Assembly: GCA_964623835.1 (NCBI GenBank)
Contig: CAZUVN010000002.1
Coordinates: 1-45,090 of the forward strand
From: an uncultured Candidatus Peribacteria bacterium
GTDB taxonomy: Bacteria; Patescibacteriota; Gracilibacteria; Peribacterales; Peribacteraceae
Length of the DNA: 45,090 nucleotides
Reading direction: 5' to 3'
Part shown: positions 1 through 45,090 of the stretch, one piece after another
How the letters are laid out: each line of letters opens with the position of its first letter
Numbering within the stretch: position 1 is the stretch's first letter
Notes under the pieces: model-generated
Seen by the model: only the letters and a program-made list of their open reading frames with translations
Told to the model about the DNA's origin: nothing
Databases searched by the model: none
Made by a program: the position numbers and the translations under genes

Positions 1-579
1 TACTTCTTCATGAGTTGCAGCATCAGTGATATCAGCCTCCTTCTCTACTGCATAAGGCTGAATGCTATTTAGAGATACCGGAATATCGGCAATATCAAAG
101 TCATTCTCTGGTGCATCAGCGGCTGCAAGCGGGTACACGGTACCTCGAACAGACTGCACACCAAAAGCCATAGCACGAGCTAAACCTTCCTCACCGCTTC
201 CCATCCAGATATCTAGACGGTGCGTATCATCCCATTCTTGAATTGCTCCACCTCTATCATGCACGGTAAAAACACCGAGACCCGGCAATTGAATACGCGT
301 GCCAAACGGATAACTCGGAGGAGCGGCAATCATTCCCTCATAAACCGGCGTGCCGTCGGCAGCATGCGTACCATCTCCGTTCAGGATTTTATCGGCTTCA
401 TAGCTGCCTTTTACATAGCAACACTGATCGGGTAACGGCGAGTAATACGCCGTCAGCACGAAGTCCTGGACGTACGGCACAGTCGCTGAAGGCCCGGAAG
501 ATTCCTGAGCAATTGCATGCACCGGCAGCAGTCCGGCAATCATCGCGGAGACGAGGAACGTCGACGTGTGTTTGTGCAT
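1..579 (-). CDS. Secreted 3D-domain (MltA/YuiC-like) cell-wall protein; the C-terminus runs off the window
   Basis: Absent from the ORF track because it is open at the window edge. Minus-strand ATG at 579. The translation begins MHKHTSTFLVSAMIAGLLPVHAIAQE (signal peptide). It contains GTRIQLPGLGVFTVHDRGGAIQEWDDTHRLDIWMG, the Asp-rich 3D-domain signature. The frame stays open through base 1 (193 codons). Confidence 0.7.
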   Translation of the reverse strand, partial: MHKHTSTFLVSAMIAGLLPVHAIAQESSGPSATVPYVQDFVLTAYYSPLPDQCCYVKGSYEADKILNGDGTHAADGTPVYEGMIAAPPSYPFGTRIQLPGLGVFTVHDRGGAIQEWDDTHRLDIWMGSGEEGLARAMAFGVQSVRGTVYPLAAADAPENDFDIADIPVSLNSIQPYAVEKEADITDAATHEEV

Positions 580-605
580 GTGGGTGTGTATTAAAAAATC
601 TAACC

Positions 606-635
606 ATTATAGCAAAAAATGATGCTTTTCGCTAA
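606..635 (-). promoter_or_regulatory. Sigma70-type promoter with extended -10 for the 3D-domain gene
   Basis: On the minus strand: TTAGCG (630-635), 18 nt, then TGCTATAAT (606-614). A 26-nt leader runs to ATG 579. Confidence 0.5.
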
Positions 636-720
636 CGTCGATAAACTGCAGAATACGAGCTCGATATCCGTTTCCGTTATCTGCATGAACGCAAATCTGT
701 TAACGGAGATAGGACATCTA

Positions 721-1710
721 TTATTGAACCACCACCATGTCTTCCACGCGCATTCCCCATTTTCCCGGGAAGTACACGCCAGGCTCTACTGTCACCACTT
801 CGTATTCGAGCAGTGTTTGCTTGGATCTTTTCGATAACGTTACACCTTCATGAATATCGAGTCCGACGCCATGACCCAGCGAGTGGATGAAATACTTCTC
901 GAGTTTGTGTCGTCGTAGTACAGCGCGGGCGGCTACATCGGGTTCGCTACAAGACACGTTGGGGGCGATTGCACCTATACCTGCATTTTTGGCTTCCTCT
1001 AGAGCAGAAAGCACCTCCTTCTGTCTTTTTGTCGGCTTTCCTTTAAAGAACACTGCGCTGCGGTCGCTGGTATATCCGCCAACCACCACACCCATATCTA
1101 TTTGAACAATATCGTTCTTTTTCAACTTTCGGTTGGTCGGACGATGATGTGGGCGACTGGTATTGGAACCAAAAGCAACGATGGTTTCGAATCCCATTCG
1201 TTCTCCTCCTTTCTCCCGAGCGATCGATTCGATGCACCACGCAACGGCCGACTCTGTCACTCCTACTTTTAGCATCGAAGGGATCTGGGCCAGAATATCT
1301 TCCGTCATACTGTTTGCTTTCAGAATCGCTTTCAGTTCATCGGCATCTTTTGTTCGTCTGAATGACTCTACGGTTTCCGGTAATCCCTTCCAGACCGTTT
1401 TAGGAAACAGTTTTTTCCAGCGCTTGAGTCGCGCAACGGATACATGCTGTTCTTCAAATCCACATAATCGCACTGCTTTCATCATCTCTTCAAGCTTTGT
1501 CAGATCCCGGACGGCCACTGATCGCGATGCATGAGTTTTTACCGCTTCGAGCTCCAGTACGTTAACAAACAGCGTCATGCCCTTTTTCGTGACCAATAAC
1601 ACACCATGTTCCGCTGGAATCCTAGTCAGATACCGTATGTTCAACGGATCGGTCAGCAGCAGTGCCTGAACGGCCGTTTTAGCCAATAATTCTTGAGCAC
1701 TTGGACGCAT
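721..1710 (-). CDS. M24-family Xaa-Pro peptidase (aminopeptidase P / prolidase type)
   Basis: 329-aa ORF with the pita-bread metal-ligand motifs VQIDMGVVVGGYTSDRS, HSLGHGVGLDIHE, TVEPGVY and RVEDMVVV. Confidence 0.9.
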   Translation of the reverse strand: MRPSAQELLAKTAVQALLLTDPLNIRYLTRIPAEHGVLLVTKKGMTLFVNVLELEAVKTHASRSVAVRDLTKLEEMMKAVRLCGFEEQHVSVARLKRWKKLFPKTVWKGLPETVESFRRTKDADELKAILKANSMTEDILAQIPSMLKVGVTESAVAWCIESIAREKGGERMGFETIVAFGSNTSRPHHRPTNRKLKKNDIVQIDMGVVVGGYTSDRSAVFFKGKPTKRQKEVLSALEEAKNAGIGAIAPNVSCSEPDVAARAVLRRHKLEKYFIHSLGHGVGLDIHEGVTLSKRSKQTLLEYEVVTVEPGVYFPGKWGMRVEDMVVVQ

Positions 1711-1747
1711 ACAATCTGGGCTGATGCTAGCGCTAAAGCCTTATACA

Positions 1748-1756
1748 TGCTATAAT
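1748..1756 (+). promoter_or_regulatory. Extended -10 box (TGCTATAAT) 8 nt upstream of ATG 1765; probable leaderless transcript
   Basis: TGCTATAAT at 1748-1756, then agatcgat, then ATG 1765. An in-frame TAG at 1756-1758 rules out an earlier start. Confidence 0.55.
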
Positions 1757-1764
1757 AGATCGAT

Positions 1765-2091
1765 ATGCTTTCTCTTCTTGCACAAGTCTATAACGGCGGT
1801 GGAATCGAGGATGGAATTGATCAGGCATCGGGTATTACGGGAGTCGCTGACGCCGATCCTCGCGAAGTCGCCATCAGCATCATCGAGGCTGTTCTCAATT
1901 TCCTCGCTTTAATTGCGACGATTATGGTGATTGCCGCGGGCATCTACATGATTGTCAGCTTGGGCAACGACGACAATAAAGAAAAGGCGAAGAAGATCAT
2001 CTATTACACGATCATCGGTCTTGTCGTGGTGCTCTTTGCTCGCGTCATTGTTTCGCTGTTTACCGAATGGCTTCCTTCTCAAGTAGGATGA
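1765..2091 (+). CDS. Small two-TM TrbC/VirB2-like 'T4SS pilin' family protein (CPR/Mollicutes type)
   Basis: 108 aa. The C-terminal half, LALIATIMVIAAGIYMIVSLGNDDNKEKAKKIIYYTIIGLVVVLFA, has the TM / small polar loop with K-A-K-K / TM layout I associate with the PF18895-like pilin family (from memory, not searched). Confidence 0.65.
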   Translation: MLSLLAQVYNGGGIEDGIDQASGITGVADADPREVAISIIEAVLNFLALIATIMVIAAGIYMIVSLGNDDNKEKAKKIIYYTIIGLVVVLFARVIVSLFTEWLPSQVG

Positions 2092-4040
2092 AGATAATCC
2101 GCACACTGTGTTCGGTCGTTCTGAGCTGTCTGATTCTCGGTCAGTCTGTCTCTGCGCAAGACAATGCCATGCATGAGGCGGGGTCCGAATCGGTGACGCT
2201 GAAAGTCGGTGATATTTTCGAAATTCTCCCGGTACACGATTTCCCAACTGGAAGCTCGTATACATGGATTTTGACGCAAGACCGCACGTTCTTGGAAGCG
2301 ACGCGCGCTCCGATGTTCCGGAAGCGATTCATTCAACCGGGAACATACTCATTGTTCGCCGATATCGTCTCGCCAGATGGAAGCCGCCGCATCACGCGAA
2401 CATTCACTATCGAGTATCAGGCACGACAACCCGGTGAGCCCATTGCTCAACCCAGTACAAGCGATACGGGCAAGCTTGTCAGCACTGAGCCGCCGATGGA
2501 TGCAATGGATCGCGTTGCCATGCCTGCAAGCACACAATTGATTCGCCTTAACCCGATAAACCCGAATATCACGCCGCTTGCGCTCGATCTTGATTTAAAC
2601 CGTGATGCCGACGGTGACGGGTCCAGTGATAACGACATCGAGGGAAATGAGACATTTTTTGCATCTGATGCGACGCCACTCTATCTGTGGATTGCCGACG
2701 AGCCGCTTACGCGACATCCGATCTCGGTCACCGCATCTTTGCCGGACGGAGCCCGCGTTCAGAAAATAGAGATTCTGGAAGAGTCCCTTGCACGCTCCGA
2801 AGGGGTGGTACAGGGACCGGTCATGATCTCTGCAGAAAAAACATCTGACCGCACATATCAGTTCACGGCGGTGTTTGATGGAGCTACTCCTGCAGGCGGT
2901 CAACTGCTGTACCAGTGGCAATTCGGCGATGGTAAACAGAGCTTGGTCAACAGCCCTTCGCACGAGTATGCGGATGACGGCGATTACACGGTGCAACTTC
3001 TGATTCGCAATTTGCGCGACGGAAAAGAAATGGCGAACACGAGCACGACAGTAAGCGTATCCGGCACGGACGCTATGCCATCATCGGAACCGACCCAGAA
3101 TTCCTCCAGCGCTACCAATGAGCCGCCACAGAATACAAACACGTCCTTCAGTCTTGGATCCGTTCTGCTGCTTGTCGGCATTTTCGTCGGATCACTGATC
3201 ATCGGTGCCATTGTCATGATGCTTCTCTCTCTTCTCCGCCGTAATAAAGGTTCGATGGCACAGAAGATCGAGCAACTAGAAAAAGCGGTGGTGAAGCCGA
3301 CGGAAAGCACTCCCGCTCTCACCATTACTCCTCCGACCCAAGCGGAGAAACCGATTACTCCTGCAACAGTTGCCCCCGTCGTGCAACCAAAACTGCAAAC
3401 TCCTCCCCCCGAGATCGCAAAGCGCGAAGAGCAGCGTGCGACATCAAACCCTGTGACACAACCTGCGCAGACCGTGAACGCAAAAGCAGCACCTGCGTGG
3501 TTACAGCAACCCGCTCCGAAACCCACTCAAGTCACAAAACCTGCAGAAGCCTCTGCACCTGCCCCCGTGCAGGCCCCAAGACAGAGTCAGCCTGCACCGG
3601 TTGCTCCTGCGACCCCAAAGCCCGTCACCCCTCCTCAGCAGCAAGCACCGAAGCAACCTACTCCGGCACCTCAACCACCAAGTCGACCGAATGCTCCGGC
3701 TTGGCTACAGCAGCCGGCAACACCTTCTGCTGCCGCTTCTGTTCCTCAGACGCAGAACAAACCCGCTCAACCCGCAATGCCCCCGCAAACCCCCAAACCG
3801 CAGCCCATTCCTTCTCCGACCCCGACACCTGTTCCAACCCCGATTCAACCACCCACACCGGCACCAAAGCCAGCTGAGGCTAGTATGCCTGCTGCCGTTG
3901 CTCCCGTACCTCCTCCTGCTCCCCTAGAGCAAAAAACACCCGATCTGCCGATTCCTCAGGAAATTCAATCTTCCGGGGATAAGCCGATTGCGATTATTAC
4001 AGCGGAAAGCTTGAATCAGGAGAATCAGCAAAACGGTTGA
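2088..4040 (+). CDS. Membrane-anchored surface protein with a PKD domain and a long Pro/Gln/Ala/Thr-rich C-terminal tail
   Basis: The preferred start is M8 (MKIIRTLCSVVLSCLILGQSVSAQ, a signal peptide), which forms an ATGA overlap with the pilin-like stop (2088-2091). PKD signature YQWQFGDGKQSLVNSPSHEYADDGDYTVQLLIRN. TM segment LGSVLLLVGIFVGSLIIGAIVMMLLSLL followed by RRNK. A ~265-aa P-rich tail follows, with APAWLQQPA occurring twice. Confidence 0.85.
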   Translation: MKIIRTLCSVVLSCLILGQSVSAQDNAMHEAGSESVTLKVGDIFEILPVHDFPTGSSYTWILTQDRTFLEATRAPMFRKRFIQPGTYSLFADIVSPDGSRRITRTFTIEYQARQPGEPIAQPSTSDTGKLVSTEPPMDAMDRVAMPASTQLIRLNPINPNITPLALDLDLNRDADGDGSSDNDIEGNETFFASDATPLYLWIADEPLTRHPISVTASLPDGARVQKIEILEESLARSEGVVQGPVMISAEKTSDRTYQFTAVFDGATPAGGQLLYQWQFGDGKQSLVNSPSHEYADDGDYTVQLLIRNLRDGKEMANTSTTVSVSGTDAMPSSEPTQNSSSATNEPPQNTNTSFSLGSVLLLVGIFVGSLIIGAIVMMLLSLLRRNKGSMAQKIEQLEKAVVKPTESTPALTITPPTQAEKPITPATVAPVVQPKLQTPPPEIAKREEQRATSNPVTQPAQTVNAKAAPAWLQQPAPKPTQVTKPAEASAPAPVQAPRQSQPAPVAPATPKPVTPPQQQAPKQPTPAPQPPSRPNAPAWLQQPATPSAAASVPQTQNKPAQPAMPPQTPKPQPIPSPTPTPVPTPIQPPTPAPKPAEASMPAAVAPVPPPAPLEQKTPDLPIPQEIQSSGDKPIAIITAESLNQENQQNG

Positions 4041-4154
4041 GCGCACTCAAAAAACGGCTACAATGCCCGCACTGTGGCGGTTCCTTCTCTGCTTCGCAGA
4101 ATCAGGACAGGCTCCGCTCAGTTGGTTCCATTTCTCATCATCGGATATATACGT

Positions 4155-4232
4155 GGCGGTCGTAGCTCAGTTGGTTAGAGCATCAGGTTGTGGTCCTGAG
4201 GGTCGTGGGTTCGAGCCCCATCGACCGCCCCA
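4155..4232 (+). tRNA. tRNA-His (anticodon GTG) with genome-encoded G-1 and 3' CCA
   Basis: Hand-folded cloverleaf. Acceptor stem G(-1)+GCGGTCG/CGACCGC, discriminator C, then CCA. D arm GCTC-AGTTGGTTA-GAGC. Anticodon arm TCAGG-TTGTGGT-CCTGA. Variable loop GGGTC. T arm GTGGG-TTCGAGC-CCCAT. Confidence 0.95.
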
Positions 4233-4233
4233 T

Positions 4234-5856
4234 TTATTCCCCGGTTCTCAACGTCTCAAACAAAACTCTTTCGCCTTCTTTTCGCAGTCTCACCGCCATC
4301 GCCGTCGACGTCGCAACGTCTTCAAATTGATCGAAGATAAAGTTCCCGACACCACGGAAGATCGGTTTACCTTTATAGATCTCCATATCACTAATCACGT
4401 GCGTGTGAGCCGCAACAACAACATCCGCCCCGGCATCGATGAAGCTGCGTAGGTACTGATTGTATGCATCTGATCCCAGTGCGACATATTCTTTGCCTGC
4501 GTGCGTCAGCACGACTGTTAATTGATCGGAAGGATTGTTTTTGAGTTGATCGATGACATGACGATACGATGCGCCGATATCGAGTGCGGTAGTATCGGCA
4601 ACGGGATTCATTAATGCCGTCAGAGAAATCAGTCGAACGTTATCTGCTTCAATTAATGAATCTCCTACCCACGTTTCTCCTGCCTCATCGATGATACGTT
4701 TGGTTTCAGCTAATCCTTCAGCATATTGATCGAACGTGTGATTGTTTAACACGGCCCAATGTGTGGCAAGATTCAGCATTCCTTTCCAGAGATGCTCTGC
4801 GTTACAGAAATCGAACATCACACGATCCTTAGCGCATACAGAGAGAACCGGCCCTTCCAGATTTACCAAACGTAATCCCCTCCCATTCCAGAATTGCTGC
4901 ATCGCTGGTTTCAGTTTGGGCGTGGTGATGCGGCGTGTCATTGTCACATCACCGCCAACTGCAAGATCGTCGCCGGTTAAATCATCGTTGCGATACCAGG
5001 CCATTGAAAAGTGGCTGGTCGTCTCTTTCACCGTTTCATCATTCAAAATGCGGGCAGAGTTTGAATGGATCAGCACCGACGGATTGTAGAAGTCATTGTT
5101 CGCCGCGATGCTTGCGAAGGACCAGAGACAGACCGGGCAATCGCTCTGTTCAGGGTTCTTCAGTGCGACAATACCTTCAAGATCTTTTGCAAACATCGCT
5201 TCTGCAGTGATCTCATCCATCTCATCCGCTTTCTTCAGCGACAGGTAATGGGAGAAATCACTGCTGACAATAATGATGCCGGTTTGGTCGAAAATTCCCT
5301 GTAACAATTTCAGCAACTCCTCTTTTCGCTCAAACCATCCGTCGGAAATCACAATAGGAATGATTTTTGTGTCCGGCAGTTCATGTTTGATGAACGGCAA
5401 CACAGCTGCAATTCCATGTTCGCCGTTGAACAACGGCCCATCGAGGGTTACAAGCGTCGATCGTGCAATTGCATCGATCAAGGCATCATCGGTTTCCACG
5501 TCCCCGAGCATTGTCGTGAATGTTCCGGGTGTTGTGCAGACAACAGTTGGACACTTGTTGAAATGATCCGGAGAAACGAGCAGCACGCTCTGCGGCTGTT
5601 TTTTAGAGAGCATATGAATTCCTAATGCAATCCCTTCGGACGCCGTCAGATGATGCGGCACGATGATGCCGGGAATATCGCGATCGGGAATATCGACCGA
5701 TTGTGTTTTATAGATTCCCTCCATCACCTGTTGTAACGCTTCGGGAGGCAACGGATCAGTGATGATCGGCCTGCTTTCCGTTTTCATCAAAAAGGGAGCC
5801 GCCACGAGGGCGGCTCCAAACATTGTAGTAAGAATGACAATCGCGTTTCTGTTCAT
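4234..5856 (-). CDS. Fusion protein: N-terminal Memo-like (AmmeMemoRadiSam system protein B family) domain plus C-terminal CapA/PGA_cap metallophosphoesterase-like domain
   Basis: Memo-like motifs: IIVPHH, LLVSPDHF, GEHGIAAVLPFIK, VSSDFSHY. CapA-like motifs: GGDVTMTRR, VNLEGPV, LTHAGKEY, DAGADVVVAAHTHV, GVGNFIFDQ. Start taken at M15 (MNRNAIVILTTMFGAALVAAPFLM, a TM/signal segment). Its ATG (5856-5854) overlaps the upstream TGA (5855-5853) as ATGA. Confidence 0.85.
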   Translation of the reverse strand: MNRNAIVILTTMFGAALVAAPFLMKTESRPIITDPLPPEALQQVMEGIYKTQSVDIPDRDIPGIIVPHHLTASEGIALGIHMLSKKQPQSVLLVSPDHFNKCPTVVCTTPGTFTTMLGDVETDDALIDAIARSTLVTLDGPLFNGEHGIAAVLPFIKHELPDTKIIPIVISDGWFERKEELLKLLQGIFDQTGIIIVSSDFSHYLSLKKADEMDEITAEAMFAKDLEGIVALKNPEQSDCPVCLWSFASIAANNDFYNPSVLIHSNSARILNDETVKETTSHFSMAWYRNDDLTGDDLAVGGDVTMTRRITTPKLKPAMQQFWNGRGLRLVNLEGPVLSVCAKDRVMFDFCNAEHLWKGMLNLATHWAVLNNHTFDQYAEGLAETKRIIDEAGETWVGDSLIEADNVRLISLTALMNPVADTTALDIGASYRHVIDQLKNNPSDQLTVVLTHAGKEYVALGSDAYNQYLRSFIDAGADVVVAAHTHVISDMEIYKGKPIFRGVGNFIFDQFEDVATSTAMAVRLRKEGERVLFETLRTGE

Positions 5857-8351
5857 CGCGTGAAGAGCGGGGCAAACCACGACGGAATCTTGGGCCAAGA
5901 TGCGCGTGGTGTGTATTGATAAGCGTCGTATGGATCGTCACCGGTATAAAAGCGTGTCTGCCACTGTTCATCGGTCAAACGCTGACCGCCGTACGGTTCG
6001 GTGAATTCATACTGCGAATACGTGAAACCGACCGTCAGGCGAGGGCCGTTCGTATCTTTCACTGCAACAAGAATCAGGTGTGGAACACCAGTTGCTTCGT
6101 ACAGAATGTGCGGAGGATTGTTGGAATCACCGCCGGTGTGCACGTCGGCAATCAATGCAGAGCGTTTGTCTTTTGCCGGAAGCACCGCGCCTTCAACCGG
6201 GAACGGCAAGCTCGCTTCAAGTCCGTCGACAATTCCCCTGCGGAGCGTTTCCCAGTCGCTTCCTTCTTCAATGGTATACACCGTGCATGTTGTTCCAAAG
6301 TCGTCGGTCTGCTCGCTCGATGTAATCGTCTCGTTGAACGTTGTGTTCGCAAGTTGCTTCTGCGTATAAGATTTCACCTTTTCCAACAGATCAACGTACT
6401 GACTAAGTGGCTGCATATTGCGCAGATCATCAAAACCAATCTCCATCAGCCCCGCCTCCGTTCGCTGCGCGAGATACGACAGGCGATCGTAGGCCTGCAT
6501 CTGCGGTTCGATGTATCCCTTGGGCGGTTGAGGAACAATGCGCGGATCGCACGCTCCGGGACCCCCACCGAGTTCCGCAAACGATTGCTTAGCGTAAAGC
6601 AGCGTCGCATGACGCAGTTCGGTCCAGAAACCAGCCGCGGTCATCAGCGTCTTAGCCGGCCACAACTCGCTCTGCATAAAGCGTGGCAGCAATGCCTTGT
6701 TGGAATCCTGCCATGCAAAGAGCGACTGGATGGTCCAGAGCCAGCCGTTATAGAGATTACTGGTCCAGAATGCGCGATCGAATGTCGCAGTTTCCGTTTT
6801 CAATTCATTCATCGCCCGATCAATCGCTTCTTTTGTTTCCGGCTTGTAAAAATCCAGCATAGGAATTTTCGATTCCGCGTAATCGGACCCCAGTAACGCC
6901 ATGACTTCCAGTGACGACGCCATCGGCGGAAGCTTCTGCGTGTATCCCGGCTTCACCGCTTCATCCCCCTGCGTCAGCTGTCCGGTCCAATAGGAATCGA
7001 TAATAAACTTACCGCTGAAGAATCGCATGCCTTTGGTCAGAAGCAACACATCCGACGTCTGCACATCACCCACTGTGGGATAGGCGGCAGCGATATTTTT
7101 GATTTTTGGGGGACGTGCTGCGGCTAGGTACTCCATAATTGCCTCTTCTTGATTTGATGCACCTTCTGCTCGGCGCAACGCTTCAATGTAATCGGCCGGC
7201 ATCAGATCATCACTGGTTCCGACGAGGAAATTTACCGTCGATTCCAGTTTTGCATAATCGCTGAGTTGTTCGGGATTCTCCGCGAGTAGTTGTGTCGCTT
7301 TGAATGCATAGTCGGTGAGTGCCGCACTTTTTACAAAGAACGGCAGCTGCGAGAACCACATCATGCTGCGGAAATACTGGCGACGCAGGGAACTTCCGGT
7401 GTAGTGGCTGCGCGGGGTGAACTGCGTGAAATCGACCATGAATTGCACGCCGCTATCCTCAGCATAAGCTTTGTACTCCTGTTCAAAAATCGCCGGCACA
7501 CCTTTGTCATCAGCCTTATAGACCATCTGCAAATCGGCCAGGACTTCCTGCTTGCTAGCTGCATCAAGATTCAATCCGTTCACGAATGCAGTTGCCGTTT
7601 CGATCGTATCGGCTTTCTTATCATCGTCAGAAAATGAAGCCTGCAGTGCAGAAGGATCCTGTACTCCGCCGCCGTTCATGTAATCGTCCGGCGTCAGCGG
7701 TTGCTTTGCCGTCGAGAGGAGCGTGTATGGAACGGCAAAGTAATTACGAACTTTGCGCCATCCCTCTTGTTCTTCTCCGGATGTCTCGTCATATTTTACT
7801 GATGCTTTCTGGAAGAATGTCTGACTGAGAGTTTTCATGGACGGAGCGAACTGCGTGTTTTCCATCTCTTTCAACAACTCCGTGTAGAGTAAGTTGTACG
7901 AATGGAAGAAGATATCGGCAGAGAGAAACAATGCATTCGCCTGCGTGCGCTTCTTGTAATCAAAATCACCACGCACTGCGTTGTACAGTCCGATAAATTC
8001 ACGGTACCACTCACGCGTAGCACCATCGCCCATTTTCGGGACAATTGATGTCACTGTCAGCGGCAGCATGAGGAATTTATTCCGCTCAAGCGCTTGTCGC
8101 TCTGCTGCCGTCAATGTAAATCCGTACGCCTCTTGCATCTCATCAAGATTCTCGATCTCGCTGATGGAAAAATCGGCAGCGAGCGTTGGTGAAATCTGAA
8201 CCGTCGTTTCGGTGTAGGGAATATCGGCACCGAATGAGACCGCATCAAACTGTCCGGACGGAACGGACATCGATGAATCACCCGTGTCAGTTCCCGGTAT
8301 GCAGCCAGTAAGAAGTGATCCTAACAGAGCAAGTGCGGTGAGGCGTTTCAT
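5853..8351 (-). CDS. Large secreted lipoprotein, tentatively DUF3160-like
   Basis: 832 aa from MKRLTALALLGSLLTGC (lipobox LTGC). The earlier ORF-track start at 8417 would lie inside the upstream terminator hairpin, so I reject it. The DUF3160 assignment rests on size and on recollection of motifs such as FTPRSHYT, so the functional call is weak. Confidence 0.75.
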   Translation of the reverse strand: MKRLTALALLGSLLTGCIPGTDTGDSSMSVPSGQFDAVSFGADIPYTETTVQISPTLAADFSISEIENLDEMQEAYGFTLTAAERQALERNKFLMLPLTVTSIVPKMGDGATREWYREFIGLYNAVRGDFDYKKRTQANALFLSADIFFHSYNLLYTELLKEMENTQFAPSMKTLSQTFFQKASVKYDETSGEEQEGWRKVRNYFAVPYTLLSTAKQPLTPDDYMNGGGVQDPSALQASFSDDDKKADTIETATAFVNGLNLDAASKQEVLADLQMVYKADDKGVPAIFEQEYKAYAEDSGVQFMVDFTQFTPRSHYTGSSLRRQYFRSMMWFSQLPFFVKSAALTDYAFKATQLLAENPEQLSDYAKLESTVNFLVGTSDDLMPADYIEALRRAEGASNQEEAIMEYLAAARPPKIKNIAAAYPTVGDVQTSDVLLLTKGMRFFSGKFIIDSYWTGQLTQGDEAVKPGYTQKLPPMASSLEVMALLGSDYAESKIPMLDFYKPETKEAIDRAMNELKTETATFDRAFWTSNLYNGWLWTIQSLFAWQDSNKALLPRFMQSELWPAKTLMTAAGFWTELRHATLLYAKQSFAELGGGPGACDPRIVPQPPKGYIEPQMQAYDRLSYLAQRTEAGLMEIGFDDLRNMQPLSQYVDLLEKVKSYTQKQLANTTFNETITSSEQTDDFGTTCTVYTIEEGSDWETLRRGIVDGLEASLPFPVEGAVLPAKDKRSALIADVHTGGDSNNPPHILYEATGVPHLILVAVKDTNGPRLTVGFTYSQYEFTEPYGGQRLTDEQWQTRFYTGDDPYDAYQYTPRASWPKIPSWFAPLFTR

Positions 8352-8399
8352 AAGCGGAAGTGAGAATGTAAACGGGCAAATGGTAGCAGAAATTATACG

Positions 8400-8422
8400 A
8401 AAAAGCCCCGCTTTCACGGGGC
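8400..8422 (-). terminator. Rho-independent terminator after the Asp/Cys-repeat protein gene
   Basis: Minus strand reads GCCCCG-TGAAAG-CGGGGC followed by TTTTT. A TATAAT (8392-8397 on the minus strand) follows immediately. Confidence 0.75.
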
Positions 8423-8448
8423 CTTAAGACTTTCTGTGTATTCCTTAC

Positions 8449-9582
8449 TTAGTACGAAGAGCTGGATCCGGAACAAGAATAATCACCGGAGCATGCTGAG
8501 TCGGCGCAATCTGTGTAGCCGTTGGAATCGTTGTCGATAGCATCCGAACAATTGGACTCAGAGTAGGACTCAGATGAAGAAGATGAAGAGGACTGTGCGC
8601 AAACGGGATCGCTGGAACAGGCACTGTCATTACAATCTGTATAGCCATTGTTATCGTTATCTACCGAATCGGAACAATCGTTCTCGGTCGACGGATAGGA
8701 AGACGATGATTCCTGGCAAGCAGGATCCGAATAGCACGCGGAATCACTACAGTCCGTCGCTCCGTTGTCATCGTTATCAATACCATCTGTACACTGTTCG
8801 GGCGGAGAGCTGCTGCTGGAGCTTTGACCCCCACAAATGCTGGAGAGATCAACAGTTACAGCATCTCCGACTTGAACCGTTTGCCCTCCACCATGACGAT
8901 AAAGTGCTATTTCAGTTGATCCATTTGTAACCTGGCTGCAATTGATGAAAATCACATTCATATACGCAAGTGCCTGCCCCCTGCCACACGTTGGTACCTC
9001 ACCAACAGTCGCTGCGGCCCACGCATTATTGTCGTTTTTGTACTTAAACGAATAAGTGTAAGCATCACCGGTTGCTCGACCATCTTTTATAGTCAGGCTA
9101 ACCGGGATCAACACTTTGTCATTATCAGGGTTGGAATCATCATCATTTGCTTTTGAAGGATGAATTTCAGCAACACTTAAGGCGCTGATATCCAATTGTC
9201 CGTTTGTGGAAAGAGCAATACTCATTGTTGGCGCAGATGAGTTTGCACCTACTCTTGCCGAAGCTGTTGTAACAGTAGGCGCAAGTGACTTTGTACGAAT
9301 ATATGTCTTAAACGTTTCAGATGAATTGGAACCCGTAATTGGATTATCAAAGGGGGTATAATTCGTGCCATCGACTGAATACTCAGATGTTAGATCGACA
9401 GTGTTTGGATAGTTGATAAGTGCTGGCTTGTACTGAACCTGTGTCACATTCCCGAGTGGAACGATTTTTAAGGATGCAGAAAACATACCACTAAGCATAT
9501 TTTCATCTTCAGCAAATGCTGATACAGATAAAGAAATTCCTGCAACGACAGCGAAAACGGATAATAGGCGTTGATTCTGCAT
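8449..9582 (-). CDS. Secreted protein with three C-terminal Asp/Cys-rich (DNDxNG, metal/Ca-binding-like) modules separated by poly-Ser linkers
   Basis: Start taken at MQNQRLLSVFAVVAGISLSVSAFA (signal peptide). The C-terminus carries three copies of C-[ST]-D-x-[IV]-DND-x-NG-x-TDC-x-DSAC-x-x-D-x-x-C joined by SSSS runs. Confidence 0.8.
   Translation of the reverse strand: MQNQRLLSVFAVVAGISLSVSAFAEDENMLSGMFSASLKIVPLGNVTQVQYKPALINYPNTVDLTSEYSVDGTNYTPFDNPITGSNSSETFKTYIRTKSLAPTVTTASARVGANSSAPTMSIALSTNGQLDISALSVAEIHPSKANDDDSNPDNDKVLIPVSLTIKDGRATGDAYTYSFKYKNDNNAWAAATVGEVPTCGRGQALAYMNVIFINCSQVTNGSTEIALYRHGGGQTVQVGDAVTVDLSSICGGQSSSSSSPPEQCTDGIDNDDNGATDCSDSACYSDPACQESSSSYPSTENDCSDSVDNDNNGYTDCNDSACSSDPVCAQSSSSSSSESYSESNCSDAIDNDSNGYTDCADSACSGDYSCSGSSSSY
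8452..8793 (-). repeat. Coding tandem repeat: three ~26-aa Cys/Asp modules with Ser-rich spacers
   Basis: The three modules are CTDGIDNDDNGATDCSDSACYSDPAC, CSDSVDNDNNGYTDCNDSACSSDPVC and CSDAIDNDSNGYTDCADSACSGDYSC. Confidence 0.8.
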
Positions 9583-9765
9583 ATAGATTAAGTATTGGAA
9601 TGGATACGTGCCCACATTGTACGCGTTGAATAATTACATTCCCATTGCGGCATATCCACATAGTAGATCACCTCTACTTTAGCAAAGAATAATCGTGCCA
9701 AGCCCCCTTTTCATTTCATACATCTTCTGCTACCGTCAAAGAGAACTGATTTCCGTCTTTTTCTC

Positions 9766-11115
9766 ATGTCTCAGCCCCTTTTCCGCACTCCCCGTGGTAC
9801 CAATGACCTCCTTCCGGAGGATCACCAATATCACACGTATATAAAGAAAGCTGTGCGTCATCGCGCACGTCAGGCAGGTTTCAAACGCATCGACCCGCCG
9901 GTGTACGAAAATCGTGCGATTTTTGAGCGCGGCATCGGTGAACATACGGATATTGTCGAAAAAGAACTCTTCCTTGTTACATCGAAACAGAAGAGTGATG
10001 ACGCGGCAGAGCTTGCCCTTCGTCCCGAATTTACTGCCGGTATTTGCCGTGCATATGTGGAGCACGGCATGCAGCAATTACCTCAACCGGTGCAACTCTA
10101 TTCGATCGGTCAGTGCTTCCGCCACGACCGTCCGCAGAAAGGACGCTACCGCCAATTTCACCAGTTCGACTTTGAAATGATCGGCTTGAAAGATGCGTCG
10201 CTGGATGCGCAGCTGATTCAGGTGATTGTCAAAATACTCGACGATCTGCGCATTATGGACAGACTGACGCTGCAGATTAACAACGTTGGTAATGCGGAAA
10301 ACCGCAAAGAGTTTTGTCAGGCATTGAAAGATTTCTTCATTGGCAAAGAGCGAAACCTTCCCGAGCTCGATCAGAAGCGACTTCAATACAACCCTCTTCG
10401 CCTGCTCGATTCCAAAGAGGAAGACACGCAGATTCTATTGAAAAACGCACCCAAGTTGGAACAGTTCGTCGATGACGAATCGCGCGCGTACCACGAGACC
10501 GTTCTGGAGTACCTCGAAGCGCTGGATATCAAGTACGTTAAAAACGAAGGACTTGTCCGAGGCCTCGATTACTACAATCAAACCGTGTTCGAGTTGTGGG
10601 ACAGTTCGACCGGCGCACAGAACGCCGTTGGGGGAGGTGGTCGCTATGACAGCCTTATTGAGCTCTTTGGCGGTCATTCAACACCGGGACTGGGCGCTGC
10701 ATGCGGCATGGAACGCATTATCTGGCACATGAAAGAAGCCGGCATTCAAGCCCCGAACAAAGACCAGGTTGATGTGTTTGTTGCGCAGCTGGGACCGGAG
10801 GCAAAGAAAACCTGCTTGAAGCTGATTACGGACCTGCGTGAAATGGGTGTTCACACCGTGGGAGCCCTTGGCGAAGCAAGCCTGAAGAGCCAAATGCGTT
10901 TGGCCGACAAGTTTGAAGCGCGATACACACTGCTACTGGGCAAGATGGAGGTAAAGGACGGCACCATTATTCTGCGCGATATGAAAGCCGGTAAGCAGAA
11001 GCAGATTCCGTTCAAGGACACACTGAAGACAATCAAGAAGTTGCTTGGCGAGAAGAACTTGGATACGTATTCGCTGACCGATCACATGGGCAACATCATT
11101 GATCAGGGTGAATAA
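9766..11115 (+). CDS. hisS: Histidine--tRNA ligase
   Basis: 449 aa with class II aaRS HisRS motifs: RGTNDLLP, LRPEFTAGICRAY, QCFRHDRPQKGRYRQFHQFDFE, GGGGRYDSL. Confidence 0.95.
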   Translation: MSQPLFRTPRGTNDLLPEDHQYHTYIKKAVRHRARQAGFKRIDPPVYENRAIFERGIGEHTDIVEKELFLVTSKQKSDDAAELALRPEFTAGICRAYVEHGMQQLPQPVQLYSIGQCFRHDRPQKGRYRQFHQFDFEMIGLKDASLDAQLIQVIVKILDDLRIMDRLTLQINNVGNAENRKEFCQALKDFFIGKERNLPELDQKRLQYNPLRLLDSKEEDTQILLKNAPKLEQFVDDESRAYHETVLEYLEALDIKYVKNEGLVRGLDYYNQTVFELWDSSTGAQNAVGGGGRYDSLIELFGGHSTPGLGAACGMERIIWHMKEAGIQAPNKDQVDVFVAQLGPEAKKTCLKLITDLREMGVHTVGALGEASLKSQMRLADKFEARYTLLLGKMEVKDGTIILRDMKAGKQKQIPFKDTLKTIKKLLGEKNLDTYSLTDHMGNIIDQGE

Positions 11116-11188
11116 ATGATCTTGAAAGTACGGAAAATGAGAGGAGGATGAGAAACGTCCTTCGCTCTTTTCCAAAAGGAGGTGAATC

Positions 11189-11452
11189 GTGACGAAGCGG
11201 AAGAAACGGAGTGTGGCATGGCTGCATTCGGAGTATCTCTGGCTCGCGCTGGGCGGATTGGTGTTCACGTCGATCCTGATCATTTCGGGAGAAAAATGGG
11301 CGGGTATTCTCGCTCTCGTGTGTTACAGCATTTCTCTCGGATTGCGGATCGTCGATCGAATGCCCGAACCTGCACCGACCGACAAACCATCTGCTCCGGT
11401 CGTCATCGCCGGGCAGATGCGATACACGACAACCATGCGGAAGGCAGCATGA
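11189..11452 (+). CDS. Small two-TM membrane protein (hypothetical)
   Basis: GTG start preceded by AAGGAGG (11176-11182) with a 6-nt spacer. Two hydrophobic segments: YLWLALGGLVFTSILIISG and WAGILALVCYSISLGL. The overlapping 137-aa ORF in another frame looks like Arg-rich noise. Confidence 0.55.
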   Translation: MTKRKKRSVAWLHSEYLWLALGGLVFTSILIISGEKWAGILALVCYSISLGLRIVDRMPEPAPTDKPSAPVVIAGQMRYTTTMRKAA

Positions 11453-11470
11453 AAAGAAGGACAATCATCC

Positions 11471-11499
11471 TGTGCGGCGGGCCTTCGGCCCGCCGCACA
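11471..11499. terminator. GC-rich 13-bp hairpin between convergent genes (putative bidirectional terminator)
   Basis: TGTGCGGCGGGCC-ttc-GGCCCGCCGCACA. There is no clean U-run on either side. Confidence 0.5.
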
Positions 11500-11518
11500 T
11501 CTCTTATGCATAATGTGA

Positions 11519-12193
11519 TTACACAGCTGCCATGTTCATCACGTGCAAACGGAAGAACACTTTTGCACATTGCCAGAACATATCGAGCCGCATGATGAAG
11601 CCGCGGACTAATCCACGCTTCACCTCTTTTGATACCTGCTGCAACCCAGGAACGCGCTCGTATCCCAAGCGAAGATCGTGACGATGGGCGTAATAATTCA
11701 GCGCAAGTTCAACCTCGAATCCCTTGCGGTCTTCAGCCGGGACCATATCCCATACGGATCGCCGAAGAATACGCTCACCGCCAACAGAATAATGGGCGGG
11801 AAAATAGAGCTGGAACGATTCTGTAACCCGATCACGGATGAGAGAAAACATGTCATATCCATCTACCTCGATGCGATGAATGAGCAGATCGATCATGCTT
11901 TGATTGAGCCCGATCAGATCAGCATCGGAAAACAGCAGAAGATCATGTTGTGCATGCGCGACGCCCGCGGCCATCGCATCTCCTTTTCCCCTGTTCTGTG
12001 GAAATTCGATAACCATAGCGCCTGCTTCTTGCGCATTCTGAACGGTTTTATCAGTCGATCCGTCGCTGACAACAATAACTTCGGCGACTCGAGGATGGCG
12101 GAGGTATTCGCGGACAACCGATGCAACGGTGGGCCCTTCGTTAAGTGCGGCAATAATCACCGATACATTTTTCTGTTGTGTAGAAGAATGCAT
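11519..12193 (-). CDS. Family 2 glycosyltransferase (GT-A fold)
   Basis: 224 aa. VSVIIAALNEGPTV and VIVVSDGSTDKT, plus SDADL as a DxD-like motif. Confidence 0.85.
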   Translation of the reverse strand: MHSSTQQKNVSVIIAALNEGPTVASVVREYLRHPRVAEVIVVSDGSTDKTVQNAQEAGAMVIEFPQNRGKGDAMAAGVAHAQHDLLLFSDADLIGLNQSMIDLLIHRIEVDGYDMFSLIRDRVTESFQLYFPAHYSVGGERILRRSVWDMVPAEDRKGFEVELALNYYAHRHDLRLGYERVPGLQQVSKEVKRGLVRGFIMRLDMFWQCAKVFFRLHVMNMAAV

Positions 12194-12221
12194 AAAAAGA
12201 AGGGGAAGTGATTCCCCTTCT
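12194..12221 (-). terminator. Rho-independent terminator after gyrB, abutting the GT2 start codon
   Basis: Minus strand reads AGAAGGGGAA-TCAC-TTCCCCTTCT, then TTTT, followed directly by ATG 12193. Confidence 0.65.
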
Positions 12222-12260
12222 CTGACGAAGCGATGACTTGATCATGACAAAAACTCCGAC

Positions 12261-14309
<2,049 letters not shown>

Positions 14310-14331
14310 TCAGAGGAGAAAATACGGGAGA

Positions 14332-14360
14332 ATTGTAGCAAAATTAGTTCTCCGGACCAA
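14332..14360 (-). promoter_or_regulatory. gyrB promoter
   Basis: Minus strand: TTGGTC (14355-14360), 17 nt, then TACAAT preceded by TGC (TGCTACAAT, 14332-14340). The ~40-nt leader contains AAGGAGG. Confidence 0.55.
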
Positions 14361-14404
14361 GAGACATGACAGTTGATATTTGTATAAAAATAGTCTGAAT
14401 TAGC

Positions 14405-14428
14405 AAAAAAAAGACCCATCTCTGGGTC
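14405..14428 (-). terminator. Rho-independent terminator after rpsU
   Basis: Minus strand: GACCCA-GAGA-TGGGTC followed by TTTTTTTT. Confidence 0.8.
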
Positions 14429-14452
14429 TTGGATTGCAGGATGGAAACAACC

Positions 14453-14668
14453 TTACATGTTGCTATAAAACTTCTTCTTGCGGTTCTCTGCGCGGTAGGC
14501 CTCGCGCTTAAGGGCGCGCAGACGCTGGAGGCGCTTGCTGGGGGTGCGACTCAGGATATTGCGAGCACGCAGTTTCTTGATAAGTCCGGATTTCTGGACC
14601 TGCTGCTTGAACCGCTGCTGAAGGCGGTCATTGCTCTCTTCGCCGTGTTTGTGGGCATGGATTGCCAT
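14453..14668 (-). CDS. rpsU: 30S ribosomal protein S21
   Basis: 71 aa and basic. The layout ...ESNDRLQQRFKQQVQKSGLIKKLRARN...PSKRLQRLRALKREAYR matches the S21 pattern. Confidence 0.88.
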   Translation of the reverse strand: MAIHAHKHGEESNDRLQQRFKQQVQKSGLIKKLRARNILSRTPSKRLQRLRALKREAYRAENRKKKFYSNM

Positions 14669-14678
14669 AAGTGCGGGG

Positions 14679-14707
14679 ACTTTACGGGATCAAATTGGGC
14701 TTTGCAA
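14679..14707 (-). promoter_or_regulatory. rpsU promoter (very short leader)
   Basis: Minus strand: TTGCAA (14702-14707), 17 nt, TAAAGT (14679-14684), then 10 nt to ATG 14668. Confidence 0.5.
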
Positions 14708-14718
14708 GGTGATTTTAC

Positions 14719-15090
14719 TCACAATCTGACATAATCCGATAGTTCGTTCCGTTGCTGCATTGTTAGTTTTCGTAACACATCCTTCACAAAATCCCTATAT
14801 CCCCCATCCTGCATATTTTCGAGTGTTTGACCGAGTTCTTCGGAATCGATATCGAGCATTGTTGGACACATTGCCGCAACCTGTTCAACCGGGCTCTGCC
14901 TACTCGGCTGAACCTCCATTGCTGCTTTGGCGATCTGATCCCAGTTCGCATTGAAGTCAAAAAGACCAATCAAAAACATTCGAACATGCAGAGAGCCCGC
15001 AAGAAGAGAATCCAAGCGATTTTTCTGATTAGAGGTGACATTCTCACTATCCATCCATTCCAGAAAGTCCGCAGGAATGTTGTTTGACAT
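14719..15090 (-). CDS. Hypothetical acidic protein
   Basis: 123-aa ORF in an operon-like array, 11 nt after the upstream stop. I recognise no motif. Confidence 0.55.
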   Translation of the reverse strand: MSNNIPADFLEWMDSENVTSNQKNRLDSLLAGSLHVRMFLIGLFDFNANWDQIAKAAMEVQPSRQSPVEQVAAMCPTMLDIDSEELGQTLENMQDGGYRDFVKDVLRKLTMQQRNELSDYVRL

Positions 15091-15101
15091 AGAAAGCTAT
15101 T

Positions 15102-15803
15102 CTACAACCGCAGGATCGCCGCAACAACGGCACTTTCCGGTAACTTACCGGCTTCTACCAGTGCCACGCGGCCGCGGTGAGCAACGGCATGTGCCATTGC
15201 ATCCTGCACCTTCGTATCCTGTTTTTCGGCGCCATCCGTCACCAGCAACAGATCGATCTTGCCAAGTTCTCCTGCCGCAATGATCGCATCAATGTCATTG
15301 CTGGTACGACCAGTCCCTAACAGATTGCCGTATTCTTCAATCAATGTTTCGGCCTGCTTCATTTGATGCGCCTTTACGATTGCATCTGCTTTTTCTTTCA
15401 GCTCTTCCATCTGCATCTGCTGCGCGCTTCCTTTGATGTAGTCCTCCAACAGCATGCCGGACTGATCGAACTTCTTGAACATGCCGTACTCTTCGGCAAC
15501 ACCGGCAAAGACCAACGGCAACCGAGCTGTGTGCACAACCGGGTACACACTCTTGGCCACTTTGTGGAGATACTCATCTTCCTCCTGCTCTGCCACGTCT
15601 TTTGCTCCACCCTGACCGTGGAACATTCCTGCTCCACCCCCCGTCGAGTGTGACTGAACCGATTGTTCGTGTCGCTCCATGCCCGCCCACGCTTCACTCA
15701 TACTTGCAGGCATACCCTCCACTGTAAGCGGCTTGATAGTGCCATCGCCTACATGGAAAAGTTGTGCATGATTCTTACTGACGGCGAGAATGAAGTACTG
15801 CAT
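15102..15803 (-). CDS. Hypothetical protein, tentatively eRF1/Pelota-like (baeRF / host-attachment superfamily)
   Basis: 233 aa. The layout is an N-terminal beta-rich segment, a Gly-rich HSTGGGAGMFHGQGGAKD segment, and a C-terminal DLLLVTDG...GRVALVE...VAAILRL. It resembles the bacterial aeRF1-like families as I remember them. The functional call is weak. Confidence 0.6.
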   Translation of the reverse strand: MQYFILAVSKNHAQLFHVGDGTIKPLTVEGMPASMSEAWAGMERHEQSVQSHSTGGGAGMFHGQGGAKDVAEQEEDEYLHKVAKSVYPVVHTARLPLVFAGVAEEYGMFKKFDQSGMLLEDYIKGSAQQMQMEELKEKADAIVKAHQMKQAETLIEEYGNLLGTGRTSNDIDAIIAAGELGKIDLLLVTDGAEKQDTKVQDAMAHAVAHRGRVALVEAGKLPESAVVAAILRL

Positions 15804-15860
15804 AAATTGAGGAGCAAGGAAGTAGGATGTAGAGACTAGGAGAACAGGATTGTACGACTG

Positions 15861-17474
15861 TTACCGGAGAAGGTCGAGCGCCTTCAACAGTACCATATCA
15901 CGAGTACCATCTCCGGCTGCTACGGGAACATCGGGCTCAAGGCCGTTCTTATTGATGGCTCGACCTTCGGGCGTCAACCACTCGGCAATCGTCATCTTCA
16001 TACTGGAACCATCGCTGAACTCGACGATCTGCTGAACCGTTCCTTTGCCGAATGTCTTTTCACCGATGACAATCGCGCGTTTGTAGTCCTGCAACGCGCC
16101 CGCAACGATCTCCGATGCGCTTGCTGATCCTTTGTTCACAAGGACGACCATCTGCACGTCTTCATTAATCGTCGGCTTGTCCGACGTCACTTCGGTAAAT
16201 TCCTCGCTTGCAGATTTAATGACCGCAACGCTGCTACCTTCCGGCAGGAAATTGCTCAGAGTGATTTCGGCAGCATGCAGCAAGCCGCCGGGGTTATTTC
16301 GCAGATCGAGAATCAGACCTTTGGGATTCTTACTCTGCACATCGGCCATTAAGGAACGCAGTTGTGTGTCGGTCGTCTGGCCAAACTGCACAATACGGAC
16401 AATCGCGACGCCGTCCTGAGTGGAGATATCAATCTCGGGCAATCTGACGGTGTCACGTGTTACATCAATATCCGTTTCGGAACCATCACGCAGAATGGTC
16501 AGCTTCACCGACGTTCCCTTGGGACCGCGAATTTTATCGACGGCCTGAACAAGGTTCATATTTGCCAATGTTTCACCGTTCACTTTGATAATCCGATCAC
16601 CCGCTCGGATGCCGGCCTTCTGTGCCGGAGAGCCGTTGATAGGAGCAATGACGGTCAGCGCGTTATCGGCATATTCTACCTGTGCACCGATACCCGATAC
16701 CTCTCCCTGGAACTGTTCCTGGAAATTTTTCGCATCAGCAGGTCGCATGAAAACCGTATACGGATCATCCAGACTGTTCACGAGTGCCTCGGCAGCCTTG
16801 TATCCCGCCTCCTTCGGATCGATTTTTGTGTTGTACAGATATTGCTGGTTGAGCAGCTGCCATACGGTGCGCAGAAGATCATTCTGCGGCAGCTCAACCT
16901 GCTTTTTCTGCTTATACTGCACTTTGATGCTAGTTGCATTCGTTTTGGTGGTGGTCTGAGTATTGCCTGACAACTTCTGCAGCATGAGCTTCGCCTCACG
17001 ACCGGTCAGGTTGCGTGACGTACCGAACAGCGTTGAACGAACGGGCTTCATCCATTCCTGTTCAACCGCCAATTGTGCGGCTTCTTCTATGCCTTTTACA
17101 TCGGTGAACGAAAGCTTGGACCCTGAGGGTCTCATGTTACGAATTTTCATCGCGATAACCGCCGCTTCGCCTCGTGTAATTGGTTTCCGGAGAGATGCAT
17201 CGGACACACTAAAGGCCGTCATGGCGCCATACGTTTCTGCAATATGCACATACGGCTTGTATGCCTGGGGAATCGACGGCTTGTATGTTTCCTTCGGTAC
17301 GGCTTTCACATCCACCGGAAGACCCAACTCCACAATCACTGCGCGAAGAAAATCACCTCTGGTGACAAGAGCGTTGTCTTTGACATTCAGCGACTGTGCA
17401 CCAAACGACGTAAGAGGGAGTGTAATCGAGAGAAAGAAGAGACCAAGTCGTTGAAGGTTGCGTGATGATGACAT
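15861..17474 (-). CDS. ctpA: S41 carboxy-terminal processing peptidase with N-terminal SLH-like modules and a PDZ domain
   Basis: Start taken at MSSSRNLQRLGLFFLSITLPLTSFGAQS (signal peptide). PDZ segment GIGAQVEY...INGSPAQKAGIRAGDRIIKVNGE. S41 motifs LILDLRNNPGGLL, NKGSASASEIVAGALQD and TFGKGTVQ. SLH-like segments KPITRGEAAVIAMKI and SFTDVKG...LTGREAKLMLQKL. Confidence 0.9.
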   Translation of the reverse strand: MSSSRNLQRLGLFFLSITLPLTSFGAQSLNVKDNALVTRGDFLRAVIVELGLPVDVKAVPKETYKPSIPQAYKPYVHIAETYGAMTAFSVSDASLRKPITRGEAAVIAMKIRNMRPSGSKLSFTDVKGIEEAAQLAVEQEWMKPVRSTLFGTSRNLTGREAKLMLQKLSGNTQTTTKTNATSIKVQYKQKKQVELPQNDLLRTVWQLLNQQYLYNTKIDPKEAGYKAAEALVNSLDDPYTVFMRPADAKNFQEQFQGEVSGIGAQVEYADNALTVIAPINGSPAQKAGIRAGDRIIKVNGETLANMNLVQAVDKIRGPKGTSVKLTILRDGSETDIDVTRDTVRLPEIDISTQDGVAIVRIVQFGQTTDTQLRSLMADVQSKNPKGLILDLRNNPGGLLHAAEITLSNFLPEGSSVAVIKSASEEFTEVTSDKPTINEDVQMVVLVNKGSASASEIVAGALQDYKRAIVIGEKTFGKGTVQQIVEFSDGSSMKMTIAEWLTPEGRAINKNGLEPDVPVAAGDGTRDMVLLKALDLLR

Positions 17475-17633
17475 GAAGCAGCGGGGGTTCTCCGCAAAAC
17501 GGAGAAAATAAAGCGCATGCATTCTACGCGCTGCTTCTTTACATTAACAATAAATCAGAACGATATTTTGATTTCAGCTCAAGATAATAATGATACGGTA
17601 CTGAGTGATGCCGGCTGAACAGATCGTCTACTA

Positions 17634-18995
17634 TTATTGATTTTCCGCAACCTCCTGCATCAGCTCTTCCTTTGTCACAAGGTGACCGCGTTCGGCGATA
17701 TTCTCTTTACGCATGAAGAGTGACGTCAACAACCAGAATCCCCCAACGACGTACAGTAGGGCAGGCACAAGAAGCAGCGGGATATTGCCAAGAAACCCGG
17801 GCGCATTATTACCAAGTAGATCGGCTACCGACTGCGGATTCCCCGGAAGAATATCGGGCAAGGTCACAAGGAAGTTGAAGAGCCCATGCAACACGACCGC
17901 TGCCAGAAGGCCAGTCGTCAACATTTGCACTCGAAACATCGACACTTCACGCAGACGCAGCATTGATCCTACTGCATGGAGAACGCGATGAACGCGACCC
18001 TTCGCATGTGCCTCGGCCAAAACGGGTGATGCAAAGATCGCCAGTCCGAGGAAGTAGCCCATGACACCAGTGGAAAGAATATGCACCATGCTAGTCAGAA
18101 CTGAACGCCCGAGAATGTTCCCGAGGAATCCACCGATATCGGGGGCGGCACCATGGAACAGGTATTCACGGACAAAGGCGGTGAAATACACAGGGTTGAT
18201 AATATTTTCGGCAAACGCGAATCCTATGGCAGCCATAATCGACAGCTGCATCACATCATCAATACTGGTGAATACCTGCTTTCCGCTGCGGCTGAGTACC
18301 CAGTACTTGCTTACTTCCTCTATAAGACCGACAAACATGAACGAGAGTAGTGTCACAAGAACCATCACCGATGTCTGACTGAGGCCGCCGGCGTAGCCTG
18401 ACACAAACAATTCCGATGCGCGGTTGAAGCTCTCCGGTTTAATCGTGAAAAAGAAAAACTTCAGTTCCACTCCCCTGCGAACGAGCGAGTCGTAAAAAAG
18501 AATAGGAACCGTTGAGAGGACGCCTGCCAGAAAGAGCAACACGACCGTCGTCAGACGTTCTCGGTGATACTTGAGGAATAGGCGACACCAGATGACAGCC
18601 GGAACAAGTGCAATCGCGGCAGCTATCATGCGAATGCGGAAGTCGGACACCGAATCGTGGCCAAACATGCGCAAAGAAATCCAGAAGAGGAATGTCAGTA
18701 GAAGCACCAGCTTGGTCTGGACATCCCATGGCCCAAAGAGCGATCTCCATCCAATCGCCAATAGAAGAAGTGCGAGAGCTGCGGCATAGGAGTTCGATTG
18801 TCCGGCCTGCATAAACAAATCCGTTGACCGAATGAGCCCAACAGACAGGAATGTTCCCAGTGCACCGGCAAAGAAGAGATGCGATGGTCGATGTTGAATA
18901 CGACGAGCAATATCGACTGTCGCCAGCGCGCCCACCGCACAGAGTACGGCGAGGGATTTCCCGGTGAAAAGCGAGGTTTCAGCCAGAAGAGACAT
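17634..18995 (-). CDS. PrsW-family intramembrane protease (polytopic)
   Basis: 453 aa with many TM segments. Motifs GLIEEVSKYW (EExxK), GFAFAENI and VHILSTGVMGY. Confidence 0.85.
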   Translation of the reverse strand: MSLLAETSLFTGKSLAVLCAVGALATVDIARRIQHRPSHLFFAGALGTFLSVGLIRSTDLFMQAGQSNSYAAALALLLLAIGWRSLFGPWDVQTKLVLLLTFLFWISLRMFGHDSVSDFRIRMIAAAIALVPAVIWCRLFLKYHRERLTTVVLLFLAGVLSTVPILFYDSLVRRGVELKFFFFTIKPESFNRASELFVSGYAGGLSQTSVMVLVTLLSFMFVGLIEEVSKYWVLSRSGKQVFTSIDDVMQLSIMAAIGFAFAENIINPVYFTAFVREYLFHGAAPDIGGFLGNILGRSVLTSMVHILSTGVMGYFLGLAIFASPVLAEAHAKGRVHRVLHAVGSMLRLREVSMFRVQMLTTGLLAAVVLHGLFNFLVTLPDILPGNPQSVADLLGNNAPGFLGNIPLLLVPALLYVVGGFWLLTSLFMRKENIAERGHLVTKEELMQEVAENQ

Positions 18996-19003
18996 ATCTG
19001 ATT

Positions 19004-19012
19004 ATTATAGCA
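19004..19012 (-). promoter_or_regulatory. Extended -10 (TGCTATAAT) 8 nt upstream of the PrsW-family gene ATG; probable leaderless transcript
   Basis: Minus strand: TGCTATAAT, aatcagat, ATG (18995). Confidence 0.55.
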
Positions 19013-19094
19013 TTTTTCTCGTATTTTTTCAATTTCAGGATCGCTATAAAATGGCTTAAACAGGCCATATAGGCACAATTTTACGCACTCAACA

Positions 19095-19124
19095 TTGCTG
19101 TTTGGCGCAAACGGAAGGTACACT
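19095..19124 (+). promoter_or_regulatory. Promoter of the GT39/PMT-like gene (leaderless geometry)
   Basis: TTGCTG (19095-19100), 18 nt, TACACT (19119-19124), ccgcatc (7 nt), ATG 19132. Confidence 0.5.
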
Positions 19125-19131
19125 CCGCATC

Positions 19132-20637
19132 ATGCGTTTTCCGTCTCTCACGACAGCCGATTCACAGCCGATGCGACTATCGATTCTCTTCCTGCTCGCA
19201 CTCTCCTACTTCACCTACGTCCATGGATTCTGGAATCCGCCGGCTCTCTTTTGGGACGAGAATTATCACATCGCCTCTGCGCAGAAATATCTGAATGGCG
19301 TCTATTTTATGGAACCGCACCCGCCGCTCGGAAAACTGGTGATTGCAGCCGGTGAGTGGCTGATTAATGCGAATCCGCAAGACAATCAATTTATAGGAAC
19401 CGACTACGCGACCAATCCTCCGGAAGGATTTTCGTTTACCGGCTACAGACTGTTCCCGACACTGCTCGCATGGCTGACGACGCCGATTATTTTCGGCATC
19501 TTCTTCCTGATAACGCGTAAGCATCTTTGGTCGGTGCTGCTCAGTTTCCTCTATGTATTTGATAACGCTCTCATTGTTCATAGTCGATCGGCGATGCTGG
19601 AGTCGACATTGATGTTCTTCAGCGCTTTGGCGGTTTTTGCGTTCCTGCTGTTAATTGAATGGAAAGAGGATAAGAAGAAGTTCGGACGCGCGGCGTTACT
19701 GTTTGGCGCGTCATTCGGCGCGGCACTGGCTACGAAAGTGTTCGCACTGCTGTTCATACTGCTTGTGCCCGCGTTGCTGGTCTTCTTGTGGCCCAATATC
19801 AAACGCTGGTGGACCTTTGTCTGGATGGCAGCGCTCGCGTTTATGATCGTGTATGTAGGCGTATGGCACATACACTTCGCCAGCGGAAGCACGGTCAATC
19901 CGTCGCTGCCCGATGCCGGGTACTACCAAGCATCGCCCGAGTACAAAGCGATTCTCACCAACCGCCAGAACAAATCGGTTTTCGCGATTCCCTACATGCT
20001 CCGCGACTCACTCAACTTCGTCTCCCATTACCAGGCAGGCGTACCGCGGCTCGACTTATGTAAGGCGGATGAAAACGGCAGCCCGTGGTTCCTGTGGCCA
20101 TTCGGCGGTCGCACCATCAGCTACCGTTGGGAAACGCCGGATAGCAACGCCTATCGATATCTGTATCTTGTACCGAACCCCACAATCTGGTTCCTCGGCA
20201 TTGCGGGCGTCGGCATGAGCGCGGTCTTGCTGATCGCATCGGTGCTGTATCCCGGCGCCGTTCACCTACGCAGAAAGTTGCATATTGCGTTATTCCTCGG
20301 TCTGTACGTCAGCTACATGGCGGCCGTTTCGACCATCGACCGTGTGATGTACTTGTATCATTATTTCCTGCCGCTCTTCTTCACCTTCATCTTGGTTGGC
20401 CTTGTGTTCGATGAACTGCAGCAATTCTCCGTGTGGAAGCTAACCGAGAAGCGCAAGACCTATGCGCTGCTCACAGTAGCCGTGCTGATTTTCCTCAACT
20501 TCGAATATTTCCGTCCGTTCTCGTATTACGGCCCGTTGACCAGTGAGCAGTTTGAGAAGCGCAACTGGATGCAGATTTGGGATATGCATTGCGTCAACTG
20601 TGAAAGAAGTAGCCCGTTCGTGGTTGAGACACGATAA
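19132..20637 (+). CDS. GT-C fold polyprenyl-phosphate-sugar-dependent glycosyltransferase (PMT / GT39-like)
   Basis: Start taken at MRFPSL (ATG 19132) on promoter geometry. Motif FWDENYHIASAQKYLNGVYFMEPHPPLGKL (the DE loop typical of PMT-type enzymes). Many TM segments. Confidence 0.85.
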   Translation: MRFPSLTTADSQPMRLSILFLLALSYFTYVHGFWNPPALFWDENYHIASAQKYLNGVYFMEPHPPLGKLVIAAGEWLINANPQDNQFIGTDYATNPPEGFSFTGYRLFPTLLAWLTTPIIFGIFFLITRKHLWSVLLSFLYVFDNALIVHSRSAMLESTLMFFSALAVFAFLLLIEWKEDKKKFGRAALLFGASFGAALATKVFALLFILLVPALLVFLWPNIKRWWTFVWMAALAFMIVYVGVWHIHFASGSTVNPSLPDAGYYQASPEYKAILTNRQNKSVFAIPYMLRDSLNFVSHYQAGVPRLDLCKADENGSPWFLWPFGGRTISYRWETPDSNAYRYLYLVPNPTIWFLGIAGVGMSAVLLIASVLYPGAVHLRRKLHIALFLGLYVSYMAAVSTIDRVMYLYHYFLPLFFTFILVGLVFDELQQFSVWKLTEKRKTYALLTVAVLIFLNFEYFRPFSYYGPLTSEQFEKRNWMQIWDMHCVNCERSSPFVVETR

Positions 20638-20657
20638 TAGCTTTCAGGAATCAGGAG

Positions 20658-21038
20658 TCAGCTTTTGTAAACTGCTTGATTGCGTTTCATGTTTCCAATC
20701 ATCGAATTCAGCATTTTTCCAATTTCCTGAAGAAGATTTTCAACCTTGGTAAAGTCGCAATTTTTTGTATGCGGCAACTCTTTTGCTAGGCACATCTGTG
20801 CCTGAATCTCCATATGAGAAGCATATGCAATGTATAGGAATCTAATAAAATCTTTTTTACTGCCTCTATGTCTACCTTCTGCAATATTCGACAGAACTGA
20901 AATAGATGCTCGTCTCATTTGATCGATCAATCCAAACCGCTCTGTTGAAGGAAAATTTTCAGTCAGTTCATATATAGCAACTGACATTTGTAGAGCGCGT
21001 TGCCAGACAATAAGATCTCGAAAAGATTGTATAGCCAT
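20658..21038 (-). CDS. Four-helix-bundle protein (23S rRNA intervening-sequence protein family)
   Basis: MAIQSFRDLIVWQRALQMSVAIYELTENFPSTERFGLIDQMRRASISVLSNIAEGRHRGSKKDFIRFLYIAYAS is the family signature. Start taken at ATG 21038. Two sampled 60-nt lines give about 42% GC, lower than the neighbouring genes. Confidence 0.85.
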   Translation of the reverse strand: MAIQSFRDLIVWQRALQMSVAIYELTENFPSTERFGLIDQMRRASISVLSNIAEGRHRGSKKDFIRFLYIAYASHMEIQAQMCLAKELPHTKNCDFTKVENLLQEIGKMLNSMIGNMKRNQAVYKS

Positions 21039-21143
21039 AACCTCCACTCTAGAGATATCTATCGATAAATTCCGCTTTAGTGATTTAAAGCGGTGAAGCG
21101 TTTTCGACTTGACTCCTGAAAGCTAAAAGCTAACTCCTAGTTC

Positions 21144-21830
21144 CTACATCTTCGCCGTCCTCAACCCCCACAACTCTTTGAACATCCGGATAATCACCTT
21201 CACCGATCCGCCCGTCGGCGTTCCCTTTGTCCGCGGGTAGTGCGGTACATCGACGGTATACCAAGGAATCCCCTTCCGTTTCAGACGCAAAAACATTTCG
21301 GTATTGAAGAGCTTTTCCACGCCGTGTGTCGGGCGGATCTCTTTCCAGACATCGCGGCGGAATAATTTAAGACCGCAATTCACGTCGCGAACCCAGAGCC
21401 CAAGCACGATGTAGTTCATGCCACCAAGAATCTTTCCGAACATGTTGCGAATGAGCGGATCAGCTCTGTGTGCTCGTCGCCCTGTTACAAACGCAAAGCG
21501 ATCGATATGCGGCAACAGCAATGACAGATCCGACGCGTGGAATTGTCCGTCGCTGTCCATGAACGCAATCAGGTCCGTGGTCGCAGCATCGCATCCCGAA
21601 CGAACCGCTACACCATATCCTCCATTCTTCTGATGGGTAACGATTTTTAAATTATCATGTTTTTTGGCAAGGTCTTTCAAGATCTGCGGCGATCTATCTT
21701 TCGATCCGTCGTCAACGACAATAATCGTGCCGTCGATCGACGCATTGCTCATCCACGACGCTACGTCGCGAATGGCAGCTTCGATATTTTCTTCTTCGTT
21801 ATAACAGGGAAGGATGACGGAGAGTTTCAT
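21144..21830 (-). CDS. Family 2 glycosyltransferase, Dpm1-like polyprenyl-phosphate sugar synthase
   Basis: MKLSVILPCYNEEENI and IIVVDDGSKDRS, a DSDGQ DxD region, and 228 aa without a TM tail. Confidence 0.88.
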   Translation of the reverse strand: MKLSVILPCYNEEENIEAAIRDVASWMSNASIDGTIIVVDDGSKDRSPQILKDLAKKHDNLKIVTHQKNGGYGVAVRSGCDAATTDLIAFMDSDGQFHASDLSLLLPHIDRFAFVTGRRAHRADPLIRNMFGKILGGMNYIVLGLWVRDVNCGLKLFRRDVWKEIRPTHGVEKLFNTEMFLRLKRKGIPWYTVDVPHYPRTKGTPTGGSVKVIIRMFKELWGLRTAKM

Positions 21831-21886
21831 TGGAGTGAATCGTACAGGTAGACGGAATTATCGGCTACACAAGAAGTACGTGTAAT

Positions 21887-23158
21887 TCAGGAGGGCGCAA
21901 AAGCGGCGATCATCAATAAAAATGCCGCACTCGAAAAAACGAGCGTCAGACAAAGAAAGCCATGAATAAATCGTAAGACATGTCTTTCTGTTCCGATTCC
22001 CATAACCATATAGACGGTCCATGGGAGCGCAAGCGCAATGGAGAAGCGGAAATCCTGACATGCACTAAAAGGCATGGCGATGCGATAGGCAAAAGCGCCG
22101 AGCAATAACACAACGGCCGTTATCGCTACTGGCGCTGTTTGAGAAGATGAAAGAAAGCGAAGATCGTAAGCTAAGCGATAGAGAGCAAGAATAGAAAGGA
22201 GCAATGCACTGATGAGAATCGTAACTGCAATGGGAATAAATCTGGGTGGAAACTCGAATTCACCGAAGAACGCAGAACGGAAAAAATATTCCCAGTGATA
22301 CAGTCGTCGTGCCCCGTCTCCGTCTATGTGATTGAAGGGGTGTTTAAGAATCTGAACCGGATTGAAGGTCAACAGATATTCCGGCGCACTGGAAATTTCA
22401 CCGGTTTGTATGTCCGCATTTCCCACGAGCACCGTCCTCATTTTATCCTCCTCGAAAAAACGCGGAATCTGGAACCATCCGGATAATGCAAAGGGAATAA
22501 CAAAGAGAAGCAAAACGAACGTGATTTTTTTACGGATTGATACATTTTTTGCCACACAAAGTGTCAGAAATGCAATCGGCATCCAAAGGATCATGTTGCT
22601 TTTAGAGATGAGACCCAAACCGATGACAACACAAACAAGAATCCAGTGCTTCATGATGCGATCCCTCCACCAAATTAAAAGTGATGCGAATGCGAGAAAC
22701 GCAAAAAAATGATACAGCGTGTCATTGTTGATGCGTGCACTGAAGAATACAACGCTTGGGAAAGCGCCGAGAATTGCGATAAAAAGCAACCGTTCCATCC
22801 GCTGCATTTTTGGAAACAATAGGTTGGCAGACAGGAATCCGATACCGAGTGTGATGATTGAGAGTAATAGTCCAAAATACTGCAGGATTATCTCTTTATT
22901 CAAGACCGGATTCACATATTGAACCGCACGTACTATTGCGGAACCAACAAAATAATAGAGAGGAGGTTGATAGAACTCGAAGCCGTCATGAGGGGGAGGA
23001 ATGGACCAATCTCGCAACACGTAATCGATATATTCAACGTGTCCCCATGCATCATGACCACGCAAATCAAACGGTGTGACAGAGAGATACGCGACGCGGA
23101 GAGCGATCGCGATACAAAATACGACGATGACCAGCATGAAGTCAGAGTTCTTCCGCAT
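21887..23158 (-). CDS. GT-C fold membrane glycosyltransferase (ArnT/PMT_2-like)
   Basis: Motif HDAWGHVEYIDYV...FYQPPLYYFV followed by about 10 TM segments. Start taken at M26 (ATG 23158) because TGCTACCAT lies 6 nt upstream. Other in-frame ATGs exist at 23188 and 23233. Confidence 0.78.
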   Translation of the reverse strand: MRKNSDFMLVIVVFCIAIALRVAYLSVTPFDLRGHDAWGHVEYIDYVLRDWSIPPPHDGFEFYQPPLYYFVGSAIVRAVQYVNPVLNKEIILQYFGLLLSIITLGIGFLSANLLFPKMQRMERLLFIAILGAFPSVVFFSARINNDTLYHFFAFLAFASLLIWWRDRIMKHWILVCVVIGLGLISKSNMILWMPIAFLTLCVAKNVSIRKKITFVLLLFVIPFALSGWFQIPRFFEEDKMRTVLVGNADIQTGEISSAPEYLLTFNPVQILKHPFNHIDGDGARRLYHWEYFFRSAFFGEFEFPPRFIPIAVTILISALLLSILALYRLAYDLRFLSSSQTAPVAITAVVLLLGAFAYRIAMPFSACQDFRFSIALALPWTVYMVMGIGTERHVLRFIHGFLCLTLVFSSAAFLLMIAAFAPS

Positions 23159-23164
23159 AAGCAA

Positions 23165-23179
23165 ATGGTAGCATACACT
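23165..23179. promoter_or_regulatory. Back-to-back divergent -10 boxes serving two GT-C genes
   Basis: Minus strand: TGCTACCAT (23165-23173), then 6 nt to ATG 23158. Plus strand: TACACT (23174-23179), then 7 nt to ATG 23187. Confidence 0.45.
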
Positions 23180-23186
23180 GTGCCGC

Positions 23187-24767
23187 ATGACGTCACGCTC
23201 TTCACGATCGATCATCAGCAAACTCATCGACACCGTGAAGATGAATTACGACGTCGTGTTCTTATTGATACTCGGCATCATCGTTCGCGTGTGGGCATTC
23301 GGTGATATCCCGCCGGGACTGAATCAGGATGAGGCGGCGACCGGATACGATGCATGGTCGGTGCTCCGATATGGCGTTGACCGCAACGGCTTTCCGTTTC
23401 CAGTGATGTTCGTCTCGTGGGGATCGGGCATGTACGCATTGAACGGATATCTTGCATGGCCGTTCATGCTCCTATTTGGCTTAAGCGAAGCATCCATTCG
23501 CATGCCGCATCTCACGCTCGGCATTGTCTCACTGATTCTCTTCTTCCACCTCGTTCAACGAGTCGTCGATCGGCCGACAGCAGTGACTGCTCTTCTGCTG
23601 ATCGCCATTAACCCGTGGCACATCATGATTTCGCGCTGGGGACTCGATTCCAACATTTTCCCGGGCATGTTTCTGATCGCGGTCTTTCTTCTGATCCTCT
23701 CTTTAAAGAATAGCCGCTATCTTCCGTGGTCGGCCTTCGTGCTCGGACTCTGTCTCTATCTATACGGAACTGCCTACGTCGTCATCCCGATCTTTACTGT
23801 TCTCGCTGCAATTGCACTGACGTTCTTCTGGAAAACCCAATGGTCGACTCTTGGCATCTCCGCTGTTGTCGCTGTTGTGACAGGGATCCCAATTGCGCTC
23901 TACATCGCAATCAACCAGTTCCAGTGGAACTCTATTATTCTACCGTTCATAAGCATTCCACGACTCACCGGAACCCCGCGTTTTCAGACAGTCTCGAGTG
24001 TTTTCAGCGGAGACTGGGGCAGCATTATCAACAACCTTCGGGAATTCTGGAAACTACTTTTTTATCAGCATGACGGATTAATCTGGAATGGAATTGAAGG
24101 ATACGGACAGATATATATGATCGGACTGCCTTTTGTGATCATCGGTATCGTTGCTGCGTGTATACGAGTGTGGAAAGCACGCGGAAAAGATCCGGCAATC
24201 TTCCTGCTTTTTTGGCTGATCTCCGCTACCGCACTTGCCGCGTTGCAATCGGTCAACGTCAACCGCATTAACGTGATCTACATCGCATTGATCTTTTTCT
24301 GCGCACTCGGCGTACAGACAGTTGCATGGGGAAATCGATTTGTCCGCGACGGTATTCTCAGCGTTTTTCTGGTTCTCTTTTCCTTCTTTACGTATTCGTA
24401 CTTCACACAATACCGCGCCGAGGCGTCCGATGATTTCTTCACCGGTCTCGGCACGGCAATCACCGATGCATTGGACGCAACCGACGGCAAAGTCTGCGTA
24501 ACCGATCGCGTGAATATGCCATACATTTTCGCGCTCTTTTACGAGCAAACTGATCCCCGATTATTTGCGGAAACCGTTCAGTACGATAATCCCGGAGCGG
24601 AATTTCAGTGGGCAAATCGATTCGGACGATTCACGTTCGGATTGCATCGATGCAGAGATGAATCGTTTGATGCATTCGTCATTCATGTCGATGAACTCGA
24701 TGAATTTGACGATGGACGCTACGATATACATATCTTCGATCACTACGCATCAGCTATTCCTCTCTGA
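23187..24767 (+). CDS. GT-C fold membrane glycosyltransferase (GT39/ArnT-like)
   Basis: Motif DIPPGLNQDEAATGYDAWSVLRYGVDRNGFPFPVMF, followed by many TM segments and a soluble C-terminal domain. Confidence 0.85.
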   Translation: MTSRSSRSIISKLIDTVKMNYDVVFLLILGIIVRVWAFGDIPPGLNQDEAATGYDAWSVLRYGVDRNGFPFPVMFVSWGSGMYALNGYLAWPFMLLFGLSEASIRMPHLTLGIVSLILFFHLVQRVVDRPTAVTALLLIAINPWHIMISRWGLDSNIFPGMFLIAVFLLILSLKNSRYLPWSAFVLGLCLYLYGTAYVVIPIFTVLAAIALTFFWKTQWSTLGISAVVAVVTGIPIALYIAINQFQWNSIILPFISIPRLTGTPRFQTVSSVFSGDWGSIINNLREFWKLLFYQHDGLIWNGIEGYGQIYMIGLPFVIIGIVAACIRVWKARGKDPAIFLLFWLISATALAALQSVNVNRINVIYIALIFFCALGVQTVAWGNRFVRDGILSVFLVLFSFFTYSYFTQYRAEASDDFFTGLGTAITDALDATDGKVCVTDRVNMPYIFALFYEQTDPRLFAETVQYDNPGAEFQWANRFGRFTFGLHRCRDESFDAFVIHVDELDEFDDGRYDIHIFDHYASAIPL

Positions 24768-24775
24768 TTCCGTTT

Positions 24776-26638
24776 ATGCGCTTGTCCGACTTCATCACCA
24801 AGCCACGCTGGAACGCGGCATTCATTGCGGAGATATTTATCGGATTGTTCCTGATTAGTGCCGGTCTCGCGAGCATTCTCTCACTTGGCATGCGCGACAT
24901 GAGCGCAAGCTACCAGTATGACGGCATGGAACCTCATGAAACCTCCATCCCTTTTCTTGCTGAGGGCGAAGGATCGTACTTCAACATTACTGCAACGTTC
25001 AGAATGAATCCGCTGCACGCGAGTTGGTTCGTCATCGGACCTGATGATTGTATTGAAGAGCTCATCGTGAATGACCAGTCGGTAGACGGTGTAACCAGCC
25101 TCTGCAATTTTCATCCTGGACGCGTTGTCCGTCTTCCGCTGCAATCCGGAGAAAACACGATCTCGATGCGCATTCACGACACGGGCGGACAAGGGGGTCT
25201 GATGCTTCGCACCTCTTGGACCGATCCCCTGCTGCTCTCTCTGCTTGTATTCATCCTAGCGCTCATTAGCTGGATCGGTGCACGTCTGATGCTGCTGCGT
25301 CCGGCATCCGCAAACATTGCTCTGTTTCCCGCAGTTCTTGCGATAGCCTTCGTGATCCGCCTGGGACTTTCGTGGCACGGCGGTTTTGGCGGTGACATCA
25401 GCTTGAATCAGGATTGGTCCAAGAGCGCAGTCAAACTGGGACTCATTCAATCGTATAGCGAGCAGGTCGATGACGATGTGATGCTGCCGAACTATCCCCC
25501 ACTCTCCATCGGCATATTCGCGCTGACCGGCTACCTCTATCAATCGACGCTTTCACCGGACTTCGATGAACAAGCACCGATCTATCGTGTCATCATCAAG
25601 TTGCCCGCCATCCTCGCCGACCTTGTGACGGTCGTTGTGCTGTATCTGATACTGCTACCGATAGGCGGGCGGCGGCAATCATTTCTTGCTGCGTCACTGT
25701 ACGCAATTCATCCGGCTGTCATCCACGATTCCGCAGTGTGGGGACAGATCGACAGCGTCTTCACGCTGTTCCTGTGTCTGACCATCCTTTGTATGCAGCG
25801 TCATCGCTGGATATGCGCCGGCATATTGATGGCATCGGCACTGCTGATAAAAATGCAGTCGCTCCTGCTGGTGCCGGTTGTCGTGGTTGCCGCGGGGTTT
25901 GATATCAAGCGCTGGCTACGGTTGCTACTGGGCGGTTTAAGTGTCACGTTCATTACCGCGATCCCATTTGCGATCTACGGTGCGTTCGACAAATTGATGA
26001 ATGTCTATATGGGGTCCGTCGGCTTCTATAACACACTGAGCTACAACGCCTACAACTTCTGGGTCATGCTCTACACGCGCGAGACGGGGAAATCCGCAAC
26101 AGATCTATTTGTGGGTCCATTGTCTCATCGCATGTTCGGGCTCATTGCCTGGTTTATCGTCATTGTCAGCGTCACCGTGCTGTGGTTTCCGGCCATTCAA
26201 CAGGACATTAAATCTAAAGGAAAAACCGGCGTCACGATGTTATCTGCCGCACTGATCGCCTATGCATTCTTCCTCTTCAACGCGGAAATGCACGAGCGCT
26301 ATCTGTTCCCTTTCATAGCGCTAGGCTTACCGCTCCTCCTGCTCGATCGAAAATCAGTCATTCTCTACATCAGTGCATCCATCCTCTTCACGCTGAATTT
26401 AGTATCCCTTGTCGCATTCGGGGACATCGATCGGATACTCCTGCAGGAAATATTCAAAGAGGCCCACCCGGTCGCAATCGCAACGGCGAATATGATTGTC
26501 TTCGCGTGTGTGTGGGTTTTTGCCCATTCTTACCAGAAATCAACCGTAAAGAACGCACATAGCTGGAAGACTCTCTTTCCCCGATTCCGTGCCAGGACAA
26601 CAAGATGGAACCTTTTGCGTTGGCCGTTTCTCCGGTAG
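24776..26638 (+). CDS. GT-C fold membrane glycosyltransferase (DUF2029/GT87-like) with an extra N-terminal extracytoplasmic beta-rich domain
   Basis: Motif MLPNYPPLSIGIFALTGYLY in a polytopic core. The N-terminal ~150 aa (YFNITATFRMNP...ISMRIHDTGGQGGLMLR) looks like a jelly-roll/CBM-type module (inference). Confidence 0.8.
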   Translation: MRLSDFITKPRWNAAFIAEIFIGLFLISAGLASILSLGMRDMSASYQYDGMEPHETSIPFLAEGEGSYFNITATFRMNPLHASWFVIGPDDCIEELIVNDQSVDGVTSLCNFHPGRVVRLPLQSGENTISMRIHDTGGQGGLMLRTSWTDPLLLSLLVFILALISWIGARLMLLRPASANIALFPAVLAIAFVIRLGLSWHGGFGGDISLNQDWSKSAVKLGLIQSYSEQVDDDVMLPNYPPLSIGIFALTGYLYQSTLSPDFDEQAPIYRVIIKLPAILADLVTVVVLYLILLPIGGRRQSFLAASLYAIHPAVIHDSAVWGQIDSVFTLFLCLTILCMQRHRWICAGILMASALLIKMQSLLLVPVVVVAAGFDIKRWLRLLLGGLSVTFITAIPFAIYGAFDKLMNVYMGSVGFYNTLSYNAYNFWVMLYTRETGKSATDLFVGPLSHRMFGLIAWFIVIVSVTVLWFPAIQQDIKSKGKTGVTMLSAALIAYAFFLFNAEMHERYLFPFIALGLPLLLLDRKSVILYISASILFTLNLVSLVAFGDIDRILLQEIFKEAHPVAIATANMIVFACVWVFAHSYQKSTVKNAHSWKTLFPRFRARTTRWNLLRWPFLR

Positions 26639-26649
26639 GATCCGGGCCT

Positions 26650-28044
26650 ATGCCAGCCACATCTCTCGATCAAATCGTTTCATTATGTAAGCGCCGCGGA
26701 TTTATTTTCCCCGGCTCCGATATTTACGGTGGTTTGGCAAACACGTGGGATTACGGTCCGCTCGGGGTGGAATTGAAGAATAACGTAAAGCGACACTGGT
26801 GGAAGACATTTGTGCACAAGCGCAGTGACGTGGTCGGTCTTGATGCAGCAATTTTGATGAACCCACGCGCGTGGGAAGCATCGGGTCATGTCAGTAACTT
26901 CAACGACCCACTTATCGATTGTAAAAAATGTCAGCAGCGTTTCCGCGGCGACAAACTGCTGGAAGAAAAGCTCGGCGTCGAGGCGGCGGCAGTGATCACC
27001 CTCGACCAGCTTCAACCGATGCTAATGGCTGAAAAAATTTCATGCCCGAACTGCGGTGAGTGCGAGTGGACGCCCGCCAAGAAGTTCAACCTGATGTTCA
27101 AGACGCAACAGGGCGTGATTGAAGGCGAGGGAACCGACATCTATCTGCGCCCCGAAACCGCACAGGGTATCTTCGTCAACTTTAAGAACGTCGCACAGAC
27201 GACGCGCAGGCGACTGCCCTTTGGTGTTGCGCAAATAGGTAAAGCCTTCCGCAACGAAATCACGCCGGGCAACTTCACCTTCCGCACGCGCGAATTCGAG
27301 CAGATGGAAATCGAATATTTCGTAGAGCCGGGCACCGACGGTCCTGCGTTCGAGGAATGGAAAGATGCAGTCTGGAACTGGTACACCGGTCTCGGCATCG
27401 ACGCAGCCAAACTCCGTATTCGTGAGCATGCAAAAGACGAGCTCTCGCACTACAGCTCCCGCACGGTCGACATTGAGTACGATTTTCCGTGGGGATGGGG
27501 AGAATTGTTCGGCCTCGCGAATCGCGCAGACTTCGATCTCAGTCAGCACGAAAAATTCAGTGGCGAAGATCTCAAGTACACCGACCCCGATGAGCCGACG
27601 AAGAAATTTCTGCCGTACGTGGTGGAACCGAGTTTCGGTTGCGACCGCACGGTTCTGACACTCTTGATCAACGCATACGACGAAGAAGAACTGGAAGGTG
27701 GTGATGTCCGCACGGTGATGCGTTTCCACAAGAGTATTGCGCCGGTGAAAGTGGCAGTGCTCCCGCTCAGCAAGAAAGAAAATCTGATTTCCAAGGCACA
27801 GGAAGTCCGCAATCTGCTGATTGATAAGCTCGACGCAAACATCGACTTTGATGTGACGGGTTCGATTGGTAAGCGCTATCGCCGCCAGGATGAAACCGGT
27901 ACTCCGTCTTGCGTGACCGTCGACTTTGGCACCATCGGAGAAGATGCGGAACAAGGTGCGCCTGATACCGTAACTATTAGAGACCGCGATACATTGGAAC
28001 AAAAGCGTGTCTCTATCAGCGAGTTAGTCACGGAGTTAGGATAA
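26650..28044 (+). CDS. glyQS: Glycine--tRNA ligase (single-chain alpha2 type)
   Basis: Start taken at MPATSLDQIVSLCKRRGFIFPGSDIYGGLANTWDYGPLG. Motifs LRPETAQGIFVNF, FRNEITPGNFTFRTREFEQMEIEYF and VVEPSFGCDR. Confidence 0.95.
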   Translation: MPATSLDQIVSLCKRRGFIFPGSDIYGGLANTWDYGPLGVELKNNVKRHWWKTFVHKRSDVVGLDAAILMNPRAWEASGHVSNFNDPLIDCKKCQQRFRGDKLLEEKLGVEAAAVITLDQLQPMLMAEKISCPNCGECEWTPAKKFNLMFKTQQGVIEGEGTDIYLRPETAQGIFVNFKNVAQTTRRRLPFGVAQIGKAFRNEITPGNFTFRTREFEQMEIEYFVEPGTDGPAFEEWKDAVWNWYTGLGIDAAKLRIREHAKDELSHYSSRTVDIEYDFPWGWGELFGLANRADFDLSQHEKFSGEDLKYTDPDEPTKKFLPYVVEPSFGCDRTVLTLLINAYDEEELEGGDVRTVMRFHKSIAPVKVAVLPLSKKENLISKAQEVRNLLIDKLDANIDFDVTGSIGKRYRRQDETGTPSCVTVDFGTIGEDAEQGAPDTVTIRDRDTLEQKRVSISELVTELG

Positions 28045-28138
28045 GTTGACTATACACTGAAAAAGGTGTTTTATGTTTATATCCGCGTCAGCGGGTTGGT
28101 CCTTTCAATTCGGCAGTTCGGAAAAAAGGAAACTGATC

Positions 28139-28477
28139 ATGCGTCGACAGTGGAAGCCGCGAACGGCTGTCAGGCTCCGCCCATTCGAGCGGGAGACAGA
28201 TCGAAACACAGCTCATGCCTTGCGCAATGCCCTGGCGAGTTACTGGTTCGGTCGACGGCCTTACAAGAACACAACTGTCCTGTGGTACTTTGGAAAGGCA
28301 TTCGCTCGGCTGACAGGAAATCGATGGATCGTCTTCGGACACGTTCCGGAGTGCATCATCGATCGAGCCACATCTGCTCTGGGTGAACTTGATGGAATGC
28401 CACCCCATCATGCTCGACGAAAGATCTTGAACTTCATTCTGCAGTTGCGTGAAATGCAATCCGCACTCGCTGCGTGA
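28139..28477 (+). CDS. Hypothetical basic protein
   Basis: 112 aa from MRRQWKPRT, with a weak AAGGA 9 nt upstream. I recognise no motif. A hairpin terminator follows. Confidence 0.5.
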   Translation: MRRQWKPRTAVRLRPFERETDRNTAHALRNALASYWFGRRPYKNTTVLWYFGKAFARLTGNRWIVFGHVPECIIDRATSALGELDGMPPHHARRKILNFILQLREMQSALAA

Positions 28478-28510
28478 TTCTCGGAACCTTCTTCAGAAAG
28501 GACCTCCCAA

Positions 28511-28542
28511 TCCGGCCCTCCATACGGAGTGCCGGATTTTTT
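28511..28542 (+). terminator. Rho-independent terminator
   Basis: TCCGGCCCTCC-atac-GGAGTGCCGGA followed by TTTTTT. Confidence 0.7.
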
Positions 28543-28588
28543 CATGTGTTTCATAGAGCTAATGACTCGATTGATTTATGATTGACCT

Positions 28589-28873
28589 ATGTTCACCCGC
28601 ATCCTTTCTTTCATTCGTGCGTACCCCAAACTCGTCAACGACCCGGCTGTTCCAGCAAAGGCGAAATATCTCCCCTTGCTCGCACTCGTGTATGTGATTG
28701 TCCCGATTGATCTCATTCCGGATTTCTTTCTGCTCCTTGGTCAAATCGACGATATCGGCATCACTCTCATTCTTCTCACCATGGCAATGCGAATCTATGA
28801 TCAGACACCCGCCCAACGGGAAAAGAAGAGATACGGGGACGTAATTGACGTAGAAGCCCTTAAAAAGGGCTAG
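28589..28873 (+). CDS. DUF1232 (YkvA-family) membrane protein
   Basis: Motif YVIVPIDLIPDFFLLLGQIDDIGI (the PxDxIPDxxPxxGxxDD signature). TATGAT lies 6 nt upstream of the ATG. Confidence 0.8.
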   Translation: MFTRILSFIRAYPKLVNDPAVPAKAKYLPLLALVYVIVPIDLIPDFFLLLGQIDDIGITLILLTMAMRIYDQTPAQREKKRYGDVIDVEALKKG

Positions 28874-28889
28874 GATCGGTAAAATTTTC

Positions 28890-28918
28890 TTGCAAAGCCA
28901 GATAGACATCGGTATAAA
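28890..28918 (+). promoter_or_regulatory. Promoter about 220 nt upstream of rpsB
   Basis: TTGCAA (28890-28895), 17 nt, TATAAA (28913-28918). No ORF lies between it and rpsB. Confidence 0.55.
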
Positions 28919-29115
28919 GCACGCACCACCGAATGCCGATCGCTGCGGTCCTGATCCCGAAGGGATCACTCTGAGCTAGTCGAAGAGTGCCTTCCCCAAC
29001 GGAATATCCTCCGCATTAGGCGAAAAGACGCATTCGGGCAGCCCCCAAGGATTTGATCACTGCCTTCTCTGTTGCACCCACTAAGGGTGTCGATCGCGTC
29101 GATCAACTCTGCTTT

Positions 29116-29138
29116 TACCTCCTAGTTCCTACCTCCTA
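29116..29138 (+). promoter_or_regulatory. Tandem TACCTCCTA elements immediately upstream of the rpsB start
   Basis: TACCTCCTA at 29116-29124 and at 29130-29138. The second copy ends 5 nt before ATG 29144. Confidence 0.4.
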
Positions 29139-29143
29139 TCGTT

Positions 29144-29893
29144 ATGCCTATCCCGTCTGAAGCCGAACTGCTGGAACATGCCTGCCACTTCGGCCACCCC
29201 CAGGCTAAATGGAACCCAAAAATCGCGCCGTACCTCTATGGCACGCGCAAGGGTATTCATATTTTCGATCTTGAGCAGACACGCAAGGGTCTGATTGAGG
29301 TTGTTGATGCACTAAAAGCACTGCAGTCCGCCGGCAAGACCGTCTTGTTCGTCTCGACCAAGCAGCAGAGCATCCCGTTGATTGAAGATCTTGGTCACAA
29401 GTTGAATCAGCCGATTGTCACCAAGAAATGGATTCCGGGACTCCTGACAAACTGGCCGACGATCAAGCGCCGCTTGCAGTACTATCTCGATCTCCGCCGC
29501 AGTTTCCAGACCGGTGAAGTGGAAAAGTACACGAAGAAGGAGCAAACAGAATTGCGCAAAGAGCTGACAAAGCTTGATGCCGCACTCTCCGGTGTTGCCG
29601 CCATGCACGGTCTGCCAGACGCACTCTTCGTCGTTGACGCGGTGCGCGACCACGTCGCGGTGCTCGAAGCGAAGAAGCTTGGCATCCCGGTCTACGGCAT
29701 CTGCGATTCCAACGCCGACCCCGATGAACTGACAGCCTGCATTCCTGCAAACGACGATGCCGTCCGTTCCATCCAAATCTTGCTCGACACGATCCTGCAC
29801 GAACTGCAGGCTGTGCGCAGCAAGAAACAGGAACAAGTCGTAAACAAAGAAGAAGAGCCCGAAGAGCGCACAGTGATCGGCGGCTCATACTAA
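29144..29893 (+). CDS. rpsB: 30S ribosomal protein S2
   Basis: Motifs LLEHACHFGHPQAKWNPKIAPYLYGTRKGIHIFDL, VLFVSTKQQ and LPDALFVVD...EAKKLGIPVYGICDSNADPD. Confidence 0.97.
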   Translation: MPIPSEAELLEHACHFGHPQAKWNPKIAPYLYGTRKGIHIFDLEQTRKGLIEVVDALKALQSAGKTVLFVSTKQQSIPLIEDLGHKLNQPIVTKKWIPGLLTNWPTIKRRLQYYLDLRRSFQTGEVEKYTKKEQTELRKELTKLDAALSGVAAMHGLPDALFVVDAVRDHVAVLEAKKLGIPVYGICDSNADPDELTACIPANDDAVRSIQILLDTILHELQAVRSKKQEQVVNKEEEPEERTVIGGSY

Positions 29894-29927
29894 GATATTC
29901 TATCCTCGACTTCTCCATCCTAGCTCC

Positions 29928-29936
29928 TACCTCCTA
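29928..29936 (+). promoter_or_regulatory. Third TACCTCCTA element, 6 nt upstream of the tsf start
   Basis: TCCTAGCTCCTACCTCCTA (29918-29936) matches the rpsB-proximal TCCTAGTTCCTACCTCCTA at 18 of 19 positions. Confidence 0.4.
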
Positions 29937-29942
29937 GATATC

Positions 29943-30716
29943 ATGGACATCTCCGCAGCATCCATTCAATCACTTCGCGCCCGCACGGGCGTCTCCATCT
30001 CCGCCGTCAAAGACGCGCTTGTTGAAGCAGGCGGCGACGAGGAAAAGGCAATCGAGCTTCTCCGCAAGCGCGGTATTGCACAGGCCGCAAAAAAGGCCGA
30101 TCGCGAGCAGGGCGAGGGACTTGTCTTCCAGAAAGAAGAAGGCAGCCGCTCCGTCATGTTCATTCTCCGCTGTGAAACGGACTTCGTTGCTCGCGATGAA
30201 AACTTCGCCAAAACCGGCGAGGAAATTGTCGCAACACTCTTTGCAGACGGGCTCGATGCAGCCAAGGCAAAGGCTGCAGAACTGGTTCCCGATCTTGTCC
30301 AGAAGCTCGGCGAGAATATTACCGCCGACGATATGCACGCAATTGAAGCCCCTGTCATTGGCAGCTACCTGCACAGCAACCGCAAGATCGGCGTGATCAT
30401 CGGACTGGAGGGTTCCACCAAAGAAACAGCGCGTGACATCGCGATGCACGCTGCCGCTTTGAGCCCACGCTACGTTCACCCCGAAGAAGTGGGAGAAGAC
30501 GTTCTGGAAAAAGAGAAGGAGATCTGGCGCGAGCAGATGAGCAAAGAGGGCAAGCCCGAGGCAATGTGGGACAAGATCATGATGGGCAAGGAGAAAAAGT
30601 TCCGCGAGGAAAACGCCATCACCAAGCAGAGCTTTGTAAAAGACCCAAGCAAGACCGTCGAGCAGCACTTGGATGGCGGCAAAATTACAACCTACGTCCG
30701 CGTTTCAGTCGCGTAA
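29943..30716 (+). CDS. tsf: Translation elongation factor Ts
   Basis: N-terminal UBA-like IQSLRARTGVSISAVKDALVEAGGDEEKAIELLRKRG, plus AALSPRYVHPEEV...EKEKEIWREQ. Confidence 0.93.
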   Translation: MDISAASIQSLRARTGVSISAVKDALVEAGGDEEKAIELLRKRGIAQAAKKADREQGEGLVFQKEEGSRSVMFILRCETDFVARDENFAKTGEEIVATLFADGLDAAKAKAAELVPDLVQKLGENITADDMHAIEAPVIGSYLHSNRKIGVIIGLEGSTKETARDIAMHAAALSPRYVHPEEVGEDVLEKEKEIWREQMSKEGKPEAMWDKIMMGKEKKFREENAITKQSFVKDPSKTVEQHLDGGKITTYVRVSVA

Positions 30717-30766
30717 AACGAAAGGACACCAGGATACAACTCACAAGGTACAAAGAAATCACAATA

Positions 30767-30804
30767 AAAGAAGGGCCAATATCTATACGATTTGGCCCTT
30801 CTTT
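30767..30804. terminator. Bidirectional hairpin terminator between tsf and the convergent Cys-repeat gene
   Basis: AAAGAAGGGCCAA-(12-nt loop)-TTGGCCCTTCTTT, with A/T runs on both sides. Confidence 0.7.
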
Positions 30805-30842
30805 GGATTACTTGTTTTTTGTGTCCTTGGACACTTCGCCTC

Positions 30843-32597
30843 TTACCACTTCTGCCACGGCATCTCGATCTGATCGAGAGGAACGTCGTCGATGGAGTCG
30901 GCAATCTTCTCGCCTGCCACTTTCGCAACCAACGAGTGAAGATTCTTCCGGAAGACGAAAGCCATGACCGCTGCAAGTCCGAAGAGTCCGGCCATCACAC
31001 TTACGGTGACAAACGGGAATGACTCGATCATGGTTGCAGGAGCAGCGCGCTTCAGCTCGGTACAGTCCGGACCGCAATCCTCGCCACCGTCACACTCCTC
31101 ACTTTCATCAATCACGCGGTCACCGCAGCGTGCCGCACGACAATCCATACGACAGGAATTTGCTTTGCTGTCGGAATTGTCGCGACCGTTGTCGCACTCT
31201 TCCTTTGAACTGAGCAAGCCGTCGCCGCAGGTCGGAACCTTGCAGAGCGTCGTACAACTGTCGTCATTGTTATCGTTTCCATCGTCGCAGTATTCACCAG
31301 GCTGCAGCAATCCATCGCCACATTTGGGCTTTTTACATTCAACGGAGCACGAGTCATTATCGCTCTGGTTTCCGTCATCACACTCCTCCTGGCCTTCGCG
31401 GACACCGTTGCCACACAGAGGGAGCTTGCACAGGTTATTACAGCCGTCTGTATTTAAGCGATTACCGTCATCACACTCCTCACCGGCAGCAATTTGCAGA
31501 ACGCTATCGCCACAACGGGCCATAATGCACTGGTTCGTACAGGCATCCGTATCAACCTTGTTGGCATCGTCACATTCTTCGCCAAGTTGAACCACACCGT
31601 CGCCGCAGGAAGGCAGCGTACAGGTATTGGTACATCCATCGCTTCCGACAAGATTTCCATCATCGCACTGCTCTCCCAAAGCAATCTGCACGATCTGGTC
31701 GCCGCAGCGCGGGTTCTTACACGCGTTCGTGCAAGAATCATTGTTCATCTGGTTTCCATCGTCACATTCCTCTCCACTCTGAACGCTTCCGTCACCGCAA
31801 GCAGGAGACTTACATGTATTGCTACAGGCATCCGTGTCGATGCGATTGCCGTCGTCACACTGTTCCCAGATAGCGACGAGTCCGTCTCCACACTGAGCGA
31901 TGCGACAGGCATTGGTACAAGCATCTGTATCGACCTTGTTCGCATCATCACACTGTTCACCGGTATCGATCACGCCGTTTCCACAGATGTTCTGCCCTGC
32001 ATTAGTCTGACCTGCAGTTGATGTCGTTTGACCCGAAGCCGTCGCAGCGGCAGACGACTTCGATTGAGATGCCAGTGTCAGCTGTTGCGCTGAGTTGGTG
32101 GATGATGCAGCGCAGGCAGGCAGGAAATTGCGCTTGCAGCCGCCGGAACAGACGCCGTCTTTGTCACACGTCGGAACCGTACAGATCGCACCGCAGGACG
32201 GCGCAAGGTAGCGTGTCTCAATGATTAACTCGCCAGTCGCAGGATCCAATGCATACACTTCTTCAGACTCCGGTTCACATTCTTCTTTGAGGGCCGGAGA
32301 AATAAGTCCGTCACCGCAGAAAAGCTGCACACAGTCTTTGGTGCAGTTACTGAATCCGTTTTTGGTACTTCCCAAATCACATTCCTCTCCCGCATCAACA
32401 ACTCCATTACCACACATCAGTGACCGGCTGCTGCTTGATGCGGCTTTCACCGGACAACCCGATGTCCCGTACGCCTTACCGACACAGTCGGATATGAGAT
32501 CCGCACTAAATGCTCCGCTGGAGAGCGCGACAACCGCCGCCATTGCCGTGAGGCCGAGTACCGACAGGGTTGTATAGGAGGGTGGGTGTTTGTTCAT
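30843..32597 (-). CDS. Secreted, C-terminally TM-anchored protein made of Myxococcus-type cysteine-rich repeats (CGDG...EECDDGN...D.C...C)
   Basis: Signal peptide MNKHPPSYTTLSVLGLTAMAAVVALSSGAFSA. Two N-terminal repeat units and ten tandem ones. TM segment FVTVSVMAGLFGLAAVMAFVF, followed by a 35-aa tail. Confidence 0.85.
   Translation of the reverse strand: MNKHPPSYTTLSVLGLTAMAAVVALSSGAFSADLISDCVGKAYGTSGCPVKAASSSSRSLMCGNGVVDAGEECDLGSTKNGFSNCTKDCVQLFCGDGLISPALKEECEPESEEVYALDPATGELIIETRYLAPSCGAICTVPTCDKDGVCSGGCKRNFLPACAASSTNSAQQLTLASQSKSSAAATASGQTTSTAGQTNAGQNICGNGVIDTGEQCDDANKVDTDACTNACRIAQCGDGLVAIWEQCDDGNRIDTDACSNTCKSPACGDGSVQSGEECDDGNQMNNDSCTNACKNPRCGDQIVQIALGEQCDDGNLVGSDGCTNTCTLPSCGDGVVQLGEECDDANKVDTDACTNQCIMARCGDSVLQIAAGEECDDGNRLNTDGCNNLCKLPLCGNGVREGQEECDDGNQSDNDSCSVECKKPKCGDGLLQPGEYCDDGNDNNDDSCTTLCKVPTCGDGLLSSKEECDNGRDNSDSKANSCRMDCRAARCGDRVIDESEECDGGEDCGPDCTELKRAAPATMIESFPFVTVSVMAGLFGLAAVMAFVFRKNLHSLVAKVAGEKIADSIDDVPLDQIEMPWQKW
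31059..31985 (-). repeat. Coding tandem array of ten ~31-aa Cys-rich units
   Basis: Residues 205-513. Example units: CGDGLVAIWEQCDDGNRIDTDACSNTCKSPA and CGDGSVQSGEECDDGNQMNNDSCTNACKNPR. Confidence 0.85.
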
Positions 32598-32610
32598 AAA
32601 TGTTCTATTT

Positions 32611-32619
32611 AGTATAGCA
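32611..32619 (-). promoter_or_regulatory. Extended -10 (TGCTATACT) for the Cys-repeat gene
   Basis: Minus strand: TGCTATACT, then 13 nt, then ATG 32597. Confidence 0.5.
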
Positions 32620-32688
32620 GATTTTGCATTTGGAGACCAGACCCAGTTTTGGCTGTTTGATATTTCTCTGGTGGTCGTATGTCATTTA

Positions 32689-32697
32689 TGCTATACT
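32689..32697 (+). promoter_or_regulatory. Extended -10 (TGCTATACT) 7 nt upstream of the response-regulator ATG; leaderless geometry
   Basis: TGCTATACT, aagagca, ATG 32705. Confidence 0.55.
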
Positions 32698-32704
32698 AAG
32701 AGCA

Positions 32705-33088
32705 ATGAAACCAGACATCCTCATTGCCGAAGACGACGCCGTTCTGCGTAACCTCTATATTAAGAAGTTCTCGGTTGCCGGTTTTCCTATCCGCGCGGTA
32801 GAAGACGGTGAACAGGCAATACAGGAGCTGCAGACCCGTTTCCCGGATGTGCTTGTTTTGGACATTCACATGCCAAAAATGGATGGATTTCAGGTTCTGG
32901 AAAAGTATCCGCCTGCCGTCCGCAAGTTTCCGGTAATTATGCTGACGAACTTCGCCGATGAGCGTTCCAAGGAGCGTGGTCGGGAACTGGGTGCGGATGA
33001 CTATTTCATTAAGAAAGACATGACCATTAAAAGCCTTCTCGAGATGGTCGAGCGCGTCCACACCGAGTGGAAAGCGAAGCATCCGTAA
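32705..33088 (+). CDS. Single-domain (CheY-like) response regulator
   Basis: MKPDILIAEDD, then VLVLDIHMPKMDG (phospho-acceptor Asp), then VIMLT and DDYFIKKD. No output domain and no kinase gene in the window. Confidence 0.9.
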   Translation: MKPDILIAEDDAVLRNLYIKKFSVAGFPIRAVEDGEQAIQELQTRFPDVLVLDIHMPKMDGFQVLEKYPPAVRKFPVIMLTNFADERSKERGRELGADDYFIKKDMTIKSLLEMVERVHTEWKAKHP

Positions 33089-33123
33089 TTTCCGCCGAGC
33101 GCGTTTCGCGCTACCCTCCCCGT

Positions 33124-34299
33124 ATGATCCGTCCTACATCTTGGCGGGACCTGTTGAACGGCAGAGGATTCAGGACGTCTATCAAGGCAGCTTTGCGGTA
33201 TCTGTTGGGTAAAAGAGGACATCGTCTCGTCTACTGGCTACGCACGTACTACCGACTGCGTTTGCTGGTCATTCTGGAAACAACCGATCAAATTGCGAAA
33301 ATCGCCCGTCGCCGAGAGGCAAAATTATGGGTCGACGGGCCGGAATCATTCCGTCGCCTAGAAGTATTAATACGTCAGGCTCGCCAGCAGATTGTGGTGC
33401 AGACATTCATCTGGAAAAACGATACGACAGGACGATGGATGGCGCGCTTGCTGCTGGAGGCGGCGGAGCGCGGGGTCAACGTCGATATCACCAAAGAAGC
33501 CGTCGGCGACTTCTTCGAATTTCATGGGGATTTCTTGGGAACCAAAGAAGATCAAACCGCTCCGTGGCCTGCCTTCTGGTCGCACCCGAACATCCGCATC
33601 CGGCATGCGGTCAATAATGACCACGCGAAAGTGTTCATCATCGATAACCACACACTGCTTTTGACCGGCATGAACATCGCCGACGAATATCGGTACACCT
33701 TTCATGACTACATGGTGGAGCTGCGTGGAGAGCGCTTTGTGGAGCGGTTTTTGACCCGTCAATCGATGGACATCCACAGCGGCCCGGTTCGACTGGTGAT
33801 GAATACCGAGGACAGCCAAGATTTGCGACCGGTGCTCATGTCGTTGCTGAAAGAAGCAAAAGAGCAGATCGTTATTGAGCACTGTTACATCTCCGATGCA
33901 GACGTGATCGATGCGCTCATTGCAGCAAGCAAAAAGGGAATCCGTGTCACGGTACTTCTGCCCGATTGGGTGGAATTCCATCACCATGCGAATATGGTCG
34001 CAATCGGACGCCTGATTACCTACGGCCACAACGGTATGGTCTCGGTGCACCTGTATCCCGGAAAATTCCATGCAAAGGTTATTTTGGTGGATTATACAAC
34101 GGCGTTCATCGGCTCAATGAACCTCTTTAAAGCCTCGATCGATGAAATGGGCGAGGTAAACGTGGTGATTCGCAAGCATCATCGCGTGCTCTGGAAACTG
34201 CGTGAGTCTCTGCGTCAAACCGTCTTCGTTTCCCGACCGCTAAACAGTCCCCCGCCCTTCCTCTGGATCTCCCGTTGGTTGGCCTGGTTAGGCCTGTAA
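33124..34299 (+). CDS. Phospholipase D superfamily protein with two HKD motifs, cardiolipin-synthase-like
   Basis: HAKVFIIDNHTLLLTGMNIADEY and HAKVILVDYTTAFIGSMNLF. Start taken at MIRPTSW (ATG 33124). Confidence 0.85.
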   Translation: MIRPTSWRDLLNGRGFRTSIKAALRYLLGKRGHRLVYWLRTYYRLRLLVILETTDQIAKIARRREAKLWVDGPESFRRLEVLIRQARQQIVVQTFIWKNDTTGRWMARLLLEAAERGVNVDITKEAVGDFFEFHGDFLGTKEDQTAPWPAFWSHPNIRIRHAVNNDHAKVFIIDNHTLLLTGMNIADEYRYTFHDYMVELRGERFVERFLTRQSMDIHSGPVRLVMNTEDSQDLRPVLMSLLKEAKEQIVIEHCYISDADVIDALIAASKKGIRVTVLLPDWVEFHHHANMVAIGRLITYGHNGMVSVHLYPGKFHAKVILVDYTTAFIGSMNLFKASIDEMGEVNVVIRKHHRVLWKLRESLRQTVFVSRPLNSPPPFLWISRWLAWLGL

Positions 34300-34358
34300 A
34301 AGACATCCGTCCGGCGTAGTCCGTACAGACGAAGTCGGATGATTTTCTGCATGAAATC

Positions 34359-34367
34359 TGCTATACT
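34359..34367 (+). promoter_or_regulatory. Extended -10 (TGCTATACT) for the VirD4-like gene
   Basis: TGCTATACT, then 14 nt, then ATG 34382. Confidence 0.5.
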
Positions 34368-34381
34368 GGTACGATAGTTTC

Positions 34382-36850
34382 ATGTCGACCTTCTTGCTTC
34401 TGATCGGCTCGGTTCTCGGCATTGCATGTGCCGTCTATGCCCTTGCCGCATACGCAAGACGGTCTGCCGATCGCACTCGCGAGGAGGATCTCGTGTTCCT
34501 GCAACTGCTGGTACCAAAGAAGGAGTCCCGCGAGGAAAAGGACGCCGATACCGATCAGCTTGGAAAAGATTATAAAGAAGTAATCGGTGTCATGGACCAC
34601 CTGTATCAGTCACTGCACGGACTGTATAACGGCTCGATGAACCGGTACTGGACCGGGCAACCGTTCATCTCGTTGGAATACGCGGCGCTCGCGAATGAGA
34701 TCCTGTTCTTTGTCGTCTGCCCGCGCTCGATTGCCCCACTCATTGAGAAGCAAATCACATCGTTTTATCCGGACACGGTGATTGATGAGGTGGAGGACTA
34801 CAACATCTTCACAAATGATTCCGTTGTTGCAGCCAAAAGCCTTTTTGCCAGCAAGCCGTTCACGGCTGTCTTTAAAACGTACCAGCAATTGAAGAGCGAT
34901 CCTCTCAATGCAATCACGAACGCCTTCTCCAAATTGCAGAGTGATGAAGGCGCAGCAGTGCAAATCATTCTGCAACCGGCAAAACCGGGTTGGCAGAGCA
35001 AGCTTCAGCAGGAAGCAAAAGATCTGCTGAATGGAAAATCCGGTGGAGGATCCTCATGGCTGAATCCACTGACATGGGTGCGCATGATCGTCGATCTGTT
35101 TACATCCGGAGGACCGTCTGCAGATACACCGAAGAGCGAGCGCGTTTCACAAATGGTGGAGGAATACAGCAAGGCTGTTGATGAAAAAGCCGGCAATCCC
35201 GGGTTCACGGCCGTCATCCGCGTCGTGTCATCGGCAAAGAATCCGTCTCGTGCGCAGATGATTCTGGATACCGTTCTGGGCGGTTTCAGTCAGTTCAACG
35301 ATGTCCGCGGCAACGGGTTCAAGACGGTGATGTTCGATTCGAAAGCTAAAACAGTCCGCCGTTTCATCCGCCGTTCTCCGCGTCGCATTCTGCGTGAATG
35401 GCTGCAGGCACCGCTGATGCTCCTCGGCACCACCGAACTGGCATCACTCTTTCATTTGCCGCACACCAAGTACAACAAGGTAGAGACGATCAAATGGCAG
35501 AACTTCAAAGTCGCTCCCGCGCCAAAGAATCTGCCTGAGGATGGATTGTATCTGGGTACCAATACCTATCGCGGTGAGAAGAAAAAGATTTTCATGCATG
35601 ACGAAGACCGCTTCCGTCACTTCTATATCATTGGTCAGACCGGTACCGGTAAGTCGTCCATTATTCAGCTGATGGCGCGGCAGGATCTTCATAATGGAAA
35701 GGGTATGTGCGTGGTCGACCCGCACGGTTCGTTGATTGACGATCTCTTGCCGTACATTCCTCGCGAGCGCGCAGATGATGTGATTTTCTTTAACCCCGCA
35801 GATACCGAGCGTCCGATGGGTCTGAACCTTCTTGAAGGAAAGACCGAAGAAGAGCGCGACCTTATTGCGCTCGATGCGATGAACATGATGGTGAAGATGT
35901 TCGGCGAAGAAATCTTCGGTCCGCGCATTCAGGACTACTTCCGTAACGGCTGTCTTACACTGATGGAAGATGAGGAAGAAGGCGGTGCCATTACCGACCT
36001 TGTCCGCCTCTTCACCGACGACGAATGGCAGAAGTACAAAGTCGCCAAGGTGAAAAACCCGATCGTGAAATCCTTCTGGGAAAACCAGATGGCAAAGACC
36101 GGTCAACGCGAGAAGCAGGAGATGATCCCCTACTTTGCCGCGAAGTTCGGACAGTTCGTCACCAACACGCTGATTCGCAATATCGTCGGCCAGACGAAGA
36201 GCTCGTTCGATGTTGCGGAATGCATGAATAGCAACAAGATCATTTTGATGAACCTATCCAAGGGTCTCATTGGTGATATCAACTCCACGCTGCTCGGTAT
36301 GATTGTGGTGAATAAAATTCAGGTCGCCGCCATGCGTCGTCAGCGAATGGAAAAAGAAGCGCGCAAAGACTTCTTCCTCTACATCGACGAGTTCCAAAAC
36401 TTCGTGACGCCGAGCATCGAATCGATTTTGTCTGAGGCTCGTAAGTACCGCCTCGGCTTGATTCTTGCACACCAGTACATCGATCAGCTGGAAAAAGAGA
36501 GTAAGCTTGCGGGATCTGTAAGCTTGAAAGGCGCGATCTTCGGAAACGTCGGAACGATGATGATGTATAAGATCGGACCACAGGATGCTGAAGTCGCCGT
36601 CAAAGAAATGGCACCGGTCTTCAGCGAACAGGATCTGGTGAACATGGATGCATTTAAGGGCGCCATGAAGCTGTGTGTGAACGGTCAGCCAAGTCGCCCA
36701 TTCAGCATCGAAGTCCCTCGGCCCTGGCTTGAGAAGTCCTACACAAAAGATGAGCAGGCTGCAGAAGCATTCAAGCAGCTGAGTCGATTGAAGTATGGAC
36801 GTCCGAAAGAGTTTGTAAATAGAGAGATCTTGAGACGTATTGGGGCGTAA
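34382..36850 (+). CDS. VirD4/TraD/TraG-like (type IV coupling protein-like) membrane-anchored P-loop ATPase
   Basis: N-terminal TM segment MSTFLLLIGSVLGIACAVYALAAY. Walker A FYIIGQTGTGKSS. DPHGSLIDDL. Walker B FLYIDEFQNF. ARKYRLGLILAHQY. 822 aa. Confidence 0.8.
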   Translation: MSTFLLLIGSVLGIACAVYALAAYARRSADRTREEDLVFLQLLVPKKESREEKDADTDQLGKDYKEVIGVMDHLYQSLHGLYNGSMNRYWTGQPFISLEYAALANEILFFVVCPRSIAPLIEKQITSFYPDTVIDEVEDYNIFTNDSVVAAKSLFASKPFTAVFKTYQQLKSDPLNAITNAFSKLQSDEGAAVQIILQPAKPGWQSKLQQEAKDLLNGKSGGGSSWLNPLTWVRMIVDLFTSGGPSADTPKSERVSQMVEEYSKAVDEKAGNPGFTAVIRVVSSAKNPSRAQMILDTVLGGFSQFNDVRGNGFKTVMFDSKAKTVRRFIRRSPRRILREWLQAPLMLLGTTELASLFHLPHTKYNKVETIKWQNFKVAPAPKNLPEDGLYLGTNTYRGEKKKIFMHDEDRFRHFYIIGQTGTGKSSIIQLMARQDLHNGKGMCVVDPHGSLIDDLLPYIPRERADDVIFFNPADTERPMGLNLLEGKTEEERDLIALDAMNMMVKMFGEEIFGPRIQDYFRNGCLTLMEDEEEGGAITDLVRLFTDDEWQKYKVAKVKNPIVKSFWENQMAKTGQREKQEMIPYFAAKFGQFVTNTLIRNIVGQTKSSFDVAECMNSNKIILMNLSKGLIGDINSTLLGMIVVNKIQVAAMRRQRMEKEARKDFFLYIDEFQNFVTPSIESILSEARKYRLGLILAHQYIDQLEKESKLAGSVSLKGAIFGNVGTMMMYKIGPQDAEVAVKEMAPVFSEQDLVNMDAFKGAMKLCVNGQPSRPFSIEVPRPWLEKSYTKDEQAAEAFKQLSRLKYGRPKEFVNREILRRIGA

Positions 36851-36864
36851 TACTGTTTTTCTCT

Positions 36865-36888
36865 GCCTGAATCACCTGTTGTTCAGGC
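36865..36888 (+). terminator. Weak hairpin after the VirD4-like gene, overlapping the convergent gene's stop codon
   Basis: GCCTGAA-(10 nt)-TTCAGGC followed by TCCTTTC. The stem is only 7 bp. Confidence 0.35.
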
Positions 36889-38328
36889 TCCTTTCAGATA
36901 ATGCTTAGCATATTGATTCTTAATAGGATGCTGATCTGACATTTGCAATATCATTTGCATCTTGTCCTTATGCCCATATTTCCTATCTTGAATTCGCTGT
37001 GATTTTCTTCGAATTGAATTAAGTGTTGTCTCAGTACCGGTTGCTAAAACCGTGCACTCAAGATTTGCTCGTAAAAATTTTGAAATCATCTCGGGACTAT
37101 TTACATCTTCAGTTGAACCAAATTCCATAAAGACACGAGCTAATGTTAGACACTTTGAAATTGAAGTCGTCCAGAGGAATGGCTGATTTTCCATTAACGA
37201 AATTATGTCTAGTGACGATTGTGAAACTACTTTCAGCCTCTTAAACAGGAGAATACGTCGATCAATATTCTCAAAAGTAAGATTAAATATTCCCGGAATA
37301 TCTTCTAGAAGGCCCACGGGACTGCAAAATCCGCGGCATTTTAGTCCATTAATTTTTTCATCAAGATACACAAAAGTATAAGAGGCAATCGCAGGATGTA
37401 CTATAAACATAGACACCGGATCTTTAAAGCCGCGATCTTTTAATCCCTGTATCTTTTTATCAATATTCTCAATAGATAATCCAAAGAATGTCGGCGATTT
37501 TGTTATGAGTTTAACTGGGTCTATAAATCCTCTGCTTGTTAGTTGCTCAATTTTTTCATGAATACTCTCAAGGCTATAGCAAACAAATGTAGGGTGCTGC
37601 GAAAGAAGTTTTATAGGATCTTTAAAGCCACATTTTCTCAATCCATCAATCTTACTCCTTAAAGCGTCAACATCATTCCCGAGAATCGAAGGTTGCTTTA
37701 CTACTAATTTGAGAGGATCAGCAAACCCAATTTCTTTTAATAGAGCCATTTTCTCATAAATAGTTTCGGACGAATAATTGAGTAATGAGGGATGTCTTTT
37801 AATAATATGCGCAGCATTTTGAATGCCAATTTCTCTTAGAGCTGTAATCTTCTTATCGATTGTTTCTAATGATAAAGAAAGGATTGATGGAGCCCTAGCG
37901 ATCAGTTGAATGGGATCCGCAAAGCCACGTTTTTTAAGCCCCTCAATAGTCTCGCTAATATTTTGTAATGATAAACCAAGAACAATTGGATGCATTTCGA
38001 TAATTTTGTGCGGATCCTTAAAACCGCAACTTTGTAAAAATACGACTTTTTGAACCAAATTTTCAGTTGAATATCCGAGAACTGCAGAGAATGATTCGAT
38101 TAATAAATATGGATTTTGAAATCCTAATTCTTGAAGAGTACTGATTGTTTTTTCCAATGATCTTACACGTGTTAGGTTTGGATCAGCTTTTTGCAAAGCA
38201 TCTGCAAATTTTTCAGAGAAACCCCTCTGAATCAAGAATGTGCGTCTAGCTGCAATAATATTTTCAGCGGTTTCGCCGGGAGGGAAAACTGTACCTAAAT
38301 GCCGCTGATATAGAGACCCGTTTTCCAT
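36883..38328 (-). CDS. mTERF-like helical-repeat protein (ten 33-aa repeats plus a ~117-aa basic C-terminal region), encoded in an AT-rich island
   Basis: Start taken at MENGSLYQ (ATG 38328), one nt after the sortase TGA (38332-38330). Repeat consensus [RCI]GF.DP..L....P.IL..S.E.I..KI..L+.. Two sampled 60-nt lines are 33% GC, against 50-58% in the flanking genes. No signal peptide. Confidence 0.8.
   Translation of the reverse strand: MENGSLYQRHLGTVFPPGETAENIIAARRTFLIQRGFSEKFADALQKADPNLTRVRSLEKTISTLQELGFQNPYLLIESFSAVLGYSTENLVQKVVFLQSCGFKDPHKIIEMHPIVLGLSLQNISETIEGLKKRGFADPIQLIARAPSILSLSLETIDKKITALREIGIQNAAHIIKRHPSLLNYSSETIYEKMALLKEIGFADPLKLVVKQPSILGNDVDALRSKIDGLRKCGFKDPIKLLSQHPTFVCYSLESIHEKIEQLTSRGFIDPVKLITKSPTFFGLSIENIDKKIQGLKDRGFKDPVSMFIVHPAIASYTFVYLDEKINGLKCRGFCSPVGLLEDIPGIFNLTFENIDRRILLFKRLKVVSQSSLDIISLMENQPFLWTTSISKCLTLARVFMEFGSTEDVNSPEMISKFLRANLECTVLATGTETTLNSIRRKSQRIQDRKYGHKDKMQMILQMSDQHPIKNQYAKHYLKGA
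37237..38226 (-). repeat. Coding tandem array: ten in-register 33-codon units (990 nt)
   Basis: ORF-track residues 47-376. Example units: RGFADPIQLIARAPSILSLSLETIDKKITALRE, CGFKDPIKLLSQHPTFVCYSLESIHEKIEQLTS and RGFIDPVKLITKSPTFFGLSIENIDKKIQGLKD. Confidence 0.85.
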
Positions 38329-38329
38329 A

Positions 38330-39493
38330 TCATCGCGCCGCCACCTCGCTAACCGGCGCCGCATGAACTAGGTAACGCTGATCGATCGAATCTGGCGGCC
38401 AGCAGGTGTAGAGAATCAACTCTTCACCGCGACCTCCTTGATACGCCGAGAAGTCTTTGTCATCGACTGCGCGTTTGTGCGTGACCTGATACGTGTGAAC
38501 TTTGCCTCCGTATGTGACATAAATTTTATCGCCGATGCTGAGCTTGTTGATCTGGCGGAAGATCTTCGTGTAGTTGGATACATCCCATCCGTAGCTGGAG
38601 CTGTGACCGTAGACGAGAATGGTCCCACCGGCACCGGGATAGCTGAACAAGTGACCCACTCCGTACTTCAGCGGTGCAAGCAATCCATCAGACGTTGTCG
38701 GGTTGGACGGATGTGTGATTGTCAGATCTTTGATTCCGAGCGATGGAAGAGTGATAGCAAAGGCTTTGTTGGAAGCTTGTGGTGCGGTTGTTGTTGAAGT
38801 TGTCGTTGTTGTCGGACGCGCGGGGGTCGGCGTTGCCTGCGCGACGTAGGTTGGGCGTGGCTGTGCTGGACGATTAACTGCAGGTGCCCGGGCTGGCGCT
38901 GGCGCCTGTGCAACAACCGGACGAATGACAACAGGGGCGGGCTTAGGTTGATGGCTGATGGCAATCTGTTCCGGCTTCTCGACACCCGTTGAAGACATCA
39001 TCGCAAACAGGCTCTGTTTGCTGACCGGCATTCCAAGGCGAATGGGCGATGGCAATTGCACTCCTCCTTTTACGGCGGCATTTAGGGCACCGCTGAACCA
39101 ATCTCCGTCCGTGGTATTCAGATCACTCAGTGTATCGGGGCGCTTGCGAGCATTAGTGCGGGCAATCAGCACAATCGCCTCTTCTTCGGCCAACACATCA
39201 CCAGGGCGGAACCGTCTGTCGGCATTTCCCGTAATAATTCCCGCCTCAAAAGCCGTCTCAATATACGGTGCGTACCACTGGTCGTAGTCGAGATCGTCGA
39301 ACAGCGGCATCGGCGGTGGATTCTTGATGTAGTGCTGCAAACGCTGCTTTAAGACGGAATCCGATTCAACAATCATCGCGACGGCTCCGGCGCGGGAAAT
39401 CGGCTCATTGGACGGTAATTCTGCGGCGAATGCCTGGGTCATAAACCCGACCAGCAGAACAAGCACGGTGAGGAGGATGAACCGCTTTTCCAT
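38330..39493 (-). CDS. Sortase-family transpeptidase with an N-terminal SLH-like module and a Pro/Thr-rich linker
   Basis: Signal/TM segment MEKRFILLTVLVLLVGFMTQAFA. SLH-like FDDLDYDQWYAPYIETAFEAGIITGNADRRFRPGDVLAEEEAIVLIAR. Sortase catalytic triad context ILVYGHSS, LILYTCWP and QRYLVHA. Confidence 0.85.
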   Translation of the reverse strand: MEKRFILLTVLVLLVGFMTQAFAAELPSNEPISRAGAVAMIVESDSVLKQRLQHYIKNPPPMPLFDDLDYDQWYAPYIETAFEAGIITGNADRRFRPGDVLAEEEAIVLIARTNARKRPDTLSDLNTTDGDWFSGALNAAVKGGVQLPSPIRLGMPVSKQSLFAMMSSTGVEKPEQIAISHQPKPAPVVIRPVVAQAPAPARAPAVNRPAQPRPTYVAQATPTPARPTTTTTSTTTAPQASNKAFAITLPSLGIKDLTITHPSNPTTSDGLLAPLKYGVGHLFSYPGAGGTILVYGHSSSYGWDVSNYTKIFRQINKLSIGDKIYVTYGGKVHTYQVTHKRAVDDKDFSAYQGGRGEELILYTCWPPDSIDQRYLVHAAPVSEVAAR

Positions 39494-39560
39494 AGAATGG
39501 GAGATTAGGGTATCATAATTAGTGATTTTGTCAATAAATGCACCGAGAATGCATCCAATA

Positions 39561-39589
39561 TTGGGATGCAGCGGAATATCAGGTAGGAT
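39561..39589 (+). promoter_or_regulatory. ychF promoter (near-leaderless)
   Basis: TTGGGA (39561-39566), 17 nt, TAGGAT (39584-39589), 9 nt, ATG 39599. Confidence 0.5.
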
Positions 39590-39598
39590 GCGCGTTCT

Positions 39599-40693
39599 AT
39601 GGCACTTAAAATAGGAATTGTGGGATTACCCAATGTCGGCAAATCGACGCTGTTTAACGCACTGACGCGGACAAAGGGCGCACAAGCCGCCAATTACCCG
39701 TTCTGCACTATTGAACCCAACGTCGGCATTGTTGAGGTGCCTGACGAGCGTTTGCAGAAGTTGGCGGACATCGTCCATCCGGAGAAGATTGTTCCTGCGG
39801 CTATTGAATTCGTCGATATTGCGGGGCTGGTCAAGGGGGCAAGCAAAGGAGAAGGTCTCGGCAATGCATTTCTGAGTCATATCCGTGAAGTCGACGCAAT
39901 CTGCCACGTTGTGCGCGTCTTTACCGGTGGCGACATCATTCACGTGGAAGGATCGATCGACCCCAAGCGCGACCGGGAAATCATTGAGATGGAACTCGTG
40001 CTAGCCGACATGCAAAGCATCGAGAAGCGGATGGAGAAGACACGCAAGGCTGCGGAGATCGGTGACAAAGAAAAGAAATTGGAGTTTCAGGTTCTGCAAA
40101 AAATATTGCCGGTCCTGCAGGAGGGGCATATGGCCAACCAAACTGAACTGCTGCCGGAAGAAGTTCCCGTTGCAACAATGCTCCAGCTTCTGACTTATAA
40201 GCCCATCGTCTATGCGGCAAACGTTGCCGAAGAAGATTTGGGAACGCTGAAGATTGATGACGTAAAGGCGCAGCTCGGACTCCCCTCTTCCGCACAGCTG
40301 GCACTCATCAGCGCAAAAATTGAAGAAGACCTGCAAGATTTACCACCAGAAGAAGCCAAAGAATTCCTGTCATCACTCGGCGTGACATCATCGGGCTTAG
40401 ATCGCTTGATTCGCGCCGCGTATGAAGCGCTCGGCTACATTTCGTACTTCACTGCAGGCGTTCAGGAAGTTCGCGCATGGAATATTCCGAAAGGTTCTAC
40501 CGCACCACAGGCCGCGGGAGTCATTCATACGGATTTTGAAAAAGGATTTATCCGTGCGGAGACGATTGCCTACAACGATTACGTCACACTCGGCGGCGAA
40601 GCGAAGGCAAAAGAAGCAGGAAAGATGCGCGCAGAAGGGAAGACATACATTGTGCAAGATGGAGATGTGATGTTGTTCCGCTTTAACAACTGA
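39599..40693 (+). CDS. ychF: Ribosome-binding ATPase YchF
   Basis: Motifs [40 protein letters not shown], and the TGS-domain C-terminus [30 protein letters not shown]. Confidence 0.95.
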
Positions 40694-41019
40694 TGACCAC
40701 TTTCATCGCTCGCCAAGAATCATTTGAGTGCGCCCACTGTGGGAAGAACGTTGAGCCGTTAGAGCGCGGTTCTTATAGGAATCACTGTCCGCACTGTCTC
40801 TATTCATTGCACGTCGACAAAGACGGCCCCGGCGACCGTGCTTCCACTTGCCGCGCTTTAATGCGGCCTGACCACGTGGAACAGGATGGCAAGAAAGGCT
40901 GGATGATCGTGCATGTCTGCCAGAAGTGCGGAAAGACCATTCCGAACAAGGCTGCGGATGATGATCAGATCATCGAATTTATGGAGCGCAAGAGCGAGAT
41001 CGACCAGTATAATCTGTGA
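40693..41019 (+). CDS. RNHCP-domain zinc-ribbon protein
   Basis: FECAHCGKNVEPLERGSYRNHCPHCLYSLHVD...HVCQKCGK. The start shares one nt with the ychF stop (TGATG). Confidence 0.8.
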   Translation: MTTFIARQESFECAHCGKNVEPLERGSYRNHCPHCLYSLHVDKDGPGDRASTCRALMRPDHVEQDGKKGWMIVHVCQKCGKTIPNKAADDDQIIEFMERKSEIDQYNL

Positions 41020-41319
41020 GGGTACCACCCGGTGAACGCTCATCCACTCACACGGCATTTCTCGGCATTTCGCAAGCCTGAACACCAAATGTCGTCATAG
41101 TCTTCGATCAGAAAAAATCACTCGTGATATATAAATGTGTTCATGTTTGAGCCCCAGCGCAAGCGGTTGTAGGGAGCACCCTATTGCGAACAAATTAGGT
41201 GATCATCTATTGTCTGGTCCTCATGAAGTTCTTCCTTTTCGTTTGTGGCTTCGGCGTCTTGTTCGTGACGATGTAATCATTGTCGGTTAACAATTCCCCG
41301 AACACACATCCCCACCGGC

Positions 41320-41757
41320 TCATCGCGAAAGTAACTGTGACGCGTATGTTTCTCCGAGTGATTGCTGCACTGGAATTTTTTCGTGCACGTTTCCTTCCGG
41401 CACAATGATCATTGCATCCTCGTGTGTCTGCGGATGACTTTCGACACTGACAGAAAATTTCCCCGACTCGATGAATTGTTTCTGCTCCGGTGTGAGATCA
41501 TTTTTTTCGAGTATCTGATCAATTCCCTTTTCGCGAATATCTTTCTCGATGTTCGACTTCAATGATTCTTTCATCGCCGGATCGGATTCTATCGCGAGAT
41601 GTACTTCGGCCATGCGTTCACTCTTCTCCATTTCACGCTCCAGATCCTCCGGCCCTTTAACAGACTCGCGCAAACGCTCGTAGGCTTCCGGACTGCGGAG
41701 TTTTTTGCGAATTTTCTCGCGCTCGCGTGACGGTAAATGGTCGATATAATCTGACAT
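41320..41757 (-). CDS. Hypothetical charged/coiled protein
   Basis: Start preferred at MSDYIDHL (ATG 41757), which leaves room for the divergent promoters. A GTG at 41817 is the alternative. I recognise no motif. Confidence 0.55.
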   Translation of the reverse strand: MSDYIDHLPSREREKIRKKLRSPEAYERLRESVKGPEDLEREMEKSERMAEVHLAIESDPAMKESLKSNIEKDIREKGIDQILEKNDLTPEQKQFIESGKFSVSVESHPQTHEDAMIIVPEGNVHEKIPVQQSLGETYASQLLSR

Positions 41758-41833
41758 AAAACTAGACAGTAAATACCAATACTGATGTATACTATCTGAC
41801 TGGTATTGTTTTATCACCTTCTACTCTCCATCT

Positions 41834-42328
41834 ATGCGCCTATCTTCTTCCAGACCCGGTGAAGCAAATGTTCCCGCTGTGCTGCTGTCGACCGCCGTGT
41901 TGATTTTGGCAATCGCTGCCGCGTTCTATGTCATGGTCGTTCTGCCCTTTCAGAATGACGACGACGCATCCGGCAGTTCCTCGTCTTCATCCGTCTCATC
42001 CATGATGTCCTCTTCGCAGAATGTTGCTCCTGCGAGTGCAGCGCCATCCAGCGCCTTTAATCAGGCCGCTTATGACGGATGCATCAACGCAGCAACGGAA
42101 GCGCACACTCAGCGCTGGGCTGCGGCCTGTCTACAGCTGCGCGAGACGCAGGAAAGCGCCTATTTGGCCTGCATCCAACAGGAAAAGGGCGAAACCTATT
42201 GTCAGGCACAGTTTGGCGGCTATGAGGAAATAGACCCCAACTGCGTACTATCTCCCGCACGAACCGCCGCACTCAATGCGCAGTTCACGCTTGGCAAAGA
42301 GGTATGTGATCGAGAGCACGGACAATAA
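41834..42328 (+). CDS. Hypothetical membrane-anchored protein with a Ser-rich linker and a Cys-containing ectodomain
   Basis: TM segment VPAVLLSTAVLILAIAAAFYVMVVL, then a poly-Ser segment, then a ~100-aa domain with 6 Cys. Confidence 0.65.
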   Translation: MRLSSSRPGEANVPAVLLSTAVLILAIAAAFYVMVVLPFQNDDDASGSSSSSSVSSMMSSSQNVAPASAAPSSAFNQAAYDGCINAATEAHTQRWAAACLQLRETQESAYLACIQQEKGETYCQAQFGGYEEIDPNCVLSPARTAALNAQFTLGKEVCDREHGQ

Positions 42329-42347
42329 ACATTCTTCTCCAACGCGG

Positions 42348-42383
42348 AAAATACGGATCGTCACCGGTCCGTATTTTATTTTG
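42348..42383. terminator. Bidirectional Rho-independent terminator
   Basis: AAAATACGGA-(10 nt)-TCCGTATTTT, a perfect 10-bp stem flanked by A/T runs, between convergent genes. Confidence 0.7.
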
Positions 42384-42390
42384 ATTATTG

Positions 42391-42552
42391 TTACGGCGCG
42401 AACTGAATGTTGGAAGCGAAGATCGCTACCAAGGCCATACCAAGAACCCAGAGCGGAATGGCAATGATAATGCTCGCAACCAGGTTGTAGCCGTAGATCG
42501 CGAACGCCCGCTTCAGGAAGCTATCGGAATAGAGCCAGGAGTCTTTTTTCAT
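42391..42552 (-). CDS. Small (53 aa) membrane protein downstream of nrdJ
   Basis: Below the ORF-track size cutoff. Hand translation: MKKDSWLYSDSFLKRAFAIYGYNLVASIIIAIPLWVLGMALVAIFASNIQFAP. It ends 8 nt before the terminator's T/A tract begins. Confidence 0.45.
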   Translation of the reverse strand: MKKDSWLYSDSFLKRAFAIYGYNLVASIIIAIPLWVLGMALVAIFASNIQFAP

Positions 42553-42643
42553 ACGGATGATGAAAGAAGTAATGATCTGATTTTATCAAAAGACGCCCTA
42601 GTATCTAGAGCGTCCTCTGACTCCTTACATTCCTACTGGCGAC

Positions 42644-45090
42644 CTAGCTGCAACCCGAGGTCGCGCCGCAATCCAAACACACTTCACAGCTTCCATTGCG
42701 CTTCATTTTGACGCTGCCGCAGCCGCTGCACATCGATCCGGTGAACCCTTGCTGCTTGGCGATCTCCAGCTTGCTGGGAGAATCCGGCTCGGCAGATTCG
42801 ATAACGTCGGACACGGCCTGCTCGGTCACGGTTGCGGTGGTGCTGAAGAGATCTTCCTGGACGGGCGATCCTTCGTCGATGACCGGCAGACGCATCGCGA
42901 ATGCATCCTTGCTCTTGGACCCTTCACGGTAGGCTTTCTCGACCAAGTCGTGATTGTGGAAACGCATGGCATTGTCCTTTGTCAGGAACTTCAATGCGAG
43001 CCAGCGTCCCATGTAGTCCATCAGCGACTTCACCATCGGAATCTCCTTGTTGCTGGTCATACCCATCGGCTCAAAGCGTGCACCGACCAATTTCTCACAG
43101 AGGATTTCCAGCGGCACGCCATACTGCAGGTTCATGCTGAGGGAGAGTGCCAACGTGTCCATGACACCGGAGAGCGTCGACCCCTCTTTGTTCATCTTGA
43201 TGAAGATTTCACCGGGTGCACCGTCTTCGTACATGCCGACGTGGATGTAGCCCTCATGTCCGGCAATGCTAAACTTGTGAGCAATCGCCATACGTTCGGC
43301 CGGCAGTTTGCGGCGGCGGGGCATCTCTTTGATCACGATCTTTTCGACGATCTTCTCGATTACTTCTTTTGCCGATTCCTCTTTTTCGTCTTTCGTATCG
43401 GACTTGTTGCTGAGCGCCTGGCTCATTTTGGAACCGTCGCGGTAGAGCGCATTGGCCTTGAGTCCCAACTTCCAGCTGAGGAAGTAGGCATTCTTGATGT
43501 CTTCGACCGTCGCTTCATGCGGCAGGTTGATCGTCTTGGAAATAGCACCGGAGATGAACGGCTGCGCGGCAGCCATGACCCGAATATGCCCCTCGGCGGC
43601 AATGAATCGCTGACCGATTTTGCCGCACTTGTTGGCACAATCGAAGACCGCCAAATGTTCGGGCTTCAGATGCGGCGCACCTTCGACGGTCATATGACCG
43701 CAGACGGTGACGTTCGCCTCTTCAATCTGCTCCTTGGTGAAGCCAAGTGCTTTGAGGAGGTTGAAATTCGGATCATTGACCTGCTCGCTCGTGAAGCCGA
43801 GGCGCTTCATCGTTTCATCGCCAAGGACCCACTGGTTGAAAGCGAATCCGAGTTCGAAGACCGCAGGGAGCTGCTTCTCGATTTTAGCAATGTCCTCATC
43901 GGTAAAGCCCTTATCGCGCAGACCCTTCCGGTTGATGTGCGGGACGCCTTCCAAGCTGAGCGTACCCATCACGTAGCGCATGATGTCGCGGACTTCCGTA
44001 TCTTTGTAACGCAGAGCATGCAGAGCAGGCTCAACGGACTGGTTGGCAATTTTCATGTACCCGCCTCCTGCAAGCTTCTTGAACTTCACGAGTGCAAAAT
44101 CCGGTTCGATACCCGTCGTGTCGCAGTCCATCAAGAGACCGATGGTTCCCGTTGGAGCAATGACTGTCACCTGTGCGTTGCGGTAGCCGTGCTCTTCGCC
44201 GATGAGTACCGCGCGATCCCAACACTCTTTAGCGGCCTCAAGCAGGTAACTTGGGGTGACCGATTGATCTAATCCGACCGGCGGCACGTGCAATTCTTCA
44301 TATTCTTTGACCGGCGCATCGTAGGCAGCACGGCGATGGTTGCGAATAACGCGCAGCATGTGGCGGCTGTTTTTGGCATAGCCGGAGAAGGCGCCGAGTG
44401 CTCGAGCCATTTCACCGGATGTCGCATACGACTCGCCAGTCAGCATCGATGTCAGTGCTCCACAGATGGCACGTCCCTGTTCGGAATCGTACGGAATACC
44501 CATGCGCATCAGCATGGCGCCAAGGTTGGCGTAACCGAGACCGAGCGTGCGGAAGGTGTAGCTGAGCTGGGCGATCTCTTTGCTGGGGAACTGCGCCATC
44601 AGCACTGAAATTTCCAGAACGATGGTCCAGAGGCGAGTTGCGTGGAGATATTTCTCGACTTCAAATGTTCCATGCTCGTCATCATAGAATTTGAGCAAGT
44701 TGAGGGATGCAAGGTTGCAGGCGGTGTTATCGAGGAACATATACTCGCTGCACGGGTTGGACGCATTGATGCGGCCATCTTCCGGGCACGTGTGCCAGTC
44801 GTTGATGGTCGTATCGTACTGCAGACCCGGGTCGGCGCATGCCCAGGCAGCGTACCCGATTTGATCCCAGAGCTCGCGCGCCTTGAGCGTCTTGCAAGCT
44901 GCGGGTGCGCGACCTTCTGACTTCGCTTTTTTCCGCTCGGTGCGCCAGATAAGGTTCCAGTCGCTGTCGCGCTCCACTGCCTCGAAGAACTCGTGTGGGA
45001 CGCGGACGGAGTTGTTGGAGTTCTGGCCCGAGACGGTGCTGTACGCATCGCCGTTGAAGTCCGAGCTGTAGCCCGCTTTCACCAGTGCTG
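42644..45090 (-). CDS. nrdJ: Class II (adenosylcobalamin-dependent) ribonucleotide reductase; the 5' end lies outside the window
   Basis: Motifs SGQNSNNSVRVPHEFF, ASNPCSEYMFLDNTACNLASLNL and VTVIAPTGTIGLLMDCDTTGIEPDF, with a C-terminal Cys4 tail CSGCGS...CEVCLDCGATSGCS. The frame stays open upstream of the GTG at 45082 (..ALVKAGY), so the gene continues beyond base 45090. Confidence 0.93.
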   Translation of the reverse strand, partial: ALVKAGYSSDFNGDAYSTVSGQNSNNSVRVPHEFFEAVERDSDWNLIWRTERKKAKSEGRAPAACKTLKARELWDQIGYAAWACADPGLQYDTTINDWHTCPEDGRINASNPCSEYMFLDNTACNLASLNLLKFYDDEHGTFEVEKYLHATRLWTIVLEISVLMAQFPSKEIAQLSYTFRTLGLGYANLGAMLMRMGIPYDSEQGRAICGALTSMLTGESYATSGEMARALGAFSGYAKNSRHMLRVIRNHRRAAYDAPVKEYEELHVPPVGLDQSVTPSYLLEAAKECWDRAVLIGEEHGYRNAQVTVIAPTGTIGLLMDCDTTGIEPDFALVKFKKLAGGGYMKIANQSVEPALHALRYKDTEVRDIMRYVMGTLSLEGVPHINRKGLRDKGFTDEDIAKIEKQLPAVFELGFAFNQWVLGDETMKRLGFTSEQVNDPNFNLLKALGFTKEQIEEANVTVCGHMTVEGAPHLKPEHLAVFDCANKCGKIGQRFIAAEGHIRVMAAAQPFISGAISKTINLPHEATVEDIKNAYFLSWKLGLKANALYRDGSKMSQALSNKSDTKDEKEESAKEVIEKIVEKIVIKEMPRRRKLPAERMAIAHKFSIAGHEGYIHVGMYEDGAPGEIFIKMNKEGSTLSGVMDTLALSLSMNLQYGVPLEILCEKLVGARFEPMGMTSNKEIPMVKSLMDYMGRWLALKFLTKDNAMRFHNHDLVEKAYREGSKSKDAFAMRLPVIDEGSPVQEDLFSTTATVTEQAVSDVIESAEPDSPSKLEIAKQQGFTGSMCSGCGSVKMKRNGSCEVCLDCGATSGCS

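Follow-up and report, generated by a model that had tools for sequence, protein, structure and literature searches.

By what means do bacteria that do not use Shine-Dalgarno (SD) pairing find their start codons? This question is still open beyond the Bacteroidia, and it is raised anew by a C/U-rich leader preceding a baeRF-family gene in an uncultured Candidatus Peribacteria bacterium (Peregrinibacteria, CPR/Patescibacteria). CPR bacteria constitute a large, uncultured share of bacterial diversity. The leader resides in a stretch of 45,090 nucleotides that was analysed in full (hereafter, the window). A sequence-only reading of the window had claimed that its leadered genes carry C/U-rich tracts in place of purine-rich SD sequences, and had suggested SD-independent initiation, perhaps by S1-type recruitment, with a diverged SD/anti-SD pair as the less likely option.

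Shine-Dalgarno words and the 16S rRNA tail

Relatives of the window's rpsB gene, with 66-96% identity, all come from Peribacteria or Peregrinibacteria MAGs. Among 863 genes in 1.24 Mb of related genomes, SD 5-mers are not enriched over expectation in the region from -22 to -1 (GGAGG was seen 21 times, with 21.9 expected). GGAG, GAGG and AGGA exhibit no positional peak anywhere from -30 to -4 in these genomes, and SD words at -16 to -5 are present in 7-9% of genes. SD words are also at or below chance in the window, where GGAG, GGAA or GAGG precedes 4 of 35 starts (19.6% expected). Enrichment of a GGAGG-type purine word 5-10 nt before starts, the mark of SD-led initiation, is therefore absent from these genes. 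The sequence-only reading had named three SD-like exceptions, all of which are indeed present, and it was correct that a purine-rich SD at working distance occurs only once. Two of the sites are as follows.

11176..11182, forward strand: AAGGAGG, 6 nt before GTG 11189; the gene is unsupported, with no Pfam match
14301..14309, reverse strand: AAAGGAGGT, 16 nt before the gyrB ATG 14285

As read from the sequence, AAAGGAGGT could pair with CUCCU located just 5' of it.

Peribacter is listed without an anti-SD and without SDs in two published surveys (PMC6107228, PMC10783764). Peribacter riflensis is reported as SD scarce, at 7%, with no CCUCC (PMC10783764), this species and two other Peribacteria genomes have the tail GAACACTTCCTTA and no SD (PMC6107228, PMC10783764), and the Peregrinibacteria genome GWF2_33_10 has the tail GAACATTCCCTTA (PMC10783764). 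Thus, it is already published that the lineage is SD scarce with a mutated anti-SD (CACUUCCUUA). No 16S gene is found in the window or in related loci L001-L080. However, 64 Peribacteria-type 16S genes on metagenome contigs read CACTTCCTT, a tail that the search pattern itself required. The CCUCC core is missing from the 3' tail of these 64 genes, and published tails agree. Contigs from the window's own sample have the same mutated tail, and the CACCTCC variant is absent from the aligned tail contigs of that sample. Given the lack of SD word enrichment in 1.24 Mb, the tail CACUUCCUUA and the agreement of the two surveys, the suggestion of SD-independent initiation stands, and it is well supported that SD pairing is not used by the window's lineage.

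The option of a diverged SD/anti-SD pair fails for the classical 13-nt tail. Upstream motifs complementary to an organism's own 13-nt tail define a variant SD/anti-SD pair (class iii of Estrada), and no such motif was found: words that complement CACUUCCUUA are scarcer upstream than in gene bodies (AAGGA, 25 versus 47), and the enriched upstream words are themselves pyrimidine-rich. The idea survives in a changed form that draws on an invariant 9-mer following the tail, as discussed below.

Pyrimidine-rich leaders in the window

All 12 upstream strings quoted in the sequence-only reading were located, in gene orientation, directly 5' of the named start codons.

15804..15848, reverse strand: C/U-rich leader of the baeRF-family gene (ATG 15803); Pfam baeRF_family7 aligned from residue 3
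29113..29143, forward strand: rpsB leader TTTTACCTCCTAGTTCCTACCTCCTATCGTT, with UACCUCCU at -14 to -7; Ribosomal_S2 aligned from residue 9
29910..29942, forward strand: tsf leader CTTCTCCATCCTAGCTCCTACCTCCTAGATATC, within the rpsB-tsf operon (49-nt gap)
21831..21841, reverse strand: tract GATTCACTCCA of a GT2 gene (ATG 21830); orthologues often C/U-rich
33111..33123, forward strand: tract CTACCCTCCCCGT of a PLD-like gene (ATG 33124), directly 3' of a GAGCGCG/CGCGCU hairpin
41817..41833, forward strand: tract CCTTCTACTCTCCATCT before ATG 41834; hypothetical ORF, start uncertain
39494..39534, reverse strand: 5' region of the sortase gene (ATG 39493), with the promoter-like pair TTGACA, 16 nt, TACCCT, then AATCTCCCATTCT
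8352..8399, reverse strand: 5' region of the DUF3160 lipoprotein gene (ATG 8351), with the -10-like box CGTATAAT at 8392-8399
12194..12222, reverse strand: GAGAAGGGGAAUCACUUCCCCUUCUUUUU before ATG 12193 (GT2), the 3' arm and U-tail of a terminator-like hairpin after gyrB
2071..2080, forward strand: CTTCCTTCTC before ATG 2088 of a PKD protein gene, inside an overlapping T4SS-pilin ORF
9750..9765, forward strand: hisS leader TTTCCGTCTTTTTCTC; tRNA-synt_His aligned from residue 11
24757..24771, forward strand: tract TTCCTCTCTGATTCC of a GT-C gene (ATG 24776), inside the final codons of the preceding GT-C gene

The tracts exceed chance by each measure applied. CTCC, TTCC or CCTC is present at -20 to -1 of 17 of the 35 window starts, versus 16.4% of 1680 ATGs (binomial p 1e-5), and 12 of the 35 have a 10-nt stretch with at least nine pyrimidines in their last 20 nt, versus 6.0% of all ATGs (p 4.5e-7). 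At most one G in 20 nt is seen for 7 of the 35 starts (1.8% in the comparison set). With rpsB and tsf set aside, 10 of the 33 remaining genes still have such pyrimidine stretches, versus 6%. The claim that leadered genes carry C/U tracts consequently holds for about a third of the genes, and not for all leadered ones. Pfam domains align from residues 1-11 of the baeRF, rpsB, GT2 (21830), hisS and ychF products, which fixes the start codons of these genes. Two starts among the 12 tract genes are uncertain: ATG 2067 is an alternative to 2088 for the PKD protein, and the ORF at 41834 has no Pfam match, with a coding-potential method favouring GTG 41879.

Individual leaders differ in how clearly they exhibit the tract. 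The baeRF leader occupies the 57-nt gap after an S41 peptidase gene and contains repeated UCCUA, UUCCUU and CUCCUC units, with CATCCTACTTCCTTGCTCCTCAATTT directly 5' of ATG 15803 (15804-15829, reverse strand); its predicted fold reaches only -1.8 kcal/mol. The 60-nt rpsB region is predicted to be completely unfolded (0.0 kcal/mol), and scanning the gap upstream of this gene for the sigma-70 consensus revealed no promoter. The tsf tract is intercistronic, which argues for a signal at the mRNA level rather than a promoter. The GT-C gene is separated from its upstream neighbour by only 8 nt, and its orthologues are C/U-rich. A weak case is the GT2 gene at 21830, whose best 10-nt stretch has 7 pyrimidines. 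The C/U tract of the sortase gene consists mostly of the nucleotides that separate the -10 box from the start, and the leader is therefore very short; TTGACA and the -10 box are conserved in 31 orthologues of this family. For the DUF3160 lipoprotein gene, the -10-like box is followed by a G-poor leader of approximately 35 nt that ends in CTCACTTCCGCTT, and the terminator-like hairpin before ATG 12193 has a 12-bp stem with a predicted energy of -18.4 kcal/mol.

Over -25 to +15, the mean predicted folding energy of the 12 leaders is -3.6 kcal/mol, compared with -6.8 kcal/mol at random ATG sites. By composition and predicted folding, these leaders thus present the single-stranded, pyrimidine-rich segment 5' of the start that typifies S1-type leaders. 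An Rfam scan of the window returned only tRNA-His, and no family matched the leaders.

A positioned core and a leaderless class

The rpsB and tsf leaders are almost free of G in 80 Peribacteria species. Across 98 orthologous rpsB/tsf leaders the G frequency is 0.04-0.07, falling to 0.02 or less at -16 to -7 (for tsf orthologues, 0.04 in the last 30 nt), and there is a positioned core with T at 0.65 at -14 and C at 0.53-0.66 from -12 to -8. Members of the window's clade have UACCUCCUA where this core sits in other Peribacteria, often within tandem G-free units of 6-8 nt. A positioned core of the UUCCCC type also precedes unrelated genes on independent contigs (L081-L144), and C/U-richness is kept in orthologues of the GT2, GT-C and two other families despite their differing sequences.

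Beyond rpsB and tsf, a C/U tract is present in only about 15-20% of genes, versus 8-12% in controls. A 10-nt stretch with at least nine pyrimidines precedes 14.9% of 740 genes, 8.1% of all ATGs and 12.3% of post-stop sites, and positional peaks fall to approximately two to three times background once rpsB and tsf are removed. The C/U tract is a subset signal and not a universal one. Note that starts in the related loci were called only roughly, so that any signal is diluted, and that the proportions are given as ranges because both methods of start calling are imperfect: calling by alignment column chose conserved internal Met codons in several families, and calling by codon-usage likelihood is noisy for short regions. 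The tract is just as enriched where the gap measures only 10-40 nt as it is at other genes, which favours a translation signal over a promoter. A gene subset chosen by a nearby in-frame stop was discarded, as it is biased against pyrimidine runs and towards TATAAT boxes.

The largest recognisable gene class is predicted to be leaderless. Upstream of ATG codons, a TGnTAnnnT box exhibits a spacing that peaks at 6-8 nt, TGCTATAMT words supply the top enriched 5-mers in the 863 genes, and the class comprises 24-36% of genes versus 1.6-3% of controls. In the window, a -10 box that ends about 6-8 nt before the start is found at 1765, 18995 and 32705, and not at the tract-bearing genes.

1748..1756, forward strand: TGCTATAAT, an extended -10 box 8 nt before ATG 1765; leaderless class
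19004..19012, reverse strand: TGCTATAAT, 8 nt before ATG 18995; leaderless class
32689..32697, forward strand: TGCTATACT, 7 nt before ATG 32705; leaderless class
32611..32619, reverse strand: TGCTATACT, 13 nt before ATG 32597, with a purine/A-rich leader of approximately 6 nt
34359..34367, forward strand: TGCTATACT, 14 nt before ATG 34382; very short leader

The short purine/A-rich leader of ATG 32597 is conserved in 51 orthologues. A -10 box and a tract seldom occur together in one gene (2-3%), and about half of the genes have neither. The sequence-only reading had overlooked these leaderless starts, as well as the restriction of a strong C/U signal to a subset of genes and the SD-like positioning of the signal at rpsB and tsf. 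The positioned rpsB/tsf core, the rank of the leaderless class and the limitation of the tract to a gene subset are new findings, and the C/U leader signal itself seems to be undescribed so far.

Candidate readers of the tract

Given these characteristics, we consider it somewhat more probable than its opposite that initiation proceeds independently of SDs in two modes. In the first, an extended -10 box (TGnTAnnnT) ending 6-8 nt before the ATG would place the start of the transcript at or beside the start codon. In the second, genes with a leader but no SD would rely on the last 20-30 nt before the AUG, which are depleted in G, rich in C and U, and predicted to fold barely at all; rpsB, tsf and some other genes, where the signal is strongest, would add the core, which has U at -14 and C from -12 to -8 (UUCCCC). 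Such a tract may keep the start region single-stranded, and its pyrimidines may also be where the mRNA lands on the 30S platform, with ribosomal protein S1 as the most plausible binder. This proposal builds on the observed composition, position, conservation and weak predicted folding of the tracts, on the absence of SDs and on the mutated anti-SD. A promoting role of the tract in initiation and the identity of its reader are our inference; S1 is suggested by its general affinity for pyrimidine-rich leaders (PMC3296737). The window does not include rpsA. CPR bacteria keep bS1, mostly with three or four domains (PMC9297842), and a role for this short S1 at Peribacteria leaders is putative, by analogy. 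The sharp positioning at rpsB and tsf is better matched by base pairing or a fixed protein site than by loose S1 binding. The short S1 of Gram-positive bacteria, with three or four domains, is not known to drive SD-independent initiation.

Base pairing could be provided by sequence beyond the annotated 16S tail. The 9 nt that follow ...CTTCCTT are ACCAGGGAA in 63 of the 64 contigs and ACAAGGGAA in the other. Among 40 unique sequences (with 79-100% identity across the final 400 nt of 16S plus the next 40 nt), conservation is complete through GGGAA and then collapses within a few columns, as would be expected at the boundary of a mature rRNA. Mature 16S 3' ends vary in length between species (PMC6288834). 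The window organism probably has the same standard extension, ACCAGGGA, as run X22 covers this organism to a depth of 16-22x and the 16S-tail contig with ACCAGGGA to a depth of 21. UAGGAG, the extension that would be predicted from the CCUCCUA of this clade, was not found among the window-sample contigs, which show only the standard ACCAGGGA, and thus leader and extension do not covary. One exact Peribacteria metatranscriptome contig (depth 3.5) includes the tail and 145 nt of post-16S spacer, followed by adapter, and so attests to no more than precursor or DNA. In the metatranscriptome contigs, sequences from other taxa overwhelm the conserved stretch around helix 45. A search of RNA runs for the window returned no match. 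Another candidate partner of CUCCUAC, the GUAGGAG strand of helix 45, was set aside, as it lies within a conserved stem of Peribacteria 16S.

An SD interaction of reversed polarity is one alternative, albeit an unlikely one. A mature 16S longer by 8-9 nt, to ...CACUUCCUUACCAGGGAA, would offer AGGGAA(U) to (A)UUCCCU-type cores approximately 9-14 nt before the AUG, with the pyrimidines on the mRNA and the purines on the rRNA; a UCUCUGG-type downstream strand or the UUCCUU of the tail might mask AGGGAA until the rRNA is mature or while the subunit is idle. The near-invariant 9-mer ACCAGGGAA, with its conservation boundary behind GGGAA, fits this scheme, as do species differences in mature 3' end length (PMC6288834), and the rpsB/tsf core U(-14)YCCC is the complement of GGGAA. 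By duplex energy with the 98 rpsB/tsf leaders, the true order of AGGGAA ranks second of 20 permutations, although for the 12 window leaders it ranks only eighth of 20. Just 2 of 150 shuffles beat the full 10-mer, and both retain GGGAA. Words complementary to AGGGAAU are the only complementary ones enriched upstream (TTCCCT, 21 versus 3 in gene bodies), with no enrichment of complements of ACC/CCAGG or of the classical tail save for promoter-derived TGGTA-type words; yet all C/U hexamers are about equally enriched, with TTCCCT in 11th place of 64. Moreover, the core in its commonest form contains four or five C residues, to only GGG in the rRNA, the CCUCCUA of the window's clade pairs poorly with AGGGAA, and the window organism probably has the same extension, hence the lack of covariation. 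Finally, in 82% of flanks versus 32% of shuffles, folding predictions pair CCAGGG with a strand a short way downstream, and the 9-mer may therefore be an arm of a processing or terminator hairpin.

It is similarly improbable that the tracts are by-products with no role in initiation, arising from terminator arms and U-tails, the stretch between -10 box and start, strand bias or slippage-prone tandem repeats. Examples exist: the 12193 tract is a terminator arm, that of the sortase family sits between -10 box and ATG, and tandem repeats such as (CCCTAA)n make up many rpsB leaders. Enrichment is also modest genome-wide, and post-stop sites are somewhat pyrimidine-rich themselves (12.3%). However, by-products would not easily account for a position-specific profile anchored to the start codon in 98 orthologues, for the loss of G on the sense strand only, for a composition that is kept while the sequence changes among species 66-96% identical, or for the intercistronic tract of tsf. 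Purine-rich stretches are not enriched (8.7% versus 11.8% in decoys), and tracts are rarer in -10-box genes than in decoys (4.8% versus 7.0%), indicating that the two signals are alternatives, as expected for two modes of initiation. Less probable again is a gene-specific operator, in which the rpsB and tsf leaders bind an autoregulator such as S2 and the other ten window tracts are weak or due to chance. Autoregulation of rpsB-tsf by S2 is established in E. coli, where the rpsB leader is the site of control. These two genes do account for the greater part of the positional signal, and a further conserved element, CCAAGGATTT, lies 5' of rpsB in many species. Nevertheless, tsf has a tract of its own, the UUCCCC core is also positioned before unrelated genes on L081-L144, pyrimidine stretches recur in 10 of 33 window genes other than this pair, and the window's leaders match no Rfam family. 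The possibility that true starts lie elsewhere, behind ordinary GGAGG sites, is effectively refuted despite the doubts over 2088, 41834 and the crude automatic calls in related loci, as the Pfam models begin at residues 1-11 of five products, the rpsB and tsf N-termini align across 80 species, SD words are unenriched at every position from -30 to -4 and the anti-SD itself is mutated.

The two-mode proposal has practical consequences. SD-based gene-calling models in current use will misplace starts in CPR genomes, for which two start models might be offered to gene callers: one with a -10 box next to the start, the other with a G-free C/U core from -14 to -8. The rpsB and tsf leaders are clean natural test substrates, and the invariant 9 nt after the tail make a longer 16S with a leader-reading purine end a sharply testable question.

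Among known systems, SD-blind initiation in the Bacteroidia (Flavobacterium johnsoniae) is similar in that SDs are unused and upstream composition and low structure guide the start (PMC9976891); CCUCC is also lost in many Flavobacteriia (PMC10783764). The Bacteroidia signal consists of adenines at -3, -6, -12 and -13, whereas in Peribacteria C and U dominate and A is depleted (0.12-0.15 at -12 to -8); adenines of the Bacteroidia type are not found in the rpsB/tsf leaders, where A is 0.28, 0.29, 0.12 and 0.21 at these four positions. Bacteroidia hide their anti-SD in a bS21/bS18/bS6 pocket, while that of Peribacteria is mutated, and bS21 is frequently absent in Peregrinibacteria (PMC9297842). 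Leaderless starts, prominent in Peribacteria, are a further difference. Leaderless initiation in Actinobacteria, Deinococcus and archaea has a parallel in the genes, between a quarter and a third of the total, whose -10 box ends 6-8 nt before the ATG, but tract genes lack such a box and include an intercistronic site, and so are not leaderless. Mutsuda and Sugiura reportedly described cyanobacterial rbcL with S1 in 2006. S1-dependent pyrimidine- or U-rich leaders and enhancers, known from E. coli and from cyanobacterial and chloroplast mRNAs, share the single-stranded, pyrimidine-rich stretch 5' of the start that acts as a 30S landing site (PMC3296737). The E. coli S1 site accompanies an SD, is loosely positioned and is U/A-rich, whereas the Peribacteria leaders have no SD and a C-rich core, fixed at -14 to -8 in rpsB and tsf. 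P. riflensis and the two other listed Peribacteria genomes are members of the SD-scarce class without CCUCC (Amin et al. 2018; Estrada et al. 2024), for which no replacement motif is given and neither a C/U-rich core nor the 9-nt extension is mentioned. The Tompa method yielded GAAGAA for GWC2_54_8 and TACACT for P. riflensis (PMC6107228), the latter of which looks to us like a -10 box.

Pyrimidine-rich leaders in the window and its relatives

The 45 nt upstream of rpsB and of tsf are strikingly pyrimidine-rich and nearly free of G in almost all of 80 species. These are represented by loci L001-L080 (1.24 Mb in total), which were recovered by a search with the rpsB protein and derive exclusively from Candidatus Peribacteria and Peregrinibacteria MAGs (66-96% identity). 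Given this uniform ancestry, the window is assigned to a CPR (Patescibacteria) genome of the class Peribacteria. Approximately 35-37 genes are spread across its 45 kb, and its contents include the following:

rpsB-tsf, hisS, proS, gyrB and ychF
a run of GT-C/PMT and GT2 glycosyltransferase genes
genes for a sortase, a baeRF-family protein and a class II-like ribonucleotide reductase
genes for a T4SS pilin and a VirD4-like coupling ATPase
one copy of tRNA-His
20658-21047 (-), a 23S rRNA intervening-sequence protein (four-helix bundle, PF05635), alone among glycosyltransferase genes
36883-38364 (-), an mTERF-repeat protein of 493 aa (Pfam PF02536, 1e-29)

The last of these genes occupies the window's sole stretch of low G+C (42% versus approximately 51%) and adjoins the VirD4-like T4SS coupling ATPase gene, and on both grounds this stretch was probably acquired. 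The mTERF family is typical of organelles.

Base frequencies were compiled from 98 rpsB and tsf leaders whose starts were fixed via protein alignment. G averages 0.07 (rpsB) and 0.04 (tsf) over the final 30 nt and does not exceed 0.02 across positions -16 to -7, whereas T reaches 0.65 at -14 and C ranges from 0.53 to 0.66 at -12 to -8. This profile is that of a positioned core, U-Y-C-C-C-C-Y, located at roughly Shine-Dalgarno (SD) distance from the start codon. The sequence UACCUCCU(A) occupies the core position exactly in the window and in its nearest relatives, L001 and L002. Tandem arrays of short, G-free units are common in these leaders, as in the following rpsB examples:

L001:7722-7766, UCCUAC with a 7-nt period
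L055:1666-1710, L057:9956-10000, L068 and L079, (CCCTAA)n-like
L039 and L053, (TTTGTACC)n
L061:9956-10000, (CAATTTAA)n

The repeat unit varies between species while its composition is kept, and such arrays, including the telomere-like CCCTAA, are frequent in the leaders of highly expressed genes. Separately, a conserved element, CCAAGGATTT, lies upstream of rpsB at 29040-29056 of the window and in the same place in L014, L026, L058 and L064, at a distance of 60-100 nt in the window and 20-30 nt elsewhere. No Rfam family matched this element, which may belong to an autoregulatory leader for S2.

The sequence-only reading had quoted twelve C/U-rich tracts in the window, and all twelve were found, in gene orientation, immediately upstream of the named start codons. 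The leader it flagged is the following:

15804-15848 (-), in the 57-nt gap between the S41 peptidase gene and the baeRF gene, reading ...tctcctagtctctacatcctacttccttgctcctcaattt and then ATG

Start codons of the well-known genes are secure, since Pfam models begin at residues 1-11 in baeRF, S2, GT2, HisRS and YchF, and the rpsB and tsf N-termini align over 80 species. With the 1680 ATG trinucleotides of the whole window as control, the words CTCC, TTCC or CCTC are enriched within -20 to -1 (17 of 35 starts versus 16% of control ATGs; p 1e-5), as are stretches with at least nine pyrimidines in ten (12/35 versus 6%; p 4.5e-7). The purine counterparts of the C/U words would be expected before 20% of starts and precede only 4 of the 35. 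Qualifications apply to four of the twelve tracts: that of ATG 12193 belongs to a terminator-like hairpin downstream of gyrB (12 bp; predicted -18.4 kcal/mol), of which it forms the 3' arm and U-tail, the start codons at 2088 and 41834 are uncertain, and the tract of start 24776 falls within the final codons of the upstream gene.

SD words and leaderless starts

The proposal that initiation is SD-independent is well supported. Upstream of 863 genes, SD 5-mers occur at expectation (GGAGG, 21 seen versus 21.9 expected), no SD-word peak is present at any position from -30 to -4, and the anti-SD at the 3' end of 16S rRNA is mutated. Peribacter riflensis and two other Peribacteria carry the tail GAACACTTCCTTA, in which CCUCC has become CUUCC, and are listed as lacking an SD system, at 7% of genes (Amin et al. 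2018, PMC6107228; Estrada et al. 2024, PMC10783764). That Peribacteria do without an SD has thus been published before. Neither study reports a C/U-rich motif, and our literature searches on the question turned up none. The motif TACACT, which the motif search of Amin et al. (PMC6107228) gave for P. riflensis, is one that we read as the -10 box. In addition, bS21 is often absent in Peregrinibacteria, and CPR bS1 proteins mostly have three to four domains (Tsurumaki et al. 2022, PMC9297842).

The PF05635 gene, described as foreign in the sequence-only reading, has GGAGG 2 nt from its ATG. A further SD-like sequence is found upstream of gyrB:

14301-14330 (-), AAAGGAGGT located 16 nt upstream of gyrB and preceded by UUCUCCUCUGAAA

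Given this arrangement, CUCCU can pair with AGGAG in a small hairpin, in which both would be masked.

Among the 863 genes, the extended -10 promoter box TGCTATA(A/C)T supplies the top upstream words. The gap from this box (TGnTAnnnT) to the ATG peaks at 6-8 nt, which indicates leaderless transcripts. Start codons in the related loci were called crudely, and therefore the following tract and box fractions are lower bounds: the leaderless class, under a loose box definition, includes 24-36% of genes versus 1.6-3% of controls; with rpsB and tsf homologues removed, a stretch with at least nine pyrimidines in ten precedes 14.9% of 740 genes versus 8.1% of all control ATGs and 12.3% of post-stop-codon sites; and in an independent set of metagenome contigs (L081-L144), tracts precede 20% of genes and boxes 22%. 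Removing these homologues also reduces the positional peaks to 2-3x background. The claim that leadered genes carry C/U tracts holds for a subset, most strongly for translation genes, and not for every leadered gene. Orthologues of the window GT2, GT-C and two other families are C/U-rich before the start, with differing sequences, and a UUCCCC core at -14 to -9 recurs before unrelated genes in L081-L144.

Box and tract seldom occur in the same gene (2-3%), and box-bearing genes have fewer tracts than decoys. Two alternative initiation routes would give rise to just this pattern. The window examples are as follows:

genes at 1765, 18995 and 32705, clearly leaderless
genes at 32597 and 34382, leaders of just ~6-7 nt
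1765-2091 (+), T4SS pilin (TrbC/VirB2-like), TGCTATAMT box directly upstream
34382-36850 (+), TraG/VirD4-like coupling protein, TGCTATAMT box directly upstream

Judging from these boxes, the type IV secretion genes of the window take the leaderless or near-leaderless route.

The tract as a candidate translation signal

The tract is probably a translation signal because it is anchored to the start, strand-specific, conserved in composition while not in sequence, and mutually exclusive with the leaderless promoter. It is also intercistronic at tsf (49-nt gap) and present before other genes with gaps of 10-40 nt. Weak folding points the same way: predicted folds from -25 to +15 average -3.6 kcal/mol for the twelve window leaders versus -6.8 for random ATG sites, and the rpsB start region has zero predicted structure. 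Exclusion of G is the simplest route to an unpaired leader at 50% G+C. However, the pyrimidine preference is real, since A is depleted too and C is enriched past what G-avoidance explains. Given that in E. coli S1 binds single-stranded, pyrimidine-rich segments ahead of start sites (PMC3296737), this protein is the obvious candidate reader of the tract. On balance, we lean slightly towards a functional pyrimidine leader that operates independently of an SD.

The closest known system is the SD-blind initiation of Bacteroidia, where the SD is unused, as in Peribacteria, and initiation relies on composition and low structure, as it probably does in Peribacteria too. The Bacteroidia signal consists of adenines at -3, -6, -12 and -13, with an intact anti-SD hidden by bS21, bS18 and bS6 (PMC9976891), whereas Peribacteria leaders are depleted of A, with a mutated anti-SD in the 16S rRNA and frequent absence of bS21. 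The S1-bound pyrimidine leaders of E. coli differ in having an SD alongside and no sharp placement. Leaderless initiation occurs in Peribacteria as well, in genes other than those bearing tracts. The positioned C/U-rich core, the two routes (leaderless or C/U leader) and a conserved putative 16S extension appear to be new descriptions.

The 16S rRNA 3' end and the pairing alternative

A diverged SD/anti-SD pairing, the other explanation offered at the outset, fails as stated. The classical tail, CACUUCCUUA, is itself pyrimidine-rich and therefore unable to pair with C/U leaders, and its complementary words are depleted upstream of genes.

Scanning metagenome contigs for the tail yielded the 64 Peribacteria-type 16S genes of L081-L144. 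The 9 nt that follow ...CTTCCTT (tail ...CACTTCCTT) are ACCAGGGAA in 63 of these (for example L111:2364-2372 and, on the minus strand, L093:4151-4159) and ACAAGGGAA in one, and the spacer beyond diverges freely. Among 40 unique sequences, which share 79-100% identity across the final 400 nt of 16S and the next 40 nt, conservation is complete through GGGAA and collapses within the next few columns. In Rfam, the SSU model for bacteria stops at ...CCTTA. The 4-9 kb downstream of 16S in L096, L100, L103 and L111 contain neither a 23S rRNA nor a tRNA, and therefore the rRNA genes appear unlinked.

Pairing between these AGGGAA-type bases and UUCCC-type leader cores would revive the alternative in another form, one that we consider unlikely. 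The core is complementary to GGGAA, and with rpsB and tsf leaders, of all 20 permutations of AGGGAA, the real order comes second, while the full 10-mer is outdone by only 2 of 150 shuffles, both of which retain GGGAA. Promoter-derived TGGTA-type words apart, words complementary to AGGGAAU alone are enriched upstream. However, C/U hexamers are all about equally enriched (TTCCCT is 11th of 64), and the leader core usually has four or five C versus three G in the rRNA. The CCUCCUA of the window clade pairs poorly with AGGGAA (8th of 20), yet in X22, the run from the window organism's own sample, where this organism has a depth of 16-22x, a depth-21 16S-tail contig carries the standard ACCAGGGA, and a CACCTCC variant is absent from the aligned tail contigs. 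Thus, there is no sign of covariation. The SD-independent leader is our preferred reading.

The bases after the tail have other predicted partners. AGGGAA can fold back onto the tail's UUCCUU (6 bp, -3.7 kcal/mol). A more frequent partner, for CCAGGG, is a pyrimidine strand of variable sequence (UCUCUGG, UCUUUGGU, CCUGG or CCCUG) that lies a few bases further downstream, with at least five of six bases paired in 82% of flanks versus 32% of shuffles. A groundwater metatranscriptome contig (runs X1/X2; L093:4015-4167), at a thin depth of 3.5, joins the 16S tail unbroken to 145 nt of downstream spacer, with adapter from A4167, and is either precursor RNA or DNA carry-over.

Helix 45 of 16S in L081-L144 is GTATCCGTAGGAGAACCTGCGGATGG, with the loop AGAA instead of the usual bacterial GGAA, a change that we take to be G1516 to A in E. 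coli numbering. Its closing pair has changed compensatorily from A/U to U/A, and GGAACA stands in place of GGAUCA. Several of these 16S genes exceed the usual 1465-1475 nt by 130-580 nt (L103, ~2045 nt; L114, L115, L140 and L142, ~1683 nt; L131, ~1656 nt; L143, ~1602 nt), as expected given that insertions and introns are known in CPR rRNA genes.

Follow-up and report, generated by a model that had tools for sequence, protein, structure and literature searches.

The nonamer TACCTCCTA, which precedes the starts of rpsB and tsf in the window (the whole 45,090-nt stretch of Candidatus Peribacteria DNA analysed here), is on balance probably the sub-lineage version of a Peribacteria-wide translation initiation region that is independent of the Shine-Dalgarno (SD) sequence. 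This assessment comes from sequence comparison, and function is inferred because composition and position are conserved. The G-free C/U tract with CCUCC in the slot of a CCCC box points to an undescribed SD-independent start signal. How start codons are found in SD-less lineages is an open question, and for the candidate phyla radiation (CPR) it is essentially unstudied. In this study, a concrete and testable element (a G-free C/U tract plus a positioned C-box) was defined in a class whose anti-SD core is mutated, and two candidate readers can be named: bS1, or a conserved G-rich 3' extension of 16S rRNA. The element may also be of practical use for gene-start prediction in CPR metagenomes. 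A literature search returned nothing linking Peribacteria with a ribosome-binding-site motif or an rpsB leader.

The starts of both rpsB and tsf are backed by N-terminal alignment to 80 homologues. S2 homologues of 66-96% identity were collected from 80 Peribacteria, and these and the 80 related loci all belong to Peribacteria/Peregrinibacteria. The original prediction had placed three copies of TACCTCCTA at the SD positions of the two genes, and we found the same coordinates (Table 1), strand (forward for all copies) and spacing, with 5 nt between the nonamer and the ATG of rpsB and 6 nt in tsf. No fourth copy is present on either strand of the window. Chance had been judged an unlikely source, and this agrees with the shuffles, which gave 0.05 expected copies and never reached three in 100 trials. 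However, the copies are not independent events, because heptads were duplicated locally and are shared between the two leaders. The reported agreement of the extended elements at 18 of 19 positions (29120-29138 against 29918-29936) also holds, but each site is better described as three tandem heptads of the form TCCTANN, namely TCCTAGT TCCTACC TCCTATC before rpsB and TCCTAGC TCCTACC TCCTAGA before tsf. The tracts of the window are 72-80% pyrimidine with at most two G per 25 nt. The tsf leader is free of ATG, GTG and TTG, and its tract is closed into a 32-nt loop by the flanking inverted repeat GATATTCTA/TAGATATC. The 23-mer CATCCTAGCTCCTACCTCCTAGA of this leader is identical in the window and in the relatives L001 and L002. 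The related leader that had been noted at 15803 is real: it belongs to a baeRF-family gene (15102-15803), has CTCCTAGT and TCCTA in common with those of rpsB and tsf, and is preceded by a -10-like box, TACAAT, at 15854-15849.

Table 1. Positions of the genes, leaders and RNA elements discussed in the text
Feature	Position	Strand	Details
rpsB, ribosomal protein S2 (249 aa)	29144..29893	+	Pfam PF00318 Ribosomal_S2, 2.6e-69
tsf, elongation factor Ts (257 aa)	29943..30716	+	Pfam PF00889 EF_TS, 2.7e-50
Putative rpsB promoter	28890..28918	+	TTGCAA 28890-28895, spacer 17 nt, TATAAA 28913-28918; read from sequence
Structured RNA in the rpsB 5' UTR	28932..29062	+	CM match 73 bits, E 8e-15
Two small hairpins	29075..29104	+	CACCC-ACUAA-GGGUG and GAUCG-CGU-CGAUC; between structured RNA and C/U tract
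rpsB proximal leader	29112..29143	+	G-poor C/U tract; TACCTCCTA at 29116-29124 and 29130-29138; heptads 29120-29140; CCTCC at -12..-8 from ATG
rpsB-tsf intergenic region (tsf leader)	29894..29942	+	Heptads 29918-29938; TACCTCCTA at 29928-29936; CCTCC at -13..-9
Leader of baeRF-family gene	15804..15842	-	Short, G-poor C/U; CTCCTAGT and two TCCTA; 1 G in 25 nt
Leader of hypothetical gene 41834-42328	41809..41833	+	G-free C/U; 0 G in 25 nt

The exact sequence is not what the clade maintains. Only the two closest of the 80 relatives, L001 and L002, carry TACCTCCTA; the nonamer is lost below about 93% S2 identity, and the leaders can no longer be aligned once S2 identity falls below about 85%. The closest relative has CAUCC in the rpsB box slot. 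Conservation upstream of the two genes, which the original prediction had made its check, therefore failed for the exact element but held for composition and position. What is kept is a stretch of about 25 nt directly in front of rpsB and tsf that has almost no G, is rich in C/U, is predicted to be unpaired and is often tandemly repeated. The mean number of G in -25..-1 was 0.9 for tsf and 1.8 for rpsB, and two G or fewer were present in 95% of tsf and 75% of rpsB leaders vs 3% of random 25-mers. In the position matrix, a T-run at -18..-14 is followed by a C-run at -13..-8, with 68-84% C over -12..-9 in tsf. CCCC or CCYCC was found within -15..-7 in 61% of tsf leaders, 42% of rpsB leaders and 4% of other genes, and the control slot at -35..-27 contained it in 4-5%. 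The C-run and C-box thus show the fixed spacing of an SD sequence (roughly 5-13 nt upstream); the CCUCC of the window occupies the slot where relatives have CCCC, and its position before rpsB agrees with the C-run of the clade. The predicted probability of being unpaired over -20..+3 was 0.72 for rpsB and 0.81 for tsf vs 0.48 for other genes.

Tandem runs, mostly with periods of 7 and 14, were detected in 13-18% of rpsB and tsf leaders vs at most 0.3% of shuffles, and repeats were present upstream of 2% of other genes. In place of the three heptads of the window, L001 has five. The leaders of some relatives look omega-like, for example that of L061 with four copies of CAATTTAA. In six of 77 genomes, from at least four lineages, an identical string of at least 12 nt is present in both the rpsB and the tsf leader, compared with 0.3% of cross-genome pairs. 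Two processes have shaped the tract: short units, most of them 7-mers, slip, and sequence is copied from one leader to the other. Both rpsB, which lies behind a structured 5' UTR of about 220 nt, and tsf, an internal cistron, keep the tract and the box position and not the sequence. The exact nonamer has no meaning beyond giving CCUCC in the box slot.

SD motifs are almost unused in this clade. The published 16S tail of Peribacteria is GAACACTTCCTTA, with about 7% SD genes (PMC10783764). The class tail derived from published tables, CACUUCCUUA, has CUUCC in place of CCUCC; this is a class value rather than the window's own 16S. An identical 48-nt end was shared by 64 metagenomic 16S ends, which were retrieved by a pattern requiring the published Peribacteria tail; a comparison of shared proteins gave no informative link between these 16S contigs and the rpsB loci. 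Neither purines nor G peaked in the regions preceding 1017 crude gene calls, and the GGAGG and AAGGA profiles were flat. The strongest upstream signal was an extended -10 box (TGnTATACT/TATAAT) at -20..-8, and most promoter-proximal genes look leaderless or very short-leadered. The tract itself is not complementary to the 16S tail: over 99 S2/Ts leaders, the mean duplex energy was -0.19 kcal/mol with CACCUCCUUA and -0.22 kcal/mol with CACUUCCUUA. As originally proposed, the motif matches the canonical anti-SD in sense and cannot act as an SD.

A C-box at the same distance is also found before other genes. With rpsB and tsf set aside, 24 genes have a TTCCC starting at -16..-14 vs 5.2 expected (p 2e-9), and TTCCCC starts at -15/-14 in 10 genes vs 0.9 expected (p 6e-8), the genes sampled being neighbours of rpsB and of rRNA operons, with starts taken from a crude ORF caller and with other highly expressed translation genes outside the sample. 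The peak is sharp at -16..-10 in unrelated genes, which represent at least 12 families plus nine genes beside rRNA loci and include SIMPL-family, transposase, aminoacyl-tRNA synthetase, peptidase and hypothetical proteins. Leaders of 20 nt that immediately follow a promoter contain the box as well. In genes without a -10 box, a de novo EM motif search gave a diffuse T[CT][CT][CT]C with no sharp position. Outside rpsB and tsf the box frequency is 3-7%, compared with 42-61% at these two genes, where it is 10-15 times commoner than before other genes. Since the box is concentrated at rpsB and tsf and rare elsewhere, a general role in ribosome binding is not proven. Among the explanations offered originally, a non-canonical initiation signal is the one backed by the comparative data, namely the positioned G-free tract and C-box across 80 Peribacteria and the UUCCC(C) peak at the matching position in unrelated genes.

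In such an initiation region, a guanine-depleted, C/U-rich and unstructured tract would adjoin the start codon, and a C-box (CCCC or CCYCC, often after UU) would lie at a set distance of about 8-15 nt from the AUG. The tract would recruit or position the 30S subunit without an SD/anti-SD helix, most likely by presenting an open landing pad to a pyrimidine-binding ribosomal component such as bS1. The depletion of G would also rid the leader of every upstream AUG, GUG and UUG and of any stable structure. The affinity of bS1 for polypyrimidines is well known, and S1-dependent, SD-independent enhancers made of pyrimidine- or AU-rich unstructured leaders were reportedly described by Gallie and Kado in 1989, Tzareva et al. 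in 1994 and Mutsuda and Sugiura in 2006. The omega leader of TMV is G-free and contains short direct repeats. The Peribacteria tract resembles these elements in being G-free or G-poor, single-stranded, often repeated and devoid of an SD. However, it is C-rich rather than A/U-rich, contains a positioned C-box, and is the native arrangement of a whole bacterial class that lost CCUCC; the role of S1 is putative here. A bS1 with 3-4 domains has been reported for most CPR (PMC9297842); with its affinity for polypyrimidines, this makes bS1 a candidate reader of the box.

Comparison with other initiation systems shows both likenesses and differences. As in the SD/anti-SD system, a short box lies about 8-15 nt upstream of the start and is strongest on translation-machinery genes. 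However, the Peribacteria box is a pyrimidine box (CCCC, CCUCC) of anti-SD sense, it does not pair with CACCUCCUUA or CACUUCCUUA, and G is excluded from the whole leader. Bacteroidia (PMC6847099) initiate without SD while keeping a hidden CCUCC, and prefer A at the Kozak-like positions -3, -6 and -12..-15 together with low structure. The two groups share the clade-wide loss of SD, and in both of them weak secondary structure and particular upstream positions tune initiation, whereas in Peribacteria the core is mutated to CUUCC and C/U is used. The 'group C' genomes of GeneMarkS-2 (PMC6028130) are a case of leaderless initiation, and the genomes studied here are alike in that a -10 box near the start codon is their dominant upstream signal. 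However, rpsB and tsf differ in being leadered or internal cistrons that carry a C/U tract instead.

It is also conceivable, although we regard it as unlikely, that the tract is an operon-specific operator, to which a translation protein acting in trans, S2 itself or S1/S2, binds in both leaders to autoregulate the S2/EF-Ts pair. This is a looser form of the earlier idea of an rRNA-mimic operator. S2 reportedly autoregulates rpsB-tsf in E. coli through the rpsB 5' UTR (Aseev et al., 2008). The excess of the box at rpsB and tsf, the strings that the two leaders of one genome have in common, and the presence of CTCCTAGT before baeRF, a third translation-related gene of the window, would all suit an operator, as would the attachment of S1 to the 30S subunit via S2 (PMC3296737). 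However, the UUCCC(C) box stands at the same distance before unrelated genes, protein operators do not usually lack sequence conservation as the tract does, and a far better conserved and separate candidate S2 operator, the structured RNA at 28932-29062, lies upstream. The stricter rRNA-mimic version has lost further ground. The tail of the clade is CUUCC, so CCUCC does not mimic the clade's own 16S; in addition, the nonamer disappears among more distant relatives, and the box is found before SIMPL-family, transposase and hypothetical genes.

Rather improbable, in our estimation, is an SD-like helix of inverted composition, in which the box pairs with a G-rich 3' extension of 16S rRNA (…CUUCCUUA-CCAGGGAA). 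In this model, a pyrimidine mRNA box (UUCCC/CCYCC) 9-15 nt before the AUG would pair UUCCC to GGGAA, the rpsB and tsf leaders would be its strongest users, and the extension would be masked in the precursor by a C/U-rich strand resembling the mRNA box. An invariant CCAGGGAA, complementary to UUCCC, indeed lies directly after the Peribacteria 16S end. A set of 40 distinct 16S trailers is 98-100% conserved up to the end of CCTTACCAGGGAA and 72-30% conserved beyond it. The 5' strand CCAGGGA never changes, but several forms of its cis partner occur in the spacer (UCUCUGG, UCCCUG, UCUUUGG). The predicted binding energy of the S2/Ts leaders with CCAGGGAA is -5.4 kcal/mol (third of 150 among permutations of this octamer), the TTCCC peak is sharp at an SD-like distance, and three of seven TTCCCT cases continue with G. 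In 13 species, mature 16S tails fall within the genomically conserved boundary (PMC6288834). However, the 9-nt extension is no more than a candidate part of mature 16S, and in genes other than rpsB and tsf the octamer did not outdo its permutations (53rd of 150). The base following UUCCC is mostly C where U would be complementary, the UACCUCC of the window would give 3-4 pairs only, and the register of the sub-motifs is weakly consistent. The conserved trailer could also be just a processing hairpin or fold back on CUUCCUU. A search for complementarity to internal segments of 16S gave scattered and uninformative GGGGAA and GGAGG sites.

The remaining readings fared worse. A neutral origin, in which slippage produced pyrimidine microsatellites and the nonamers are a functionless by-product, would explain the tandem repeats, the copy-number differences between close relatives and the lack of exact conservation. 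It is already disfavoured and seems very improbable, since G-depletion is strand-specific, the C-run keeps a fixed distance from two starts at S2 identities of 66-96%, the control slot lacks the box, and repeats are rare upstream of other genes. We give equally little credence to a role in transcription, either as a Rho-utilisation-like site or, with the preceding hairpins, as an attenuator controlling read-through into rpsB and from rpsB into tsf. Rut sites combine a high C-to-G ratio with little structure, as the tract does, and GC hairpins are common in relatives just ahead of the tract, before rpsB at the place of the two small hairpins, some of them with a U-run behind. However, a rut site is a C-rich, G-poor unstructured stretch of about 70-80 nt that causes termination, and the tracts measure 25-40 nt; it is the spacing to the AUG that is conserved, the terminator scan of the window's two leaders was empty, and the box is found in 20-nt leaders directly after promoters. 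The upstream GGAGG-like sequester of the original prediction was not borne out: the tract is predicted to be unpaired and has no conserved purine complement that pairs with it, and folds of the full 5' UTR and of the tsf leader gave no robust partner, with energy z-scores of about 0. Read on the minus strand, TAGGAGGTA would match an SD perfectly, and an antisense ORF of 151 aa (29463-29918) starts 10 nt downstream of one copy. This reading is refuted for practical purposes because the four closest relatives have 24, 61, 31 and 13 aa left of the ORF, GGAGG is not used by the clade and the motif is not conserved.

A by-product of this analysis is a candidate S2 sensor, a new leader RNA of rpsB that is supported by covariation. 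Transcription of rpsB would start at about 28925, as judged from the putative promoter, and relatives have a matching promoter arrangement upstream of the structured RNA. The promoter and terminator scan called none in the two leaders of the window; the last base of the -10 hexamer is A, so TATAAA is not callable by a consensus scanner. The RNA consists, in order, of stem P1, GAUCGC...GCGAAAAGAC, GCG/CGC, a variable hairpin, AUCCUCCGCA and an invariant CCAAGGAU at the 3' end. It was matched in 76 of 81 sources, once per locus and always directly upstream of rpsB. In the alignment, 96.3% of cells are paired vs 78.7% in shuffles, compensatory cells number 192 vs 46, and compensatory changes occur in 12 of 14 pairs. 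Conserved structure, covariation and a location restricted to rpsB are thus combined, as in ribosomal-protein autoregulatory leaders. At the gathering threshold, tRNA-His was the sole Rfam match in the window, with no family for the tract or the upstream structure, and at E<=10 nothing relevant was found over 28850-29160. As in E. coli, a long conserved structured 5' UTR precedes rpsB in the same operon. However, the two leaders have no sequence or Rfam similarity, the TACCTCCTA tract is separate from the structure, and the Peribacteria tsf has its own box rather than depending on coupling alone. In this RNA, AAGGAU could form a pseudoknot with either of two UCCU segments; both options are 90-95% compatible, yet invariant.

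Exactly three copies of TACCTCCTA occur in the window, all on the forward strand, where dinucleotide-preserving shuffles give 0.05 expected. The 9-mer ends 5 nt before the ATG of rpsB and 6 nt before that of tsf. Its CCTCC lies at -12 to -8 and -13 to -9, respectively, counted from the start codon, which is exactly the slot of the C-box defined here (CCCC or CCYCC within -15 to -7). The original observation that these copies stand just before the two starts was confirmed by the position count, the shuffles and Pfam. The accompanying argument that three such copies are unlikely by chance agrees with the shuffles, but the copies are not independent. Each site carries three tandem heptads, and the 9-mers therefore reflect local duplication and sharing between the leaders.

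Features of the window discussed in the text
Feature	Position	Strand	Remark
tRNA-His (GTG)	4156-4232	+
129-aa ORF	4063-4452	+
HisRS gene	9766-11115
baeRF-family (bacterial archaeo-eukaryotic release-factor-like) protein gene	15102-15803	-
CTCCTAGTTCCTAC	21134-21147	+
GT2 glycosyltransferase gene	21144-21830	-
promoter-like element TTGCAA-N17-TATAAA	28890-28918	+
conserved structured RNA	28932-29062	+	between promoter-like element and tract
TACCTCCTA copies	29116-29124, 29130-29138, 29928-29936	+
rpsB-leader heptads TCCTAGT-TCCTACC-TCCTATC	29120-29140	+
rpsB	29144-29893	+	Pfam
inverted repeat GATATTCTA/TAGATATC	29894-29902, 29934-29941	+
tsf-leader heptads TCCTAGC-TCCTACC-TCCTAGA	29918-29938	+
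tsf	29943-30716	+	Pfam
493-aa mTERF-domain protein gene	36883-38364	-

The 120 best named S2 homologues belong to Candidatus Peribacteria/Peregrinibacteria. A scan of one-genome-per-species contigs gave 80 related loci, all titled Peribacteria or Peregrinibacteria, with 66-96% S2 identity. Among these relatives the exact 9-mer precedes rpsB or tsf only in L001 (96% S2 identity) and L002 (93%), and the leaders beyond the window and these two are not alignable. All three have the same tsf 23-mer, CATCCTAGCTCCTACCTCCTAGA; before rpsB, L001 has CAUCC in the box slot and an array of five heptads. What is kept in the relatives is composition and position. The mean number of G in the last 25 nt is 1.8 for the 79 rpsB leaders and 0.9 for the 79 tsf leaders; at most two G occur in 75% and 95% of them, respectively, vs 3% of random 25-mers. 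A T-run at -18 to -14 is followed by a C-run at -13 to -8, with C reaching 68-84% at -12 to -9 in tsf leaders. The C-box is present in 61% of tsf and 42% of rpsB leaders, compared with 4% of 918 other genes and 4-5% in a control slot at -35 to -27. The predicted probability of being unpaired over -20 to +3 is 0.81 for tsf, 0.72 for rpsB and 0.48 for other genes.

These tracts occur in a clade with an altered 16S tail. A published S4 table gives GAACACTTCCTTA for three Peribacteria assemblies and nothing else (PMC10783764). The same 48-nt 16S end was present in 64 of 64 metagenome contigs (L081-L144), although the search pattern itself required that tail. We infer that the window's tail is CUUCC, carried over from its class. 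In 1017 gene calls from the window and the 80 loci, which are crude except for rpsB and tsf, no purine or G peak was seen upstream of starts; G was depleted over -15 to -1, and GGAGG, GGAG and AAGGA were flat or depleted. The genes sampled were those around rpsB and around rRNA operons. The strongest upstream k-mers were the extended -10 box TGnTATACT/TATAAT at -20 to -8, so that many genes look leaderless or almost leaderless. In all loci such boxes (TGnTATAAT/TATACT) end about 7-15 nt before many start codons, as upstream of 18995 (-), 32597 (-), 34382 (+) and 1765 (+) in the window, which implies that the mRNAs of the clade are mostly leaderless or very short-leadered. As an internal control, TAAGG peaked at -14/-13 of gene starts in loci L001-L144 (7 vs 0.9 expected), so the analysis is able to detect the few genes that appear to keep a genuine Shine-Dalgarno (SD) pairing with the altered tail's CCUUA-3' end. 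The rpsB and tsf leaders do not pair with the canonical anti-SD or the clade's own (-0.2 kcal/mol).

The box is not confined to rpsB and tsf. Among other genes, 1173 non-redundant upstream regions were examined: TTCCC begins at -16 to -14 in 24 of them vs 5.2 expected (p 2e-9), and TTCCCC at -15/-14 in 10 vs 0.9 (p 6e-8). The genes concerned represent at least 12 families, SIMPL/DUF541 proteins and a transposase among them, and a further nine lie next to rRNA operons. In many cases a -10 box stands at -33 to -26, which leaves a leader of only about 20 nt, almost all tract. On other genes the box is a minority signal (3-7%), operon-internal genes included. Similar G-poor leaders precede the window's baeRF gene, a hypothetical gene at 41834 and the SLH-sortase gene at 39493. 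The related copies noted in the short baeRF leader are present: it has CTCCTAGT and TCCTA in common with the rpsB and tsf leaders. With baeRF, three translation-related genes carry the motif of this lineage.

The tract is thus conserved in position and composition, predicted to be accessible, free of SD pairing, and its box recurs on unrelated genes. We consider it somewhat probable that it is an SD-independent initiation region. Of the three explanations first offered for the 9-mer, a non-canonical initiation signal is the one supported by the conserved position and composition and by the box on unrelated genes; an rRNA mimic and a partner for a sequestering sequence were judged not supported. 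A G-free leader would contain no AUG, GUG or UUG and no G-C or G-U self-pairing, and the way to the first AUG would be open and free of start codons. The box is so sharply positioned that it may meet a specific partner on the 30S platform; with its affinity for polypyrimidines, bS1 is the obvious candidate. A bS1 of 3-4 domains is reported to be encoded in CPR genomes (PMC9297842). So read, the element would be a previously undescribed form of SD-independent initiation region, found in bacteria whose class lost CCUCC.

Exact tandem runs of at least 9 nt at lags of 5-15 were found in 18% of rpsB and 13% of tsf leaders, vs at most 0.3% of shuffles and 2% of other genes. The period is 7 or 14 in 15 of 24 cases. 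Among the repeat units are CTACTCA, CCACTGA, TTCTCAA, CAATTTAA and CCCTAA. In 6 of 77 genomes, from at least four lineages, a genome's two leaders have identical strings of at least 12 nt in common, vs 0.3% of cross-genome pairs. These strings measure 12-20 nt (L004, L006, L008, the window, L001 and L002), and in L004 an entire GC hairpin is common to both leaders. Copying from one leader to the other thus seems to have happened repeatedly, and slippage together with such copying explains why one 9-mer stands three times in the window. An operator specific to this operon would fit this concerted evolution and the enrichment on rpsB and tsf. However, it is at odds with the box on unrelated genes and with the absence of sequence conservation, and we regard it as unlikely.

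Still less likely is that the box pairs with an anti-SD relocated to the 16S trailer. The 40 distinct trailers are 98-100% conserved as far as …CCTTACCAGGGAA, after which conservation falls away sharply; CCAGGGA is invariant and forms the 5' strand of a hairpin, opposite a variable, C/U-rich 3' strand. Trailer GGGAA is complementary to UUCCC, and the S2/Ts leaders bind the trailer octamer better than 147 of 150 of its permutations. However, other genes show no such preference over permutations, the base after UUCCC is usually C, not U, and the window's UACCUCC is predicted to pair poorly with the trailer. Three further readings, that the tract is a product of neutral slippage, that it acts with Rho or in an attenuator, or that the SD lies on the minus strand, were weak or refuted. 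In L081-L144 the invariant CCAGGGAA (98-100%, 40 distinct spacers) lies directly 3' of the canonical 16S end …CTTCCTTA; this 5' strand, whose hairpin partner is variable and C/U-rich, could alternatively fold back on CUUCCUU.

The rpsB 5' UTR also holds a conserved structured RNA. RNAalifold gave 14 pairs in 29 short variants, 11 of them with compensatory changes. With a covariance model, 76 of 81 sources gave exactly one copy at each locus, in every case immediately before rpsB; the rest of the 1.29 Mb had none. In the 76-sequence alignment 96.3% of cells are paired (78.7% in shuffles, 23-52% in slid controls), and compensatory cells number 192 vs 46 in shuffles. Rfam 15 gave no match. The distance from the 3' end of the RNA, CCAAGGAU, to the rpsB ATG is 14-254 nt, which places the RNA in the 5' UTR. 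Both AUCCUCCGCA and CCAAGGAU are invariant and could form a pseudoknot. If the operon has an S2-responsive r-protein leader, the best candidate is this RNA and not the 9-mer.

Several minor observations were made in the window. The inverted repeat GATATTCTA/TAGATATC frames the tsf C/U tract as a loop of 32 nt, and the stem has the AUG at its foot; in L001 the closing pair differs (TCTAG/CTAGA). The 14-mer CTCCTAGTTCCTAC, which recurs within the rpsB leader, overlaps the 3' end of the GT2 glycosyltransferase gene, stop codon included, with no forward-strand gene downstream. The mTERF family is mainly known from organelles; the domain was found here by Pfam at 1.1e-29. The 129-aa ORF is spurious because tRNA-His lies inside it, and the HisRS gene is about 5.5 kb from this tRNA.

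Follow-up and report, generated by a model that had tools for sequence, protein, structure and literature searches.

The absence of mTERF proteins from prokaryotes is still asserted in reviews and recent family surveys (PMC12977773). Human MTERF1 (3MVA, 3N6S) is a nuclear-encoded organellar protein; each of its 33-residue motifs consists of three short helices, the central one capped by a conserved proline, and its superhelix tracks dsDNA (PMC4705650). Its eight motifs are irregular and not arranged in tandem, and its sequence shows no periodicity. Residues R202, R251 and R350 of MTERF1 contact bases directly and its conserved prolines line the major groove (PMC4705650). MTERF3, MTERF4 and the plant mTERFs share this fold and are conserved organellar rRNA, ribosome-assembly and splicing factors. 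Prokaryotic mTERF-like proteins, termed pTERF, were described in 2024 in Nucleic Acids Res and shown to bind dsDNA sequence-specifically (PMC11417379). Two of them, pTERF1 and pTERF2, each recognise a dsDNA motif of their own, with Kd values in the nanomolar range (PMC11417379). The source of pTERF1 (MBQ3414883.1) is a Clostridia MAG; most of the 46 homologues reported are from Bacillota, and the paper does not mention Patescibacteria (PMC11417379).

We analysed a 45,090-nt stretch of DNA from an uncultured Candidatus Peribacteria bacterium, referred to here as the window, and found that it encodes an mTERF-like protein between a sortase gene and a converging VirD4-like gene. The features of this locus are as follows.

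34382..36850, plus strand: VirD4-like coupling ATPase gene, converging (Pfam TrwB_AAD_bind and T4SS-DNA_transf)
36851..36882, no strand: 32-nt spacer from the VirD4-like stop (TAA, 36848-36850) to the mTERF stop (sequence and blastn breakpoints)
36865..36888, plus strand: small hairpin that spans the mTERF stop codon (GCCTGAA, 10 nt, TTCAGGC; read from the sequence)
36883..38328, minus strand: mTERF-like gene, 481 codons plus TGA stop at 36883-36885, ATG at 38328
36886..37236, minus strand: C-terminal module, residues 365-481 (conserved in homologue alignments)
37237..38226, minus strand: ten 33-residue mterf units, residues 35-364 (register, periodicity, AF2 secondary structure, unit HMM)
38227..38328, minus strand: N-terminal leader, residues 1-34, without signal peptide (homologue alignment)
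38330..39493, minus strand: sortase gene with SLH domain, upstream of the mTERF gene (Pfam Sortase and SLH)

The same chromosome fragment encodes GyrB, HisRS, GlyRS, S2, EF-Ts, YchF and RNR, which places the gene in a bacterial context, and the S2 protein is nearest to those of Peribacteria and Peregrinibacteria. The ORF listing contains a longer open frame (36883..38364, minus strand) with a further ATG upstream at 38364. We chose the ATG at 38328 because the leader then equals those of the homologues P0002 and P0003 in length. At the composition of this gene the chance of a 481-codon open frame is about 4e-16. The leader carries Arg-Arg at residues 28-29, which is conserved in homologues and precedes the first GFS motif. 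A preliminary description of this DNA, made from the sequence alone, had stated that the product has no signal peptide. Hydropathy agrees, with a KD19 maximum of 0.25 over the first 40 residues, and no hydrophobic N-terminus or transmembrane segment was found in the mTERF protein (KD19 maximum 1.33 over its whole length).

The sharp boundary reported between the sortase and mTERF genes is plain in the junction sequence, where the sortase TGA (38332-38330) is followed by one nucleotide and then the ATG (38328-38326). Since the sortase stop lies 1 nt ahead of the mTERF ATG co-transcription is likely, and the two genes are probably transcribed together. The sortase C-terminus, SEVAAR before the stop, is conserved in relatives. 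RNA folding of the hairpin at the other end of the gene gave -11.9 kcal/mol (z = -2.05) and 8 of 200 shuffles were as stable or better. The terminator scan did not call this hairpin. Tentatively, it is possibly a weak terminator of the converging VirD4-like gene.

The protein belongs to the mTERF family, as had been proposed from the look of its repeats. Pfam mTERF (PF02536) matched in 3 stretches (E = 8.2e-30; 104.2 bits, cut-off 23.1), and the homologues P0001-P0004 bear the same precomputed mTERF domain. Searching the PDB by sequence with the window protein returned MTERF3 (3m66). The AF2 model has a pLDDT of 87.7 and three helices per unit, and the top 17 PDB matches of this model in Foldseek are all mTERF-family proteins. 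These include 3m66, the MTERF1-DNA complexes 3n6s and 3mva, MTERF4 and mitoribosomal mTERFs. The best Foldseek E values were 1.8e-5 for 3m66 and 2.1e-5 for 3n6s, with target-normalised TM scores of 0.52-0.68 for the MTERF1 and MTERF3 matches. We found no TPR, Sel1, HEAT or PPR solenoid either in Pfam at E<=1 or among 32 Foldseek matches. The best PDB sequence match of the profile, the 'CAP repeat' 8VD6, is a de novo design and is uninformative on ancestry (PMC12339374). No curated NCBIfam model matched the window protein, and the PADLOC defence models gave just a 16-bit, 35-residue AgaR match.

Ten consecutive in-register 33-residue units had been described as exact repeats. We found that the period is exact and free of indels, with G[FI] at 0-based positions 35, 68, 101 and so on to 332, while the unit sequences themselves are not exact copies. 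Identity at lag 33 is 0.333, against 0.067 +/- 0.014 in 2000 shuffles (z = 18.7), and the 99-nt period is visible in the DNA as well. Unit 1, at 9-21% identity to the remaining units, is degenerate, and units 2-10 share 21-52% identity as protein and 36-61% as DNA. The repeat array is therefore old. A unit HMM detected nine full units in the window protein, and in the AF2 model each unit consists of a helix of 7 residues, a proline, a short helix of 5 and a helix of 13. The proline occupies unit position 14 in 90% of 781 family units; of units 2-10 in the window protein, 8 have it. The array is followed by a C-terminal module of one or two degenerate mterf-like units and a basic three-helix tail. 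This module had no sequence match in Pfam, NCBIfam or the PDB; it is present in 80 of 151 top family representatives and is specific to the bacterial 33-residue subfamily.

These units have the ~30-33 residues, three short helices and proline capping the central helix that define the mTERF motif (PMC4705650), and the protein matches the MTERF1 fold with a Foldseek E of 2e-5 and a target-normalised TM of up to 0.68 at 15-20% identity. The window protein differs from MTERF1 in its regular array, in having no transit peptide and in its different C-terminal module. It is neither nuclear-encoded nor imported into an organelle, which is a trait of the eukaryotic members and not of the fold family. 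Among the other eukaryotic proteins MTERF3 is the best match in both sequence and fold; however, MTERF3, MTERF4 and the plant mTERFs are conserved factors, whereas the window gene is an accessory, patchy insertion.

The pTERF proteins are bacterial, known only from MAGs, and carry 3-11 mTERF-like three-helix units head to tail; they too give a good AF2 solenoid model and have no catalytic domain (PMC11417379). Like them, the window protein is of prokaryotic origin and its three-helix units are strictly tandem. In contrast to pTERF it scores clearly with the Pfam mTERF model, and its C-terminal module differs. The identifier of pTERF1, TR_35_C32_2, suggests a period of 35 residues, whereas the period here is 33. 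pTERF1 also has no conserved proline according to its authors (PMC11417379), in contrast to the subfamily of the window protein. Period-35, Firmicutes-like relatives of the window protein were found at E values of 1e-18 to 1e-26. Homology of the window protein to the experimentally studied pTERFs is indirect, running through these relatives, which only plausibly belong to the published family.

TALE and TALE-like proteins (AvrBs3, BurrH/Bat, STAR) are alike in having tandem 33-35-residue helical units in variable number, two hypervariable specificity-type positions near a helix start and degenerate flanking units. However, TALE units have two helices and a di-residue at positions 12 and 13, while the window units have three helices, and the variable positions, 13 and 15, are separated by the proline. 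We considered TALE homology and rejected it. A whole-protein profile matched BurrH with E = 1.3e-4 without any single significant stretch, the match was gone at E<=1 with a clean two-unit profile, and no TALE was present among the 32 Foldseek matches.

The gene had been described as compositionally foreign and possibly acquired horizontally. Its GC content is 36.4% (GC3 28%), against 51-56% (GC3 56-71%) in neighbouring genes, and it is the lowest-GC 1446-nt segment in the whole window (z = -6.4). The contrast is thus real, although the earlier figures for the two flanking genes were roughly swapped: the sortase gene has 55.3% GC (GC3 58.8%) and the VirD4-like gene 51.5% (GC3 62.9%). Elsewhere, family members lie within ~8 GC points of hosts of 28-62% GC and are mostly slightly lower. 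Since their GC tracks that of the hosts, low GC is not a family trait.

Two related sequences cover the junction, L004 (80% nucleotide identity) and L002 (73%), and both have the identical gene order but no mTERF gene. In each, the VirD4-like and sortase genes abut with their stops adjoining (TAA|TTA) and no spacer between them, and blastn homology of the window to both stops at 36851 and 38334. The segment missing from the relatives is ~1.48 kb and consists of the ORF, the 32-nt spacer and nucleotide 38329. An independent Logan assembly crosses both junctions with 99.95% identity. Of the two relatives L004 is the closer one to the window, which makes a single gain more parsimonious than two losses. 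The proposed horizontal acquisition is therefore well supported by syntenic relatives without the gene, by homology that breaks at the gene edges and by the foreign GC, and the gene was gained as a single-gene insertion. Ordinary vertical inheritance, for which same-composition orthologues in the same gene order would have spoken, is not supported. The donor probably belonged to the same radiation (Patescibacteria/CPR) and had a low GC content. It is unsampled; the best homologue of the window protein is just 34-44% identical.

Carriage by a mobile element was also considered. The foreign composition and the absence from relatives agree with it, but the hallmarks of an element are missing and we rejected this explanation. 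The inserted segment has no terminal inverted repeats or target-site duplications and, being the ORF and 33 nt, contains no integrase or transposase. Relatives of the mTERF protein are absent from IMG/VR, GenBank phages and PLSDB plasmids, and BFVD gave no fold match.

The preliminary description held that mTERF proteins are essentially eukaryotic and rare in bacteria. This did not hold: HMMER found 1056 clusters at E<=1e-3, of which 326 reach E<=1e-10. These counts come from an exhaustive search, and word-indexed protein searches returned just 5-8 relatives. Several relatives lie in Patescibacteria MAGs, which were scanned with a five-sequence alignment. Clustered at 50% identity, the 33-residue branch in CPR accounts for at least 80 clusters within the top 150 matches, and unit number in the family varies from 1 to 10. 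One match, P0033 (5975 aa), has 50 stretches that all align to the C-terminal region; we set it aside as an unrelated giant repeat protein with a score inflated by repetition. No conserved gene neighbourhood was found across ~20 homologous loci, whose neighbours are unrelated housekeeping genes, and no domain fusion was found in ten long family members, which bear the mTERF domain alone. A distinct 33-residue mTERF subfamily with its own C-terminal module is new here.

Variation among recent repeats points to particular positions of the unit. Among 22 family members whose repeats are nearly identical, positions 13 and 15 show variabilities of 0.48 and 0.52, respectively, against 0.08 at the intervening proline and a mean of 0.19 +/- 0.08 at other positions. 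In 19 of these 22 members at least one of the two ranks in the top three positions for variability. Two independent profile alignments to MTERF1 place R202, F243 and R350 at P+1, which is unit position 15, and R251 and Y288 at unit position 23. MTERF1 uses Arg and Phe at P+1, whereas the position-15 residues of the window protein are small (A, I, S, S, S, T, T, A, G). The pI of the protein is 9.2, equal to the family median.

Together these data suggest, with a probability that we put at roughly 0.6, that the window protein is a sequence-specific DNA-binding mTERF solenoid gained as a single-gene insertion. The inserted gene, placed between two converging genes and directly downstream of the sortase gene, encodes a cytoplasmic, basic alpha-solenoid in which ten regular units precede one or two degenerate ones and a C-terminal module of helices. 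By analogy with MTERF1 and pTERF the superhelix would track the major groove of dsDNA, and the invariant proline of every unit would line the groove. Specificity may come from unit positions 13 and 15, around the proline, with help from 18, 19 and 23. The protein probably works like pTERF, with different arrays recognising different dsDNA motifs, and once bound to its site it could block the passage of transcription or replication, or regulate either process. A bolder extension, which we consider doubtful, is that the 33-residue CPR arrays are natural programmable DNA readers in which the 13/15 pair specifies bases, passed horizontally and serving as accessory regulators or host-delivered effectors. 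If so, the 13/15 pair would work much like the TALE variable di-residue, and arrays would be reshuffled and passed among Patescibacteria.

The fold alone does not fix the ligand because some eukaryotic mTERFs bind RNA and others serve as protein adaptors. Introns in rRNA genes occur in many CPR genomes, and the protein might act on its own rRNA, tRNA or introns as an RNA-binding, ribosome-biogenesis or RNA-maturation factor in the manner of MTERF3, MTERF4 and plant mTERF4/6/9. That MTERF3 (3m66) is the best sequence and fold match, that MTERF4 and mitoribosomal mTERFs were also matched, and that the protein is basic are consistent with this. However, a core factor is expected in close relatives and the two syntenic relatives have no such gene at the site, while the variable repeat number and hypervariable positions fit diversified targets rather than a conserved RNA. 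The sole tested prokaryotic relatives bind dsDNA (PMC11417379), and we regard an RNA factor as unlikely. Less probable again is a protein-protein scaffold or adaptor without any nucleic-acid ligand, and we think it slightly less so than export, discussed below. The C-terminal part of MTERF4 binds NSUN4 (4fp9 and 4fzv are among the fold matches) and the small position-15 residues are uncharged, as a scaffold might have. The high pI conserved across the family, the homology to DNA-binding MTERF1 and, plausibly, to proteins of the pTERF kind, and the lack of any recurring partner gene beside family members argue against it.

Export as a TALE-like effector acting on nucleic acids of the episymbiont's host cell, with the basic C-terminus perhaps a type IV signal, is an improbable alternative on the following evidence. 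The leader, an array varying from 1 to 10 units, the conserved C-terminal module and the hypervariable residue pair recall such effectors, as do a scattered distribution and the horizontal transfer of the gene; the protein has a basic C-terminal tail, and in the window the gene adjoins a VirD4-like coupling ATPase. That adjacency, however, came from the insertion and is absent at other loci, where the neighbours are housekeeping genes. No secretion signal was identified in the window protein, and the CPR type IV system is not known to export proteins. A last alternative disputes the recent gain and not the ligand, taking the gene as ancestral and independently lost in relatives, or as a decaying, non-functional passenger. 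Coverage of the junction by two relatives only, and the old, divergent repeats, would allow this. On the other side, a GC3 of 28% amid 56-71% argues against long residence, and identical zero-spacer junctions in two relatives of unequal distance favour a single insertion. Decay is also hard to reconcile with the confident fold and with a frame of 481 codons that is intact at a stop-rich composition (P ~4e-16). We consider this the least probable of the explanations.

A large bacterial branch, barely described, thus exists in a family usually taken as organellar, and in CPR bacteria the 33-residue branch is larger and more regular than the earlier pTERF screen showed. A 33-residue mTERF moves horizontally as one gene, and recent variation in the family sits on two residues flanking the groove-lining proline, the second of them aligned with base-contacting residues of MTERF1. 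This gives a testable recognition-code hypothesis. The compact, well-folding scaffold is of interest for engineered DNA binders. On the bolder reading, a large and regular bacterial branch would pose anew the question of how eukaryotes came by their organellar mTERFs, and the finding bears both on that origin and on self- or host-regulation by ultra-small symbiotic bacteria.

Besides GyrB, HisRS, GlyRS, ribosomal protein S2, EF-Ts, YchF and ribonucleotide reductase, the window encodes several PMT-type glycosyltransferases, a DUF4215 protein, a VirD4-like ATPase and a sortase; it is a chromosomal fragment. Its S2 protein is 69-76% identical to its named relatives, which come from Candidatus Peribacteraceae, Peribacteria and Peregrinibacteria, and this places the host among the Peribacteria-type Patescibacteria (CPR). 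The mTERF-like gene and the features discussed with it are as follows.

36883-38364, minus strand: mTERF-like open reading frame as listed
38328, minus strand: ATG taken as the start of the mTERF-like gene, yielding 481 residues
34382-36850, plus strand: VirD4/TraD-like coupling ATPase, 822 aa, with a DUF8128 N-terminal region annotated in relatives
38330-39493, minus strand: sortase, with an N-terminal signal-like segment, an SLH domain, a long Pro/Thr/Ala-rich linker and then the catalytic domain
30843-32597, minus strand: DUF4215 protein, 584 aa, eight repeats (181 bits), position conserved in three of three relatives
19102-26638, both strands: four PMT, PMT_2 or GT87-type membrane glycosyltransferase genes, conserved in the matched genome loci L004 and L005
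8449-9615, minus strand: 388-aa ORF adjoining HisRS, without a Pfam match

The combination of signal-like segment, SLH domain, long linker and sortase domain is unusual in a CPR bacterium. No other type IV secretion genes lie near the VirD4-like gene within the window. The patch that holds the 388-aa ORF (9001-10000; 42-44% GC) ranks second-lowest in GC across the window.

The preliminary description had recognized mTERF repeats by eye, and both the profile and the fold comparison that it proposed agree. The protein scores 104 bits with Pfam mTERF (PF02536; E = 8.2e-30), for which the cut-off is 23.1, and MTERF3 was recovered by a PDB sequence search. An AlphaFold2 model from an alignment of 14 family sequences reached a mean pLDDT of 87.7, a confident prediction, in which each unit consists of helices of 7, 5 and 13 residues with the proline between the first two. 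When this model was compared to the PDB with Foldseek, places 1-17 were all taken by mTERF-family structures (MTERF3, MTERF1-DNA complexes, MTERF4-NSUN4 and mitoribosomal mTERF proteins). Later matches were designed helical repeats with E >0.1, and no TPR, Sel1, HEAT or TALE structure was among the PDB matches. A separate observation concerns PDB 8VD6, a 33-residue repeat protein made 'de novo' with ProteinGenerator, which matches bacterial mTERF unit profiles from two family alignments with four units in register (E = 2e-9 for A1, 1e-5 for A4); the design seems to be a re-creation of a natural mTERF-like unit.

We placed the start at 38328 because the N-terminal leader then matches those of the homologous proteins P0002 and P0003 in length, and the junction sequence confirms the order described earlier, with the sortase stop TGA at 38332-38330, one nucleotide, and the ATG. 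Ten 'GF' or 'GI' recurrences follow at 33-residue spacing over residues 35-364 with zero indels, and identity at lag 33 is 0.333 vs 0.067 +/- 0.014 in shuffled sequences (z = 18.7). The repeats had been called exact, which holds for the period over ten units but not for their sequences: unit 1 is degenerate, and units 2-10 are pairwise only 21-52% identical in protein and 36-61% in DNA. The array is therefore old. As had been stated, no signal peptide was detected in the protein, nor any membrane segment.

Compositionally the gene is foreign, as first proposed. Its GC is 36.4% and its GC3 28%, vs 51-56% and 56-71% in nine other window genes, and it is the lowest-GC 1.4-kb stretch within the 45 kb (z = -6.4). 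The chance of a 481-codon open frame at such composition is ~4e-16. The gene order of the window is common to three related assemblies, two of which cover the junction: L004 (GCA_044228075.1, 80% nucleotide identity) and L002 (GCA_964433325.1, 73%). In these (L002 8753-8758, L004 15388-15393) the TAA of the VirD4-like gene directly abuts TTA, which is the sortase stop as read on the opposite strand, with zero spacer; the window counterparts of the two stops lie at 36848-36850 and 38330-38332. The alignment of the window to both relatives ends at 36851 and restarts at 38334, and the extra segment consists of the ORF, 32 nt past its stop and 1 nt ahead of its start. The insertion hit precisely the zero-length gap between the converging genes. 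Since L004 is nearer to the window than L002, a single gain accounts for this distribution more readily than two losses would. Family members elsewhere, in genomes of 28-62% GC, stay within ~8 GC points of their flanks, mostly slightly lower, and thus the 36% GC here reflects the donor rather than the family as such. The empty site in both relatives and the low GC support the suggested horizontal gain. Both junctions are also crossed, at 99.95% identity, by a Logan assembly made independently from run SRR15237806, so the insertion is no binning or assembly chimera. The inserted segment has no terminal repeats, target duplication or recombinase, and no relatives of the protein were found in viral, phage or plasmid collections.

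Word-indexed searches returned few relatives. When 1.84 billion representatives were scanned exhaustively with HMMER, 1056 clusters reached E<=1e-3, of which 326 reached E<=1e-10 and 66 reached E<=1e-30, so the family is not rare in bacteria, contrary to what had been supposed. Among the 151 best-scoring proteins, 97 have the 33-residue period and 80, with 1 to 10 recognisable units each, share a C-terminal module of ~115 residues, which frequently ends in ...KRYFRGYP and has no relatives in Pfam, NCBIfam or the PDB. Titled genome records with relatives are MAGs of the Patescibacteria group, Moraniibacteriota and Saccharibacteria and one unclassified bacterium; one further relative lies on a short contig binned as Gammaproteobacteria. 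That locus (L009, 9 kb, 36% GC) encodes a typical member with the CPR-type module, adjoined by a cohesin-domain protein, and points either to faulty binning or to transfer beyond the radiation. Unit number differs two-fold between relatives whose termini are 62-69% identical, the neighbours at ~20 loci are unrelated housekeeping genes, and long members have no additional domains. Soil and rhizosphere metagenomes (L016-L021) hold short members of ~195-220 aa in genomes of 58-62% GC; the family therefore spans 28-62% GC and may exceed typical Patescibacteria.

Some strong hits are of other kinds. P0113 (L024 8001-10619), P0169 and P0152 carry near-identical 36-residue mTERF units after a long non-repeat N-terminal region, and one of their contigs, on which ORFs are short and very sparse, looks eukaryotic; bacterial and probably protist proteins thus stand side by side among the top hits. 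P0033 (5975 aa, ~50 near-identical ~118-residue units, E = 7e-69 against the window protein) was set aside as probable score inflation by repetition and not homology. Its 50 matched stretches all map to the C-terminal region, with the highest-scoring one at query residues 361-412.

Plant-centred surveys still hold mTERFs to be absent from bacteria (PMC12977773), and we found no paper linking mTERF with CPR taxa. Bacterial mTERFs are nevertheless not undescribed: 'Systematic discovery of DNA-binding tandem repeat proteins' reported pTERFs, prokaryotic mTERF-like proteins of 3-11 tandem units with 46 homologues, mostly Bacillota, and no mention of Patescibacteria (PMC11417379). In that work pTERF1, from a Clostridia MAG, binds ACTNNNAGTC with a Kd of 1.87 nM and lacks the conserved proline according to its authors; pTERF2 has another motif, and the identifier TR_35_C32_2 of pTERF1 suggests a 35-residue period (PMC11417379). 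Among our HMMER hits are also Firmicutes-like relatives of the window protein with a period of 35 (E 1e-18 to 1e-26), which differ in the C-terminal module and may be the published family; one lies behind a sigma-factor gene in an anaerobe genome. At two gut-anaerobe loci (L026 2799-7822, L027 1604-6627) the period-35 gene P0301 (777-sequence cluster) belongs to a conserved same-strand row of a sigma-70-type factor, unknown ORFs of 307 and 509 aa, the 481-aa mTERF protein and a 130-aa second mTERF ORF overlapping the end of the 481-aa gene. This row hints at a transcription-related role for the period-35 branch.

Across 781 ungapped units excised from the family by a unit HMM, many positions are equally variable. 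This differs in 22 proteins that retain >=55% identity among their units, where variation is concentrated at two positions. Variability there is 0.48 at position 13 and 0.52 at position 15, flanking the position 14 proline (0.08); remaining positions average 0.19 +/- 0.08, the next highest being position 19 (0.39). In 19 of these 22 proteins, position 13 or 15 ranks in the top three for variability. Human MTERF1 R162, F243 and Y288 reportedly stabilise the flipped bases (Yakubovskaya et al. 2010; titles of PDB entries among the fold matches). In two independent profile alignments to MTERF1, by whole-protein and two-unit profiles with chain numbering checked through six residues, the family proline aligns with a conserved MTERF1 proline. 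R202, F243 and R350 fall on the residue after it (position 15), R251 and Y288 on position 23, and F322 on position 18. In MTERF1, which has eight 33-residue motifs and a footprint of 22 bp, the major groove is lined by conserved prolines, and R162, R202, R251, R350 and R387 contact bases directly (PMC4705650). Recent diversification of the bacterial units has therefore centred on the residues beside the groove-lining proline, and position 15 coincides with a position at which MTERF1 contacts bases. In units 2-10 of the window protein, positions 13/15 read F/A, H/I, A/S, H/S, Q/S, H/T, S/T, H/A and I/G; the protein, like the family, is basic (pI 9.2).

The window gene is of the prokaryotic tandem mTERF-like kind, whose two tested members bind DNA, and its branch is distinct, larger, more regular and in another phylum, set apart from pTERF by description. 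A role in RNA maturation, export as a host-directed effector, service as a pure protein scaffold, and a gene that is non-recent or non-functional each fit the comparative data less well than binding of double-stranded DNA. We give a probability of roughly 60% to sequence-specific binding along the major groove of double-stranded DNA, in which the residues flanking the proline would set the specificity and the bound protein would work as a roadblock or regulator.
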